Below are positions 1-64,000 of a stretch of DNA of 64,000 bases, one piece after another; the stretch's first letter is position 1, and each line of letters opens with the position of its first letter. Under the pieces are notes generated by a model, which was not told the DNA's origin, did no database searches, and was given only the letters and a program-made list of their open reading frames with translations. Made by a program: the position numbers and the translations under genes. Source of the DNA: Myxococcales bacterium (GTDB lineage Bacteria > Myxococcota_A > Polyangia > Nannocystales > Nannocystaceae); NCBI GenBank assembly GCA_020633335.1, contig JACKDU010000002.1:506730-570729 (forward strand). The letters run 5' to 3'.

Positions 1-1
1 C

Positions 2-157
2 CGGAAGAACCGCCGCCTCGCCGACTTCAAGCGGATCTCCGGCTACCTGATCTGGGAGCACGAGTTCCCGCGGACCGCCTCGCAGAAGCTCCGCCGCCCG
101 GCCTTCGCCGAGGCGATCCGCGAGCGCGCCGATCGCAGCGAGATCCAGGATCTCTAG
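2..157 (+). CDS. 3' fragment of an AMP-dependent acyl-CoA synthetase/ligase (5' end lies outside the window)
   Basis: In-frame translation ...RKNRRLADFKRISGYLIWEHEFPRTASQKLRRPAFAEAIRERADRSEIQDL* ends at TAG 155-157. The PRT.SGKI/L.RR-like tail is typical of long-chain fatty-acid-CoA ligase C-termini. Confidence 0.5.
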   Translation, partial: RKNRRLADFKRISGYLIWEHEFPRTASQKLRRPAFAEAIRERADRSEIQDL

Positions 158-197
158 CTAGCAGCCCGCCTCCGCGGACCGCTATCATCCGACCCCC

Positions 198-1109
198 ATG
201 GCCACCCACCTCGCCATCGTCAATCCCGCCGCCGGCGGCGGAGCCTCCGGCAAGCGGGCCCCGCAGGCGCTCCAGCGCCTCCGCGACGCCGGCCTCCAGA
301 TCGAGGTCCAGGAGACCCGGGCGGCCGGCGACGGCGCGAAGATCGCCCGCGCCGCCTACCAGGCGGGGCAGCGCGACTTCATCGCGGTCGGCGGCGACGG
401 GACCTCCTTCGAGGTCCTCGCCGGCCTCTTCGGCGACGAGGACCCGCGGGGGCGCGCCCCCGAGGATCGGCCCCGCCTCGGCTTCCTCCCCCTCGGCACC
501 GGCAACTCCTTCCTCCGCGACTTCAGCGATCGCGGGGCCGAGTACGCGATCGAGTCGCTGATCGCCGGCCGCGCCCGCGACTGCGACGTGATCCGCCTGA
601 CCCATGCGGGCGGCGTCGTCCACTTCATCAACATCTTCTCGATCGGCTTCGTCGCCGACGTCGGCGCCCTCCGCAACAACCGCTTCGCCTCCTTCGGCGA
701 GCTCGGCTACGTGATCGGGGTGATCGTCCAGACCGCCGGCCTCCACTCCTACGTCTTCCCGATGCGGGTCGACGACGGGCCCGAGGACCGCGGCGAGATG
801 ACCTTCTTGTCGGTCAACAACAGCCGCTTCACCGGCGGCAAGATGATGATGGCCCCGAGCGCCGACACCGGCGACGGCCTCCTCGACATCATCCGGGTCG
901 GCGCGCTGAGCCGCCTCTCGCTCCTCCAGACCTTCCCGAAGATCTTCAAGGGCACCCACATCCACAACCCGGCGGTGACCACCGCGCAGGCGCGGGTGAT
1001 CGACTTCGACATCGACCGGCCGATCGCCTGCATGATCGACGGCGAGATGCTCGACCTCCAGCCCCGCCGCCTCGAGGTGCTGCCGGGGGTCCTCCAGGTA
1101 AGGGCGTAG
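198..1109 (+). CDS. lipid kinase of the diacylglycerol-kinase catalytic-domain family (YegS/BmrU/sphingosine-kinase-like)
   Basis: 303 aa. N-terminal AIVNPAAGGG and the GGDGT motif (FIAVGGDGTSFEV) are diagnostic of the DAGK_cat fold. The family includes sphingosine and ceramide kinases. Confidence 0.75.
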   Translation: MATHLAIVNPAAGGGASGKRAPQALQRLRDAGLQIEVQETRAAGDGAKIARAAYQAGQRDFIAVGGDGTSFEVLAGLFGDEDPRGRAPEDRPRLGFLPLGTGNSFLRDFSDRGAEYAIESLIAGRARDCDVIRLTHAGGVVHFINIFSIGFVADVGALRNNRFASFGELGYVIGVIVQTAGLHSYVFPMRVDDGPEDRGEMTFLSVNNSRFTGGKMMMAPSADTGDGLLDIIRVGALSRLSLLQTFPKIFKGTHIHNPAVTTAQARVIDFDIDRPIACMIDGEMLDLQPRRLEVLPGVLQVRA

Positions 1110-1117
1110 GTAGAACC

Positions 1118-1933
1118 ATGAGCGCGCTGAAAAAGATCCCGCAGGCGGCCTTCTCGACCGCGGTCTGGACCACCTCGTTTGTCTGGATGGGGGCCGTCGC
1201 CACCACCTGGGCGGTGAGCGGGATCTTCGTCTCGCCGCGCAAGACCCACAACTACATCGGCGGGCCGGGGATGGCCGCGGTCCTCAAGATCACGCTCAGC
1301 GACATCGAGGTCATCTACCACCCCGACTTCGATCCCGAGCGCCGCTCGGTCTTCTGCCAAAACCACGTCAACCTCCTCGACGCCCACGTCGCCTGCAAGT
1401 CGATCCCCCACGCCTTCTGCGGGCTGATGAACGCCTGGCAGTTCCACATCCCGGTCTACGGCTGGATCATGAAGCTCGCCGACGGGATCCCGGTGCCCAA
1501 GGGCCAGGGCCGCTTCCGATCGATCGCCGAGGCGGCCAAGGATCGGGCGGCCAAGGGGATCTCGATCCTCGCCTTCCCGGAGGCCCACCGCACCCTCGAC
1601 GGCGAGGTCCGCGAGTTCAAGAAGGGCGTCTTCCTGATGGCCAAGATGGCCGGCCTCCCGGTGGTCCCGCTGGCCGTCCACGGGATGCGCGACCTGATGC
1701 AGAAGGGCTCGCTCCTGGTCAAGCCGGCGAAGATCAAGGTCTTCGTCGGGCCCCAGCTCGACACCGCGGGCCTCAAGGCGAAGGAGCTCGACGCGCTGGT
1801 CGCCAAGACCCAGCGGATCGTCGCCGACTTCGTCCGCACCGGCGAGGTCCCGAGCGACGAGGTGATCAAGGCGCCGCTGCGGCCCGCCTCCGGGGGCGAC
1901 GCGCCCGAGACCTCCGAGGCCTCGGGCTCCTGA
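1118..1933 (+). CDS. lysophospholipid acyltransferase (PlsC-like 1-acyl-sn-glycerol-3-phosphate acyltransferase family)
   Basis: 271 aa. HX4D acyltransferase motif NHVNLLD and the FPEAHRT (FPEGTR-like) motif. An N-terminal hydrophobic segment is present. The gene lies 9 bp after the kinase, so the two are probably co-transcribed. Confidence 0.75.
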   Translation: MSALKKIPQAAFSTAVWTTSFVWMGAVATTWAVSGIFVSPRKTHNYIGGPGMAAVLKITLSDIEVIYHPDFDPERRSVFCQNHVNLLDAHVACKSIPHAFCGLMNAWQFHIPVYGWIMKLADGIPVPKGQGRFRSIAEAAKDRAAKGISILAFPEAHRTLDGEVREFKKGVFLMAKMAGLPVVPLAVHGMRDLMQKGSLLVKPAKIKVFVGPQLDTAGLKAKELDALVAKTQRIVADFVRTGEVPSDEVIKAPLRPASGGDAPETSEASGS

Positions 1934-2073
1934 TCCTTCGGACAGGTGGGCCTCGGGCCCCCCTGGACATGCTGGACAGCCTGGACATCGGGAGCGCGCG
2001 CGGGCGCGCGGGCGCACCGGCGCCGATGGCGCGCCATGGATAGGCGCCCCACCGCCGGCTATCCTCGGGTGTC

Positions 2074-3216
2074 TTGCCCGGCCTCCCCCGCGCCCGCTCG
2101 CTCGTCCTCGCGCTCGCCGCCCTCGGGCTCGGCTGCAGCGACGATCGCGTGGTCGTCAACCTCTGCAACGACGGGGTGATCGACGCCGACCAGGTCTGCC
2201 TCGGGAGCCCGCCTCGGGCCTACACGATCGGCCTCGACCCGATCGCCCTGCGGGTCGCCGACTTCGATGACGACGGCCTCGCCGACGTCCTGGTGACCGG
2301 GCTGGACGCCGAGGGCGTCAGCGGCGAGCTCCGCCTCAGCGAGGGCGTGAGCCTCGGCGAGGCGATCGACCCCGGCCTCTACGGCTGCTCGGCCCACCCG
2401 GTGAGCGGCGACGTCGACGGCGACGCCTTCGTCGACCTCCTGGTCGCCACCTGCGAGCCCCAGCTCCTCCTCTTCCACGGCGGCCCGAGCGGGCGCCTCA
2501 GCGGCCCCGACGTGATCGGCCTCCCGGTGATCCCGCGGATCGCCGCGCTCGTCGATCTCGAGGGCGACGGCGACGACGACCTCGCGGTCCTCGGGGACGA
2601 CGACGCGCTCCACGTCCTCGTCGCCGACGCGCCCGGCATCTTCGCCGCCGGTCCGGCGACGACGATGGGCGGCCTCGGACCCCAGGGCTTCGCCCTCGTC
2701 GACGCCGATAGCGACGGCCTCGCCGACCTCGTCCTCCTCAGCGAGGCCGGGCTCCTCTACGGCCGCGGCGAGGGCGGCGGCGCGTTCGCTCCCCCGAGCG
2801 CGCTCGGCGGTCCAGCGGCGCCGATCGGCCTCAGCGCGGCCGACATCGACGGCGACGGCCACATCGATCTCCTCAGCCGCGACGGCCCCGAGGGCGACCT
2901 CGTGGTGCTCCACGGCGACGGCGCGGGCACCTTCACCGAGGCCGCGCGGATCGAGGTCGACGGCGCCCTCGGGCCGATGCTCAGCGCCGACCTCGACGGC
3001 GACGGCGATCGCGAGATCCTCGCCGCGGTCGCCGACGAGCCGGCGATCGACGTCTGGCGGAGCCGCGAGGGCGGCTTCGCGCCGGTGATCCGGGTCGAGC
3101 TCCCGGTCCCCGCCGATCAGCTCGGGATCGGCGACATCGACGGCGACGGCGCCCCGGATCTGGTGGCGGCGACCTTCGCCGAGCGGACGATCACCGTCGT
3201 CCTCGCCGATCCCTAG
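2074..3216 (+). CDS. FG-GAP/VCBS-repeat (integrin-alpha-like beta-propeller) lipoprotein
   Basis: TTG start. Signal peptide with lipobox LGLGCS. At least 7 repeats of hydrophobic-DxDxDGxxDhhh (ADFDDDGLADVLV, GDVDGDAFVDLLV, VDLEGDGDDDLAV, VDADSDGLADLVL, ADIDGDGHIDLL, ADLDGDGDREIL, GDIDGDGAPDLV). Confidence 0.65.
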   Translation: MPGLPRARSLVLALAALGLGCSDDRVVVNLCNDGVIDADQVCLGSPPRAYTIGLDPIALRVADFDDDGLADVLVTGLDAEGVSGELRLSEGVSLGEAIDPGLYGCSAHPVSGDVDGDAFVDLLVATCEPQLLLFHGGPSGRLSGPDVIGLPVIPRIAALVDLEGDGDDDLAVLGDDDALHVLVADAPGIFAAGPATTMGGLGPQGFALVDADSDGLADLVLLSEAGLLYGRGEGGGAFAPPSALGGPAAPIGLSAADIDGDGHIDLLSRDGPEGDLVVLHGDGAGTFTEAARIEVDGALGPMLSADLDGDGDREILAAVADEPAIDVWRSREGGFAPVIRVELPVPADQLGIGDIDGDGAPDLVAATFAERTITVVLADP

Positions 3217-3760
3217 CCGGTCGCTTGGCGAAGTTGATCGACGGCATCCCCGGCCCCTCAGCGTCCGGCGTGAAGCCCACGAGCGTGTAGCCCATCTTCA
3301 GCCAGAACCCCGCCGGGTGGGAGGGCGACGCGGTGAAGGTCGCAAGGGCGCCCGCGAGGTCGGCGTAGAGATCACGGCCGCTCGCGCTGGTGCCCCGCAC
3401 CTCGTCCGAGGTGCCGACGATGATCACGCCGGCGCCCTCCGCCGCGATCAGCCGCTCGGCCTCGCCGACAAGGCGCGCCCCGATCCCCTGGCCCTGGAAG
3501 CGCGGCGCGACCAGCAGCGGGTGAATCTCCCAGACATCGCCGTAGGTGTGGAAGCACGAGATCCACCCCGCGACCTCGCCCGCCGGCGAGACGGCGATCC
3601 GGGTCCGACGCCCCTCGCCGAGGGCCTCGGCGACCTCCTCGCGGGCCCGCGCAAGCGACGGCAGCCACCGCTCCGAGATCTGCGCGGCTGCCTCAAGCGC
3701 CAGCTCGGCCATCGCCTCGAGGACCGCCGGCTCCGCCGCGCTCGGGACCACGATCCGCAT
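3191..3760 (-). CDS. GNAT-family N-acetyltransferase
   Basis: 189 aa. Acetyl-CoA-binding motif RFQGQGIGARLV and the GNAT beta-alpha core. The gene is convergent with the FG-GAP gene and their 3' ends overlap. Confidence 0.65.
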   Translation of the reverse strand: MRIVVPSAAEPAVLEAMAELALEAAAQISERWLPSLARAREEVAEALGEGRRTRIAVSPAGEVAGWISCFHTYGDVWEIHPLLVAPRFQGQGIGARLVGEAERLIAAEGAGVIIVGTSDEVRGTSASGRDLYADLAGALATFTASPSHPAGFWLKMGYTLVGFTPDAEGPGMPSINFAKRPARDRRGRR

Positions 3761-3860
3761 CGCCCCTCTTCATAGCGAGCGCCGGGCCCCCCGTCCACGC
3801 GCGCGGGCGAGCGGCGGCGCTTGACAGCCGCGCCCGGGCCCGCTTGTTTGGCCCTCGCCC

Positions 3861-4805
3861 ATGATCGTCAGCGGCAAGCAATCCTGGCTCCGGATCATCT
3901 TCACCTACACCGGCTCGGCGATGCCGCGGATCTGGCGGCGGATCCTCTTCACGACCGCGCTCGCGTTCATCGTCAGCGAGGCCCACGCCCACCACGACCT
4001 CTTCCACTTCAACCTGACGGTCACGCCCTTCTCGCTGATCGGCCTCGCGCTCTCGATCTTCCTCGGCTTCCGCAACAACACGAGCTACGACCGCTACTGG
4101 GAGGGGCGCAAGCTCTGGGGTCGCCTGGTCAACACCTCGCGGAGCCTCGCCCGCCAGCTCCTGACCCTGGTCGGCCACCCCGGCGACGACGAGGGCGCGC
4201 GCGGGCTCGCCGACGAGGAGCGCCGCCGCCTGGTCCACCAGGTGATCGCCTACGTCCACGCGCTCCGCCACCACCTCCGCGATCAGGAGGCGCTGGACGA
4301 GCTCGCGGGGCTCCTCCCGGAGGAGCGGCGGCGGGCGCTCGCGGACGAGCTCAACCGGCCGATCGCGATCCTCCAGTGGATCGGCGACGACCTCCGCGCC
4401 CTCTGGGATCGCGGCCTCATCCACCCGATGCACCTGCCTGTCCTTGAGGCCAGCCTCACCGACCTCGCCGACATCCAGGGGGGCTGCGAGCGGATCAAGA
4501 GCACGCCGATCCCCTACTCGTACACCGTCCTGATCCACCGGATCGTCGCGGTCTACTGCCTCACCCTCCCCTTCGGGCTCGTCGACACGGTCGGCGTCTT
4601 CACCCCGGTGGTGGTGATGATGGTCGCCTACGCCTTCTTCGGCCTCGACGCGGTCGGCGACGAGATCGAGAACCCCTTCGGCACCGACGCCAACGATCTC
4701 CCGCTCTCGACGCTCGCCCGGATGATCGAGGTCAACCTCCGGCAGCGCCTCGGCGAGCGCGAGCTCCCGCCCCTCCTCACGCCCGTCGACGGGCGCCTGA
4801 GCTAG
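3861..4805 (+). CDS. bestrophin-family (UPF0187/YneE-like) ion-channel membrane protein
   Basis: 314 aa. TM helices and FRNNTSYDRYWEGRKLWGRLVN, which resembles the conserved bestrophin/YneE F..AYDRWWEAR..WG signature. Confidence 0.7.
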   Translation: MIVSGKQSWLRIIFTYTGSAMPRIWRRILFTTALAFIVSEAHAHHDLFHFNLTVTPFSLIGLALSIFLGFRNNTSYDRYWEGRKLWGRLVNTSRSLARQLLTLVGHPGDDEGARGLADEERRRLVHQVIAYVHALRHHLRDQEALDELAGLLPEERRRALADELNRPIAILQWIGDDLRALWDRGLIHPMHLPVLEASLTDLADIQGGCERIKSTPIPYSYTVLIHRIVAVYCLTLPFGLVDTVGVFTPVVVMMVAYAFFGLDAVGDEIENPFGTDANDLPLSTLARMIEVNLRQRLGERELPPLLTPVDGRLS

Positions 4806-5058
4806 CGCGCGCTCAGCCGCCGGCGAGCTGGACGAGGACGAGGGCGAGGGTCGAGGTGAAGACGCCGTAGCCGAGGAAGCGAGCCATGCCGGCGTTCAAA
4901 GCAAGCTCGACGCCGAACTCGATCATGCCGTGATCACAGCGCTTTCTCGGCGACGCGAGGAGTCGCAGGGCGCCGCGCGGCGGAAAGCGCAGCGTCGCAG
5001 GATGCGACACCTGCCGGCCGGGCCCGCGCCGCGTCGACGAAGCGCGCGAAAACGCTCG

Positions 5059-6417
5059 CTACGTGGCCGCCTCGTCGAGGAGGCGGTGGATCGCCCCGAC
5101 CACCGCCTCGGGCTCGGCGCCCAGCATCACCGGCCGGTTCTGGTGGTGGCTCGCAAACTCCGCGCGGCCCTCGTGGTAGGCCGCCTTGAACTCCGAGAAC
5201 TTGAGGCCGTGGGCGGTCGAGATCACGACCACCCGCTCGTCCCGGAGGATCACCCCGCGGGCGATCAGCTTCTCGAGGCAGGCGAGCGCGACCCCGGTGT
5301 GCGGGCAGCAGAAGAGGCCGTGGCGATCGCCGCGGGCGGCCGCGTCGGCGAGCTCCTCCTCGCTCGCCTCCTCGACCAGGCCGTCGCACTCGTGGAGCGC
5401 GCGGATCGCCTTCGGCAGCGAGACCGGCGCGCCGATCCGGATCGCCGACGCCTGGGTCGGGCCGGCGACCACCGCCTGGTAGTCCTCCTCGCGGAGCGGA
5501 TGGCCGGCGGCGCGCGCCCGCGCGAAGGCGCGGTAGAGCGGGTTGGCGCGGTGGGCCTGGCAGCAGACCAGGCGCGGCAGGCGATCGATGAGCCCGAGCG
5601 CCCGCAGCTCGACGAAGCCCTTGGCGATCGCCGAGACGTTGCCGAGGTTGCCGCCCGGGACCAACACCCACTCGGGGAGCTCCCAGCCGAGCTGCTGGAG
5701 GATCTCGACCGCGATCGTCTTCTGCCCCTCGACCCGCAGGCTGTTCATTGAATTCGCGAGGTAGAGCGTGGGGTCCTCGCTGAGGCGCTGGACCACCCGC
5801 ATGCAGCCGTCGAAGTCGGTGGCGAGCGAGCACACCAGGGCGCCATGGGCGAGCGGCTGGAGGAGCTGGGCGGCGCTGATCTTGCCCGCCGGCAGGAGGA
5901 CGATCACCGGGATCCCGGCGGCCGCGCCGTAGGCGGCGAGGGCCGCCGATGTGTCGCCCGTCGACGCGCAGACCACCGCCCGGATCGGCGCGCCGTCGGC
6001 GATCATCTGCTGCACTGACGAGACCAGCACGGTCATCCCAAGGTCCTTGAAGGAGCCGGTGTGGCTGGTCCCGCACTGCTTCACGTAGAGCTCGCCGAGG
6101 CCGATCGACGCCGCGTGGCGGGCCGCCGGCAGGAGCGCGGAGTTGCCCTCGCCGAGCGAGACGATGTGCTCCTCCGCGACGTGCGGCTGGACCAGCTCGT
6201 GCGCCGACCAGACCCCGCTCTGGAGCGGCCAGGCGCCCCCGCGGCGGCCGGCGATCCGGGCGCGCCAGCCCGCGGGATCGGCGAGCTCGCGGAGCGCCGC
6301 GAGATCGTGGGCGACCTCGAGGAGCGCGTCGCAGCGCGGACAGCGGTAGAGGATCGCGCTCAGGGGGTGCCGCTCGGGGCAGCCGCGGATGCACTGGAAC
6401 CAGGCGTTGGGCCGCAT
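5059..6417 (-). CDS. thrC: threonine synthase with an N-terminal Cys4 zinc-ribbon
   Basis: 452 aa. PLP-lysine motif HTGSFKDLGMTV and the fold-type II GDTSAALAAY and GNLGN motifs. N-terminal C..C....C..C ribbon. Confidence 0.85.
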   Translation of the reverse strand: MRPNAWFQCIRGCPERHPLSAILYRCPRCDALLEVAHDLAALRELADPAGWRARIAGRRGGAWPLQSGVWSAHELVQPHVAEEHIVSLGEGNSALLPAARHAASIGLGELYVKQCGTSHTGSFKDLGMTVLVSSVQQMIADGAPIRAVVCASTGDTSAALAAYGAAAGIPVIVLLPAGKISAAQLLQPLAHGALVCSLATDFDGCMRVVQRLSEDPTLYLANSMNSLRVEGQKTIAVEILQQLGWELPEWVLVPGGNLGNVSAIAKGFVELRALGLIDRLPRLVCCQAHRANPLYRAFARARAAGHPLREEDYQAVVAGPTQASAIRIGAPVSLPKAIRALHECDGLVEEASEEELADAAARGDRHGLFCCPHTGVALACLEKLIARGVILRDERVVVISTAHGLKFSEFKAAYHEGRAEFASHHQNRPVMLGAEPEAVVGAIHRLLDEAAT

Positions 6418-6529
6418 CGCCGCGGTTGTACCACCGGCGCCGGAGCCCGCGGGCGCTGGGGCGCGCGCACGATCGTCGCCCTGAGCCCCGCGGACCGCCC
6501 GCGGCCCCGTCCGCTATACTCCGCCGCCG

Positions 6530-9124
6530 ATGGCCGCGCTCTCCCAGCTCCGCCGCCACCTCCGCGAGCCCGAGCTCCGGCGGCGCTGGTTCCTCGCGCT
6601 CTACGCCCTCGCGCTCACCAGCCAGCCCCTGGTCGGCACCCTCGGCTACGAGAACGCGGTCGCCCTCACCCCGCCGATGGCCCTCCTCGGGGTCTTCGTC
6701 GGGGTCGACGCGGTCCGCGGCGCGGGCGGGCCGGGGCTCGACGCGATCGCCCGCCGGGCCGCCCGCGACCTCCTCGCCCTCGCCGGGACCGCCCTCGCCG
6801 TCCTCGTGGTCGCCCAGCTCTGGCACCCGAGCTGCGATCCCGGCCGCGGGCTCGTCTTCCTCGCCCTCGGCCCGCTGATCTCCGGCGCCCTCGGGGCGGT
6901 CTCGGGGATCGTCGGCGCGGTGATCATCCAGCGGCCGCCGCGGCGCTGGCTGCAGGCGCTCGCGGGCCTCGCCGCGCCGCTCTACTGCCTGGTCGTCGGC
7001 CTCCTCCGCCTCTACCTCGACCCCGCGGTCTACGCCTTCGATCCCTTCTGGGGCTACTTCGCCGGGCCGCTCTACGACGAGGCGATCGCCATTGACGATC
7101 GCTACCTGCTCTTTCGGACATACAATCTCCTGGCCGCCGCCGCGGCCCTCGCCGCCGTCCGCCTCTGGGGCGAGCGGATCCTCGCCCGCGAGGCCCAGCT
7201 CCCGGCGCTGACCCGCCTCCGCCTCCACCCCTGGGCCGGCGCGCTCCTCTGCCTCGGCCTCGCCGGCAGCGCCTGGCTCGGCCTCCAGCCCGCCCGCTAC
7301 GGCTTCCACGCGACCGTCGACGGGATCGCCGAGGTCCTGCCGGCGACCCGCCTCAGCGAGCACTTCATCGTCCACTACGCGCCGACCTCGGAGACCGCCC
7401 GCGAGATCGAGGTGGTGATGGGCGAGCTCGAATTCGCCCACTTCCGCCTCCGCGAGACCCTCGGGCGGGCGCCGCAGGGGCGCGTCGAGGTCTTCGTCTT
7501 CCCGAACCCGCAGCTCAAGCGGCGGACCGTCGGGGCCGCGACCACCGAGGTCGCGCCCCCCTGGCGCCTCCAGCTCTACCTCAACCACCAGCCCTTCCCG
7601 GCGCCGGTGATGCCCCATGAGCTCGCCCACGCCTTCGAGAGCACGATCGGCGACCGCGTCTTCGGGGTCAGCGGGGCGCTCGACCGCCGCGGCCTCCGCC
7701 TCAACCTCGCCCTCGTCGAGGGGGTCGCCACCGCCCTCGCCCCGCGCTCGCGCGACGGCCTCGACCTCCACGACACCGCCGCGGTCCTCGATCGCCTCGG
7801 CCTCCGACCTGACCTCGGGGACATCATGGGCGTGGCCTTCTGGGGGCAGGCCTCGCGGCGGGCCTACACCGCCGCCGGCTCCTTCTGCCTCTGGCTCCTC
7901 GAGACCCGCGGGGCGGGGCCGCTCATCGCCCTCTACGGCTCCGCCGGCGACTTCGAGGCCTCCTACGGCGAGCACCTCGTCGACCTCGAGGCCGAGTGGC
8001 TCGCCTTCCTCCGGGCCCGCGAGCTCCGCCCCCAGGACGTCGAGGCGATGCGCCAGCTCTTCGAGCGCCGCTCGATCTTCCAGCGCCCCTGCGCCCACCG
8101 GGCGGCCGACCTCGCGCAGGAGGCGGCCGAGGCCCAGGCCCGCGGCGACGTCGACGCGGGGCTCCAGGCGCTCGAGTCGCTCTGCGCGATCGAGCCCGAG
8201 CAGCCCGAGCACGCGATCGCCCTGGCGACCGCGCTCGCCTCGGCCGATCGCCTCGCCGACGCCGACCAGCTCCTCCACGCCGCGCTCGGGAGCGCGAGCC
8301 TCACGTCGACGCTGCGGGCGCTGGTCGACGAGCGCCTCGGCGATCTCGCGCTGATCCGCGGCGATCTCAAGGGCGCCGGCGAGCACCTCCGCGACGCCCT
8401 CGGCCGGGCCACCAGCGAGGCCCAGACGCGGACCCTCCAGGTCAAGCTCCTGGCCGCCGACGATCCGGTCCTGAGCCCCTACCTCCGCGACTACTTCATG
8501 CCCTTCGAGTCGGCGGCGATGCGGCCGACGGTGCCGCTCCGCCGCCTCTACGCCGCCCGGCGGATCGCCGAGCTGCCGACCTACGCGCCCCTCGGCGACT
8601 ACCTCACCGGCCTCGTGCTCCTCGGGATCGAGGACGCGGTCGGCGGGATCGTCCACCTCGAGCGGAGCCTCCAGCCGCGCCGCGGCGCCCTCCCCCTCCA
8701 CTCGATCGAGCTCGTCCGCTCCGCCCGGATCCACCTGGTCAACGCCCTGGTCCGCGAGCGCCGCTACGACCGCGCCGAGGAGCTCCTCGGCCTCCTCGAG
8801 GGCGAGCCCGGGATCGGCAACGGCCACCGCCACACCTACAGCGAGTGGCGGGCGCGGATCGCCTTCTTCCGCACCTACCTGCCGGCCCCGATCCCGCTCC
8901 CGCCGCTCGGGCTCCCGGTGATCCCCGACGACGAGGGCGACGACGCGGAGGGCGACGACCAGGGAGGCGAGGACGAGGTCGCCGCAGCGGCGACCGACGG
9001 CACCTTCGACGTCGCCGGCGCGCCGATCGTCGCCCCGCCGGCCGATGACCCGAGCGCGACCCACGACGTCGCCGGCGCGCCGATCACCGCGCCCGCTCCC
9101 GCGCGGCCGGACGGATCCCCATGA
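6530..9124 (+). CDS. polytopic membrane protein with a zincin-like HExxH motif and a C-terminal TPR-like helical domain
   Basis: 864 aa. About 8 N-terminal TM helices, then PHELAHAFES (HExxH), then a long alpha-helical A/L/R-rich region. The C-terminus carries the direct repeat THDVAGAPIVAPP / THDVAGAPITAPAP. Confidence 0.55.
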   Translation: MAALSQLRRHLREPELRRRWFLALYALALTSQPLVGTLGYENAVALTPPMALLGVFVGVDAVRGAGGPGLDAIARRAARDLLALAGTALAVLVVAQLWHPSCDPGRGLVFLALGPLISGALGAVSGIVGAVIIQRPPRRWLQALAGLAAPLYCLVVGLLRLYLDPAVYAFDPFWGYFAGPLYDEAIAIDDRYLLFRTYNLLAAAAALAAVRLWGERILAREAQLPALTRLRLHPWAGALLCLGLAGSAWLGLQPARYGFHATVDGIAEVLPATRLSEHFIVHYAPTSETAREIEVVMGELEFAHFRLRETLGRAPQGRVEVFVFPNPQLKRRTVGAATTEVAPPWRLQLYLNHQPFPAPVMPHELAHAFESTIGDRVFGVSGALDRRGLRLNLALVEGVATALAPRSRDGLDLHDTAAVLDRLGLRPDLGDIMGVAFWGQASRRAYTAAGSFCLWLLETRGAGPLIALYGSAGDFEASYGEHLVDLEAEWLAFLRARELRPQDVEAMRQLFERRSIFQRPCAHRAADLAQEAAEAQARGDVDAGLQALESLCAIEPEQPEHAIALATALASADRLADADQLLHAALGSASLTSTLRALVDERLGDLALIRGDLKGAGEHLRDALGRATSEAQTRTLQVKLLAADDPVLSPYLRDYFMPFESAAMRPTVPLRRLYAARRIAELPTYAPLGDYLTGLVLLGIEDAVGGIVHLERSLQPRRGALPLHSIELVRSARIHLVNALVRERRYDRAEELLGLLEGEPGIGNGHRHTYSEWRARIAFFRTYLPAPIPLPPLGLPVIPDDEGDDAEGDDQGGEDEVAAAATDGTFDVAGAPIVAPPADDPSATHDVAGAPITAPAPARPDGSP
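8990..9110 (+). repeat. direct repeat with a period of about 57 bp at the 3' end of the HExxH membrane-protein gene
   Basis: gacgtcgccggcgcgccgatc recurs at about 9008 and 9065 and encodes THDVAGAPI twice. Confidence 0.5.
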
Positions 9125-9987
9125 GCCCGCCCGCCTGGCGCTCCAGCCACCCCGGCAAGGCCGCGGCCGAGCGCTGGTACCTGATCTTCACGCCGATCTG
9201 GGGGGCGGTCGCCGGCCTGGTGATGCTCAGCGGCGCCGCCCAGGCCTGGCGCGACGCCCCCTGGGGTGACCTCGCGTACATGGCCTTTGGCGCAGGTCTC
9301 TGGATCGCCCTCCTGATCGGCGGCTACGCCCTCGCGCCGGCGAGCGAGCGGGCGCGGCCGTGGTGGCGGCGCACCCACACCAAGTTCCAGGCGTGGATGT
9401 TCATCTTCGCCTTCCTCGGCAACTACTACAGCGAGTACTTCTACGAGATCCTGCACATGCACTACGGGTTCGGGACCTCGTGGAACCTCCACCAGGTCCC
9501 CTTCTTCCTCTACCCCCTGACCGCGGTCTACTTCACGACCTACGCGACCCTGGTCGACATGGGGTGGAGGGCCCTGCGGCGCGCGCTCGGCCCGGGCGCC
9601 TCGCCGCTCGCCCAACGCCTGATCTACCTCCCGCTCTGCTTCGTCGTCGCCGGCCTCGAGACCCTCCTCAACGCCAACCCCTTCATCCACGAGCTCTTCT
9701 GCTACGACGACCTCGCCTTCGCCCTGGTCTTCGGCACCCTGATGTACGGGCTCTGGTTCGTGGTCACCGCGCCGCTATGGTTCGTGATCGACGAGCGCCC
9801 CGGCGACGACACCCCGCCCGGCCAGGCGATCCTGACCGCGCTCGCCGGCTTCATGCTCGTGCTCTGCATCAACGAGGTCGTCCGCGAGCACGTCGCGCCG
9901 CGCTTCACCGAGGTCCGCCGCGGCGCGGTCGGCCTCGACGATCACGCCGGGAGCTGCCTCGAGCGGCCGCGGCCGACCTGGCTCTGA
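9121..9987 (+). CDS. integral membrane protein of unknown function, translationally coupled to the upstream gene
   Basis: 288 aa. ATGA start/stop overlap with 6530..9124. Several TM helices and the aromatic-rich motif YSEYFYEILHMHYGF. No confident family assignment. Confidence 0.5.
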   Translation: MSPPAWRSSHPGKAAAERWYLIFTPIWGAVAGLVMLSGAAQAWRDAPWGDLAYMAFGAGLWIALLIGGYALAPASERARPWWRRTHTKFQAWMFIFAFLGNYYSEYFYEILHMHYGFGTSWNLHQVPFFLYPLTAVYFTTYATLVDMGWRALRRALGPGASPLAQRLIYLPLCFVVAGLETLLNANPFIHELFCYDDLAFALVFGTLMYGLWFVVTAPLWFVIDERPGDDTPPGQAILTALAGFMLVLCINEVVREHVAPRFTEVRRGAVGLDDHAGSCLERPRPTWL

Positions 9988-10007
9988 GGCCAGGCGTCGG
10001 TCGTGCC

Positions 10008-10529
10008 TCAGATCCCCTTGGTGATCCGCCAGGAGTCGCCGTCGCGGAGGAGCTCGAACTTCCCGTAGTCCTGCTTGCGCGAGAAGCGGGGCTGGAGGCG
10101 CGGGGTCCCGTCCTCGTTGAGGATCGGCTTCATGTGGAAGGACGCGTCGATCCACACGTGGACGGTCGCCCGGTCGTTGCGGACGTAGACGTCGAGGTAC
10201 TCCATCGTGAAGCGGATCGAGTCGACCTGGGCGAGGCGCCGCTGGAGGAGCGCGGGGAGCTCCTCGTAGACGATGTCGTCGCCGGGATCGTCGGTCCCCG
10301 ACTCGTCGTAGTAGGTCTCGTGGGCGGTCGTCAGGATCGCCGCCGTGTCCTGACGGACCATCGCCGTCCGGAAGCGCTCGAGGACCTGGAGGATCTCGCG
10401 GTTCTCGTCGGTGTCCGGGATCTCGGTCCCGGGGATCGTCGGCACGTTCTTGCAGCCCCCGAGCGCGGGCGCGGCGACGGCGACGACGACAGCGAGGGCG
10501 AGGCGGCGGGTGAGCTTCCGAAGGATCAT
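10008..10529 (-). CDS. lipoprotein of unknown function (possible NTF2/SnoaL-like fold)
   Basis: The ORF runs to 10580, but the likely start is the internal Met giving MILRKLTRRLALAVVVAVAAPALGGCK, a signal peptide with a lipobox Cys. The mature part is alpha+beta-like. Confidence 0.5.
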   Translation of the reverse strand: MILRKLTRRLALAVVVAVAAPALGGCKNVPTIPGTEIPDTDENREILQVLERFRTAMVRQDTAAILTTAHETYYDESGTDDPGDDIVYEELPALLQRRLAQVDSIRFTMEYLDVYVRNDRATVHVWIDASFHMKPILNEDGTPRLQPRFSRKQDYGKFELLRDGDSWRITKGI

Positions 10530-10783
10530 GCGGTCGGGACCTGGGGGTCGTTGGGGTTGGTACAGCAAAGCGCCCGCCAACGCCAGCGATCCGACGATCC
10601 CGTGGAAAGACGTGTGGTTACGCGGGGTCTCGGCGCCCGCAAGGCGCCGCCGCCTGACATTTTGTCACGGGCCCCGCCGAGCCCCTGTCACCGCGTCCCG
10701 GGACCCGCGAGTGCGCGCCCTGCGGGCCGCTGCGACCCACCACGGCCTCCCCCATCGGCGCCCGCGCCCGCTATCATCCGCCG

Positions 10784-11104
10784 GTGGCTGAAGCTCGCTT
10801 TCACCCTCGCCTGCGCATCCACGCGAACGCCGACATCATCGGCACCGAGGTCCTCCTGGCCGCGCCGGTCGAGGACGTGAGCCTGGGCGGCTGCAAGTTC
10901 GCGGGGCCCGCGTGGGAGGAGGTCGGCGCGCCGGTGACGATGATCCTCTCCTTCCCCGACCTCGGCGAGATCAACCTCCCGCTCACCGGCGTGATCGTCC
11001 GGGCCAGCGAGCGCGACATGGCGGTCCGCTTCCAGGGGCTCAGCGACGAGCAGAAGGCGCTCCTCAAGAAGCACGTCGACGAGAGCGTCGAGGCCAGCAC
11101 CTAG
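10784..11104 (+). CDS. PilZ-domain (c-di-GMP-binding) protein
   Basis: 106 aa. N-terminal RxxxR (RFHPR) and D.S.GG (DVSLGG) motifs characteristic of PilZ domains. The stop lies 13 bp before the sigma-factor gene. Confidence 0.6.
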   Translation: MAEARFHPRLRIHANADIIGTEVLLAAPVEDVSLGGCKFAGPAWEEVGAPVTMILSFPDLGEINLPLTGVIVRASERDMAVRFQGLSDEQKALLKKHVDESVEAST

Positions 11105-11117
11105 GCGAGCGCCGGCG

Positions 11118-11816
11118 ATGTCCGAAGGCCGCCTGAGCCGCGAGCAACAAGCGCTGGTCGAGCGGGTCGCGCCGCGGGTCGTCGAGATCGCCCGCGCCGT
11201 GCGATCCCAGGTCGGCACCCTCCCCGTCGAGGAGTTCGAGAGCGCCGGCTACGAGGCCCTGGTCAAGGCCGCGCTCCGCTACGACCCGGCGGCCGGCGTC
11301 CCCTTCCAGGGCTTCGCCTACCTCCGGATCCGCGGGGCGATGATCGACGCGCTGCGGGCGGCCAACCCGACGATCCGCCGGCAGAAGCGGGCGATGCGGG
11401 CGCTCGAGGCGACCCAGGCGCTCTACGAGGAGGAGGCGAAGAACGCCCCCCGCGGCGCCGATCCCCGCACGCTCAAGGAGCGGGTCGAGGCGGCGGCCGA
11501 GCTGATCCGGCAGACCACCTCGGCGGTGCTCCTCTCGCGGATGACCCCCGAGGATCCCGAGACCACCCACGACGAGGCGTCGACGCCGGCCGACGAGGCG
11601 GTGATCCGGGCCGAGCTCCACGACCACCTCGATCGCGCGGTCGGCCGCTGCGCCGACGACGAGCGCGCGCTGATCGACGCGCTCTACCACCGCGACCTCA
11701 ACATGCACGCCTACGCGGCCGAGCTCGGCGTCAGCGTGAGCACCGTCTCCCGCCGCCACGCCCGGCTCCTGCGCAAGCTCGGCACGCTGATGCCGGACGC
11801 GACCGGGCCGCCATGA
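11118..11816 (+). CDS. sigma-70-family RNA polymerase sigma factor (FliA/WhiG sigma-28-like group)
   Basis: 232 aa. Region 2 AGYEALVKAALRYDPAAGVPFQGFAYLRIRGAMIDALR and region 4 helix-turn-helix LNMHAYAAELGVSVSTVSRRHARLLRKL. Confidence 0.75.
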   Translation: MSEGRLSREQQALVERVAPRVVEIARAVRSQVGTLPVEEFESAGYEALVKAALRYDPAAGVPFQGFAYLRIRGAMIDALRAANPTIRRQKRAMRALEATQALYEEEAKNAPRGADPRTLKERVEAAAELIRQTTSAVLLSRMTPEDPETTHDEASTPADEAVIRAELHDHLDRAVGRCADDERALIDALYHRDLNMHAYAAELGVSVSTVSRRHARLLRKLGTLMPDATGPP

Positions 11817-12400
11817 CGCGGCGCCGCAGCCCCCTGCCGACGATCGCCGTCGCCCTCGCGCTCCTCAGTGGCGCGGCCTGTCGGCCCGAGGCGGCGCCGA
11901 CCGCCGACGTCGACCGGGGCGGGCGCGCTCCCGTCGCGGGCCCGCGGGCGAAGGCGGCGATCTACGGCGACGCGACCCTGGTGCCCACCCGCCGCGGCGA
12001 GCGGGCCCGCGAGGAGCTCGCGCTCGCCGGCGCGATCGAGGAGGCGCTCGCGCTCGACGGGCGCCTGCGGGCGATCCGCGTCGACGTGCGCCTGCGCGAC
12101 GGCGCGCCGCCCGAGGCGCTGATCGACCTCGCGCTCGCGGGTGGCCTCGGCGACGACGCCGAGGTGGCGGCGATCGACGCCCGCGCCGCGGCGGTCGCCC
12201 AGGCGATCCTCGGCGATCCCGCGGCCCGGATCACCCTCGACCGGGTCGCCGCCCCGCCGCCCGCCGCCCCGCCGGCGACCGGGGGCGCGCGCCTGCCCCT
12301 CGCCCTCCTCGTGCTCGCCCTCCTCGGCCTCGGCGCGAGCGCGGGGATCACCGTCGATCGCCTCCTCGGCCGCCGCCGACGGCCGCGCTCCCCCGAGTGA
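11813..12400 (+). CDS. hypothetical lipoprotein/membrane protein (possible partner of the sigma factor)
   Basis: 195 aa. ATGA overlap with the sigma stop. N-terminal lipoprotein signal LALLSGAAC and a C-terminal hydrophobic helix LPLALLVLALLGLGASAGI. Ala/Arg-rich. Confidence 0.45.
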   Translation: MTRRRSPLPTIAVALALLSGAACRPEAAPTADVDRGGRAPVAGPRAKAAIYGDATLVPTRRGERAREELALAGAIEEALALDGRLRAIRVDVRLRDGAPPEALIDLALAGGLGDDAEVAAIDARAAAVAQAILGDPAARITLDRVAAPPPAAPPATGGARLPLALLVLALLGLGASAGITVDRLLGRRRRPRSPE

Positions 12401-12425
12401 GGATCGGCGGCTATCCTTGCCGGCG

Positions 12426-14881
<2,456 letters not shown>

Positions 14882-14882
<1 letters not shown>

Positions 14883-15286
14883 TGGCCGCCACGCCGCCGC
14901 CGCGCTTCGCCCACAACCCCTTCTTTGTCCTCGGGGCCGAGCCCGATCGCCCGCGGGTCGAGCTCGAGCGCGAGGGGCAGAAGCTCCTCGGGATGCTCGA
15001 GCTCGGGCTCCGCTCGGCCGCCACCTACGCGACCCCGACCGGGCCCGAGGCGCGGACGCCCGAGGCCGTGCGGGCGGCCCTCGCCGAGCTGCGGGCGCCC
15101 GAGAAGCGGCTCCTGCATGAGCTCTGGGCGAGCTTCGCCCGAGCGGAGGCGGACGCGGACGCCAGCGCGAGCGCGGGCGCCGATCCCTTCCGCAGCCCCG
15201 CCCAGCCGAGCGCGCCGAAGAGCGACGACGACGAGGGCCCGGGGATCGCCGGCGCGTTCGCGCTCTTCGGCTGGAGGCGCCCGTGA
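14882..15286 (+). CDS. small J-domain-like protein lacking the HPD motif
   Basis: 135 aa. The start overlaps the Hsp70 stop (TGATG). NPFFVLGAEPDRPRVELEREGQKLLGMLELG aligns with helices I-II of a DnaJ J-domain, but no HPD tripeptide is present. Confidence 0.4.
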
Positions 15287-16803
15287 GCGCGCGCCCCTGG
15301 ACCCGCGCCGGTCGCCGCCGCTCCGCGCTCGCGCTGGTCGCCGCGGCGCTCCTCGTCGGCGGGCTCGTCGGGCGCCTCGGGGCTGGCGGGGCGATCGCCC
15401 GCCGCGGCGATCCGGCGCTGGTCTTCGCCGTCCTGATGGTCCTGGTGACCGTCGGCCTGACCCTCCTCGGGCTCCTGATCACCCTCCGCGGCGCCTTCGG
15501 CTGGCCCCTCGCCCGCTTTGTCCTGATCCCGCTCGGCCTCGGCCGACCCGCCGCCTACCTCGCGCGCCACGCCAACCAGTGGCAGCGCGATCCCGAGGGC
15601 GGGGCGGCGCTCGCCGAGGCGCTCGCGCTCCTCCGGCGGCCGCGCCACGACCCCGCGGCGGCCGAGCGGATCGCCGCGCTGGTCGACAGCGTCGCGACGA
15701 TCGGCGCCGCTGGGATCACCGCGTCGGCGCTCGCCAGCGCGAGCCGGGGCGACCGCGACGGCGCCCGCGAGCTCCTCCTCGGCGCCCTCGAGATCGAGGG
15801 GACCAAGGCGCTCCCCTTCCCCCAGCGGATCGCCCGGGCCTGGCTGATCGCCGACGCGGCCGAGCGCGGCCGCTGGCGCCGGGTGGTCGAGCTCGCCGAC
15901 GCGCGCGGCCCCGCCCTGCCAGCGAGCGCCCGCCTCCTCGCCGGCGCCGCCGCCCGCTTCGCCGGCACCCACTCGCCGACCGACACCGGCCTCTGGATCC
16001 TCTGGCTCTTGAGCCCTGGCCACAAGGACAGCCGCCCGCTCCTCGAACGTGCGATCGCCACCCCCCGGGTGCTCCACCGCCGCCCCGACCTCGAGGAGGC
16101 GCCGGCGCGCGGCGGCGGGGTCGACGAGCTCGGCCCGCTCCCGAGCGAGCCGCTGCCGCGGGCGCTCGCCCTCCACGCCCACTGGATCGCCCGCGATCCC
16201 CTCCACCTCCGCCTGGTCCCGAGCCGCCTCGGCGACCTCTGCCGGGCCTGGGACGAGGTCCACCGCAGCGGCGCCGCCCGCCGGCAGGCCGAGGCGAGGG
16301 CCGCCCGCCTCGGGATCCTCGGCCAGGCCGAGGCGATCGTCGAGCGCTTCCACGACGAGGTCGCGGCCGACCTCGCGGACCTCTCCCTGCGCTCCGGCGT
16401 GGCGATCGCCGGCCTCGTCGATCCGCCGGGCGAGCTCTCCCAGCGGGCGATCTTCCGGGTCCGCTCGCAGCTCCTCGAGGGCGTCGAGGAGCTCGCCGAG
16501 ACCATGGAGTCGCGGACCGTCGACAAGCGCGCGCTCCCGGCGGTCGAGGAGTGGCGGGCCTGGAGCGAGCTCCGGCGGCGCTACGAGCGGGCCGGAGCGC
16601 TCGGCGGCCTCGACCTCCGGCGCCTGATGTTCCCGCAGGTCCACCGCTCCGCCTGCAACTTCGCGGTCTGGCTGTGGAACGAGCGCAAGGAGACCGGGAT
16701 CGCCAAGCCGATCTTCCGCTGGCTCCTCACCGAGGCCGAGGCGGTCGGCGACGAGGCGGCGATCGATCTCCAGCGGCGCAACCTCGGGGTCAAGGGCGGC
16801 TAG
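15283..16803 (+). CDS. membrane-anchored hypothetical protein (two N-terminal TM helices plus a large helical cytoplasmic domain)
   Basis: 506 aa. GTG start overlaps the previous stop (GTGA). TM helices ALALVAAALLVGGLVG and VFAVLMVLVTVGLTLLGLLITL. The remainder is Ala/Arg/Leu-rich and helical with no recognised motif. Confidence 0.5.
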   Translation: MSARPWTRAGRRRSALALVAAALLVGGLVGRLGAGGAIARRGDPALVFAVLMVLVTVGLTLLGLLITLRGAFGWPLARFVLIPLGLGRPAAYLARHANQWQRDPEGGAALAEALALLRRPRHDPAAAERIAALVDSVATIGAAGITASALASASRGDRDGARELLLGALEIEGTKALPFPQRIARAWLIADAAERGRWRRVVELADARGPALPASARLLAGAAARFAGTHSPTDTGLWILWLLSPGHKDSRPLLERAIATPRVLHRRPDLEEAPARGGGVDELGPLPSEPLPRALALHAHWIARDPLHLRLVPSRLGDLCRAWDEVHRSGAARRQAEARAARLGILGQAEAIVERFHDEVAADLADLSLRSGVAIAGLVDPPGELSQRAIFRVRSQLLEGVEELAETMESRTVDKRALPAVEEWRAWSELRRRYERAGALGGLDLRRLMFPQVHRSACNFAVWLWNERKETGIAKPIFRWLLTEAEAVGDEAAIDLQRRNLGVKGG

Positions 16804-16918
16804 GCGCTCGAACCTGTCTCTTCGGACACCACCGAGAGGCGCGCGACCGCGCACATCCCATCGAGCGCCCCACCCTTGCGGAGGCTCCGTCCCCTCGGCA
16901 CGATCAGCGCGCCCCCGC

Positions 16919-18262
16919 GTGGACGACCTCGAGCCGATCATCACGACCTCCGAGCTCGCCGCCCACCGCGATCCCGGCGACGCCTGGGTGGCGATCGACG
17001 GGGTGGTCTACGACCTCGGCCGCTTCCTCGCCGAGCACCCCGGCGGCCCGGTGATCGAGCGCTGCCTCGGCCGCGAGTCCGGGGCGCTGATCCGGGCGAG
17101 CCACGTCGCCGAGCTCGATCGCCTCCTCGCCTCCCCGGCCTGGCGCGCGAAGGCCGGGATCCGCCGCGTCGGCCGCCTCAAGGACGCCGCGATCTGGCGG
17201 GTGAAGGGCCGCTGGGGCTCCCGCGTCGTCTTCCCGCGCGAGGACGACGAGCTCGGCGTCGAGCTCCGTCGCCGCGTCCGGGCCTACCTCGCAAGCGCGT
17301 CGCTGCCGGCGATCCCCCGCAACGGCGCGCTCCTCGATGTGATCATCGTCGGCGGCCTCTTCTTCCTGACCTGGTACGGCGGCCTCGTCCTCGGCCACGC
17401 CTGGATCGCCGCCCTCTGCGGGGTGATGACCGCGCTCCTCGGCATGAAGCTCGGCCACGCCGCGCTCCACGGCGGCTTCGCCCGGACGCCGTGGATCCGC
17501 CGCCTCGCCGGCCACGCCTTCGACTTCGCCGGCGCCTCGTCGATCGCCTGGGAGATCGAGCACGACGACCACCACTTCAACACCAACACGACGATCGACA
17601 CCGACCTCCAGCACTGGCCGCTCCTCCGCCTCCACCCCGCGCAGCCGCGGCGCTGGCATCACCGCCTCCAGCACCTCTACGTGCTCCCGCTCTACTCCCT
17701 GGTCGCCGCCCGCTGGTGGCTGATGAGCCCGATCGAGGGCCTCGCCGGCCGGGGCGCGCGTCGCCAGGTGATCCCGCTCCTCCTCCGCGCGGCCAACCTC
17801 GCGCTCCTCGCCGCGCCCTTCTTCCTCTTCCCGGCGGCCGAGGCCGCGGGCCTCCTGGCGATCTACTTCGTCACCACGAGCTACGTCACCAGCCTCAACT
17901 TCGCGGTCACCCACGTCAACGATCGCGTCGAGTACATCGGCGAGGCCGGCCCGACGCGCTCCTGGACCGAGGAACAGATCCGCACGGCGAGCGACTGGCG
18001 GGCCGGCTCACGGGTCTTCTGCTGGCTCAGCGGCGGGCTCAACCATCAGATCGAGCACCACCTCTTCCCCACCCTCGATCCCCGCCACTACCCGGCGATT
18101 GCGGCGATCGTCGAGGCGCTCTGCCGCGAGCGCCAGATCCCCTACCGCAACTTCCCGACCTTTCGATCGATCCTCGCGGCCCACCTCCGCCACCTGCGGG
18201 CGATGGGACGGCGTGAGGACGCGGCCGAGCGCGCCGCTTCGGCGCAGGCCCAGGTCGGCTAG
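16919..18262 (+). CDS. cytochrome b5-fused membrane fatty-acid/sphingolipid front-end desaturase
   Basis: 447 aa, GTG start. N-terminal cytochrome b5 heme motif EHPGGP. Histidine boxes HDDHHF and a third box QIEHHLFP (QxxHH), which is typical of front-end and sphingolipid desaturases. Multiple TM segments. Confidence 0.8.
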   Translation: MDDLEPIITTSELAAHRDPGDAWVAIDGVVYDLGRFLAEHPGGPVIERCLGRESGALIRASHVAELDRLLASPAWRAKAGIRRVGRLKDAAIWRVKGRWGSRVVFPREDDELGVELRRRVRAYLASASLPAIPRNGALLDVIIVGGLFFLTWYGGLVLGHAWIAALCGVMTALLGMKLGHAALHGGFARTPWIRRLAGHAFDFAGASSIAWEIEHDDHHFNTNTTIDTDLQHWPLLRLHPAQPRRWHHRLQHLYVLPLYSLVAARWWLMSPIEGLAGRGARRQVIPLLLRAANLALLAAPFFLFPAAEAAGLLAIYFVTTSYVTSLNFAVTHVNDRVEYIGEAGPTRSWTEEQIRTASDWRAGSRVFCWLSGGLNHQIEHHLFPTLDPRHYPAIAAIVEALCRERQIPYRNFPTFRSILAAHLRHLRAMGRREDAAERAASAQAQVG

Positions 18263-19419
18263 ATCGCGGCCCGGAGGATCGACGCGAGCGCGTCGTCGCT
18301 GAGCTCGACCGGGTTGCCGCGCATCGAGCTCGACCGCCGGGCAGCCGCGACGATCGCGGGGATCTCCGCCTCGCCGACCCCGTAGGCCGCGAGCCGCTGG
18401 ATCCCGAGCTCGTCGGCGAGGCGCGCGAGCCAGGCGACGCCGGCGTCGATCGTCGCGTCTGGCCATCCGGTCAGGAGGCGCGCGACCTCGAGGTAGCGAT
18501 CGAGCGAGGCCGCGGCCGCGTCGCCGCGGCGGGCTCGGAGCGCCGCGACGTTGGCGGCGACCACCGGCGGCAGGAGGCGGGCGCAGACGGCCCCGTGGGG
18601 CGCCGGGAACATCCCGCCGATCGGCCCCGCGAAGCCGTGGACCGCCCCGAGCTTGGCGTTCGCCAGGGCGAGGCCGCCGAAGAGGCTGGCCAGCGCCATC
18701 TCCGTGCGGGCCTCGAGATCATCGCCGTCGGCGACCGCCCGCCGGAGGGCGCCGGCCGCCCGGGCGATCCCGTCGCGGGCGAGCGCGTCGGTGATCGGGC
18801 TCGGCTGATTGCAGACGTAGGGCTCGATCACCTGGGTGAGCGCGTCGAGGCCGACGTCGGCGGTCAGCGCCGGCGGCATCGAGCGCGTCAACCCGGGATC
18901 GACGATCGCCACCGGCGGCAGCATCTTCGGCGAGCGCAGGCTGACCTTGACCCGCGCCTCGGGGACCGCGAGGACCGCGTTGCGGGTGACCTCGGAGCCG
19001 GTGCCCGCCGTCGTCGGGATCGCCACGAAGGGCGCCGGATCCTCGCTCAGCGGCCGCCCGCGACCGACGACCTCGAGGTAGTCGAGGGGCTCGCCGGGGT
19101 TGGTCAGGAGGGCGGCGATCGCCTTGCCGGCGTCGATCGCCGAGCCGCCGCCGAGGCCGATGACGAGGTCGCAGCCGGCCTCCCGCGCCCGCGCGACGCC
19201 GGCCAGCGCGTCGGCGACGGTCGGCTCGCCGCCCACCGTCCAGCCGACGATCTCGACGCCGGCGTCGGCGATCGCGTCGATGACCGCGGGGAAGCGCCGC
19301 GGCGCCCGACCAGTGACCAGGAGCGCGCGCCGACCGAGGGACGCGGCGATCGCCCCAGCCTCGATCCCGCGCCCGACCCCGAAGAGGATCCTCCCCGCGC
19401 TCGCAAATTCGAAATTCAC
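18259..19419 (-). CDS. iron-containing (group III) alcohol dehydrogenase
   Basis: 386 aa. GGGSAIDAGKAIA NAD-binding motif and the Fe-ADH His-rich region. The stop overlaps the desaturase stop region (convergent). Confidence 0.8.
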   Translation of the reverse strand: MNFEFASAGRILFGVGRGIEAGAIAASLGRRALLVTGRAPRRFPAVIDAIADAGVEIVGWTVGGEPTVADALAGVARAREAGCDLVIGLGGGSAIDAGKAIAALLTNPGEPLDYLEVVGRGRPLSEDPAPFVAIPTTAGTGSEVTRNAVLAVPEARVKVSLRSPKMLPPVAIVDPGLTRSMPPALTADVGLDALTQVIEPYVCNQPSPITDALARDGIARAAGALRRAVADGDDLEARTEMALASLFGGLALANAKLGAVHGFAGPIGGMFPAPHGAVCARLLPPVVAANVAALRARRGDAAAASLDRYLEVARLLTGWPDATIDAGVAWLARLADELGIQRLAAYGVGEAEIPAIVAAARRSSSMRGNPVELSDDALASILRAAI

Positions 19420-19420
19420 G

Positions 19421-19726
19421 CTACCAGCCCGCCTCGTCGGGGAAGACCTCGCGGTAGACGATCGCCGAGCGCGGCTCGGCCATCATCGACGCGACCGCGT
19501 CGCGCCAGGTCCTGTAGTGCTCGGTCTCCTTGTGACGCGCCGGATCGTCGACCGTCCGGTAGACCTCGACGAGGACGAAGCGGGTCGGATCGTCCTTCGC
19601 CTGGATCACGTCGAAGCGGGCGATCCCCGGCTCTTGCACGCTCGCGCGGGCGTTGGCGACGCTCGCCTCCTTGAAGGCGTCGACCGCCTCCTCCTTGACG
19701 TGGACGAAGACGTGGACGATGTGCAT
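19421..19726 (-). CDS. antibiotic-biosynthesis-monooxygenase (ABM)-like small protein
   Basis: 101 aa ferredoxin-like fold. It starts 1 bp after the Fe-ADH start on the same strand, so the two are probably co-transcribed. Confidence 0.6.
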
Positions 19727-19773
19727 CGCCGTCGACTATCGCCCAGCCGCCGCCCCGCGAGAAGGGGGTGGGC

Positions 19774-20478
19774 TCACTCGACCGGCGCGCCGCTGAGGTC
19801 GCAGCCGGCGAGGTGCCAGCCCGGCCGATCGCCGCTGATCACCACCCGCACCGGCCCGCTCCCCGCGTCCTCCGGCCGCTCGTGGCGGTAGAGGAGCGTC
19901 GAGCGCTCGTCGCCGGCGACGCTGAAGGACGCGGCGCCGTCACTCGCGGTGAAGGTCGTCCCGGGCTGCGACGCCTCGACCGCGCACTCGACGAGGTAGC
20001 GGTGCCCGGCCTCCGCCTCAAAGGTCAGGTAGGCGGCCGGACGAAGGGGCCCGCGGAAGACCTCGGGCGCCCCGCGGAAGCTCGCGTGGTCGCCCCGGAG
20101 ATCGACGTGACCGCCGCGCGAGACGAGATCGAGGCGCTGACCGCCGGCGGCGATCGGCTCGCGCACGCCGAGGGCGATCGGCCCGTCGATCGCCGCGGCC
20201 GCGACCCCGAGGAGCGCCGCCCGCTCGCGCGCCGGCAGGCGGCGGAGCTCGAAGCCCGGCGCGTCGTCATCCGCCGCGAGCGAGGCGACGAGGGCCGCGT
20301 CGAGCCGGCTCGCGCCGCGATCGCGGAGGCGACGGGCGGCCGCCTCGGCGTCGGACTCCGCGCTCGGGCTCGTCGCGTCGGCGACCTCGTCGGGTCCGCT
20401 TGAGGCGTCGATCGCCCCGCTCGCCGCGACCAACCCGAGACCGACGAAGAGGACGAGGACCCGACGGAACATCGCCAT
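19774..20478 (-). CDS. secreted hypothetical protein
   Basis: 234 aa. N-terminal signal peptide MAMFRRVLVLFVGLGLVAASGA. No recognisable domain. Confidence 0.4.
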   Translation of the reverse strand: MAMFRRVLVLFVGLGLVAASGAIDASSGPDEVADATSPSAESDAEAAARRLRDRGASRLDAALVASLAADDDAPGFELRRLPARERAALLGVAAAAIDGPIALGVREPIAAGGQRLDLVSRGGHVDLRGDHASFRGAPEVFRGPLRPAAYLTFEAEAGHRYLVECAVEASQPGTTFTASDGAASFSVAGDERSTLLYRHERPEDAGSGPVRVVISGDRPGWHLAGCDLSGAPVE

Positions 20479-20598
20479 GGCCCCACCCTACGACAGAAGC
20501 CCGCGCGATCGCGACCACCTGCCCCAAAAGACAGAGTGATGGAAGGGTGCGAAGCGATCGGCGCGCAAGTCGATGCACATGCGAAGGCGAGTGCCCGA

Positions 20599-22446
20599 TC
20601 AGCCCGCGCGGCCGCTCCCCGACGACGCCGCCGACAGCCCGCCCTCGTCCGTGCCGCTCGCCTCACCCCGCCGCAGGAGCGCCCGCGCGTGGGCCCAGAC
20701 GCAGATCAGCGCCGCCGGCGTGATCCCCGGGATCCGCGCGGCCTGGCCGGTGCTGGTCGGCCGCACCCGGGCGAGGCGCTCGGCCGCCTCCCGCGTGAGG
20801 CCCGCGAGCGCGTGGTAGTCGACGTCTGCGGGCAGCGGCAGCTCCTGGCCGGCCGCCCCGCGGATCCGCGCGATCTCCCGCGCCTGCCGCTCGCGGTAGC
20901 CGGCGTAGCAGCGCTCTGCGCGCGCTCGCGCGCCGATCCACGCCTCCAGCCCCTCGGCCTCGGGCTCGCGCCCCCGCTCGAGGGCGACGATCGCCTGCCC
21001 CACCCGCTCGAGGCGCGCCTGCACCCGCGCGTGGCGGGCCGGCGTGATTAGCCCCGCGATCGCGGCGAGCTCGCTGAGCCGGGCGTCAGCGTTGTCCTCG
21101 CGGAGGATCATCCGGTACTCGGCGCGCGACGTGAACATCCGGTAGGGCTCGTCGCAGCCCTGGGTCACGAGGTCGTCGATCATCACGCCGACATAGCCCT
21201 GGTCGCGGCCGATCCGCAGCGGCTCGGCGCCGACGAGTGCGAGGGCCGCGTTGGCGCCGGCGACGAGCCCCTGCGCGCCGGCCTCCTCGTAGCCCGAGGT
21301 CCCGTTGATCTGACCGGCGAAGAAGAGCCCGTCGATCGCCTTGGCGGCGAGGCGATGATCGAGCGCGCGGGCGTCGACCGCGTCGTACTCGACCGCGTAG
21401 CCCGGCCGCAGGATCACCGCCGCCTCGAGCCCCGGGATCGTCCGGATCATCGCCTCCTGGACCGCCGCCGGCAGGCTCGTCGAGATCCCGTTGGGGTAGA
21501 CGGAGACGGTGTCCAGGCCCTCCGGCTCGAGGAAGACCTGATGGCGCGCCTTGTCGGCGAAGCGGACGATCTTGTCCTCGATCGACGGGCAGTAGCGAGG
21601 GCCGCGTCCGGTGATCGCCCCGCCGTAGATCGGCGACTCGTGGAGGTGGCGGCGGATCAGCTCGTGGGTCGCCGCGCCGGTCCAGGTCAGGGAGCACTCG
21701 ACCTGCGGGAGGATCGGCGGCGGCCCCTCGAGATCGTCGGGGAGCGTGAAGCGAGGCAGCGGCGCCTCGCTCGGCTGACGCTCGAGGCGCGGGTCATCCC
21801 AGGCGATCGTCCGCCCGTCGAGGCGCGCCGGCGTGCCGGTCTTGAGGCGCCGCAGGTCGAAGCCCAGCGCCCGCAGCGAGCGCGAGAGCTCGCTCGCCGG
21901 CGGCTCGCCGACCCGACCGCCGGGGGTCTGCTCGCCGCCGGTGTGGAGCACCCCGCCGAGGAAGGTGCCGGTGGTCACGACCACGGCGTCGGCGTCGATC
22001 CGACCGCCGCCGACCAGCTCGACCCCGCGGACCCGAGCGCCGTCGACCGCGATCGCCGCGACCAGCCCCTCGATCACCTCGATCGCCGGGTGGCCGAGGA
22101 GCGCCGCGCGGGCGATCCCCCCGTAGCGCGCCTTGTCGACCTGGAGGCGCGTCGCCCTGACCGCCGGCCCCTTGCTCGCGTTGAGGATCCGCCCGTGGAT
22201 CGCCGCTCGATCGGCGGTCCGCCCCATGAAGCCGCCGAGGGCGTCGATCTCGTGGACCAGGTGCCCCTTGGCGACCCCGCCGACGCTCGGGTTGCAGGGG
22301 GTCTGGCCGATCGTGTCGAGGCGCCCGGTGACGACGATCACCCGCGGCCGACCCCCGCCCCGCCCGGCGGCGACGCGGGCGGCCGCGAAGGCGGCCTCGA
22401 GCCCGGCATGGCCGGCGCCGACGACGATGAGGGTGGGCCCCGACAT
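20599..22446 (-). CDS. mnmG: tRNA uridine-5-carboxymethylaminomethyl(34) synthesis enzyme MnmG (GidA)
   Basis: 615 aa. FAD-binding [12 protein letters not shown]. MnmG signature [22 protein letters not shown]. Confidence 0.9.
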
Positions 22447-22493
22447 GGCCGCGGGAGGGTAGCAGATCGCCGCGGAGGCGATACTCTCGCCCC

Positions 22494-24044
22494 GTGTCTG
22501 GCTTCGTCTCGATCGTCGGCGCGGGCCCCTGGGACCCCGAGCTCCTCACCCTCGCCGGCCGCGAGCGCCTCCGCCGCGCGGACGTCGTGATCGCCGACTA
22601 CCTGGTCAACCCCGCGCACCTCATGCACTGCCGCGCGGACGCGACGATCCACCAGCGGGTCGCGGGGCCGCACGACGGCCGCCTCGATCAGGCGCGGGTC
22701 AACGCGCTGATGGTCGAGGAGGCGAACGCCGGCCGCCGGGTCGTGCGCCTCAAGGGCGGCGATCCGATGATCTTCGGCCGCGGCTCCGAGGAGGCCGATC
22801 ACCTGCGCGCCCACGGCGTCGCCTACGAGCTGGTCCCCGGGGTCTCGGCGGCGATCGCCGCCCCGGAGGCCGCCGGGATCCCGCTCACCCACCGCGATCA
22901 CACGCCCGCGGTCAGCATCGTCTCGGGCTTCGAGGCCTTCGAGAAGGGCGGCCTCCACGTCGCCTGGGATCACCTGGCCAAGAGCGCAGGTACGATCGTC
23001 CTGATGATGAGCGTGAAGAACTGCCGGCAGAACGCCGAGCGGCTGATCGCCGGCGGCCGCGATCCCGAGACCCCGGCGGCGCTGATCCGCTGGGGCACCC
23101 GCGGGATCATGCGGACCCTGGTGGCGACCTTGTCGACGATCGCCGATCGGGCCGACGAGGTCGGCCTGCGGGCGCCGGCGGTGCTGGTGGTCGGCACCGT
23201 CGTCGAGCTCCGCGAGCGGATCGAGTGGTTCGAGCGCCGCCCGCTCTTCGGCCGGCGGATCGTCGTCACCCGCGCGAGCCACCAGGCCGGCGAGCTGATC
23301 CAGCGCCTCGCCGCCGAGGGCGCGGACGCGGTCGCCTTCCCCTGCCTGGCGATCGCGCCGCCCGAGGATCCCGAGGCGCTGCGCTCGACGGTCGCCGCGA
23401 TCGCCGACTTCAACGGCGTGATCCTCTCGAGCCCCAACGGGGTCAACGCCTTCTTCGAGGCGCTCGCGGCCGCCGGCCTCGACGCCCGCGCCCTCGCCGA
23501 TCGCAAGGTCGCGGTGATCGGCACCGGCACCGCCGGCGCCTGCGAGGCCCGCGGGATCCGACCGGACATCATCCCCGCGCAGCCGCGCGCCGAGGGGCTG
23601 ATCGCCGAGCTCGCCGCCCGCGAGCTCCTCTGCGACCGCTGGCTCCACGTCCGCGCCGACGAGGGCCGCGACCTCCTGGGCCCGGCGATCGCCGAGGCCG
23701 GCGGGTCGTACCAGCTCGTGATCGGCTACCGGACGATCCGCCCGGCGGTCCCCGAGCTCCTGGTCCGCTCGCTGCGGGCGCCCGCGGACGGCGGCGAGGG
23801 GATCGACGCGATCACCTTCGCCAGCGGCAAGTCGGCGCGGCACTTCCTCGAGACGCTGCGCGAGCACCTCGGCGACGACGAGGCCCGGGCGATCGTCTCT
23901 CGCGCGAAGGTGATCGCGCTCGGGCCTGTGACCGCCGCGGCCGCGCGTGCGCTCGATCTCCGGGTCGACGCGATCGCCGACGCGACCACCGACGAGGCGA
24001 TGGTCGCAGCGATCCTCGGGGTCTTCGGCGCTGCGGCGAGCTAG
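22494..24044 (+). CDS. cobA-hemD: bifunctional uroporphyrinogen-III C-methyltransferase / uroporphyrinogen-III synthase
   Basis: 516 aa. The N-terminal half carries tetrapyrrole methylase motifs ([29 protein letters not shown]). The C-terminal half is HemD-like ([14 protein letters not shown]...). Confidence 0.85.
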
Positions 24045-24126
24045 GAGCGCATCTCCGGCATCGCCGGGGCGCCGGCATCAGCCCGCGACCTCGCCACGGA
24101 GCGAGGTCAGGCGAGCCCGCGACGCG

Positions 24127-24411
24127 CTACCAGTTCGGGGTCTCTTCGGTCGGCGCCGGCTCCTTGGCCGCGCCGCCGCCCTCAGCCGCCTCGGCGGGCG
24201 CCTCCTCGGCCGGCTTCGCCTCCTCGGCCGGCTTCGCCTCCTCGGCCGGCTTCGCCTCCTCGGCCTTCTCGGCGGGCTTGGCCTCCTCGGCCTTGGCCTC
24301 GCTCTTGGGCTCGTCCTTCTTGGGCTCATCCTTCTTGCCGCAGCCGCCGCCGACGGCGGTCGCAGCGAGGAGGGCGGTGGTGGCCAGGAATCGGTCGAGT
24401 TGGATCTTCAT
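24127..24411 (-). CDS. small repeat-rich lipoprotein (EEAKPA repeats)
   Basis: 94 aa. Signal and lipobox LLAATAVGGGC. Lys/Glu/Ala/Pro-rich tail built from tandem EEAKPA units. Confidence 0.5.
   Translation of the reverse strand: MKIQLDRFLATTALLAATAVGGGCGKKDEPKKDEPKSEAKAEEAKPAEKAEEAKPAEEAKPAEEAKPAEEAPAEAAEGGGAAKEPAPTEETPNW
24160..24300 (-). repeat. in-frame 18-bp tandem repeat (three perfect copies of cctcctcggccggcttcg at 24191-24244 plus degenerate flanking copies) encoding EEAKPA units
   Basis: Direct reading of the sequence. The units are multiples of 3 nt and in frame with the small lipoprotein gene. Confidence 0.65.
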
Positions 24412-24566
24412 GGTCTTGGCTCCCGGGCTTCGAGGGGCGGGCAGGATAACAAATCCGCGCCGGGCCGACCAGAAAGGGCCGCCGCCGACCGTTCATTGTC
24501 GACCACCAGCCAGCGCGCGCGCGTTCGCGCCGCGCTCACGACGCGAGTACGCCGCGCGCACGCCCG

Positions 24567-25415
24567 TCACGCAGCTCGCGGCCGCGCCCAGCGGAGCGCG
24601 GCGACCTGCGCGATCAGCCAGGCGATCCCGAGGAGGAGCGCGCCGAGCCCGGGGAGCGTCAGCGCGAGGAGCACCACGACGCCGAAGACCGCGTAGATCC
24701 CGAGGATCACGCGGGTGACGAGCCCGCCGCGGGCCAGCGCCCCGAGGCGGCCGAAGAGGAGCACGGCGAGCGCCCAGCCGCCGAGGCCGACGCCGAGGGC
24801 GAGACCAGCGGTGTCGCCGACCTCCGAGGTCCCGGGATGCACGAGCGCGCCGACGGCCCCCGCGATGATCGCCAGGCTGCACCCCATGAGCCCGCCGAAG
24901 ATCGGCGCCTGGAGAGCCCAGACCACCATCCGGGGGACGATCCCCACCCGCGCCGCCTCCCGCCGCGAGCCCAGGAGATCGCCGACCCAGCTCATCCCCA
25001 TGATCACCAGCGACTCGCAGAGCCCGGCGATGCCGATCAGCATGCCGAGGAGCATCGACGTGACGAGCGCGTCGGCGGCGATCCACTCGCCGCTGGCGAC
25101 GAGGGCCCCGAGGCGCTCGGGCTCGCCGGCCATCTCGGCGAACGCGTGGAAGATCAGGAGCCCCTCGTCGCCGATCACCCAGGCGCGGAGCACCGCGATC
25201 CCGAGGACCGCCCCCAGCCAGAGCCAGGTGTGGAGCCAGCGCGGCATCCGTCCGGTCCGGCTCTCGATCACGAAGTAGGCGAGCGCGATCCACCAGAGGA
25301 GACCGAGGAGCTCGCCTGGCCGCCCGAGCGCCGCCGAGAAGGCGAAGACCCACTCGAGGAGCCAGAGCGCGAAGAGGCCGAAGATCCAGGCGCGTCGTCG
25401 CGGGCTCGTCGTCAC
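24567..25415 (-). CDS. polytopic membrane protein of unknown function
   Basis: 282 aa. About 8 predicted TM helices, Trp/Leu/Gly-rich. No recognisable motif. Confidence 0.45.
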   Translation of the reverse strand: MTTSPRRRAWIFGLFALWLLEWVFAFSAALGRPGELLGLLWWIALAYFVIESRTGRMPRWLHTWLWLGAVLGIAVLRAWVIGDEGLLIFHAFAEMAGEPERLGALVASGEWIAADALVTSMLLGMLIGIAGLCESLVIMGMSWVGDLLGSRREAARVGIVPRMVVWALQAPIFGGLMGCSLAIIAGAVGALVHPGTSEVGDTAGLALGVGLGGWALAVLLFGRLGALARGGLVTRVILGIYAVFGVVVLLALTLPGLGALLLGIAWLIAQVAALRWARPRAA

Positions 25416-25526
25416 CCCGGCAGTCTAGGAGGAGCCGGGCGCCGGCGCAAAGCGGACGAGCGCGCCGCCCCGTGGGCCGGCGCGCTCGTCCCAGCGAAGG
25501 GGCGAGCGCACGCGCTCAGGACCGCG

Positions 25527-27953
25527 CTAGCCGGGCATCGGGCACTTGCCGTTGCCCTTGTCGCGGTTGTTGTCGGTCTTGCACTCGTGCCACTCGTGCA
25601 TCGGCATCGCGTCGTCGACCACCACCCAGAGCTCGGAGGTCCCGTCGACCACGCCCATCGGCGCGTCCGGCAGGAGGAGGAGCACGTCCTCGGCCTCGGC
25701 CGGGTAGAGCGTCTTGGTCGTCACGCCCATCCCCAGGAGGACGCCGCCCATGTCGGGATCGCCCTCGTAGAAGTAGACCGGCACGCCGCTCGGCGCCGCC
25801 GCCTCGCCGATGTTGCGGACCTGGCCGATGAGCCCGTAGGGCTCGGGATCGCACTGCTTCTTGAGGCGGACGATCAGATCGGGCGCCGAGAACTCGCCCG
25901 CCGGCTGGACGTTCTGCCGGAAGTTGTTGAGCCCCGGCTGGGTCCAGTTGGCGTTCTCCATCGCCGGGATCGTCCCGTCCTCGTTGACGTTGGTCACGTG
26001 GTAGGCGTGCTGGTTCCAGATCCGCCGGGTCCGCACCCACTGCCCCTTGGCGTCGCCGAAGATCCGGACACCGGTCTGCTTGCCGCCCTCGCAGGTGATC
26101 GACGAGTAGTTGTTCGAGACCGCGACGATGTCGGCGTGGCCGTCGTTGTCGACGTCGGCGATGAGCGGGAGCTCGCGGAGTGTGCCGGTCGTGTTGCAGG
26201 TGCTCCAGATGACCTCGCCGGTCGCGCCCTTGTAGATCCGGAGGTACCACTCGTCGGAGTAGACGACCTCGGCCGAGCCGTCGCCGTCGAAGTCGAAGAC
26301 CGACGAGCCGGTGACCGCCGACGAGCAGTCGTGGGTCTGCTGGATCCACAGGAAGGTCTGGTTGCCGGGGATGTTCGGGTCCATCAGCTTCTTGCCGTCG
26401 AAGACCGCGTAGCCGACCCCGCCGGCGACCGCGACGTCGGGGGTGCCGTCGCCGTTGAAGTCGGCGATCGTCGGCGGCCCGCCGCCGCGGGTGTTCCCCG
26501 CCGAATTCGCCGGGCAGAGGTTGGGGTTGAGCGCGCCGTTGATGTCGATCCCGTTGCGGATGATCTCGACCTTGTTCGGCATGTTCGGGTCGTAGCGCCA
26601 GACCACGAGGTGGTGCTTGAGGGTGCCGCCGTTGTTCGAGATCACCGCGACCTCCGGCTTGCCGTCGAGATCGAGGTCGGCGACCGCCGGGAAGAGGCCG
26701 TCGACCATCGTCTCCGCCAGCACGCCGCCCGCCGAGTTGAAGGCGCCGCGGGCGTGGACGATGTCGAGCTGGCCGTCGCTGTCGAGGTCGGCCGCGGTCG
26801 AGTAGGACGAGCCCGGCAGCATCACCTTGATCGCGCCGGTCGCCCCGTCGAGGACCACCCCCTCGACCAGCACCTCGGGCTTCCCGTCGCCCTCGAGGTC
26901 GGCGATCGTCGGCTGCACGCAGCCGCTCGCCCAGGTCGAGGTCCAGAGGGGCTGGCCGGCCGCGTCGATCGCCCGGACCTTGCCGTTCTCGGTGCAGAAG
27001 ACGATCTCGTTGCCCGGCTGGCCGTCGATGTCGCCGCCGGCGATCTCGCGCCCGGGGTTGATCCGATCGGTGTCGAAGTGGACGCTCCACTTCTCGACCA
27101 GCTGACCATTGACCACCGAGATCGCCCAGAGCGTGCCGTTGTTGTTGTACTGGCCGCTGGCGAAGGAGGCGAAGACGATCTCCGGGATGTCGCGCTCGTC
27201 GACGATCATGTCGCAGTTGTCGTCGTCGAGCTGGATGACGATCGGCGCCATCATCACGGTCCCCTTGTTCCAGTGGTACTTGACCACCGGGTTGAAGGAG
27301 CCGTCGGGGACGTACTCGCACTTGGCGAGGCAGGTGATCTCCTCGCCCTCCATCGGCTCCTCGCCGGGGCCGCACTCGGGCGGCGAGGGCAGGCACTTGC
27401 CGTTCTTGATCTGCTGCCCCTGGCACATCTCGCCGCCCATCATCTCCTCGCCGAGGCTGTACTCGCAGTACTCGTCGGGGCCGCACTCGCTGGCGTCGAT
27501 GCAGGCCTCGCCGGGGACGACGCAGGTGTTGAAGGAGCAGACCTCGCCGCCGGAGCAGCAGACATCGCCGCAGACCAGGTCCTCCTCGCAGCAGATCCCG
27601 CCGACGCACACGCCGCCCTTGTCCTCGCAGTCCGCGGGGCAGACCGCGCCGCCGGTGGTCGTCGTCTCGCCGCCGCCGCTGGTGGTCCCGCTGGTCCCCG
27701 CCGAGGTCGTCGCGGTCGCGTCGCTGGTCGATCCCTGGGTCGCGCTCTCGCTGTTGCTGCCGCTCGCCGAGGTCGAGCCCTCGCTCGCGCTCGCGCTCCC
27801 GCTCGAGGAGTCGGTCGCCGACGCGCTCGCCGAGTCGGTCGCCGTCGCCGTCGCCGACCCGCTGCTCTCGCCCCGGCCGTCGTCGCCGTTGCACCCGGCC
27901 ATCACCAGGGCGCCCGAGAGCGCCGCCCATCCCCATCCAATCCTGTAGTCCAA
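25527..27953 (-). CDS. large FG-GAP/VCBS beta-propeller lipoprotein with a Ser/Thr-rich linker and a Cys-rich module (paralog A)
   Basis: The ORF extends to 28007. A TTG at 27953, six nt after the SD-like AAGGAAGG, gives MDYRIGWGWAALSGALVMAGC (lipobox). The sequence then has an S/T/A-rich linker, a Cys-rich module (CPADCEDKGGVCVGGICCEEDLVCGDVCC...) and FG-GAP repeats (IADLEGDGKPEVLV, ADLDSDGQLDIV, ADLDLDGKPEVAVI, ADFNGDGTPDVAVAG, FDFDGDGSAEVVY, ADVDNDGHADIVAV). Confidence 0.7.
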   Translation of the reverse strand: MDYRIGWGWAALSGALVMAGCNGDDGRGESSGSATATATDSASASATDSSSGSASASEGSTSASGSNSESATQGSTSDATATTSAGTSGTTSGGGETTTTGGAVCPADCEDKGGVCVGGICCEEDLVCGDVCCSGGEVCSFNTCVVPGEACIDASECGPDEYCEYSLGEEMMGGEMCQGQQIKNGKCLPSPPECGPGEEPMEGEEITCLAKCEYVPDGSFNPVVKYHWNKGTVMMAPIVIQLDDDNCDMIVDERDIPEIVFASFASGQYNNNGTLWAISVVNGQLVEKWSVHFDTDRINPGREIAGGDIDGQPGNEIVFCTENGKVRAIDAAGQPLWTSTWASGCVQPTIADLEGDGKPEVLVEGVVLDGATGAIKVMLPGSSYSTAADLDSDGQLDIVHARGAFNSAGGVLAETMVDGLFPAVADLDLDGKPEVAVISNNGGTLKHHLVVWRYDPNMPNKVEIIRNGIDINGALNPNLCPANSAGNTRGGGPPTIADFNGDGTPDVAVAGGVGYAVFDGKKLMDPNIPGNQTFLWIQQTHDCSSAVTGSSVFDFDGDGSAEVVYSDEWYLRIYKGATGEVIWSTCNTTGTLRELPLIADVDNDGHADIVAVSNNYSSITCEGGKQTGVRIFGDAKGQWVRTRRIWNQHAYHVTNVNEDGTIPAMENANWTQPGLNNFRQNVQPAGEFSAPDLIVRLKKQCDPEPYGLIGQVRNIGEAAAPSGVPVYFYEGDPDMGGVLLGMGVTTKTLYPAEAEDVLLLLPDAPMGVVDGTSELWVVVDDAMPMHEWHECKTDNNRDKGNGKCPMPG

Positions 27954-27959
27954 GGCCAA

Positions 27960-27967
27960 CCTTCCTT
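27960..27967 (-). promoter_or_regulatory. Shine-Dalgarno-like element (AAGGAAGG) preceding the TTG start of FG-GAP paralog A
   Basis: The minus-strand sense reads caaaggaaggTTGgccTTGgac. The second TTG lies 6 nt downstream of GGAAGG. Confidence 0.4.
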
Positions 27968-28119
27968 TGGACTGACGAGGATAGCGAGGCCGCTCTCGGC
28001 CCCACAAGTCGGCGCGCGCGGGCCGAGGCGCCGCGCCGCCGCTCGAGACGCGCGAGGCCGCGCCCCCGTCGCATCGGGAGGCGCGGCCTCGTCCGCTCGG
28101 CGCGATCGTGCTCGCGCGA

Positions 28120-28431
28120 TCAGAGCCAGCGCTTGAAGTCGGCGTTGGCGTTCGCCTTGAGGTCGAACTTGTCCTTCACGTCGTTGTGGCAGGTCTTGCA
28201 GTTCATCTGCTCGCCCGCCTCCTTCGCCTTCTTGACGACGGCGTTCATCATCTTCTTGGCGGCGACGCGGCCCCCCTCCTTGCACGCCTTCTCGACCTCC
28301 TTGAACTCGAAGCGGGAGGCCGTGCAGGGGTTGTCATCGGCCCCGGCGGGGGCGGAGGCGCCGAAGAGCGCGCCGACCAGCGCGATGACGGTGAGGGGAG
28401 CGAAGGGGAAACGGAGGGCGCGCTGGCTCAT
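28120..28431 (-). CDS. small secreted c-type cytochrome-like protein (single CXXCH)
   Basis: Likely start is the internal Met giving MSQRALRFPFAPLTVIALVGALFGASAPAGA (signal peptide). Heme-binding motif CKTCH near the C-terminus. It lies immediately downstream of the cytochrome b/c gene. Confidence 0.5.
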   Translation of the reverse strand: MSQRALRFPFAPLTVIALVGALFGASAPAGADDNPCTASRFEFKEVEKACKEGGRVAAKKMMNAVVKKAKEAGEQMNCKTCHNDVKDKFDLKANANADFKRWL

Positions 28432-28533
28432 CGGTGGTTCTCCGGGGCTAGGGACGATGGGCCGTCGACGACGGCCAGAGAACAATATTCCACGCGGCGA
28501 GGGAAAATTCTCGGAGGAAAATTCCGCGGGCGC

Positions 28534-30276
28534 TCAGGCGCCCTCGCCGGCCGCCGGAGCGCCCCCCTCCGCCTTCTGCCGCTGGCGATCGAGGAGCTGC
28601 GCGAGCGCCTCAATCTCCTCCGGCGTCAGCTTTCCGGTGAACTTCGGCATCTCCGCCGTATCGGTATAGAGGTCCGCGGCCGACGAGTCGGCGATGATCC
28701 GCTTGAGCCAATCCACGCTCCCCCGCCCCTTGAGCGCGGGGCCGGTGCTCTCGCCCTCGAGCTCGTGGCAGCCCGAGCACTCGAGCTTGTCGTCGTAGAT
28801 CGCCTTGCCGCGGGCCGCGAGCTCGCTGTCGACCGCCTTCGCCGACTCGCCCATCAGGCTGTAGACGTACTCGGAGACCGCGCGCAGATCATCGTCGCCG
28901 AGATCGTCGACCGGCAGCGGCTCCATCGTGTTGTGCTTGGTGCCGCCGTAGAAGCGGGGATCGGCCGGGTTGCGGATGATCGCCGCGACCCACTCGCGGG
29001 TCCCGTAGTCGTCGAAGGAGGGGCCCTCCTCGCCGCCCTTGCCGTCGAGGAGGTGGCAGTTCGCGCAGTGCTCGCGGAAGAGCGCCCGGACCGCGAACTC
29101 CGGATCGTTCTCCCAGACCGCGACGCCGCCGGCCGGCGGCACCCCCTCCTTGGCGAGCTCGCGCGCCTTCTCGGCCTCCTTCGCCGCCTCCGCGAGGCCC
29201 TCCTGGAGCGCCTCGTTGTTCGCGTCGTCGACGATCGCCACCGCCGAGAGGGCGACCGCGCCCGAGAGGATCGCGGCGATCGCCGCGAGGATCCCGAGGC
29301 GGGCGCGGGGCCGCCGGCTCTCCGCCCGGTCGACCCAGGGGAGCGCGAAGAGGAAGGCCGCGAGCGCCCCCGGGATCACCACCTTGCCGACGATCGCCAG
29401 CGGCCCCGGGAAGAGCTTGAGGAGCTGGTAGAGCCCGAGGAAGTACCACTCGGGGCGGGCGGTGAAGTTGCTCGAGGGATCGGCCGGCGCGTAGAGCTCG
29501 GAGCCGTGGGTGGCGATCGTCGCCACCAGCAGGATCACCCCGCAGAGCGCCATCGCCACGACCGCGAGGAAGAGCTGGTTCGGCCAGAAGGGCTGCGCGC
29601 GGGCGGCCGCCTCCTCGTCGCTGAGCGTCACCGGCGGGGTCGGCCCGTGGCGCCGACGGAGGTAGAGGTGGAGGCCGGCGAGGAGGGTGAACGCGAGCGG
29701 CAGGACGAAGACGTGGAGCGCGTAGTAGCGGGTCAGCGTCAGGTTGCCGGTCTCGGAGCCGCCCTGCATGAGGTCGCGGACCACCTCGCCGCCGGGGGCC
29801 GAGGCGATGATCCCCGAGCGCACCTGGGTCGACCAGTACGCCCCCTGATCCCAGGGGAGCGGGTAGCCGGTGAAGGCGAAGAGGATGACGATCCCCGCGA
29901 GCGCGAGGCCGCTCCACCAGTTGACCTCCCGCGGCTTGCGGTAGGCGCCGGCGAAGACCACCTGCAGGAGGTGGAGGACGATCACGACGATCATCGCCGA
30001 CGCGCCGTGGTAGTGGAGCCCGCGGATGAACCAGCCGCCGACGACCTGGTCGTTGAGATAGGCGGTGCTCGCCCACGCCGAGGTCACCGAGGGCGAGTAA
30101 TAGAAGGCCAGCAGGATCCCGAGGAACGCCTGCTGGATGAAGAGGTAGAGGAGGACCCAGCCGAAGACGTAGCGGAGGCGGGCGCCGCCGGGGACGGAGC
30201 CGCCGACGGCCCACTCCGAGAGGACGCCGAGGCCGAGGCGATCGTCGAGCCAGGCGCGGAGACGGCCGGCCATCAC
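28534..30276 (-). CDS. cytochrome b of a bc-type complex fused to a C-terminal dihaem cytochrome c domain
   Basis: 580 aa. Cytochrome b TM region with conserved His-containing helices (GLHYHGASAMIVVIVLHLLQ, YALHVFVLPLAF). The C-terminal soluble part carries two CXXCH motifs (CANCH, CSGCH). The start GTG/ATG overlaps the Rieske stop. Confidence 0.85.
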   Translation of the reverse strand: MMAGRLRAWLDDRLGLGVLSEWAVGGSVPGGARLRYVFGWVLLYLFIQQAFLGILLAFYYSPSVTSAWASTAYLNDQVVGGWFIRGLHYHGASAMIVVIVLHLLQVVFAGAYRKPREVNWWSGLALAGIVILFAFTGYPLPWDQGAYWSTQVRSGIIASAPGGEVVRDLMQGGSETGNLTLTRYYALHVFVLPLAFTLLAGLHLYLRRRHGPTPPVTLSDEEAAARAQPFWPNQLFLAVVAMALCGVILLVATIATHGSELYAPADPSSNFTARPEWYFLGLYQLLKLFPGPLAIVGKVVIPGALAAFLFALPWVDRAESRRPRARLGILAAIAAILSGAVALSAVAIVDDANNEALQEGLAEAAKEAEKARELAKEGVPPAGGVAVWENDPEFAVRALFREHCANCHLLDGKGGEEGPSFDDYGTREWVAAIIRNPADPRFYGGTKHNTMEPLPVDDLGDDDLRAVSEYVYSLMGESAKAVDSELAARGKAIYDDKLECSGCHELEGESTGPALKGRGSVDWLKRIIADSSAADLYTDTAEMPKFTGKLTPEEIEALAQLLDRQRQKAEGGAPAAGEGA

Positions 30277-30806
30277 ACCTCCTCCTTCGCGTCGGTGCCC
30301 TGGCGGAAGCGGGCGTAGCGGATCGTCACCAGATCGCCGTCCTCCTTGACGTCGAGGGCGTCGAGGGCCCGCGGTGAGGGGCCCTCCTCGACCGCGCCGC
30401 TCAGCGAGAAGAACGACTTGTGGCAGGGGCAGATGAACTTCTTGGCCGACGGATCGAAGTCGATCGCGCAGCCGAGGTGGGGGCAGACGGTCGAGAAGGC
30501 GGTGAGATTGCCGTCGAGCTCAATCACCCATGCCGAGCCGATCTTTACGTCCTTCGAGCGCTGCCAGGCGTCGACCTGATCGGCGAAGAGGTCGACCTTC
30601 ACGGGCTCGGCGCCGAAGCCCTTGCGCTTGCCGCAGGGGAGGAAGCCGCCCCCCGAGGAGGTCACCTTGTGATCGAGCGGGAAGGCCACGTAGCCGATCG
30701 CCGGCGCCAGCGGGATCAGCCCGAGGCCCCCGCCGATCACGCCGACGCCGATCTTGAGCATCGTCCGCCGCGAGCTCCCCTCGCCCGCCTTTTCGTCGTC
30801 TGCCAT
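30273..30806 (-). CDS. Rieske [2Fe-2S] iron-sulfur subunit of the bc complex
   Basis: 177 aa. Tat-like signal SRRTMLKIGVGV. Rieske boxes CPHLGC and CPCHKS. Confidence 0.85.
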   Translation of the reverse strand: MADDEKAGEGSSRRTMLKIGVGVIGGGLGLIPLAPAIGYVAFPLDHKVTSSGGGFLPCGKRKGFGAEPVKVDLFADQVDAWQRSKDVKIGSAWVIELDGNLTAFSTVCPHLGCAIDFDPSAKKFICPCHKSFFSLSGAVEEGPSPRALDALDVKEDGDLVTIRYARFRQGTDAKEEV

Positions 30807-30899
30807 CGCCGCTTGCTCCTGGTCCTCGGAGGGTACCGCGAAGGCCAGCCCGCCGTCGCCGGCTGGGAGGGCGGCGACGCTTCGGGCTAGGATGCCGGG

Positions 30900-31790
30900 A
30901 TGACGGCGGCCAAACGCGCCCCTCTCCTACGCCCCGAGCCCGGGCCCGACACCCTCAAGGCGACCCGCTGGGGCGGCGAGCGCCTGGGCCGCCTCCGCGG
31001 CGCGCCCGCGGGCGCGCAGATCGGCGAGTCGTGGGAGCTCTCGACCCTCGCCGGCCGCGAGAGCCGGGCCGGAGGGCGCGCCCTCGACGCCTGGCTCGGC
31101 GCGCCCCTGCCCTTCCTCGCCAAGCTGATCGACACCGCCCTCCCCCTCAGCGTCCAGGTCCACCCCGGCGACCGCGCGGACGCCCCGGGCAAGGAGGAGG
31201 CCTGGATGATCCTCGACGCGGCCCCGGGCGCGCGCCTCTGGGCCGGCCTCGCGCCGGGCAGCGACCGCGACCGCGTCGCCGCGCGCGGCCGCGCGCGCGC
31301 GCGCGATCGGCGACACGAGGACGCCCTCTTCGCCGAGCTCCGGGCGATCGACGCGCGCCCGGGCACCGTGATCCTGGTCCCCGCGGGCACCCTCCACGCG
31401 ATCGGTGGCGGGATCCTCCTCGCCGAGATCCAGCAGCCGAGCGACTGCACCTACCGCCTCTACGACTACCAGAGCGGCCGCGAGCTCCACGTCGACGCCG
31501 CCCTCGACGCCCTCGCCGTCGACGCCCAGGCGACCGTGTGGAGCCCCGGCGATCCGCCGCGGACGCTGCGGGGCGCTCACCTCGATCTGACGCCGCTCGG
31601 CCCCGGCGAGCACGCGCTCGCGGTCGCAGATCCCACCCTCGTGGTCCTCCTCGCAGGCGCCGCGACGATCGACGACGAGCGCCTCGTCGCCGGCGACCTC
31701 GCGCTCCTCCTCCCGGGCGAGGCGCGGATCAGCGTCGAGGCCGGCGGGCTAGCGATCGTCGGCGGCTGCGATCGCGCGCGCGCGGGCTGA
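30900..31790 (+). CDS. manA: mannose-6-phosphate isomerase, type I
   Basis: 296 aa. PMI type I signatures LSVQVHP, PGKEEAWMIL and VPAGTLHAIGGGILLAEIQQPSDCTYRLYDY. Confidence 0.75.
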   Translation: MTAAKRAPLLRPEPGPDTLKATRWGGERLGRLRGAPAGAQIGESWELSTLAGRESRAGGRALDAWLGAPLPFLAKLIDTALPLSVQVHPGDRADAPGKEEAWMILDAAPGARLWAGLAPGSDRDRVAARGRARARDRRHEDALFAELRAIDARPGTVILVPAGTLHAIGGGILLAEIQQPSDCTYRLYDYQSGRELHVDAALDALAVDAQATVWSPGDPPRTLRGAHLDLTPLGPGEHALAVADPTLVVLLAGAATIDDERLVAGDLALLLPGEARISVEAGGLAIVGGCDRARAG

Positions 31791-31875
31791 ACCCGGACGC
31801 CGCTCGCGGCCGCGCGCTCGCACGCGCGCGCCCATCCGCGCCCGCGAGCGCTCGCCCGGGTGATAGCGTAGTTCG

Positions 31876-32682
31876 ATGACCGGTCTCCGCCCCGTGCTCG
31901 CCCTCCTCGGCGCCCTCACGGCCGGCGCCTGCGTCCTCGACAACCAGTCCTTCGACGACGACACGTCGACGACCGGCGCCTCCGTCTCGGCCTCCACCTC
32001 GTCGTCGTCCTCGACCTCGACCTCGACCTCCTCGGCGACCGCCGCGTCGGCGACGTCCACGGGCGACGGCGGCAGCGGCAGCAACGGCAGCACCAGCAGC
32101 AGCACGGCCGCGGCGACCGGAACGAGCGGCACGACCGGGGCCAACGCCGAGCCGACGCGCCTCCACAACTACGTCGACGGCCTCTGCGAGAACGGGATCT
32201 ACTGCATCAACCAGCAGACCAACGAGCCCGTCCCGGCGCGGATCGTCGCCTTTGAGTGCTACACATCGCCGCTCCCGCCCCCCTTCCAGATCACCAGGGT
32301 GGGGGCCGACATCAAGGCGCGCGTCGGCACGCCGACGCCCTCCCTCACCGTCTTCCGCTTCGACGCCCAGGGGATGAAGATCGATCCGATGTCGATCGAC
32401 TTCGAGGTCCTCGCCCCGGTGAACCAGGACGGACACGTCGACTTCCCGCTCGATCCGCCGATCATCGTCGACGTCGCCGACTTCTGCGTGTCGATCGAGG
32501 GCGGCGACACGATGAACACGACCTTCGCGCCGGCGATCATGAAGGACTCGCCGACCCCGGGCCCCTCCTTCGTCGAGATGGACGGGGGGCCCAACTGCAC
32601 CCACAACTTCAAGCCGCTCAGCGCGGTCTACGGGACCGACGCCGCCCGCTACTGCATCGACGTCGACGTCGCGCCGATCTGA
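31876..32682 (+). CDS. lipoprotein with a Ser/Thr-rich linker and a Cys-containing C-terminal domain
   Basis: 268 aa. Lipobox LTAGAC. About 80 aa of S/T/A low-complexity sequence followed by a globular domain with several Cys. Confidence 0.45.
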   Translation: MTGLRPVLALLGALTAGACVLDNQSFDDDTSTTGASVSASTSSSSSTSTSTSSATAASATSTGDGGSGSNGSTSSSTAAATGTSGTTGANAEPTRLHNYVDGLCENGIYCINQQTNEPVPARIVAFECYTSPLPPPFQITRVGADIKARVGTPTPSLTVFRFDAQGMKIDPMSIDFEVLAPVNQDGHVDFPLDPPIIVDVADFCVSIEGGDTMNTTFAPAIMKDSPTPGPSFVEMDGGPNCTHNFKPLSAVYGTDAARYCIDVDVAPI

Positions 32683-32683
32683 G

Positions 32684-35023
32684 TCAGCTCGGCCCGAGCG
32701 GCGCCGTCGAGTCCAGGGGCTCGACCTTCGCGGGCGCCGACGCCTTGCCCGGCTTGACCGACGCGCCCTTGTCGCCCGCCGCCTTGGTGTCCGCCGCCTT
32801 GTCGCCCGTCTTGGCGTCTGCGCTCGACCCACCGGTCGCGCCGGGGAGGACGCCGCGGAGATCCGGGATCCGGGGCGCGGCCTTCTCGCCCTTCTCGCCC
32901 TTCTCGCCCTCCTTCGCCTTGCCCTTCGCCTTCGGCTTCGCCTTGTCCTTCGACTTCGCCTTGTCCTTGTCCTTGTCGTCGCCGTCCTTGGGCTCGAGGC
33001 GGTACTTCTCCTTCTTCGCCTTCGGGTGCTTGCAGATGCTCGATCCCTTGGCGCAGAGCCAGAGCGGATAGGCGACCTCGCCCCACTTCACGTCCCACTT
33101 GCGGGCGCGGTAGCGGGCGAGCTCGCGCTCGTGGTTGCGGAGCTCGGCCTCGAGCTCGCGGGTGAGCGCGAGCGGGTTGCTCTCCTCCGGATCGCGGAGG
33201 AGGTCGTAGTACCAGGCCTCGTCGGTCTGGGGTTCGACGATGACCTTGCGATCGCCGACGACGAAGCCCGCGCAGCGCTGCTCGAACCAGCAGGTGAAGT
33301 AGCGGGGCTTGTCGCCGGGGAAGTCGTCGGCGATCAGGTTGAAGCCGTTGACCGAGTCCTTCGCCTTCTCGTCGACCGGGATCCCGAGGAGCGCGAGGAG
33401 GGTCGGGGTGACGTCGACGAGGCTGGCGTTGCCGCGGACCTCCATCTGCGGCACGCCGGGGCCGCTCATCACCAGCGGCACCCGCAGCCCCTCCTCGTAG
33501 TAGTTGGTGTCGTGCTGCTTGACGCCCTTCTCGCCGAAGCCCTCGCCGTGATCGCCGACGACGACGACGATCGTGTTGTCGCGGAGCTTGCGCTTGTCGA
33601 GCTCCGCGAGGAGGCCGCCGAGCATCCGATCCTCGGACTCGATGAGCCGGAGGTAGCGCTCCTCGTTGGTCTGGCGCGGGAGCTCCTGCTCCTTGGCGAT
33701 CTTCGACGACTTCCGCGAGAGCCGGTAGGGGTGGTGGGTCGCCGAGGTCAGGAGCGTGACCATGAAGGGCTGGTTGGACGCCTTCGCCTCGTTGAGGAAG
33801 CGGCCGAAGGGGCGCACCAGGCTCTCGTCGTCGGAGGCGAGGTAGCCGAGGCTCTGGCCCTGGATGTCCTCCCAGGCCAGGAAGTCCTGGAAGCCGAGGC
33901 GATGGACCAGGCGCGGGCGCCACTCGAAGGTGCCCCACGAGCTCTGCATGAACGCGGTCGTGTAGCCGATGTCCGAGAGGATCGACGGCAGGCACTGGAC
34001 CTTGAGGTCGCTCGAGACCTCGACGATCTTCTTCTGCATCAGCGGGAAGCGGCCGCAGAGGATCGAGAAGAGCGACTTGGTGGTGTGGGGGAGGACCGCG
34101 CGGGTGCGGTGGGCGACCAGCCCCGACTCCGCGAGGGCCTCGAGGTTGGGGGTGCTCGCGACCTCCTCGCGGCCGGAGAGCGAGGTCTTGTCGTAGCGGG
34201 TCGACTCGAGGACGACGACGACGACGTTCGGCAGGTCGGGGCGGGCCGCGACCTCGTCGATCGTCTCGGCCGAGACCAGACGGACCGGCTTGTAGCCCTT
34301 GAAGGAGCCCGTGTTGAGGCTGGTCACCAGGGTCCGGACCGTCGAGAGGAGCGCGTTCTTGCCGAGGTTGCGGGCCATCGCCGTCTGCGGCCGCGGCGTC
34401 ACGATCATCACGATCAACGCGAGGACCGCGAGCCAGGCCGCGCAGAGCATCCGCGCCCGGCCGTGGATCCGCCGCTCAAAGGTCCAGCGGCGGCGGCGAA
34501 GCTCCCAGCGGAGGATCAGCGGGAAGCCGATGCCGACGAGGAGGCCGCCGACGATCCGCAGGACCACCTCAGTGGTCAGGCCCTCGCTGGTGATGTCGGC
34601 GACGTCCTGCATCCGTGCGAAGAGCTGGGTGAAGGCCTCCCAGGTCGCCTGCTCGCCGGTGATCAGGAGATAGCCCGTGTTCAGGGTCGCGGTGATCGCG
34701 CCACCGAGCGCGAGGGGGGCCGTCACGACCCAGGCCCAGCGAAAACGCGACTCCATGAGCGCCAGGAGCGCGGCGACCCCGAAGTAGACCAGGCCGTCCG
34801 AGGTCAGCGCCCAGGCGAGGAGGATGAGCGGGTGCGAGACGCCCTCGAGGTCGTAGACCGCGATGCTCTTGGCGACCAGCGTGGCGATCGCCGAGGCCGT
34901 CAGCACGTAGGTCGAGAACGACGTAAGGAGGCGGATCCAGCCGTGGCGCGGCGGGATCAGGTCCTTCCAGGATGAAGGCAGCTGAGACCGAACCCAACGC
35001 CTCGCGCGCACGGCCAAATTCAC
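32684..35023 (-). CDS. membrane-anchored sulfatase/alkaline-phosphatase-superfamily transferase (LtaS/OpgB/EptA-like) with a Lys/Asp-rich tail
   Basis: 779 aa. N-terminal multi-TM domain. Sulfatase-family catalytic domain (VVVVLESTRYD, HHPY, VVVGDHGEGFGEKG). C-terminal KDKDKAKSKDKAKPKAKGKAKEGEKGEKGEK low-complexity tail. Confidence 0.7.
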   Translation of the reverse strand: MNLAVRARRWVRSQLPSSWKDLIPPRHGWIRLLTSFSTYVLTASAIATLVAKSIAVYDLEGVSHPLILLAWALTSDGLVYFGVAALLALMESRFRWAWVVTAPLALGGAITATLNTGYLLITGEQATWEAFTQLFARMQDVADITSEGLTTEVVLRIVGGLLVGIGFPLILRWELRRRRWTFERRIHGRARMLCAAWLAVLALIVMIVTPRPQTAMARNLGKNALLSTVRTLVTSLNTGSFKGYKPVRLVSAETIDEVAARPDLPNVVVVVLESTRYDKTSLSGREEVASTPNLEALAESGLVAHRTRAVLPHTTKSLFSILCGRFPLMQKKIVEVSSDLKVQCLPSILSDIGYTTAFMQSSWGTFEWRPRLVHRLGFQDFLAWEDIQGQSLGYLASDDESLVRPFGRFLNEAKASNQPFMVTLLTSATHHPYRLSRKSSKIAKEQELPRQTNEERYLRLIESEDRMLGGLLAELDKRKLRDNTIVVVVGDHGEGFGEKGVKQHDTNYYEEGLRVPLVMSGPGVPQMEVRGNASLVDVTPTLLALLGIPVDEKAKDSVNGFNLIADDFPGDKPRYFTCWFEQRCAGFVVGDRKVIVEPQTDEAWYYDLLRDPEESNPLALTRELEAELRNHERELARYRARKWDVKWGEVAYPLWLCAKGSSICKHPKAKKEKYRLEPKDGDDKDKDKAKSKDKAKPKAKGKAKEGEKGEKGEKAAPRIPDLRGVLPGATGGSSADAKTGDKAADTKAAGDKGASVKPGKASAPAKVEPLDSTAPLGPS

Positions 35024-35261
35024 GGCCGCGGGAGCATACGTTCACGCCGATGTCACCGCAATGGCACGCGGACGAGGGCCGCGCCGAAGGGTTGGCGGGC
35101 CCCTGGATCGGCCAACGCAGGAGATGCGCCAAAGAGCCGCTCGCCGACGCGCGCCGCGTCGTGATCCGCGACACTCGGGAGCGTCGTGTTCTGCCACAGA
35201 TCCGCGCGACCCCGCGAGATCTACCGCTTTTCCCTGGCCCCCCGATTGCTTCAAGATCGGC

Positions 35262-35267
35262 CAAGGA
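35262..35267 (+). promoter_or_regulatory. ribosome-binding site (AAGGAG) for the lipoprotein gene at 35275
   Basis: aaggagatcgccATG: canonical SD 7 nt upstream of the ATG. Confidence 0.55.
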
Positions 35268-35274
35268 GATCGCC

Positions 35275-36126
35275 ATGAACATCCTCTGCCTCACCCGCCG
35301 CGCCGCCTCGACCACCCTCCTCTGCCTCGGCCTCGGCCTCAGCGGCGGCTGCTTCGACACCGGCGGTGCCTCGAACCTCGAGATGCGGGCGGCGGTCGGG
35401 GAGATCGTCGCCCAGGGTCAGGCGCAGGGGATCGAGAACGAGATCACCGAGCTGACGACGTCCTTCACCATCGGCGGAGGGGTCGCCGAGGTGGTCCAGG
35501 AGATCCAGGACTTCATCGCCTCCCAGGCGCCCTGCTCGACCGTGAGCGGCGCCGACAACACCCTGACCATCGACTTCGGGACCCTCGACGACCAGTGCAC
35601 CTACAACGGCCACACCTACGCCGGGATCGTGACGATCGCGATCTCGATCGAGGGCGCGGCGACGATCGTCGATCACACCTACAGCGACTTCACCAACGGC
35701 AACATCACCATGAACGGGACCAAGAAGGTCACCTACCAGGACCAGTCCCGGCGGATCGAGACCGACTACGCCTTCGTCAACAAGGAGGGGAAGACGATCG
35801 ACACGACCTCCGATCGCCTCCAGACCCTCCTCGACGAGGCCCAGGGGCTCGCTGGCGGGATCGTGATCAACGGCGAGCGCCACTGGGAGGGCGAGAACGG
35901 GCTCTGGGACCTCGACATCGACGAGGTCGAGGTCCGCTGGATCGACCCGGTCCCGCAGGCGGGGCTCTACTCGCTCCACACGCCGCGCGACAAGACGATC
36001 ACGATGGCCTTCGAGCGGGTCGACGCCGACACGATCGCGGTGACGGTCGACGGCGGGCGCTCGACCAAGGTCTACCACGTCACCGCGGCCGGCCAGATCG
36101 AGGAGCAGCCGGCCGAGGCTGGCTAA
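35275..36126 (+). CDS. lipoprotein of unknown function
   Basis: Start ATG at 35275 with the SD above. The ORF-track frame extends upstream without support. MNILCLTRRAASTTLLCLGLGLSGGC signal and lipobox. Beta-rich mature domain. Confidence 0.55.
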   Translation: MNILCLTRRAASTTLLCLGLGLSGGCFDTGGASNLEMRAAVGEIVAQGQAQGIENEITELTTSFTIGGGVAEVVQEIQDFIASQAPCSTVSGADNTLTIDFGTLDDQCTYNGHTYAGIVTIAISIEGAATIVDHTYSDFTNGNITMNGTKKVTYQDQSRRIETDYAFVNKEGKTIDTTSDRLQTLLDEAQGLAGGIVINGERHWEGENGLWDLDIDEVEVRWIDPVPQAGLYSLHTPRDKTITMAFERVDADTIAVTVDGGRSTKVYHVTAAGQIEEQPAEAG

Positions 36127-38072
36127 AAGGGCAGGAGCGGATAGGCCCGGCAGATCGTCGACCCGAGGGTCGACTTGACCGCCGACGCGAAGCTCAGGTC
36201 CCCCTTGGCGACCGCGTCGATGTCGAAGGCGGCGCCGCCGGTCGCGTCGGGGATCGAGGGCTGGCCGAAGTAGGGCGCCCGCAGGCCGGGCTTGACGTCG
36301 AGGCACTCGCACTGCCCGCCGAGGCTGGCGCCGAAGGTCGCCACCCGGATCTCGCGGTCGCGGAGCGCCTCGACGGTCTCGCGGTAGGTGTGCTCGACCC
36401 GCTGGCCGCTCTGGATCGCCGGCGCCTCGCCGAAGTCGTCGTCGGTCGCGTGGACCACCAGGCGGAGGGTCGACGACGCCGGCCGCCAATCGAAGCGGGT
36501 CGCCGCCGCGTGGAGGGCGTCGAGGGAGTTCTCCGGCCAGTCGAGGTTGCTCTCGGGGCTCTGGATCTGCCGGTTGGAGCTGGTGAAGTGGCGCCAGCGG
36601 GTGAGCTCGGCCTGGAGATCGGTGATCTCGGTGAAGGCCTGCCCGCCGTTGGCGACCAGGACGTCGTCGACGAAGACCACCAGGCCGTAGCGGGGGTCGC
36701 GGGCGAGGCCGCGGATCGCCGCGTCGACCTCGCCGATCCCCTGCTCGACCCGATCCACCATGAAGCCCATGGTCGTCGACACGTCGACCACGAAGACGAC
36801 GTCGACCTGCTCCTTGGGCCGGCGATCGGGATCGTCACAGACCACCTCGGGGACCACCGCCGCGGTCCCGCCCTCGCCGCGGAGGACCAGGCCGCCCTCG
36901 GCGTTGTGGGAGTCGCGGCCGCCGCTCCGCGGCTCGGGCTGGTCGCCGGGCTCCTCGAGGACGCTGGGGAGCGGCGCGTAGTCGCCGGGCACGACCACCC
37001 CGCCGACCACGCCGCCGACCACGCCGCTCTCGACCCCGCCGAGGACCCCGAAGCGCGGGGGCTCGTCGTCGTCGTCGACCGCCGCCGAGCCGGTCACCAC
37101 CGGGGCGTCGAGCACCCGACCGATCGCCACCAATTCCTCGGGCTCGCCGTCGGCGAAGAGCTCCGCGACCTCCCCGCCGCCGCCGAGCACCCCCAGGAGG
37201 CCGGCCGCGTGATCGTCGGCCGTCAGGATCTGGGCGATCTCGTCGCGCTCGCCGAACTCGGGCACGGCCTCGAGGAGCGCGTCATTGCCGGGATCGGCGA
37301 CCTCGTCCTCGGCGATCCCGCCGACCAGCGCGAGTTCGCCGCCCTCGGCCACCGGCGCGGCCGCGGGCTCGGCGACCTTGCCGACGCCGAGCGCGGCCGA
37401 CGGCCGGGGATCGCCGAGCGCGGCCGGCGGTCGGATCTCCGTCGGGATCGCTGGCAGCGCACGCGGCGCCGTCCGCTGCGGGAGATCGACCAGCGACGCA
37501 AAGAGGACCCGGCGAAACGCGCTCTCGCTCCCCTCGGGCTCGCCGGCGAGCTTGACCTCGGTGACCGGGCGCTCGACCTGGACCAGGAGCGCGACCAGCG
37601 CGGCCATCACACCGCCGAGCGCGAGGCTCTGGGCGAGATCCCGGAGGCCGAGGCGGAGCCCCCAGCCGACCCTCGGGAGCGGCTCGTGGACCAGCGTGAG
37701 GGCGACCTCGGGGTGGGCGCGGAGGTGGAGCTCGGCGCTATCGCCGGCCTCGAGGCGGACGGCCCCGCCGCTGGTGAAGTCCGCCAGGCGGTGGCGGACG
37801 CCCGCCAGGGTCACCTCGCCCTCGATCCCGTCGACGCAGAAGAGCCAGTCGCCGTCGAGGAGGGTGGCCTCGCCGCCCTCGCCGCCGATCCCGGGGAGGA
37901 CCAGGTTGGCCCCGCTCCCCTCGCCGACCCGGACGATCTCCCCGCCGCCGTACCCGCGCTCGCTCAGGCGGTAGCCGCGGAAGTCGAGGCTCACGCGCCA
38001 TCCGCAGGGGTCGCTGGCGTCGGGACGGCGCGTTCGCATGGGGCCCTTCAACGTACAACGACCCCGGGCCAT
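36123..38072 (-). CDS. transmembrane protein with an N-terminal FHA-like cytoplasmic domain and a C-terminal von Willebrand factor A (VWA) domain
   Basis: 649 aa. An alternative start Met at 38039 is possible. The N-terminal segment (GEIVRVGEGSGANLVLPG...ATLLDGDWLFCVDG) resembles a degenerate FHA. One TM helix (ALGGVMAALVALLV). VWA MIDAS-region VVFVVDVSTTMG. Confidence 0.6.
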   Translation of the reverse strand: MARGRCTLKGPMRTRRPDASDPCGWRVSLDFRGYRLSERGYGGGEIVRVGEGSGANLVLPGIGGEGGEATLLDGDWLFCVDGIEGEVTLAGVRHRLADFTSGGAVRLEAGDSAELHLRAHPEVALTLVHEPLPRVGWGLRLGLRDLAQSLALGGVMAALVALLVQVERPVTEVKLAGEPEGSESAFRRVLFASLVDLPQRTAPRALPAIPTEIRPPAALGDPRPSAALGVGKVAEPAAAPVAEGGELALVGGIAEDEVADPGNDALLEAVPEFGERDEIAQILTADDHAAGLLGVLGGGGEVAELFADGEPEELVAIGRVLDAPVVTGSAAVDDDDEPPRFGVLGGVESGVVGGVVGGVVVPGDYAPLPSVLEEPGDQPEPRSGGRDSHNAEGGLVLRGEGGTAAVVPEVVCDDPDRRPKEQVDVVFVVDVSTTMGFMVDRVEQGIGEVDAAIRGLARDPRYGLVVFVDDVLVANGGQAFTEITDLQAELTRWRHFTSSNRQIQSPESNLDWPENSLDALHAAATRFDWRPASSTLRLVVHATDDDFGEAPAIQSGQRVEHTYRETVEALRDREIRVATFGASLGGQCECLDVKPGLRAPYFGQPSIPDATGGAAFDIDAVAKGDLSFASAVKSTLGSTICRAYPLLPF

Positions 38073-38137
38073 TCACCAGGAGACGGAGAGCCGGCTCACG
38101 CCGGCCTGCAGCCCGGGGGCGACGCGGCGGGCTGACC

Positions 38138-39892
<1,755 letters not shown>

Positions 39893-39912
39893 GTCGCTCG
39901 ACCACGCGCGAA

Positions 39913-39948
39913 GGGCCGCGCCCGCCACCGGCGAGCGCGGCCCTTTTC
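39913..39948 (+). terminator. rho-independent terminator hairpin downstream of ffh
   Basis: GGGCCGCGC-cccgccaccggcga-GCGCGGCCC forms a perfect 9-bp GC stem followed by TTTTC. It sits 20 nt after the ffh stop. Confidence 0.6.
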
Positions 39949-40022
39949 ATCGTCTCGTTCATCGCGCCCGCGCGCCCTCCCCTCCCCCGGCGCTCGCTCA
40001 ACGCCCAACGCCGAAATTGGCG

Positions 40023-40054
40023 AGGCCGCGCCCGCCACCGGCGAGCGCGGCCCT
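40023..40054 (-). terminator. second copy of the same hairpin, positioned as a terminator for the convergent OmpA-family gene
   Basis: The identical 31-nt sequence ggccgcgcccgccaccggcgagcgcggccc recurs 110 bp downstream. On the minus strand it is followed by CUCGCCAAUUUCGG, a weaker U-tract. Confidence 0.4.
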
Positions 40055-40077
40055 CCGCGCCTCCGCGCGCCGCCCGG

Positions 40078-40932
40078 CTACTTGCCGGCGAGCGCGTTGA
40101 GCTCCTCGAAACCTGGCAGATTGGTCAGGTCGGGGAGGATCACGATCTCGATCCGCCGGTTCTTCGCCTTGCCCTCGTCGCTGCCGTTGTCGGCGGTCGG
40201 CTTGAACTCGCCGAAGGACGCGGCCGAGAGCTGGGTCGGCGCGACCCCGGCGTGCTGGAGGGTCTTGAGGACGACGAGCGCGCGGGCCGACGCGAGCTCC
40301 CAGTTCGACGGGAACTTCTCGTTGTAGATCGGCACGTTATCGGTGTGCCCCTCGATCTGGTACTTCTTCTCGGGGATCGTCGCCAGGACGCCGCCGACCT
40401 CGGTGATCGCCGCCTTGCCGTCGTCCGAGAGCTTGGCCTTGCCGGTGTCAAAGAGGATGTCCATCGGCAGCGCGAGGACCATCCGCCCGTCGACGATCTT
40501 GACGTTGAGCTTGCCGGCCTCGATGAGCCCCTTGAAGCGGAGGAGCATGTCGCGGAACTCCGCGACCCGCTTCTCGGCCTCGGCCCGCCGCTTGCGCTGC
40601 TCGGCGAGCGCCTGGGTCATGTCGTCGATCGACTCCTTGAGGCGCGAGCGATCCTTGAGGAGCGCGGCCATGTCGGCGTCGCCCTTGGCGATCTGCTCGC
40701 CGAGGCGGGCGTGCTCCTCCTTGGCGGCCGCGAGCTTCGCCTCGAGATCGGCGATCTTCTGATCCATCACCGTGATCTCGTTCTCGAGCTCGCCGATCCG
40801 GGTCTCGCGGCCGGCGAGCTCCTGCTGGGCCGCGTCGAGCTGCCCCTGGAGCTCGGTGTACTTGGCCTTGGTGACGCAGCCGGGGGCGACGGCCACGAGG
40901 ACGAGGGAGATCGGGAGGACGAGGCGCTTCAT
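40078..40932 (-). CDS. OmpA/MotB-family lipoprotein with an N-terminal coiled coil
   Basis: 284 aa. Lipobox LVAVAPGC. Coiled-coil heptads (ELQGQLDAAQQELAGRETRIGELENEI...). C-terminal OmpA-like peptidoglycan-binding domain (NRRIEIVIL). Confidence 0.75.
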   Translation of the reverse strand: MKRLVLPISLVLVAVAPGCVTKAKYTELQGQLDAAQQELAGRETRIGELENEITVMDQKIADLEAKLAAAKEEHARLGEQIAKGDADMAALLKDRSRLKESIDDMTQALAEQRKRRAEAEKRVAEFRDMLLRFKGLIEAGKLNVKIVDGRMVLALPMDILFDTGKAKLSDDGKAAITEVGGVLATIPEKKYQIEGHTDNVPIYNEKFPSNWELASARALVVLKTLQHAGVAPTQLSAASFGEFKPTADNGSDEGKAKNRRIEIVILPDLTNLPGFEELNALAGK

Positions 40933-41044
40933 CGGCGCGATCGATAGCGCGCGGACGGATCGGCGACAAGACGGCCCGGCGAGCAGGATTCGCCGCGCCT
41001 GCTCCCCGGGCCAGCAACGATTGCGCCCCCGACGGGGCCCGTGA

Positions 41045-42505
41045 TCAGCGGGCCGCCTCGTCGTGGGTCGGGGCGTAGAGCTCGTTCATGAATTCGACGA
41101 GGAGGAGCTCGCGGACCCGGATCGGCAGGGCGTTGAGGACCTGGTTGATCTCCGCCATCCGCTCGGGGAGCGCCGAGGCGCTGATGCCGCCCATCGCCAT
41201 CATCTGCTTCATCATCGCCGGGTCGATGCCGGTCGACGGATCGAAGGCCGCGAACATCTGGCGGATCACCCCGACCAGGGGCGACGGCGGCAGGGCCTTC
41301 GCGCTCTCGACGCAGGCGGCGAGGTCGACGAGGAAGGGCTCGATCCACTGCAGGCAGTTGGGGTTCACCGAGAGGTGGACGTTCTCCTTCGACGCGCCGT
41401 AGCTGAGCTGCGGCTGGATGTACCAGCCCTTCATCTTCATCTCGTCGGTGAGGTGGAAGACGTCGACCTCGTCGGAGGTGAAGGCGATCAGGTTCATCTC
41501 CGGCTCGCCGAGCACCCGCAGGCCGTCGATCGCGTCGATCCCGGCGCAGAGGCGCTTGGTCCCGTCGAGGACCTGGCGGGCGATCTCCATGTAGCCGGCG
41601 TCGCCGAAGTGGTGGAGGACCGCCCAGGCGGCCGCCAGCGGGCCCGCCGACTTCGAGCTCTGGACCGTCGCGTTGACGATCGTGTAGCCGGTCCAGTTGG
41701 AGCAGGCGTAGATCTGGTGGCGCCGGAGCTCGCGGTTGCGGTGGAGGACCACCGACGCCCCCTTGGCCGCGAACGCGTACTTGTGGAAGTCCATCGAGAT
41801 CGAGGTGACCCCGGGGACCGAGAGGTCGAAGTCCGGCACCGGCTCGCCGAGGCGCTTGAAGTAGGGCAGGAGGAAGCCGCCCATGCAAGCGTCGACGTGG
41901 CAGAGGAGCTGGCGCTCGGCCGCCAGGGCCGCGATCTCACGGATCGGGTCGATCACGCAGTGGGCGTAGGAGACCGCCGATCCCACCAGGAGGATCGTGT
42001 TCTCGGTGATCGCCGCCCGCATCGCCTCGACGTCGGCCTTGAAGGTCACCGGATCGACCGGGGTCAGGACCACCTCGACCCCGAGGAAGTGGGCGGCCTT
42101 GTGGAAGGCGGCGTGGGCCGTCTCCGGCAGGATCATCTCCGGGCGGGCGATCTGCGGGCGGAAGGCCCGGGCGTGATCGCGGGCCGTCTTGACCGCGAGC
42201 ATGATGCTCTCGGTGCCACCGCTGGTGAAGTTGCCGACCACGTCCGCGTCGCCGCCGAGGTGGGCGGCGGCCATCGCCACCAGCTCGTTCTCGAGGCGGA
42301 GGACGCTCGGGAAGGCGGTCGGGTCGAGGCCGTTCTCGCTGAGGTACATCGTGAAGGCGCGCTTGAGCACCGCGTCGGCCTCGGCCCCGGGGTCGTAGAC
42401 GTAGGCCCAGGTCCGGCCGTCGCGCCAGCTCACATCCTGGGCGCGGAAGCTCTCGAGGGTTGCGAAGAGGGTGTCGTCGTCGAGGCCGTTGGCGGGGATG
42501 CGCAT
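41045..42505 (-). CDS. PLP-dependent group II decarboxylase-fold enzyme, sphingosine-1-phosphate lyase-like
   Basis: 486 aa. PLP-lysine motif SISMDFHKYAFAAKGASVV, which parallels SPL S-x-D-x-HKYG-x-PKG-S. The fold-type I aspartate-aminotransferase architecture is present. Confidence 0.7.
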   Translation of the reverse strand: MRIPANGLDDDTLFATLESFRAQDVSWRDGRTWAYVYDPGAEADAVLKRAFTMYLSENGLDPTAFPSVLRLENELVAMAAAHLGGDADVVGNFTSGGTESIMLAVKTARDHARAFRPQIARPEMILPETAHAAFHKAAHFLGVEVVLTPVDPVTFKADVEAMRAAITENTILLVGSAVSYAHCVIDPIREIAALAAERQLLCHVDACMGGFLLPYFKRLGEPVPDFDLSVPGVTSISMDFHKYAFAAKGASVVLHRNRELRRHQIYACSNWTGYTIVNATVQSSKSAGPLAAAWAVLHHFGDAGYMEIARQVLDGTKRLCAGIDAIDGLRVLGEPEMNLIAFTSDEVDVFHLTDEMKMKGWYIQPQLSYGASKENVHLSVNPNCLQWIEPFLVDLAACVESAKALPPSPLVGVIRQMFAAFDPSTGIDPAMMKQMMAMGGISASALPERMAEINQVLNALPIRVRELLLVEFMNELYAPTHDEAAR

Positions 42506-42583
42506 CGCCGGGATTGTAGCGAGCGACGCGCGGCCGCGGCCGACAAAGCCGCGATCGGGCCGCGCCCCTCTCGCGGCGCGGCG

Positions 42584-43153
42584 CTAGCCCTCGTCCGGGC
42601 GGGGACGGACCCGCAGGATCACCGTCCGCTCGGCCTCGAGGGCGCGATCGACGATCTCCGCGAGCTCGGCGACGGTGCGGCCGTGGGCGGCGATCTCGGG
42701 CGGCAGCCGGACCTCGAAGACGTCGCGGATCTTGGTCAGGATCTTCCGCGCGTGGGCCGAGTCGCCGCCGAGCGCGACGAAGTCGTCGTGCATGCCGATC
42801 GTCTCGTCGGCGAAGACCCGCCGCCAGATCTTGAGGAGGTCGCGCTCGGTCGCGGTCCGCGGGTCGTCGTCGAGGCCGTCGCCGGACGGCCGCCAATTCG
42901 GCCCCGGGAACCACGCGCTGCCGGGCACCCAATCGACCTCGGGGAAGGCCTCGCGGAGCGCATGGGCGAGCGGGAGATCGACCCCGTCGGCGCCGGCGGT
43001 GAGGAGGTGCTTCTTGAGCGCGCCCTCGGGCATCTTGAGGCGGGCCTCGAGGGCCTCGACGCCGATCCCGAGGCGCCGACAGAAGAACCGGAGCTGATCG
43101 CCGAGGCTCGGGACCTCGACGTCGCTCGCACCATCACCCTCGCGCTCGGTCAT
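42584..43153 (-). CDS. stand-alone phosphopantetheine-binding carrier protein (PCP/ACP-like) with an N-terminal extension of about 110 aa
   Basis: 189 aa. Carrier-protein motif DDFVALGGDSAHARKIL, where the GGDS serine is the predicted attachment site. The upstream region has no recognisable domain. Confidence 0.55.
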   Translation of the reverse strand: MTEREGDGASDVEVPSLGDQLRFFCRRLGIGVEALEARLKMPEGALKKHLLTAGADGVDLPLAHALREAFPEVDWVPGSAWFPGPNWRPSGDGLDDDPRTATERDLLKIWRRVFADETIGMHDDFVALGGDSAHARKILTKIRDVFEVRLPPEIAAHGRTVAELAEIVDRALEAERTVILRVRPRPDEG

Positions 43154-43274
43154 CGCCGCCTCGCTCTGCCAGCCAGTCTATCGTCCGCGAGCGCGGGAGA
43201 CCAGCATCGGCGGCCCCCCGGTGGCCCTGGGCGGCCACCGTGACGGCGCGGCAGCGTGGCAGCGCGGCAGCGCG

Positions 43275-44120
43275 CTAGGTCGGCGCGCGCCCGACCTTGG
43301 GGACGCCGCCCGGGATCAGCCGCGGCGGCTCGTGCTCGGGATCGCAGCGGTAGCGGGTGAAGTCGGTGAAGCCCCGCGTGCGGAGGAAGTCCTCGTCGAG
43401 GAGCGCCTCGCCGCTGAGCTCGGCCGGCGGCGTGGTCACGAGCTCGAGCGCGGCGTCGGCGAGGATGTCGGCCTTGCGCCACTGCGCGGGGCCGCCGATC
43501 CGGAAGTTGATCGTCGCCTGGCTCTCGATCAACGTGACCGGCCAGAGCGCGTTGATCGCGATGTTCCTGTCCCGGACCTCCTCGGCGAGGCCGTGGGCGA
43601 GCATCGTCATCCCGTACTTCGAGATCAGGTAGCCGGTCTTGCCGCCCATCTTGTCGAGGATCACCGGCGGCGAGCAGACGATGATGTGGCCGCCGCCCGC
43701 CCGCTCGAGGTGGGGGAGCGCCGCCTGGCTGGCGATGAACGACGCCCGCACGTTGATCTGGTGCATCAGGTCGAAGCGGGCGATCGGCGTGTCGGCGACG
43801 TCCATCCACCAGAGCGCGCCGGCGTTGTTGATCAGGATGTCGAGGCGGCCGAAGTGCTCGACCGCGCGGGCGACCATCGCCTGGATCTCGTCGGCCTCGC
43901 GGACGTCGACCCGCAGCGGCAGCACCTCGCCGCCGCGGGCCTCGATCTCGGCGGCGACCGTGTGGATCGATCCCGGGAGGTTGGGGCGCTCGACCTCGCT
44001 CTTGGCGGCGACGACGATCTTCGCGCCCTCGTCGGCGAGGCGGAGGGCGATCACCCGGCCGATCCCTCGGCTGGCGCCGGTGATGATCGCGACCTTTCCC
44101 TCGAGGCGGCGGCTGCTCAT
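43275..44120 (-). CDS. short-chain dehydrogenase/reductase (SDR)
   Basis: Start ATG at 44120; the ORF-track frame extends upstream. Cofactor motif TGASRGIGR, NNAG and the catalytic YxxxK (YLISKYG). Confidence 0.8.
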   Translation of the reverse strand: MSSRRLEGKVAIITGASRGIGRVIALRLADEGAKIVVAAKSEVERPNLPGSIHTVAAEIEARGGEVLPLRVDVREADEIQAMVARAVEHFGRLDILINNAGALWWMDVADTPIARFDLMHQINVRASFIASQAALPHLERAGGGHIIVCSPPVILDKMGGKTGYLISKYGMTMLAHGLAEEVRDRNIAINALWPVTLIESQATINFRIGGPAQWRKADILADAALELVTTPPAELSGEALLDEDFLRTRGFTDFTRYRCDPEHEPPRLIPGGVPKVGRAPT

Positions 44121-44515
44121 TGTCCGGGCTCCTTCTGGACCAGCTCGCAGCGACCGGCCTCCGCGTTGCATACCGCGTCGAAGGCCGACGGGTCCAGGCA
44201 GCCGGCCATCGTGCACTGGCACCCCTCGTAGTCGGCGGCGAGCGACTTCGCGTCGGCGGCGAAGGCATCGAGGTCGACGCTCTGGTTGAAGGCGGCCGCG
44301 CACTGAAAGGCGCCGAGGCAGTTGTTGGCGCCGGCGAGGGCGTAGAGGTCGACGACCACGCAGGCGTCGCCGGCCCCACAGGCCTCGGCCTCCGCGCGGA
44401 GGGCCCGCGCCTCCTCCTTGATCGACTCGCAGCGAGCGGCGCAGGCGGACGCGGCCGCCGACCCGAGGGCGACGGCGAGGGCGACGTGGAGGCGGTGGCG
44501 GATGAGGCGTGGCAT
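44117..44515 (-). CDS. small secreted Cys-rich protein, translationally coupled to the SDR
   Basis: 132 aa. Signal peptide, then a mature region with about 12 Cys. Its stop overlaps the SDR start (ATGA). Confidence 0.4.
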   Translation of the reverse strand: MPRLIRHRLHVALAVALGSAAASACAARCESIKEEARALRAEAEACGAGDACVVVDLYALAGANNCLGAFQCAAAFNQSVDLDAFAADAKSLAADYEGCQCTMAGCLDPSAFDAVCNAEAGRCELVQKEPGQ

Positions 44516-44652
44516 GCGGGCTCCTGACTCCTGGCCTCGATCCTAGCTGGCCGACGCGCGCCTTCACGCCGTCCACGCCCGGGCCCTCGCCGCAAAAATC
44601 GACGGGGCGCCGGCCGCTGGCCGACGCCCCGCAGGCCGCCTCGACCTCGCGG

Positions 44653-45987
44653 TCAGGCGAAGAGGGTCATCGGCGCCTCGAGGAGCTTCTTCAAGGTCGC
44701 CAGGAAGCGGGCGTTGTCGGCCCCGTCGAAGAGGCGGTGGTCGCTGCAGAGGGTGCAGCGCATCACCTTGCGGATCACCATCTGCCCGGCCTCGACGACG
44801 ACCTCGTCGCTGATCGCCCCGACCGCCAGGATCGCCCCCTCGCCGGGGTTGACGACCGCGGTGAAGGCCTCGATCCCGAACATCCCGAGGTTCGACACCG
44901 TGAAGGTCGAGCCGCTCATCTCCTCGGGGCGCAGGGTCTTGTCCTTCGCCCGCTTGCCGAGGTCGCGGGTGTCGAGCGAGATCCGCTTGATCGTCTTCTG
45001 ATCGGCGTGGCGGACCACCGGGACCACGAGGCCGCCGTCGACCGCGACCGCCACCCCGACGTGGACGTCGCCGTACTCGACCAGGCCCTCTGGCGTGTAG
45101 GCGCCGTTGACCCGCGGGTGGATCCGCAGCGCCTTGGCGACCGCCAGGATCAGGAAGTCGTTGAACGAGATCTTGATGCCGTTCAGCGACTCGTTGAGCT
45201 CGTTGCGGAGCTTCGACACCCGGTCCATGTGGATCGGGATCGTCAGGTTGATGTGGGGGATCTCCCGCTTCGACTCGGTCATCCGCCGGGCGATCGTCTT
45301 CCGCATCGGCGTCAGCTTGACCTGGCGGTTGGGGAAGGTCGCGTAGGGGCGGCCGTTCTCGTCGACCTCGGAGGCGGCGCCAGCGGCCTGGACCGCCGCC
45401 TTGGCGGCCGCCGGGCTCGCGCTCGCGGCCTGGGCGGCGGCGAGGACGTCGGCCTTGATCACCCGACCGTGGGGGCCGCTGCCGGGGATCGACGCGAGCT
45501 CGAGGCCGTGCTCGCGGGCCAGGCGGCGGGCGAGCGGTGACGCGGGAATTCGGTCGCTGTTGGCCTCGGACGGCGCCGGAGCGGCCGGCGCCGAGGGCGC
45601 AGCCGGGGCCGGGGCCGGGGCGGCGACCGGAGCCAGGGCCGGCACGGCGCTCGGCGCCGACGCGGCCGCCTTCGCGGGCGCCGGCGCGGGCGCGGCCGGA
45701 GCCGAGGCGCCGCCGCCACGCTTCGCCAGCGCGGCCTCGGGATCCTCGCCGGCCTTGCCGAGCACGGCGATCGGCGCCCCGAGCTGCATCGTCTCGCCCT
45801 CGGGCGCGATCAGCTTGAGGACGATCCCGGCGTCGAAGGACTCGAACTCCATCGTCGCCTTGTCGGTCTCGATCTCGGCGATCACCTGACCGCGCTTGAC
45901 CTTGTCGCCGACGGCGACCCGCCACTTGGCGATCACGCCCTCTTCCATCGTATCGGTGAGCCGGGGGAGCTCGACGACGGTTGCCAT
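44653..45987 (-). CDS. pdhC: dihydrolipoyllysine-residue acetyltransferase, E2 component of the pyruvate dehydrogenase complex
   Basis: 444 aa. Lipoyl domain EIETDKATMEFESF. Ala/Pro linker. Subunit-binding domain. Catalytic domain with DHRLFDGA. Confidence 0.85.
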   Translation of the reverse strand: MATVVELPRLTDTMEEGVIAKWRVAVGDKVKRGQVIAEIETDKATMEFESFDAGIVLKLIAPEGETMQLGAPIAVLGKAGEDPEAALAKRGGGASAPAAPAPAPAKAAASAPSAVPALAPVAAPAPAPAAPSAPAAPAPSEANSDRIPASPLARRLAREHGLELASIPGSGPHGRVIKADVLAAAQAASASPAAAKAAVQAAGAASEVDENGRPYATFPNRQVKLTPMRKTIARRMTESKREIPHINLTIPIHMDRVSKLRNELNESLNGIKISFNDFLILAVAKALRIHPRVNGAYTPEGLVEYGDVHVGVAVAVDGGLVVPVVRHADQKTIKRISLDTRDLGKRAKDKTLRPEEMSGSTFTVSNLGMFGIEAFTAVVNPGEGAILAVGAISDEVVVEAGQMVIRKVMRCTLCSDHRLFDGADNARFLATLKKLLEAPMTLFA

Positions 45988-46033
45988 GGGATTCCTCGCT
46001 CTCTCGCTTCTCGGAAGGTTCTCGGGCTGCGGC

Positions 46034-47014
<981 letters not shown>

Positions 47015-47040
47015 CGCTCGGGCTCCTGCTTCTCTCGGAA

Positions 47041-48057
47041 CTAGCTCTCGATGGTGATGTTGCGGAAGCGCGCCTCGGGCTCGGGCACCGGCGACTCCTC
47101 GGCGAACTCGACCGCCGCCTCCATCTCGTCGACGACCTCGGCGTCGAGCGCCTCGAGCTCGTCCTCGGAGAGCCCGTGGTGCTCGTGGAGGGCGCGGTAG
47201 GTCCGCTCCAGGGGATCCCAGCGCCGCCACTCCTCGACCTCCTCCTTGCCGCGGTACTTGCCGGGGTCGCTCATCGAGTGGCCGCGGAAGCGGTAGGTGA
47301 TCAGCTCCACGAGCGCCGGCTTGCTCTCCTCGCGGGCGCGCTTGACGATCGCCCCGAGGCGCTCGGCGGTCTCGGCGACGCTGGTCACCCGGAATCGGTC
47401 CGAGATCATCCCGTAGCCCGGCGCCTTGAGGGTGATGTCGTCGACCGGGACCGAGCGGCTGAGCGGCGTCCCCATCGAGTAGCGGTTGTTCTCGACGACG
47501 TAGACGATCGGCAGCTTCCAGAGGCCGGCGAGGGTCCAGCCCTCGTGGGTCGGGCCGATCGCCAGGGCGCCGTCGCCGAGGAAGCAGAGGGTGACGCCGC
47601 CGTCCTTGAGGTACTTCGAGGCGAAGGCGTGGCCGGCCGCGACCGGCGAGTGGTTGCCGACGATCGCGTAGCCGCCCCAGAGCTGGTGGGCGCGGTCGAA
47701 GAAGTGCATCGACCCGCCGACGCCGGCGACCAGGCCGGTCGCCTTGCCGTAGAGCTCGGCCATGCAGGCCCTGGGATCGGAGCCGAGGGCGAGCGCGAAG
47801 CCGTGGGTGCGGTAGGCGGAGACCACCCGATCGGCGGGCTGGAGGACCTCCTTGGTGGCGACCGCGATCGCCTCCTGGCCGATGTAGAGGTGGAGGAAGC
47901 CGCTGATCTTGCCGCGGGTGTACGAGCGCGCGGCGAGCTCCTCAAAGCGGCGGATCCGCAGCATCTCGCGGTACCAGCGGAGGGTGTCCTCGCGGCTCTG
48001 GAAGTAAGCGTCGAAGTTGCCGGGATCGGCAGACGTCGGGTCGGTCGGAGTGGTCAT
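47041..48057 (-). CDS. pdhA: pyruvate dehydrogenase E1 component alpha subunit
   Basis: Start at MTTPTDP.... TPP-binding motif GDGALAIG...NN and the YR.HGHSMSDP phosphorylation-loop-like motif. Confidence 0.85.
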   Translation of the reverse strand: MTTPTDPTSADPGNFDAYFQSREDTLRWYREMLRIRRFEELAARSYTRGKISGFLHLYIGQEAIAVATKEVLQPADRVVSAYRTHGFALALGSDPRACMAELYGKATGLVAGVGGSMHFFDRAHQLWGGYAIVGNHSPVAAGHAFASKYLKDGGVTLCFLGDGALAIGPTHEGWTLAGLWKLPIVYVVENNRYSMGTPLSRSVPVDDITLKAPGYGMISDRFRVTSVAETAERLGAIVKRAREESKPALVELITYRFRGHSMSDPGKYRGKEEVEEWRRWDPLERTYRALHEHHGLSEDELEALDAEVVDEMEAAVEFAEESPVPEPEARFRNITIES

Positions 48058-48224
48058 GGCGAGGCCCGCGGAGGGTATCACCAGGGGCGCGAGCGGCGAA
48101 AGGCGCGGAAGCTCACCGGCGCGGGGGTGACGAAGTGCGCAGGCGCCTGCGCAGATCACCGCGAGGACCCCTCGCGCCTCCCCCTCGCGCCCCGTCGCGC
48201 GGGCCTCTGTTATAACGCCGGCCG

Positions 48225-49325
48225 ATGGCCGACTCGACCCTCGCCCCCCTCCCCTCGCCCCAAGCGATCGCCGAGCGGATCCTCGCGGGTGAGCGTGACG
48301 CCCTCGACGGCGCGACGCTGACCCGCTACCTCGCGGGCGAGGGCGACCTCTGGGAGCTGATGGCGGCCGCCGATCGCCTCCGGCGCGCGCGCTTCGGCGA
48401 CAGCGTCCACCTCTGCTCGATCGTCAACGCCAAGCGCGGCGGCTGCCCCGAGGACTGCGGCTTCTGTGCGCAGTCGCGGCGCTACAACACCGGCGTCGAG
48501 CCCGAGCGCTTCCTCGAGCCGGCGGCGATCGTCGACGCGAGCGCCCGCGCGGGCGAGGTCGGCTCGAGCGCGCTCGGCCTGGTGACCGCGACCCGCGGCC
48601 TCGAGGACGGCTCGCGGGCCCTCGCGCAGATCGTCGCGGGCGTCCGCGCGGTCCGTGACGCCGGCCACACCGAGGCCCACGCGTCGCTCGGCTTCGTCAG
48701 CCGCGACGCGCTCGCCGAGCTCAAGGAGGCCGGCCTCACCGAGCTCAACCACAACCTCGAGAGCGGCCGCGCCTTCTTCTCGAAGATCGTCAGCACCCAC
48801 ACCTACGACGCGCGGATCCAGACGATCCGCGACGCCCAGGCGCTCGGCCTCCGGACCTGCGTCGGCGGGATCTTCGGGATGGGCGAGGCGCCCGAGGATC
48901 GGGCCGAGCTCGCCCTCGAGCTGCGGGCGCTCGACGTCGACGAGGTCCCCCTCAACTTCCTGGTCGACGTCGAGGGGACGCCGCTCGCCGGCCGCGAGCC
49001 TTTGGAGCCGCGGGCGATGCTCCGGATCATCGCCGCCTTCCGCCTCGCGCTCCCCCGCCAGAACATCTTCCTCGCCGCCGGCCGCCACCACCTCGGCCAG
49101 CTCCTGCCGCTGATGTTCAGCGCCGGCGCCTCGGGGATGATGATCGGCGACTTCCTGACGACGCCGAACCGGACCGTCGACGACGACCTCGAGCTCCTCG
49201 AGATGCTCGGCCTCCAGGCCCAGGTCTGCGGCGCGCCGCGGCCCGAGCTCGCCGCCGAGCCCCGCCCGGCCGCGCGCGCGCGCGCCGAGGTCGCGAGCGC
49301 GCGCCATCTGCCCGTCGTCGCCTGA
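48225..49325 (+). CDS. bioB: biotin synthase
   Basis: 366 aa. Radical-SAM cluster motif CPEDCGFCAQS. BioB-type YNHNLE-like LNHNLES. Confidence 0.8.
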   Translation: MADSTLAPLPSPQAIAERILAGERDALDGATLTRYLAGEGDLWELMAAADRLRRARFGDSVHLCSIVNAKRGGCPEDCGFCAQSRRYNTGVEPERFLEPAAIVDASARAGEVGSSALGLVTATRGLEDGSRALAQIVAGVRAVRDAGHTEAHASLGFVSRDALAELKEAGLTELNHNLESGRAFFSKIVSTHTYDARIQTIRDAQALGLRTCVGGIFGMGEAPEDRAELALELRALDVDEVPLNFLVDVEGTPLAGREPLEPRAMLRIIAAFRLALPRQNIFLAAGRHHLGQLLPLMFSAGASGMMIGDFLTTPNRTVDDDLELLEMLGLQAQVCGAPRPELAAEPRPAARARAEVASARHLPVVA

Positions 49326-49357
49326 GCGTCGGCCCCGAACGGAGCGGCGACGCGACG

Positions 49358-50440
49358 CTATGCGCCGCCCCGCCGCACCAGGAGGAGCCCACACTCGACG
49401 TGGTGGACCCCGGGGAACTGATCGAAGAGCGCGAAGCGGGCGATCTCGTGGGTCGCCGCGAGCGCGCCGACGTTCGCCCGCAGGGTCTCCGGGTTGCAGG
49501 AGATGTAGAAGATCGCCGGGAAGCGGCCCACCAGCTCGAGGGTCGCCGGATCGAGCCCCGCCCGCGGCGGGTCGACGAGGACCGCGTCGAGCTCGAGCGC
49601 GCCCAGGTCGATCCCCGCGAGGCGGCGGAACTCACGGACGCCCGCGAGCGCGGCCGCGACCTCCTCGCTCGCCATCCGCGCGACGTCGACGTTGGTGATC
49701 GCGTTGGCCTCGAGGTTGTGGCGCGCGGCGGCGATCGACGCCTTCGACACCTCGGTCGCCAGCACCCGCCGGAAGCGGCCGGCGAGGGCCATCGTGAAGT
49801 TGCCGTTGCCGCAGTAGAGCTCGAGGAGATCGCGGCCGCCGAGCGCCGCCGCGACGTCGTCGGCCCAGGCGAGCATCTCCCGGTTGATCGCCCCGTTGGG
49901 CTGGCTGAAGGCGCCCTCCGGCTGGCGCCACGAGAGCGCGCGGCCACCGATCTCGAGGCGCTCGGTGACGTAGTCGCGGCTGAGGACGATCCGCTGCCCC
50001 CGCGAGCGACCGATGATCGCGGCGTCCAGCTCGACCTCGAGCGCGCGGGCGGCCGCCTCCCAGGCGTCGTCGAGCGGGCGGTGGTAGATCAACGTGATCA
50101 GCGCCTCGCCGGAGAGCGTGGTCAAGAACTCGACCTGGAAGAGGCGGCGGCGGAGCGCCGGCTCCCGGAGGATCGCCTCGCGGAGCGCGACCATCAGCGC
50201 GTTGATCCGCCGTGACGCCGCCGGCAGCTGATCGACGCGGTAGAGCTCCGGCCGCCCCTCGCCCTTCTCGTACATCGCGTAGTAGCCGTCGTCGCCGTCG
50301 TGCCAGAAGCGGAACTCGGCGCGCATCCGGTAGTGCTCGGGCGGCGACCCGAAGACCTCGATCGTCGGGTGCTCGAGATCCCGGAAGAGCCCCTCGACCC
50401 GGGCCACCTTGGCGGCGAGCGCTCGCTCGTACTCGGTCAC
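49358..50440 (-). CDS. trmA: tRNA/tmRNA (uracil-C5)-methyltransferase TrmA
   Basis: 360 aa, collinear with TrmA throughout: HYRMRAEFRFWHDGDD, LELYCGNGNFTMALA, VDPPRAGLD, YISCNPETL, FDQFPGVHHVECG. Confidence 0.85.
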   Translation of the reverse strand: MTEYERALAAKVARVEGLFRDLEHPTIEVFGSPPEHYRMRAEFRFWHDGDDGYYAMYEKGEGRPELYRVDQLPAASRRINALMVALREAILREPALRRRLFQVEFLTTLSGEALITLIYHRPLDDAWEAAARALEVELDAAIIGRSRGQRIVLSRDYVTERLEIGGRALSWRQPEGAFSQPNGAINREMLAWADDVAAALGGRDLLELYCGNGNFTMALAGRFRRVLATEVSKASIAAARHNLEANAITNVDVARMASEEVAAALAGVREFRRLAGIDLGALELDAVLVDPPRAGLDPATLELVGRFPAIFYISCNPETLRANVGALAATHEIARFALFDQFPGVHHVECGLLLVRRGGA

Positions 50441-50492
50441 CGGGCTCTTCTAGTGCGAGCCCGGGCAAATGTCACCGGCGATCGCCGCGGGC

Positions 50493-51431
50493 TCAGGCGG
50501 GCGACCGCCGGCCGCTCCGCGCGAGGAAGGCCTCGACCCCCTCGCGGACGCCCTCCTGCCAGGGCGCGAGCGCCGGCAGATCGAGCCGCGAGCGCAGCCG
50601 ATCGGCGGGGAAGTGGGCGCCGAAGGCCGAGCCCGTGAGGAGGAAGAGCGCGTCCTTGTCGGCGAGGCTGCGGAGGATCGCCGCCCGGCTCCGCCGCCGC
50701 CGCCGGGGCGTGACCCCGAGCGCGGCCGCGTGGGCGTCGACGAAGGTCCCCCAGGTCGTCGCCTCGTCGCTGCAATGGAGCGCCTCGCCGAGCGGCCCGC
50801 GGGCGAGGAGCGCGTCGAGGATCGGCCCGAGGTTGCGGACGTAGACGGTCGAGAAGCGGCGGTCGCGGCGGCCGATCACGTCGATCGCCCCGCGCTCGAT
50901 CGCCGGCACGAGGGCGGCGCTGACGAAGGGATCGCCGGCGCCGACGATCGACGGGAGGCGGAGGATCGTGTAGGGGACCCGGCCGGCCTCGACGTGCCGC
51001 TCGGCCCGCGCCTTCGAGCCCATGTAGGGGGTCGGCGCGAACCATCGGAGGCGCCGCGTCGCCTCGCTCCGCCCCTCCCCCATCGCCCGGATCCCGTAGA
51101 CGGCGATCGACGAGATCTGGACGAAGTGCCCGACGCCGAGCTCCCCCGCGAGCTCGACCATCGCCGCCGTCCCGCCGGCGTTGATCCGGTGATGAAGCGC
51201 CGCCGGGGCCCGCTGATCGACGATCCCCGCGGTGTGGACGATCGCGTCGAAGCGCCGGCCGGCGAGCGCGTCGAGCCCCCCTGGCCGCCCGAGATCGACC
51301 CACACCTCGTCGGCGCCGTCGCTCGCCTCGCGGCGGTAGACCATCGCCGTGACCTCGTGGCCGTGGGCGCGGAGATCAGCGACCACGGCGGCGCCGACGA
51401 AGCCGTCCCCGCCGCTGACCAGGATCCGCAC
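50493..51431 (-). CDS. NAD-dependent epimerase/dehydratase-family (extended SDR) protein
   Basis: 312 aa. Rossmann motif ILVSGGDGFVG. YxxxK (YMGSK). Confidence 0.7.
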   Translation of the reverse strand: MRILVSGGDGFVGAAVVADLRAHGHEVTAMVYRREASDGADEVWVDLGRPGGLDALAGRRFDAIVHTAGIVDQRAPAALHHRINAGGTAAMVELAGELGVGHFVQISSIAVYGIRAMGEGRSEATRRLRWFAPTPYMGSKARAERHVEAGRVPYTILRLPSIVGAGDPFVSAALVPAIERGAIDVIGRRDRRFSTVYVRNLGPILDALLARGPLGEALHCSDEATTWGTFVDAHAAALGVTPRRRRRSRAAILRSLADKDALFLLTGSAFGAHFPADRLRSRLDLPALAPWQEGVREGVEAFLARSGRRSPA

Positions 51432-51515
51432 CGCGCGAGCCTAGCACGGGCGCGCGACCTCGCGACGAGCCCGGCGCGGGCGACCGCGCCGGGCTCGATC
51501 TCAGGCGCGCGCCGG

Positions 51516-52895
51516 CTAGCTCTCGCCGCCGCCGATCTGCGGCACCCTGGCCATCGCCGCGTCGATCGCCTCCTGGGGGTACTCGTAGTCGGTGAGCTCG
51601 CCCTTGAAGTAGGCGTCGTAGGCGGCCATGTCGAAGTGGCCGTGGCCGCAGAGGTTGAAGAGGATCACCCGCTTCTCGCCCGCCTCCTTGGCCGCGAGCG
51701 CCTCGCGGATCACCGCGGCGATCGCGTGCGAGGGCTCCGGCGCCGGGACGATCCCCTCGGCCCGGAGGAACTCGACGGCCCCCTTGAAGACCTCGAGCTG
51801 CGGGATCGCCACGGCCTCGATGAGCTGCTGGTCGTAGAGCTCGGAGATGATGCTCGCCATCCCGTGGTAGCGGAGCCCGCCGGCGTGGAGCGGCGCCGGC
51901 ACGAAGTTGGCGCCGAGCGTGTGCATCTTGACCAGCGGCGCCATCCCGGCGGTGTCGCCGTAGTCGTAGGTGTATGTCCCCCGGGTCAGGCTCGGGCAGG
52001 CGGCCGGCTCGACCGCGAGGATCCGGGTCTTGTTGCCGTAGTTGAGGTTGTTGCGGATGAAGGGGAAGGCGATGCCGGCGAAGTTGGAGCCGCCGCCGGT
52101 GCAGCCGATCACGACGTCGGGGTAGGCCTCGGCCCGCCGGAGCTGGAGGAGCGCCTCCTGGCCGATCACCGTCTGGTGCATGAGCACGTGGTTGAGCACC
52201 GAGCCGAGCGCGTACTTGTACTTGCCGCCGCTCATCGCCGCGACCTCGACCGCCTCGGAGATCGCCATCCCGAGGGAGCCGGTGCTCTCCGGGTTCTCGG
52301 CGAGGAAGCGCCGCCCGGCCTCGGTGGTGTCGCTCGGGCTCGCCGTCACCTGGGCGCCGAAGGACTGGATGATCGCCCGGCGGTAGGGCTTCTGGTGATA
52401 GCTCACCTTCACCATGTAGACGATGCACTCGAGGCCGAAGAAGTTGGAGGCGATCGAGAGCGCCGTCCCCCACTGGCCCGCGCCGGTCTCGGTGGTCAGC
52501 CCCTGCACGCCCTCGAGCTTGTTGTAGTAGGCCTGCGGGACCGCGGTGTTGAGCTTGTGCGATCCGCTGGGCGAGACCCCCTCGTACTTGAAGTAGATGT
52601 GGGCCGGGGTGTCGAGCGCCTTCTCCAGCCGCCGCGCCCGGATCAGCGGGGTCGGCCGCCAGAGCTTGTAGATCTCGCGGACCTCCTCCGGGATCTCGAT
52701 GAAGCGCTCCTGCGAGACCTCCTGGCCGATCAGCGCCATCGGGAAGAGCGGCGCGAGATCATCGGGACCGACCGGCTGGTGCGTTCCAGGGTGGAGCACC
52801 GCCGGCAGCGGCCGCGGCAGATCCGCCTGGATGTTGTACCAGCGCGTCGGGATCGCCGACTGCGGCAGGTCGTATCGAACAATCTCGTCACTCAT
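51516..52895 (-). CDS. trpB: tryptophan synthase beta-chain-like PLP enzyme (TrpB2 type)
   Basis: 459 aa. PLP lysine in SPSGSHKLN, GGGSNFAG and a C-terminal extension typical of the TrpB2 subgroup. Confidence 0.8.
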   Translation of the reverse strand: MSDEIVRYDLPQSAIPTRWYNIQADLPRPLPAVLHPGTHQPVGPDDLAPLFPMALIGQEVSQERFIEIPEEVREIYKLWRPTPLIRARRLEKALDTPAHIYFKYEGVSPSGSHKLNTAVPQAYYNKLEGVQGLTTETGAGQWGTALSIASNFFGLECIVYMVKVSYHQKPYRRAIIQSFGAQVTASPSDTTEAGRRFLAENPESTGSLGMAISEAVEVAAMSGGKYKYALGSVLNHVLMHQTVIGQEALLQLRRAEAYPDVVIGCTGGGSNFAGIAFPFIRNNLNYGNKTRILAVEPAACPSLTRGTYTYDYGDTAGMAPLVKMHTLGANFVPAPLHAGGLRYHGMASIISELYDQQLIEAVAIPQLEVFKGAVEFLRAEGIVPAPEPSHAIAAVIREALAAKEAGEKRVILFNLCGHGHFDMAAYDAYFKGELTDYEYPQEAIDAAMARVPQIGGGES

Positions 52896-53284
52896 GCACG
52901 CCTCCCAGGGTCTCCGCCCCTATGACCTAGCGAGGATGACACAGGGGACCGGGGCCGGATCAACGGTCGAGTTCGCCGCCCGCGCTCGCGGAGGCGCGCT
53001 TATGGGCGCCGCGCCGATCTGCTCCATCGGACATCTCGACGCTCGCGCGCGGGCGCAGGCCGGGCACCGGACGCTGCTCCACGGACGCCGTCTACTCCTG
53101 TGGACATGCACACACCTCGATCGACGCCGGCCCGCATGAGGAATCGCTCCGCGCGCCAGCGAGCGGCGCGCGCTTCCGCGGCCCGCCGCCGATCCCCGCG
53201 GGCCGCCGCCGCCGCCCGCGTCCGCCCCTCGCGGCTTGTGAGGCCGGCGAGCCGATGGTCTCCTGGATCGCAGGAGAGCTGGGT

Positions 53285-55753
53285 ATGGCGAAGGTGTGGA
53301 CGCGGGACGGGTTCTTCTTCGGGGCGGCGCTGACGGGCGCGCTCTCTCTCATCGGCGGCTGCGGCGACGACGGGGTCGTCACCAGCGAGAGCGCGACCGG
53401 ATCGTCGACGGGCGACTCGGCGAGCGCGTCGGCCTCCGCCTCCGCGACGGCCTCCGCCTCCGCGTCGGCCTCCGCCTCCGCGACCGACACCGCGAGCGGC
53501 TCGGCGACGGACTCGGCCTCCGCCTCCGCCTCGGCGACCGACGGCACCTCGACCAGCGACGGCACGGCGACCAGCGGCACCGGCTCGACCACCGCGGTCG
53601 AGACCAGCGGCGTCACCCAGGGGAGCACGACCTCCGGCGGCCCGACCTGCCAGGACGAGTGCGTCGACGGCGTCTGCGTCGGCGACATCTGCTGCCCGGT
53701 CGATAACGCCTGCGGCGACGAGTGCTGCGGCGACGGCCAGGTCTGCGCGTTCCAGACCTGCGTCGATCCGGGCGACGCCTGCGTCACCGCCAGCGAGTGC
53801 CCGGCCGACGCCTACTGCGACTACAGCCTCGGCGAGGCCGGCGACAAGGTCTGCGGCGGCGGCGGCTCGCCCGACACCGGCAAGTGCATGCCGAATCCGC
53901 CCCTCTGCATGATGGGCGAGATGCCGGACGATCCCAACGCGATCGCCTGCCTGCCGACCTGCGACTTCGAGAACGACGGCGTCTTCGAGTCGACCCTCAA
54001 GTACGCGTGGGGCGGCGCGAGCGTGATGATGCCGCCGATCATCACCCACCTCGACGACGACAACTGCGACGACAAGGTCGACGGCCGCGACATCCCCGAC
54101 ATCATCTGGGCCTCCTTCGCGGGCGGCGCCTACAACAACAACGGCACCCTCCACGCCTACTCCGTGATCGACGGCCAGCTCGTCAAGAAGTGGTCGCAGA
54201 ACCCGCAGAGCGACCGGATCTGGCCGGGCAAGGCGATCGCCGCCGGCGACCTCGACGGCGACCCCGGGGCCGAGATCGTCACCTGCACCGAGAACGGGCG
54301 CGCCCGCGCCTTCGGTCCCGACGGCGGCACCTACTGGGTCGCGAACGGGATCACCTACTGCGACTCGCCGGCGATCGTCGACCTCGACGGCGACGGCGAC
54401 CCCGAGGTCCTGGTCGAGGGCGCGGTCCTCAACGGCCAGACCGGCGCGGTCAAGGCGACCTTCCCGGTCAAGAACCCGGCGAGCTGGTGGCGCGAGCGGG
54501 TCACCGCCGCCGACCTCAACGACGACGGCGTCCTCGAGATCATCACCGCGAGCGCGGCCTTCAACGCCGACGGCACGCTCTTCGCCGACTCCAAGCTGAG
54601 CGGCACCTTCCCGGCGGTCGCCGACCTCGACGGCGACGGCAAGCCCGAGGTCGTCGTCATCGCCAACCTCGGCAAGGGGAGCAACATCCACCACCTCCAC
54701 GTCTGGGCCTACGACGCGAACGCGCCCGACAAGGCGAAGATCGTCCGCCAGGGCGTCAACATCAACGGCCCGCTCGCCCCCGCGCTCTGCCCCGCGAGCT
54801 CGAACGGCTACTCGGGCGGCGGCGGCCCGCCGACGATCGCCGAGTTCAACGGCGACGGCCACCCCGACGTCGGCGTCGCCGGCGGGATCGGCTACGCGGT
54901 CTTCAACGGCGCCAAGCTCATGGATCCCAACGTCGCCAACGCCGACACGCTGATCTGGATCAAGCAGACCCAGGACTGCTCGTCGTCGTTCACCGGCTCC
55001 TCGGTCTACGACTTCGACGGCGACGGCCGGGCGGAGGTCGTCTACGGCGACGAGCTCTTCCTCCGGATCTACCGCGGCTTCGACGGCTCGATCCTCTCGG
55101 AGGAGTGCAACACCTCCGGCACCCTCCACGAGTACCCGCTCATCGCCGACGTCGACCTCGACGGCCACGCCGACATCGTCGCGGTCTCCAACAACTACTC
55201 GGGCTTCGTCTGCCCGGGGAACGTCAAGACCACCGGCGTCCGGGTCTTCTCCAACCCCCTCTGGACCCGCACCCGCAAGATCTGGAACCAGCACACCTAC
55301 CACGTCACAAACGTCAACGACGACGGGACGATCCCGACGCAGGAGGCGCCGAACTGGTCGCAGCCGGGCCTCAACAACTTCCGCCAGAACTACATCACCA
55401 ACATCTTCGCGGCGCCCGACGTCTTCGTCGCCTCGGTGACGCCGATCTGCGACGGCGACTACGGCCTGCGGGCGCGGGTCCGCAACATCGGCCAGCAGGC
55501 GATCCCGAACGGCGTCAAGGTCGACTTCTACGTCGGCGACCCCGATCAGGGCGGCGTCCTCCTCGGCTCCTCGCTGACCACCAAGGAGCTCTACCCGGCC
55601 GAGGCCGAGGACGTCGACCTCGCGCTCCCGAACGCCCCGGCGAACCTCATCGACGGCTCCGACCCCGCCTTCGCGGTCGTCAACGCCGACGCCAAGTGGA
55701 CCGAGTGCCGCCCGGGGAACAACAAGACCGAAGGGACAGGTCTATGTGAGTAG
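53285..55753 (+). CDS. large FG-GAP/VCBS beta-propeller lipoprotein with a Ser/Ala-rich linker and a Cys-rich module (paralog B)
   Basis: Start ATG at 53285, preceded by AGGAGAG (MAKVWTRDGFFFGAALTGALSLIGGC lipobox). It is collinear with paralog A through the S/A/T linker, the Cys-rich module (CQDECVDGVCVGDICCPVDNACGDECC...) and the FG-GAP repeats (VDLDGDGDPEVLV, ADLNDDGVLEII, ADLDGDGKPEVVVI, AEFNGDGHPDVGVAG, YDFDGDGRAEVVY, ADVDLDGHADIVAV). Confidence 0.7.
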   Translation: MAKVWTRDGFFFGAALTGALSLIGGCGDDGVVTSESATGSSTGDSASASASASATASASASASASATDTASGSATDSASASASATDGTSTSDGTATSGTGSTTAVETSGVTQGSTTSGGPTCQDECVDGVCVGDICCPVDNACGDECCGDGQVCAFQTCVDPGDACVTASECPADAYCDYSLGEAGDKVCGGGGSPDTGKCMPNPPLCMMGEMPDDPNAIACLPTCDFENDGVFESTLKYAWGGASVMMPPIITHLDDDNCDDKVDGRDIPDIIWASFAGGAYNNNGTLHAYSVIDGQLVKKWSQNPQSDRIWPGKAIAAGDLDGDPGAEIVTCTENGRARAFGPDGGTYWVANGITYCDSPAIVDLDGDGDPEVLVEGAVLNGQTGAVKATFPVKNPASWWRERVTAADLNDDGVLEIITASAAFNADGTLFADSKLSGTFPAVADLDGDGKPEVVVIANLGKGSNIHHLHVWAYDANAPDKAKIVRQGVNINGPLAPALCPASSNGYSGGGGPPTIAEFNGDGHPDVGVAGGIGYAVFNGAKLMDPNVANADTLIWIKQTQDCSSSFTGSSVYDFDGDGRAEVVYGDELFLRIYRGFDGSILSEECNTSGTLHEYPLIADVDLDGHADIVAVSNNYSGFVCPGNVKTTGVRVFSNPLWTRTRKIWNQHTYHVTNVNDDGTIPTQEAPNWSQPGLNNFRQNYITNIFAAPDVFVASVTPICDGDYGLRARVRNIGQQAIPNGVKVDFYVGDPDQGGVLLGSSLTTKELYPAEAEDVDLALPNAPANLIDGSDPAFAVVNADAKWTECRPGNNKTEGTGLCE
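53431..53484 (+). repeat. in-frame 18-bp tandem repeat (ggcctccgcctccgcgNc x3) encoding an (AS)n linker
   Basis: Three near-identical 18-nt units lie within the paralog B linker. A further GCCTCC-rich stretch follows at about 53515-53535. Confidence 0.6.
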
Positions 55754-55828
55754 CCGCGGCCCACGCGGGGGCCCCGATCGGGCCCCTGCGCCCGCCGGAG
55801 GCTCAGCGGCGGCGAGCCGGCGCCGACC

Positions 55829-58800
55829 TCACCCCCCGAGCCAGCGCTGGAGCGCCGCGCCGAGCTCCTCGAGCGCCAGCGGCTTGGTCAGGAAGTCGTC
55901 CATCCCGGCCGCCAGGCAGCCCTCACGATCGCTCTCGAAGGCGCTCGCGGTCAGGGCGATCACCGGGACCCGCGCTCGCCCGCCCTCTCGCTCGCGCCGC
56001 CGGAGCTCGACGGTCGCGCTGTACCCGTCCATCACCGGCATCTGACAGTCCATCAGGATCAGCCGCGGCGGCGGGCCCTCGAGGCGAGCGAGGAGCGCGA
56101 GCGCCTCCCGACCGTCGCCGGCGGCGACGCTCCTGCACCCGAGGTACGCGAGCATCGCCTGGGTGATCTCGCGGTTGACGAGGTTGTCCTCGACGACGAG
56201 CACCAGCGGCGAGTCCGCGGTGCGCGCGACCGGGAGGGGCGTGGTCGCCGGCTCGTCGTCGGCGCCCACACCGGCCCCCTGCGCCTCCACGACCCCCACG
56301 CGCACCCGCAGCCAGAAGCGGCTGCCGCCGCCCTCGCATCGCTCAAAGCCGACCGCGCCGTCCATCGCCAGCGCGAGCGCCCGCACCAGCGCGAGGCCGA
56401 GCCCGGTGCCGGCCCGCCCCGTGATCGCCCGCCCCTCGCCGCGGATGAAGGGATCGAAGACGCGCTCGCCGATCTCCGACGCGACGCCGACGCCGTTGTC
56501 CCGGACCGAGAGCTCGAGGATCCCGTCGCCCCGGTCACGCTCGACGAGCTCCCCGCGGATCTCGACGGTCCCAGACTCCGAGTACGCGATCGCGTTGTGG
56601 ACGTAGTTCGAGAGCATCTGCCGCAGACGGACGGGATCGGCGACGACGGCGACCGAGGGACCGAGCCAGCGCACCACGATCCCAAGCCCCTTCTGGTGCG
56701 CGAGCTCCTCGAAGAGCGCCGCCACCCCGGCGATGAGCGCCTGCGGATCGACGACCTCCGGCTGGAGATCGAGCCGCTCCGCCTCGACCTTCGAGAAGTC
56801 GAGGATGTCGTTGAGGAGCGTCATCAGCGTCTGCCCCGATCGGAGGATCGTCTCGACGTAGCGCCGGCGGGCCTCCTCGTCGACCCCCGGGGTCATCAGG
56901 AGCTGGGCCATCCCGAGGACCCCGTTGAGGGGGGTCCGGATCTCGTGGCTCATCATCGCCAGGAAGCGGCTCTTTGCGGCGTTCGCCCCCTCCGCGGCCG
57001 CGATCGCCCGGCGCAGCGAGCTCACCCCGGCGTCGCGCTCGATCGCCGCGCCGACCCAGCGCGCGAGGAGGCGGATGAACTCGCGGTCGCCGTCGTCGAA
57101 GGTGCGGGCGGCGCTCGTCGACGAGAAGCTCAGGGTGCCGTAGCGCTCGCCCTGGACCCGGACGGGCACGCCGATGTAGGACTCGACGCCGGCACCTCGG
57201 GCGACCGGGTGGCCCTCGCGATCGAGGTCAGCGCGCTCGGCGAAGACGACGGCGTCCGCCGCCCAGGCCCGCGCGCAGATCGTCTGGCCGAGGGGGAAGA
57301 CGTCGCCCTCCTCGACCCCCTCGGCGGCCAGGGAGACGACCACCTGGAAGACGTCGCCGCTGATCTTGGAGACGATCGCCGTCTCGAGGCCGAGGAAGTC
57401 GGCGCCGATCTGCAGCGCCGCCCGCAGGCGCTCGCGCAGCGACCCCTCGGGGAGCGCGACGACGCCGTTGAGCGCGACCAGGCTGGCGGCCCGGCGGCGC
57501 TCCGACTTCACCGCCTCGGCCCGCGCCCGCACCTCGCCGCGGAGCTCGGCCGTCCGCGCCGCGACCAGGGCGGCGACCCGATCGCGATCGCCGCTGACGA
57601 GGAGGAGGAAGCCCGCGAAGACGCCGCAGGCGAAGTACGCGAGGACCAGCACGAGGAGCGACGAGCTCAAGCCCGCCGCGACGGCGCGGTGGTCGCGGCC
57701 GAGCGCGACCTCCCATCGCCGATCCAGGAGATCGAATTCCAGCGTCGTGTAGACGCCCTCGTGGTCGACGAAGGTCCGCTCGCCGAAGGTCGGGAGCGGC
57801 GGACCGTCGCGGCGCCAGATCGGCCACGCAGGCCCGTCGACGACCTCGCGGAGCTCCCAGCGGATCCCCGCCTCCGGCGGCAGCCAGCTGTCGACCACCG
57901 CGAGGTCGAGGACGCCCACGAGGAGGCCTCGCCCCCTCGCAAGATCGACCGGGACCGCCAGCAGGAGCGCCCCCTCGGCCAGGGGATCGCCGGCGCCGCC
58001 GGGGGTCGCGCTCATCGCCGGCGCGTCGCGAGCGAGCGCCCGCCTCGACGTCTCACCGAACGATCTGTCCGCGAGGACATCCAATCCGACGACGCCAGGG
58101 TTCGTCGGGACGACCGCTGCGATCCGGAGCGCCGACCCGCGCGGCGCGGCCCCGTCCGGCGGCGCCCAGGCGATCGTCCGCAGCCCCGGCGTCGCCGCCA
58201 GCACCTCGCCGGCGAGCGCCTCGAACTCGACGTCCGGCGCGGACCCGCGGTGCTCGTAGGAGGCGGCGAGCTGCGCCAACGCCCGCCCCTGGATCGGATC
58301 CAGCGATCCGAGCGCGGACACGAAGGGCGACGAGAGCTCGGCGAAGGCGCGGACGAGCTCGCGCTCCTCGACCCGCCGGACCGCGAGATAGGTGATCCCA
58401 CAGATCACGAAGGCGACGAGGAGCGGCGCGCCGACGGACCAGCGGCGGCGTCGCCAGCCGGGATCCGCGACGAAGGCCATCAACGCCAGCGGCGCGAAGA
58501 TCTGGACGCCGAGCGCGTCGCCCAGCCACCAGGTGACGAAGCTCGTCGGCAACGCCGAGGCGCCGATCATCCCCCCGAGGAGGAGCGCCAGGTTGCCGAT
58601 CGACGCGGCGATCAGGCAGCTCGTCGCGCCGATCAGCGAGAAGCGCCCGACCTCCGCGAGGGTGTCGAAGGCGATCTGCGGGTTGAAGCGCCGGAGCCAG
58701 GTCCCGCCGACCGCGGCCTGGATCGCCGAACCGAAGGCGATCGCCAGCCCCACCCCGCTCGGCTCGAAGGCGCCGCCGAGGGTCGAGTTCGTGATGAAGG

Positions 58801-58990
58801 AGCCGACGAGGATCCCCGGCGCGACCGCGACGCCGCCCCAGACCCAGGCGGCGGCGAAGGCGAGGCCAGCCGCCGGCCAGATCGCCGAGACGTAGCCCGG
58901 CGGCAGCGCCATCGCCAGGCCGAGCTTGCCGAGCGCGAAGTAAGCCGACGCGAGCGCGAAGTTGACCAGCAGCACGCGGCCCCACGTCAT
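55829..58990 (-). CDS. hybrid sensor histidine kinase/response regulator (MASE1-like membrane sensor, periplasmic loop, GAF, HisKA, HATPase, REC)
   Basis: The ORF extends to 59074, but the likely start is the Met at 58990 (MTWGRVLLVNFALASAYF, a MASE1-type helix). H-box MSHEIRTPLNGVLG. HATPase G-boxes (RDNGVGV, GTGLGLALV). C-terminal receiver domain with LMDCQMPVMDG. Confidence 0.8.
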   Translation of the reverse strand: MTWGRVLLVNFALASAYFALGKLGLAMALPPGYVSAIWPAAGLAFAAAWVWGGVAVAPGILVGSFITNSTLGGAFEPSGVGLAIAFGSAIQAAVGGTWLRRFNPQIAFDTLAEVGRFSLIGATSCLIAASIGNLALLLGGMIGASALPTSFVTWWLGDALGVQIFAPLALMAFVADPGWRRRRWSVGAPLLVAFVICGITYLAVRRVEERELVRAFAELSSPFVSALGSLDPIQGRALAQLAASYEHRGSAPDVEFEALAGEVLAATPGLRTIAWAPPDGAAPRGSALRIAAVVPTNPGVVGLDVLADRSFGETSRRALARDAPAMSATPGGAGDPLAEGALLLAVPVDLARGRGLLVGVLDLAVVDSWLPPEAGIRWELREVVDGPAWPIWRRDGPPLPTFGERTFVDHEGVYTTLEFDLLDRRWEVALGRDHRAVAAGLSSSLLVLVLAYFACGVFAGFLLLVSGDRDRVAALVAARTAELRGEVRARAEAVKSERRRAASLVALNGVVALPEGSLRERLRAALQIGADFLGLETAIVSKISGDVFQVVVSLAAEGVEEGDVFPLGQTICARAWAADAVVFAERADLDREGHPVARGAGVESYIGVPVRVQGERYGTLSFSSTSAARTFDDGDREFIRLLARWVGAAIERDAGVSSLRRAIAAAEGANAAKSRFLAMMSHEIRTPLNGVLGMAQLLMTPGVDEEARRRYVETILRSGQTLMTLLNDILDFSKVEAERLDLQPEVVDPQALIAGVAALFEELAHQKGLGIVVRWLGPSVAVVADPVRLRQMLSNYVHNAIAYSESGTVEIRGELVERDRGDGILELSVRDNGVGVASEIGERVFDPFIRGEGRAITGRAGTGLGLALVRALALAMDGAVGFERCEGGGSRFWLRVRVGVVEAQGAGVGADDEPATTPLPVARTADSPLVLVVEDNLVNREITQAMLAYLGCRSVAAGDGREALALLARLEGPPPRLILMDCQMPVMDGYSATVELRRREREGGRARVPVIALTASAFESDREGCLAAGMDDFLTKPLALEELGAALQRWLGG

Positions 58991-59388
58991 CGATCGCTCT
59001 GGAAGAAGCGCCCGCACCCAGCGTAGAGACACTAGCCACAGAGATTCACCAAAACAACGGTCTGCAATAGTCAATCAGCGCATGGGCGCCCGCCCCGCTC
59101 GCACTCCTGTCCTTTCAGACATCCTTCCATCGCGTCACCGTCAGCGAGCGGGGAGCGGTCGTCGAGCCACCGGCGACGCTTCGCCGACGACGACGTCTCA
59201 CACCACACGACCGCGCCGACCCAGGTCACGCGCGCCATCGCTCGCGGCTCGCGTCGCGCTCGCCCGCGCCCCCGGCGAAGCGCGGCTCAGTGGGGGCGCG
59301 GCGACCTGCGGCCCGGCCCTGCGGATGGCCCGCGACCGGCGGATGCCGAGCTGTCCCCGCCGCGCGCCATCCACTACGATCGTCTCCG

Positions 59389-60960
59389 ATGGCCTCCCGT
59401 CGCCTCCTCCTCGGCCCCCTCGCCCTCGCCTCGCTCGCCCTCGTCGCCTGCAGCGGCGACGAGGAGATGACCAGCGACTCCTTCACGGGCGGGAGCTCGC
59501 CGACCACGACCACCCCCGCGACCGCGACCGCGACCGCGACCACGACCACCGACGGGACCAGCGGGACCAGCGGCGGCGAGAGCGACACCGACGCGACCAC
59601 CGGCGTCGCCAGCGGCACCACGACCAACCCCAACCCCGAGCCCGAGTGCGGCAACGGTGTGATCGAGGGCGACGAGGAGTGCGACGACGGGGCCGCGAAC
59701 GACGACGCCGCCGCCTGCACCAGCGGCTGCAAGGTCGCGGTCTGCGGCGACGGCCTCGTCGGCCCTGGCGAGGAGTGCGACGACGCCAACGACGTCGACA
59801 CCGACGCCTGCCTGAGCACCTGCGTGATGGCGATCTGCGGCGACGGGATCATCCGCGAGGGGATCGAGCAGTGCGACGACGCCAACGACGACAACAGCGA
59901 CGCCTGCGTCGCCGAGTGCAAGCTCGCCAAGTGCGGCGACGGCTACCTCGGCCCCGGCGAGGCCTGCGACGACGGCAACACCGACGACAATGACGCCTGC
60001 ACCTCCTCCTGCGCCCTCGCCAGCTGCGGCGACGGCAACCTCCAGATGGGCGAGGAGTGCGACGACGGCAACATGATCGAGACCGACGCCTGCCTGAGCA
60101 CCTGCCTCGACGCGAAGTGCGGCGACGGCGTCGTCTACGAGGGCGTCGAGGAGTGCGACGACGGCAACGCGAGCAACGCCGACCCCTGCCTGACCACCTG
60201 CGAGAACGCGACCTGCACGGACAAGATCAAGAGCAACGCCGAGACCGACATCGACTGCGGCGGCCCCGATTGCCCGAAGTGCAACAACGGGAAGATCTGC
60301 GCCGCCAACACCGACTGCGCCAGCGGGGCCTGCGTCAACGGCTCGTGCAACCTGCCGACGAGCTGCAAGCAGCTCAAGGACGGCCTCCCGAACACCGCGA
60401 GCGGCGTCTACCAGATCGACACCGACGGCGACGGCCCGAAGATCCCCTTCGAGGTGTACTGCGACATGACGACCGACGGCGGCGGCTGGACGCTGGTCGG
60501 CCGCTCCCGCAACACCCCGAGCTCACCCGGCTGCGCCGGCACCGACAACGGCGCGAACTTCGGCTGGCGCTCGGCCCAGGGCTCCGTGCAAAACGACGGC
60601 GCGGCCTACTCCCTCGACGCCGCCGGCAAGGGGCTCGCGTTCACCCAGGTCCTCTTCGGCAACCATGGCGGGACCAAGGCCTTCGCCGGCTACGCCTACC
60701 GCCACACGGTGATCGCCGACTTCATCAACGTCCACCAGAACACCCACTACTTCATCGGCAAGCCGGCCAAGGTGCTGGGCGACTGCGACGCCTCGTCGAT
60801 GTTCAACTGGATGGGCTTCACCGCGAACACCGACACCTTCCACTTCCGCGACGTCGACGGGAACGGCTTCGGCCTGACGGCGAGCGGCTGGCGGAGCTGC
60901 TACGACACCTGCGTCGGCGGGCTGATCAACGGCAAGCCCGGGATGGTCTACGTCCGCTGA
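59389..60960 (+). CDS. lipoprotein with about 7 Myxococcus-type cysteine-rich repeats, a Cys-rich spacer and a C-terminal fibrinogen-related domain
   Basis: Start at [21 protein letters not shown] (lipobox). T/S/A linker. Repeated C..CGDG....GEECDDGN...D.C units. C-terminal [17 protein letters not shown] and NGKPGMV, which are hallmarks of fibrinogen C-terminal-like domains. Confidence 0.7.
59635..60245 (+). repeat. intragenic tandem array of Cys-rich repeat modules (about 90 nt per unit)
   Basis: Recurrent tgcggcgacggc...gaggagtgcgacgacggcaac blocks encode the CGDG...EECDDGN units. Confidence 0.55.
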
Positions 60961-61039
60961 CGCGCGCCCCCGCGCCCCCGCGCGCGGCCGCCCCTGAGCC
61001 TTGCCGATCGACGCCGGCTGACCGGATAATCCCGCCGTC

Positions 61040-62521
61040 TTGGCCCCCCTCGACCCACGGCGCGACCGCCGGCTCGCCGGCCTCCTCGCCCTCGCCTGCG
61101 GCGCGCTCTACCTCGCCACGCTCTGCCCGGGGGTCTACTGGTACGACAGCGCCGAGTACGCCGCCGAGGCCGCGACCCTCGGCGTCGCCCACCCGCCGGG
61201 CTACCCGCTCTACGTCCCCCTCGCCCACCTCTTCACGCGCCTGCCCCTTGAGCCAGCTCTCGGCGTCAACCTGATGAGCGCGGTCTGCGGGGCGCTGGCG
61301 GTGGGCCTCCTCTTCCTCGTCGGCCGGCGCCTCGGCGCCCGCCCGGGCGCGGCGGCGATCGGCGCCCTCACCCTCGCCGTCGCAGCGCCCTTCTGGCAGA
61401 ACGCGACGGTCGCCGAGGTCTACACCGGCGGCCTCGTCTTCGGCCTCGGCGCCCTCCTCCTCCTCCTCGACGGCGAGGCCCAGGGCGACCTCCGCCGCCT
61501 CTTCGCGGCCGCCGCCCTCGCCGGCCTCGGGATGGGGATGCACATGTCGGTCGGCACCCTCGGCCTCGGCTTCGCGCTCCTGGTCGCCGGCGGCGTCCTC
61601 CGGCGGCGCCCCGGCGGGCTCCGGAGCGCGCGGAGCTGGGCGACGATCCTCGCGGTCGGCCTCACGGGGGTCGCGGCGACGGTCGCCACCTTCCTGACGA
61701 TCCCGCTCCGTACCTTCCGCGACCTCGGCTCCCGCCACGAGTGGGCGGTCTTCTGGGCGAACGCCCGCGGCGGCCGCTTCCGCGGGCGCATGCGGCCCGG
61801 CGAGGACGACTGGGCCCGCCTCCTCGATCTCCAGGTCGACGCCCTGACGTGGATCGGCGTGATCGCGGCCCTCGTCGGCGCGGTCGTCCTGGTCCGCCGC
61901 AACCGCCTCGTCGGCGCCGCGCTCCTCCTCGCGGCCGCGGGCAACCTCCGCTTCTTCCTCCACTACCAGGTCCAGGATCCCGAGGTCTTCTTCCTGCCGA
62001 CGACGGCGCTCGCCTGCGCGTTCCTCGGGGTCTCCGCCGACGCGCTCGCCGAGCGCCTCGCCCCCGCCCTCGGGGCGCTCGCTCGCCGGCTCGCGGCCGC
62101 CCTCGCGCTCGCGCCGGCGGCCGCCCTCCCCGCCTACCTCCTCGTCGCCAACTACCAGGGCGCCGATCGCAGCGGCGATCGCTCGGCCGCCGAGTACGGC
62201 GAGATGCTGGTCGCCAAGCTCCCCGAGGGCGCGGTGATGATCAAGTACAACCGCCCGCCGGAGTGGGAGCGCTACGCCGTCTTCCTCTACTACCAGAAGG
62301 CCCACCGCCTCCGCCGCGACGTCGAGATCCTGACCCGCCCGGAGGCCGCCGAGCTCGCCCAGCGCCTCGACGAGGGCCAGCGGATCTTCGCCTTTCGGGT
62401 CCCGGGCGGCCTCCGTAGCCGCTTCAAGATGGTGATCGACGGCGACCTCATCGAGCTCCGCCCGCGCGAGCCGCGTGCGCGGCCGCAACGGAGCGGCCGT
62501 GCCGCTGGCGCCCCGGAGTAG
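61040..62521 (+). CDS. DUF2723-family (TMEM260-like, GT-C-fold glycosyltransferase-like) polytopic membrane protein
   Basis: 493 aa. Family-typical N-terminal YWYDSAEY and GVAHPPGYPLY motifs. About 10 TM helices, then a soluble C-terminal domain. Confidence 0.6.
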   Translation: MAPLDPRRDRRLAGLLALACGALYLATLCPGVYWYDSAEYAAEAATLGVAHPPGYPLYVPLAHLFTRLPLEPALGVNLMSAVCGALAVGLLFLVGRRLGARPGAAAIGALTLAVAAPFWQNATVAEVYTGGLVFGLGALLLLLDGEAQGDLRRLFAAAALAGLGMGMHMSVGTLGLGFALLVAGGVLRRRPGGLRSARSWATILAVGLTGVAATVATFLTIPLRTFRDLGSRHEWAVFWANARGGRFRGRMRPGEDDWARLLDLQVDALTWIGVIAALVGAVVLVRRNRLVGAALLLAAAGNLRFFLHYQVQDPEVFFLPTTALACAFLGVSADALAERLAPALGALARRLAAALALAPAAALPAYLLVANYQGADRSGDRSAAEYGEMLVAKLPEGAVMIKYNRPPEWERYAVFLYYQKAHRLRRDVEILTRPEAAELAQRLDEGQRIFAFRVPGGLRSRFKMVIDGDLIELRPREPRARPQRSGRAAGAPE

Positions 62522-62585
62522 CCCGCAGACCTCGAGAAAAAGTGGGAGGAGCCCCTCCCGGATCGCCGGCCCGAGCTCGCCGGGA

Positions 62586-63551
62586 TCAGCCAGGTAGACC
62601 GCAGCCCCCGAGGTTCTCCTTGCCGGGCGGGGCCATGCCCATCTCGAAGAACGCGACGCACTCCGCGCCCTGCTCCATGAGCGGGCACATGTTCGGCTCG
62701 TCGAGGTTGCAGAACGACGAGCAGCAGCCCGCCGCCTGGCAGCCGGGGACGAACTCCGCGTTCGCGCAGAAGAGGCCAGGATCGCAGGCGTTCGCGAACT
62801 CGCAGGGATCGCCGTCGGCGCCGGCATCAGGACCGGACGCGTCGAGGACGCAGACGAAGTCCTCGCCGACCGGGAGGCAGGCGTCGCTGCCGGGGCAGTC
62901 CTGGAGGAGCGGATCGCAGGGCGGGAGGCAGATCGGCAGGACGCCGTCGTTGACGATCACGCAGACCGCGTTGGGGTCGGAGCAGAAGGGCGCGCCCATG
63001 TCACCCATGCAGAACTCGATGCAGTAGCCGAGGTTGTTCTCGTCGGTGTTCCAGCACATCAGCCCCTTGTCGCAGTCGTCGAGGCCGCTGACGCCGGAGC
63101 CCTCGGCGACGCACTCGTCGCCGGTCTGCTTCGGATCGGGGTTGACCGGCACGCACTTGTTCGCGTTCCACGACGAGCCGCCGTCGTCGGCCCACGCGGT
63201 GCACTTCTCGCCGTCGGGGCAGTCCTGACCCCAGATGTCGCAGCCCCCGATCGTGCCGGTGGTGCCGCAGCCGAAGATCGAGCAGGTGTCGGCGCCGCTG
63301 GTCCCCGTGTCGTCGGTCGTGGCGCCCCCGCTCGTCGAGGGGTTGCCGGTCGTGGTGCCCGTGGCCGAGCCGTCCGAGGTGCTGCCATCGGTCGCGTCCG
63401 TGCCGTTGGCCCCGGAGTTCGAGTCGCTGGTCGGCGACGACGCCCCGGTCTGGCCGGTCGCCGTCATCTGCTTGCCGTCATCGCCGGCGCAGCCGCAAAG
63501 GAGGAGCGCTCCGGTCAGGAGACCGGCAAGGATCGTCGTCGTGGTCTGCAT
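62586..63551 (-). CDS. Cys-rich secreted lipoprotein with a Ser/Thr/Gly-rich linker
   Basis: Start at MQTTTTILAGLLTGALLLCGC (lipobox). S/T/G/D linker of about 70 aa. C-terminal domain with about 26 Cys. Confidence 0.5.
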   Translation of the reverse strand: MQTTTTILAGLLTGALLLCGCAGDDGKQMTATGQTGASSPTSDSNSGANGTDATDGSTSDGSATGTTTGNPSTSGGATTDDTGTSGADTCSIFGCGTTGTIGGCDIWGQDCPDGEKCTAWADDGGSSWNANKCVPVNPDPKQTGDECVAEGSGVSGLDDCDKGLMCWNTDENNLGYCIEFCMGDMGAPFCSDPNAVCVIVNDGVLPICLPPCDPLLQDCPGSDACLPVGEDFVCVLDASGPDAGADGDPCEFANACDPGLFCANAEFVPGCQAAGCCSSFCNLDEPNMCPLMEQGAECVAFFEMGMAPPGKENLGGCGLPG

Positions 63552-63702
63552 GGTGGTCCCTCGTCGCTTGGGTGAAGGTCGGCAGCGAGCCAACCCGACC
63601 GACCAATCATCACATAACCAACTTTTAAAACTCAACTGTTAAAACGACTTTAACCGCCATTCCTTTCTTACCAACTATCACTTGGATGCGCCATTGCTCC
63701 TG

Positions 63703-63720
63703 GAGAGCTCGAATATCAAC
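63703..63720 (+). promoter_or_regulatory. possible sigma-54-type -24/-12 element (TGG-N9-TGC) inside a low-GC island
   Basis: TTGGATGCGCCATTGCT has GG and GC with the sigma-54 spacing of TGGCACG-N4-TTGC. This is a single pattern match with no downstream gene visible in the window. Confidence 0.15.
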
Positions 63721-64000
63721 GTTCGAGGCGAGCGATGACAGCGACTCGCCAAGTCGCCCTCTTCGACACAACCACACAACGTACCGTGCAACACACTTCT
63801 GATCTAGAGCCAGAGAGGGGCCGTCACGGCAACAGGCTCCCCGCTCCCGCGCCGCGAGACAATACATGTCCCTTTGGCCAGATCGCTGCCCAAGCTCGCC
63901 GACGATCCTCCTGGTCAAAGAGACATCGTCCCCAGCGCGCCGCGCGGGCGAGGAGGTCGGGGTCACTGTGAGACGCGCGTCGTGGGCTCGCCGACGATCA

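Follow-up and report, generated by a model that had tools for sequence, protein, structure and literature searches.

Four consecutive minus-strand genes next to the pdh genes raise the question of whether they form one pathway. They encode a PLP enzyme (41045-42505; a 486 aa ORF matching Pfam Pyridoxal_deC), a carrier protein (42584-43153; a 189 aa ORF matching Pfam PP-binding), an SDR of the NCBIfam PRK08278 subfamily (43275-44120; 281 aa), and a predicted Cys-rich lipoprotein (44117-44515; 132 aa). All four are present, in the layout given in a preliminary description, within the window, by which we mean the whole 64-kb stretch of DNA that was analyzed. That description had combined them with lipid-related genes elsewhere in the window into a candidate sphingoid-base or N-acyl-amino-lipid module. 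The reading that we favor, with moderate confidence, is that the locus is not a four-gene pathway but the place where the pdh operon meets a longer-established PLP gene and where up to three unrelated genes sit in one Nannocystaceae-related lineage, and that the PLP enzyme is a soluble, stand-alone sister of the S1P lyases (SPLs).

Conservation of the Locus Next to pdh

The pdh genes (44653-48159 as a whole, minus strand) are kept as the upstream neighbor in all syntenic loci. As had been proposed, E1alpha (47041-about 48060), E1beta (46034-about 47040), and E2 (44653-45987) lie directly upstream of the four genes on the same strand. However, a terminator scan identified an intrinsic-terminator-like hairpin in between (44602-44632, minus strand), with a 14-bp stem containing 12 GC pairs followed by the T-run ATTTTT, which would close the pdh operon and set pdh E2 apart from the four genes. 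On the other side, a gene for a coiled-coil OmpA-family lipoprotein (40078-40932, minus strand; Pfam OmpA) is a frequent downstream neighbor of the PLP gene, as seen in loci L008, L011, L022, and L023.

Across 14 loci with the pdhABC ... ffh arrangement, the PLP gene was present in all 14, the carrier in 12, the SDR in seven, and the Cys-rich gene in one. The SDR was missing from five of the carrier-bearing loci. In the sister loci L022 and L023, pdh E2 is followed 22-24 bp on by the PLP gene, and both carrier and SDR are absent; such carrier-less PLP homologs in the same synteny share 69-71% identity. Homologs from Binatia and other phyla (66-69% identity) had no carrier or SDR nearby, the PLP gene being solitary. 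The co-occurrence anticipated for the four genes was thus not observed, and because co-conservation fails, the proposed module is refuted in part.

The more distant lipid genes were all found where they had been described: a DAGK_cat+YegS_C gene at 198-1109, an Acyltransferase gene at 1118-1933, and a Cyt-b5+FA_desaturase gene at 16919-18262 (all Pfam), together with a C-terminal fragment of an AMP-binding enzyme at the window start. A module that these genes aid would be consistent with the shared strand and consecutive order of the four genes, with the overlap of the Cys-rich gene and the SDR at ATGA, with the SPL-like nature of the PLP enzyme, and with the recurrence of a PlsC-type acyltransferase a few genes off in several relatives. 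Nevertheless, the lipid kinase, acyltransferase, and desaturase lie 23-41 kb from the locus, their linkage was conserved in no relative examined, and promoter-like elements and a hairpin occur inside the four-gene array. Given also the uneven presence of the four genes, we regard such a module as very improbable.

Pfam scans of the candidate coding ORFs of the window detected no Spt or other alpha-oxoamine synthase, in agreement with the earlier observation that the locus is unlike the described bacterial ceramide pathway (Spt, ACP, acyl-ACP synthetase, CerR, and bCerS). The likeness to that pathway consists of a sphingolipid-related PLP enzyme next to a small carrier, with a reductase added in half of the loci. 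However, the fold of the PLP enzyme here is that of a lyase/decarboxylase rather than of an alpha-oxoamine synthase, the carrier is an NRPS-type PCP instead of an ACP, no synthetase or ceramide synthase accompanies them, and the genes are not co-conserved. The interest that is left in the locus lies in the SPL-sister lineage and in the orphan carrier.

Family and Active Site of the PLP Enzyme

The PLP enzyme carries the motif SISMDFHKYAFAAKGASVV and had been described as S1P-lyase-like rather than as a glutamate decarboxylase, which sequence comparisons bear out. Its best solved relative is StSPL from Symbiobacterium thermophilum (PDB 3MAD; E = 4.6e-94, 42% identity over ~400 residues), and values for human SPL (5e-83) and Burkholderia S1PL (1e-79) are likewise far stronger than those for group II decarboxylases (1e-13 to 1e-24; MfnA 1e-24, GAD 1e-16). 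The enzyme scored below the cutoffs of the NCBIfam models for MfnA (222.8 versus 299.4) and GAD (110 versus 380.4), and in a control with the MfnA HMM its lineage scored no higher than canonical SPL representatives. Although much closer to SPLs than to decarboxylases, the enzyme was placed outside the canonical SPL clade. In a neighbor-joining tree without an outgroup, 50 of 52 representatives with the Asp motif grouped on one side; the opposite side took in 74 of 78 others, StSPL among them, and the bootstrap value for this split was only 46/100. At the sequence level, these observations place the PLP enzyme in a large, uncharacterized 'Tyr35/Asp61' (NGLDPT) lineage that is sister to the SPLs. 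Its homologs are widespread, with 65-70% identity across phyla.

The PLP enzyme shares its fold with StSPL (PDB 3MAD/3MAU), human SGPL1, and yeast Dpl1p (EC 4.1.2.27). It differs from StSPL in lacking the first ~68 residues and in a C-terminal extension of ~75 aa that is conserved across its lineage and does not align; it has no N-terminal membrane segment or anchor and is soluble. The Burkholderia pseudomallei enzymes S1PL2021/2025 (PDB 5K1R) are also bacterial and soluble, and at 43-44% identity to StSPL (PMC5234717) they fall in a range similar to the 42% observed here. However, those enzymes are secreted virulence factors of a host-associated bacterium, whereas the PLP enzyme occurs in soil and sediment bacteria and is widely conserved.

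Every PLP-binding residue is kept, as are the SPL substrate residues Tyr37, Asn58, and Lys248 (StSPL Tyr105, Asn126, and Lys317) and the Cys of the PLP sandwich (Cys207; StSPL Cys276), following the residue roles described for SPL (PMC6148460; PMC10243590). Two of the five residues listed for S1P phosphate binding (PMC6148460) are changed family-wide, StSPL Ala103 to Tyr35 and His129 to Asp61. With Tyr35 and Asp61 standing in for the Ala and His that bind phosphate, the enzyme would hold the head group differently from that of S1P, which makes a simple phosphate monoester an improbable substrate. The His129 position is not strictly diagnostic, because Burkholderia S1PL, which has Thr56 in place of Ala103 and Gln82 in place of His129, retains S1P lyase activity (PMC6148460); a neutral Gln remains able to hydrogen-bond the phosphate, whereas the Asp found here is anionic. 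We infer that a 2-amino-3-hydroxy (sphingoid-type) substrate forms an external aldimine in the PLP enzyme and that its C-alpha to C-beta bond is broken by SPL-like retro-aldol cleavage, for which the enzyme would need no carrier protein.

This reaction type is a prediction, and the alignment of Asp61 with Asp86 of E. coli GadB counts against the lyase reading.

GadB and archaeal MfnA are group II amino-acid decarboxylases of the same fold family as the PLP enzyme, which could itself be an amino-acid decarboxylase whose product would be an amine, e.g., beta-alanine, GABA, or a diamine. In that case, it would have kept the ancestral Asn-x-x-Asp side-chain pocket of GAD/MfnA-type enzymes, which changed to Asn-x-x-His for phosphate in canonical SPLs. 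Its Asn-x-x-Asp motif aligns with GadB Asn83...Asp86, the match at Asp61 being exact, and Asp86 is the side-chain-binding residue that contacts the distal carboxylate of the substrate (PMC12961736). Tyr35 may fill the space where the Ala of SPLs admits phosphate, and the enzyme matches Pfam Pyridoxal_deC; it is also stand-alone, highly conserved, and widespread, which would be expected of an enzyme in core metabolism. Yet the enzyme is far nearer to SPLs than to any decarboxylase, it falls below both NCBIfam cutoffs, and canonical SPL representatives score equally well on the MfnA HMM. It also lacks an aligned counterpart of the catalytic-loop Tyr305 of GadB, a position at which both it and StSPL have Trp, and it retains the SPL-type second Lys (Lys248) and the PLP-sandwich Cys. 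This reading is therefore considered unlikely.

The Carrier Protein and Its Adjacency to the PLP Gene

The carrier had been noted as a free carrier protein with an unusual N-terminal extension, and it is a real, free-standing PCP of the NRPS type that evolves faster than the neighboring genes and is restricted to one lineage. Pfam PP-binding begins at residue 105 (105-167), and therefore ~100 residues precede the carrier domain. These comprise an acidic, four-helix, HTH-like N-domain (about residues 15-70) and a linker rich in Trp and Pro (DWVPGSxxFPGxxWxP), the motifs of both of which are conserved; the PCP domain spans about residues 98-175, with Ser132 within GGDS. Because the N-domain is acidic, a role in protein contact fits it better than DNA binding; docking is its likelier function. 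Compared with the free-standing type II PCPs BlmI (PDB 4NEO) and the skyllamycin PCP (4PWV), the carrier adds the N-terminal domain and linker (~95 aa), has no NRPS or ligase partner nearby, and is flanked by housekeeping genes instead of belonging to a biosynthetic cluster.

Candidate promoter elements, identified at the level of consensus, precede both the carrier and the PLP gene. A -10-like hexamer, TACAAT (42513-42518, minus strand), lies 7 nt ahead of the PLP start codon, and TACAAT or TACACT is kept in nine of nine aligned carrier-PLP intergenic regions that have otherwise diverged. This suggests a separate promoter for the PLP gene, whose mRNA would be leaderless or nearly so in this genome. 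A second -10-like hexamer, TAGACT (43175-43180, minus strand), precedes the carrier start codon by 21 nt and is conserved in eight of nine aligned regions; a TGGT ~17 nt farther upstream is conserved as well. The hexamer is a putative promoter element of the carrier gene. A perfect 8-bp GC hairpin, GCCGCGCC-N8-GGCGCGGC (42559-42582, minus strand), begins 2 nt past the carrier stop codon and is followed by a weak T-run; it was read directly from the sequence and received no score in the terminator scan.

In every one of the 12 loci that encode the carrier, it is the immediate upstream neighbor of the PLP gene, and the variable elements (the SDR, OmpA, and a kinase/regulator insertion) lie around this pair. 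The carrier is never apart from the PLP gene in these loci while other junctions of the region vary, which leaves room for a functional pair. However, all 12 loci come from a single clade whose synteny is inherited, which makes this adjacency indistinguishable from linkage in either direction. In such a pair, the carrier and the SPL-like enzyme would act jointly: the enzyme might, for example, use a phosphopantetheine-tethered aminoacyl or beta-hydroxy-aminoacyl group as its substrate or pass a product on to one, while the N-domain docks onto the enzyme and the SDR is optional. PLP enzymes that act on carrier-bound substrates are known, e.g., BtrK on BtrI in butirosin biosynthesis, and the conserved linker and acidic N-domain of the carrier are consistent with this arrangement. 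It is difficult to reconcile with the occurrence of the same enzyme in the same synteny without the carrier and as a solitary gene in other phyla, with the separate -10-like elements and the hairpin past the carrier stop codon, and with the faster evolution of the carrier in its single clade. Moreover, Pfam scans of the candidate coding ORFs of the window detected no adenylation, condensation, or PPTase domain other than the AMP-binding C-terminal fragment at the 5' edge, ~41 kb off, and thus no complete adenylation or ligase gene to load the carrier. We therefore consider joint action doubtful and retain the interpretation of a stand-alone PLP enzyme.

The Cys-Rich Lipoprotein and the SDR

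The Cys-rich ORF matches its earlier description as a small secreted protein, with a signal peptide, a lipobox-like ASAC, and 11 Cys in 132 aa. An AGGAG 8 nt ahead of its ATG and a GC3 of 0.92 support the ORF, which looks to be coding. The protein had no match in Pfam, NCBIfam, or PADLOC, and no relative was identified by tblastn of 11 related loci or in JGI metagenomes; further syntenic loci have no space for the gene. The lipoprotein is unique to this genome.

As previously described, its stop codon overlaps the start of the SDR, the ATG at 44120 sharing the TGA (...GGA CAA TGA GCA...), and the gene is predicted to be translationally coupled to the SDR through this ATGA. The SDR scored 323.9 bits against NF006133 (cutoff 250), which assigns it to the same subfamily as the HSDL2-like SDRs (PRK08278; PDB 3E03, 3SC4, and human HSDL2 3KVO). 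Comparisons with structures gave 1e-70 for 3E03 and 1e-62 for human HSDL2, the range also being recorded as 1e-63 to 1e-70. Unlike those relatives, the SDR lacks an SCP2 domain, and it is a facultative insertion next to the PLP gene.

Gene order and conservation of the locus

The gene for the S1P-lyase-like PLP enzyme (42505-41045) belongs to a minus-strand array that starts with the pdh genes encoding E1alpha, E1beta, and E2 (48159-44653), followed by a Cys-rich lipoprotein ORF (44515-44117), an SDR gene (44120-43275), a carrier protein gene (43153-42584), the PLP enzyme gene itself, and an OmpA-family lipoprotein gene (40932-40078), with ffh (38138-39892) convergent to the array. The overlap (ATGA) between the stop codon of the Cys-rich ORF and the start codon of the SDR gene that had been noted previously is present in the sequence. 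The G+C content of the window is ~72%, its best database matches are metagenome-assembled genomes labeled as Myxococcales or Nannocystaceae, and codon-position GC was used to tell real genes from numerous antisense ORFs. Both a 726-aa antisense ORF (41063-43243, plus strand) and a 1024-aa ORF (35061-38135) failed this test and were rejected as coding; the very long antisense ORFs in the window are artifacts of the 72% G+C. An Rfam scan of the window recovered no RNA families, and no inverted repeats of at least 14 nt were detected at 40900-44700. The only PADLOC matches, those of the PLP enzyme with DndA and SspA, were generic and at the level of fold and were set aside.

The preliminary description had proposed that the PLP enzyme, carrier, SDR, and Cys-rich genes form a sphingoid or amino-lipid module. 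In 14 loci collected by their common synteny (bioB / pdhABC ... ffh), the four genes are not kept together. The PLP enzyme was identified in all 14, the carrier in 12, where it is always directly upstream of the PLP gene, and the SDR in seven (the window, L001, L006, L008, L010, L014, and L019), while the Cys-rich gene was identified in the window only; searches of the related loci and of JGI metagenomes detected no relatives of its product. Two of the relatives' loci, L022 and L023, encode PLP enzymes that are 69% and 71% identical to that of the window and lack both the carrier and the SDR. There, the PLP gene starts 22-24 bp after the stop codon of pdh E2 and is preceded by GGAG (L022:5960-6010 and L023:925-970). 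In these two sister lineages the SPL-like gene is probably transcribed together with pdh, which would tie the enzyme to pyruvate dehydrogenase in this bacterial order. Homologs from Binatia and other phyla that are 66-69% identical were found in unrelated neighborhoods, where neither a carrier nor an SDR nor any recurring partner was present.

Signals within the array were also at odds with its being a single unit. A strong terminator-like hairpin, comprising a 14-bp stem with 12 GC pairs and a T-run, directly follows pdh E2 (44602-44632, minus strand), and another hairpin, with a perfect 8-bp GC stem, comes after the stop codon of the carrier gene. Two hexamers have been retained in intergenic DNA that has otherwise diverged: TAGACT before the carrier gene (8 of 9 loci) and TACAAT or TACACT before the PLP gene (9 of 9 loci). 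Together, the two hairpins and the two conserved hexamers argue against a single transcript. In the window, TACAAT ends 7 nt before the ATG of the PLP gene (42503-42518, minus strand), as it does in L001 and L008, which suggests that the PLP mRNA may be leaderless in this genome; in other relatives a GGAG-containing leader is inserted after the TACAAT-type hexamer.

A lack of co-conservation is an outcome that the preliminary description had itself named as refuting its proposal. The proposed module therefore does not stand, and we regard a four-gene lipid pathway as very improbable. Recognizing this avoids a false pathway annotation. The one association to survive the comparison is that of the carrier with the PLP enzyme, and their adjacency is weak evidence of function because every known case is from a single clade in which the synteny was inherited. 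On balance, we lean toward a reading in which the junction between pdh E2 and the PLP gene is a permissive site that would have gained carrier, SDR, and lipoprotein genes in sublineages, with the PLP enzyme acting as a stand-alone member of an uncharacterized lineage that is sister to the SPLs.

The previously noted DAGK-type kinase, acyltransferase, and cytochrome-b5 desaturase elsewhere in the window were all confirmed, and the acyl-CoA ligase fragment at the window edge is the C-terminal end of an AMP-binding enzyme. The locus was also correctly described as unlike the bacterial ceramide cluster (Spt-ACP-ACP synthetase-CerR-bCerS): in that cluster Spt is beside the carrier, whereas here the carrier is next to an enzyme with the group II decarboxylase/SPL fold, and Pfam scans of the window ORFs identified no alpha-oxoamine synthase (Spt). 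Among the relatives, a PlsC-type acyltransferase of ~250 aa is encoded within a few genes of the one for the SPL-like enzyme in L005, L006, and L013 (~12.5-14.1 kb), and another is directly adjacent and convergent to the SPL-like gene of a distant homolog (L017:7493-8233). These occurrences are not consistent enough to be called a linkage.

A probable sister lineage of the S1P lyases with two substituted head-group residues

Comparison of the PLP enzyme with all PDB sequences identified SPLs as its nearest relatives (Symbiobacterium thermophilum StSPL, 4.6e-94; human, 5e-83; Burkholderia, 1e-79; yeast, 1e-71), well ahead of the decarboxylases MfnA (1e-24) and glutamate decarboxylase (1e-13 to 1e-17). 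SPLs (EC 4.1.2.27) convert S1P or sphinganine-1-phosphate into a fatty aldehyde and phosphoethanolamine. The initial assignment of the enzyme as SPL-type rather than GAD-type is thus right at the level of nearest relatives, and the lysine motif on which it drew is seen in the translated ORF. The 486-aa enzyme shares 42% identity with StSPL and is as far from it as are the experimentally active S1PLs of Burkholderia (43-44%; PMC5234717).

Active-site residues were compared with published lists for SPL (PMC6148460, Table 3; PMC10243590). The cofactor set of SPL, a fold-type I PLP enzyme, comprises the Schiff-base Lys, the phosphate cup (Gly168, Thr169, His310, and Ser353), the His201/Cys276 sandwich, and Asp274 (PMC6148460), and all equivalents are kept in the PLP enzyme (G97, T98, H131, D205, C207, H241, K242, and S284). 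The substrate-phosphate set of SPL (Tyr105, Asn126, Lys317, Ala103, and His129; PMC6148460) is retained in part. Three of its five residues are present (Tyr37, Asn58, and Lys248, at the positions of Tyr105, Asn126, and Lys317, respectively), and two are replaced consistently across the lineage of the enzyme (Ala103 by Tyr35 and His129 by Asp61). The lineage keeps the catalytic core of SPL and swaps two head-group residues, one of them by charge reversal. In our reading, this would be an SPL-like retro-aldol enzyme with a head-group pocket that is smaller and no longer cationic, which would make a plain phosphate monoester probably not its substrate. The identities of the residues at the Ala103 and His129 positions are, however, not absolute for SPL activity, since an active Burkholderia S1PL has Thr and Gln there where the PLP enzyme has Tyr and Asp; for the same reason, S1P may still be a substrate.

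An exhaustive HMMER search yielded 131 representative homologs, among which those with the Tyr/Asp pair form a coherent set of ~50 clusters at 50% identity. Members of this set are ~480 aa in length and have a conserved C-terminal extension in common. Canonical SPLs, including StSPL, form a separate group characterized by an NPLHPD motif and longer N-termini, and a third large set of SPL-like proteins (e.g., P0161, P0203, and P0213) has NALNP, with Asn at the His129 position. Short SPL-like proteins of ~420 aa with Ser, Gly, or Ala at this position were also observed. The Tyr/Asp lineage spans Myxococcota, Binatia, and Acidobacteriota (dozens of 50%-identity clusters), with 65-70% identity across phyla.

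A neighbor-joining tree of 130 representatives fell into two parts, one holding 50 of the 52 Asp-motif sequences and the other 74 of the 78 remaining sequences, with StSPL and the NPLHPD sequences grouping apart from the lineage of the PLP enzyme. We consider this moderate support for a position of the PLP enzyme outside of the clade of characterized SPLs, because the exact split was recovered in 46 of 100 bootstraps and the tree was built without an outgroup and without the human, yeast, and Burkholderia SPLs. The enzyme is best described as a member of a widespread and distinct lineage for which the Tyr/Asp pocket is diagnostic.

The position of Asp61 raises the alternative that the PLP enzyme is an amino-acid decarboxylase, a question of chemistry that is independent of the proposed module. 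In the alignment, Asp61 falls exactly on the position of E. coli GadB Asp86, a residue that binds the distal carboxylate of the substrate (PMC12961736), and this is the main argument for such an activity. The GadB sequence used in this alignment gave the same score and ranges as 1pmm had in the PDB comparison. At the position of Tyr305, on the catalytic loop of GadB, both the PLP enzyme and StSPL have Trp, and the family has kept both the second Lys that is specific to SPLs and the Cys of the PLP sandwich, all of which speak against a decarboxylase. Scores against curated models were likewise below the cutoffs for MfnA (TIGR03812; 222.8 versus 299.4) and GAD (TIGR01788; 110 versus 380.4). The MfnA score was itself rejected as an indicator of decarboxylase activity, given that canonical SPL representatives score the same; that the model ranks the lineage no higher than true SPL-clade proteins is a further point against a decarboxylase. 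Decarboxylation of an amino acid is, in our estimation, unlikely to be the function of the enzyme, and an SPL-like reaction with an altered head group is the reading that we carry forward.

The fold and general chemistry of this enzyme family are already known. A literature search found no characterized member of the Tyr/Asp lineage and no paper describing the lineage or linking an SPL-like enzyme to a carrier protein. Thousands of bacterial proteins carry the automatic annotations 'sphinganine-1-phosphate aldolase', 'glutamate/tyrosine decarboxylase-like', or 'aspartate aminotransferase family', and the Tyr/Asp lineage is frequently mis-annotated. If the substrate is not S1P, then bacterial sphingolipid turnover inferred from the first of these labels would need correcting, and the enzyme would define a PLP lyase or decarboxylase activity that is new. 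The lineage as a whole may, quite apart from the carrier, act on a non-phosphorylated or zwitterionic head group, in which case a new activity would lie behind the label 'sphinganine-1-phosphate aldolase'. The Tyr35/Asp61 signature is a simple, testable marker, and the predicted pocket would bear on how bacterial sphingolipid metabolism is annotated.

Domain fusions were considered as a clue to function, and the long relatives (P0190, P0142, P0183, P0146, P0029, and P0067) were uninformative, being mostly mis-called starts or chimeric gene calls. In P0183 (1187 aa), ~800 residues without a Pfam match come after an SPL-like domain that has Ser at the His129 position, and this tail contains a GSKF-type motif resembling part of a second PLP domain. 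The protein may be either a genuine fusion or an artifact of gene calling.

A rare carrier protein and its neighbors

The C-terminal half of the 189-aa carrier is an NRPS-type PCP. It matches PF00550 (PP-binding; 38.7 bits, cutoff 20.8), has the core motif DDFVALGGDS with a GGxS Ser (Ser132) that is invariant in 10 clusters, and is most similar in sequence to PvdL T-domains and the type II PCP BlmI. The four-helix carrier fold is present in the AF2 model based on a 10-sequence alignment, with pLDDT of 85-92 over the PCP domain (73.5 for the model overall, against a poor 59 from the single sequence). As had been remarked, the GGDS site lies behind an unusual N-terminal stretch: Ser132 follows ~100 residues that match no Pfam family, even at an E-value of 10.

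The N-terminal 95 residues are conserved among orthologs, with invariant features that include FFC, G29, L35, R38, G44, L46, and a linker (DWxPG...PG..W.P), and four helices are predicted for residues 17-69. Low-rmsd local matches from Foldseek were nearly all to XRE-type HTH proteins, none of them significant (E > 1), and the sole match of an N-domain profile to the PDB was the HTH motif of HlyU (E 1.4, likewise non-significant). A helix-turn-helix nature is kept as a lead only. The N-domain is acidic in all orthologs (pI 4.4-5.8), and on account of this composition we favor docking to a protein over contact with DNA.

The carrier family is tiny. A single-sequence search recovered only the query itself, and a four-sequence profile was needed to identify relatives, which comprise ~10 clusters among 5.8 billion proteins, four species-level genomes in GTDB, and four contigs in JGI metagenomes. 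The carrier evolves faster than its neighbors, with the Ser and the reading frame always intact; since a GC3 of ~97% compresses synonymous distances, dN/dS is usable for ranking only (carrier above PLP enzyme and SDR). The carrier is a rare PCP outside of a biosynthetic cluster, fused to a helical N-domain and identified in one clade so far, and its HTH-like/PCP architecture is unusual and narrowly distributed.

Pfam scans of candidate coding ORFs in the window identified no complete adenylation or ligase gene that could load the carrier, no condensation domain, and no PPTase; ligase-type sequence is limited to the C-terminal fragment of an AMP-binding enzyme at the 5' edge, ~41 kb from the carrier. 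This lack of a loading enzyme, together with the carrier-less sister loci and the separate promoter-like elements of the two genes, weighs against the possibility that the carrier and the PLP enzyme work as a pair, for which their invariant adjacency is the argument; we consider such a pair doubtful. More doubtful still is the combination in which the carrier is the dedicated partner of the enzyme and the Tyr/Asp lineage acts on a non-phosphorylated or zwitterionic head group. Under that combination, the carrier would dock on the enzyme through its N-domain and use its phosphopantetheine arm to offer or accept an amino or beta-hydroxy-amino acyl substrate bound as a thioester, and the S1P-lyase-fold enzyme would perform retro-aldol cleavage or decarboxylation on the tethered substrate. 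To our knowledge, neither reaction has been described for this fold on a carrier-tethered substrate.

The SDR is HSDL2-like (NF006133 / PRK08278; 323.9 bits, cutoff 250) and has the motifs TGASRGIG (TGxxxGxG) and YLISK (YxxxK).

Other genes in the window

Two further PLP enzymes of ~450 aa, both of the PALP family (tryptophan-synthase-beta-like), are encoded on the minus strand at 5059-6417 and 51516-52895. At 16919-19726, the cytochrome-b5-fused desaturase (plus strand) is followed by a convergent Fe-dependent alcohol dehydrogenase (18259-19419, minus strand) and, beside it, an ABM monooxygenase (19421-19726, minus strand); these may form a small lipid or alcohol oxidation unit that is unrelated to the PLP locus. 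A Rieske protein followed by a 580-aa fusion of cytochrome b with two c-type cytochrome domains (28534-30806, minus strand) represents a fused bc-complex arrangement. Three FG-GAP-repeat proteins (2074-3216, plus; 25527-28007, minus; 53255-55753, plus) and a DUF4215/fibrinogen-C protein (59290-60960) point to a rich repertoire of proteins that are secreted or at the cell surface. Finally, a PilZ protein, a sigma-70 region-2 protein, and a 913-aa Hsp70-like protein are encoded in a row at 10784-14882 (plus strand), the last with a long additional C-terminal part without a Pfam match.
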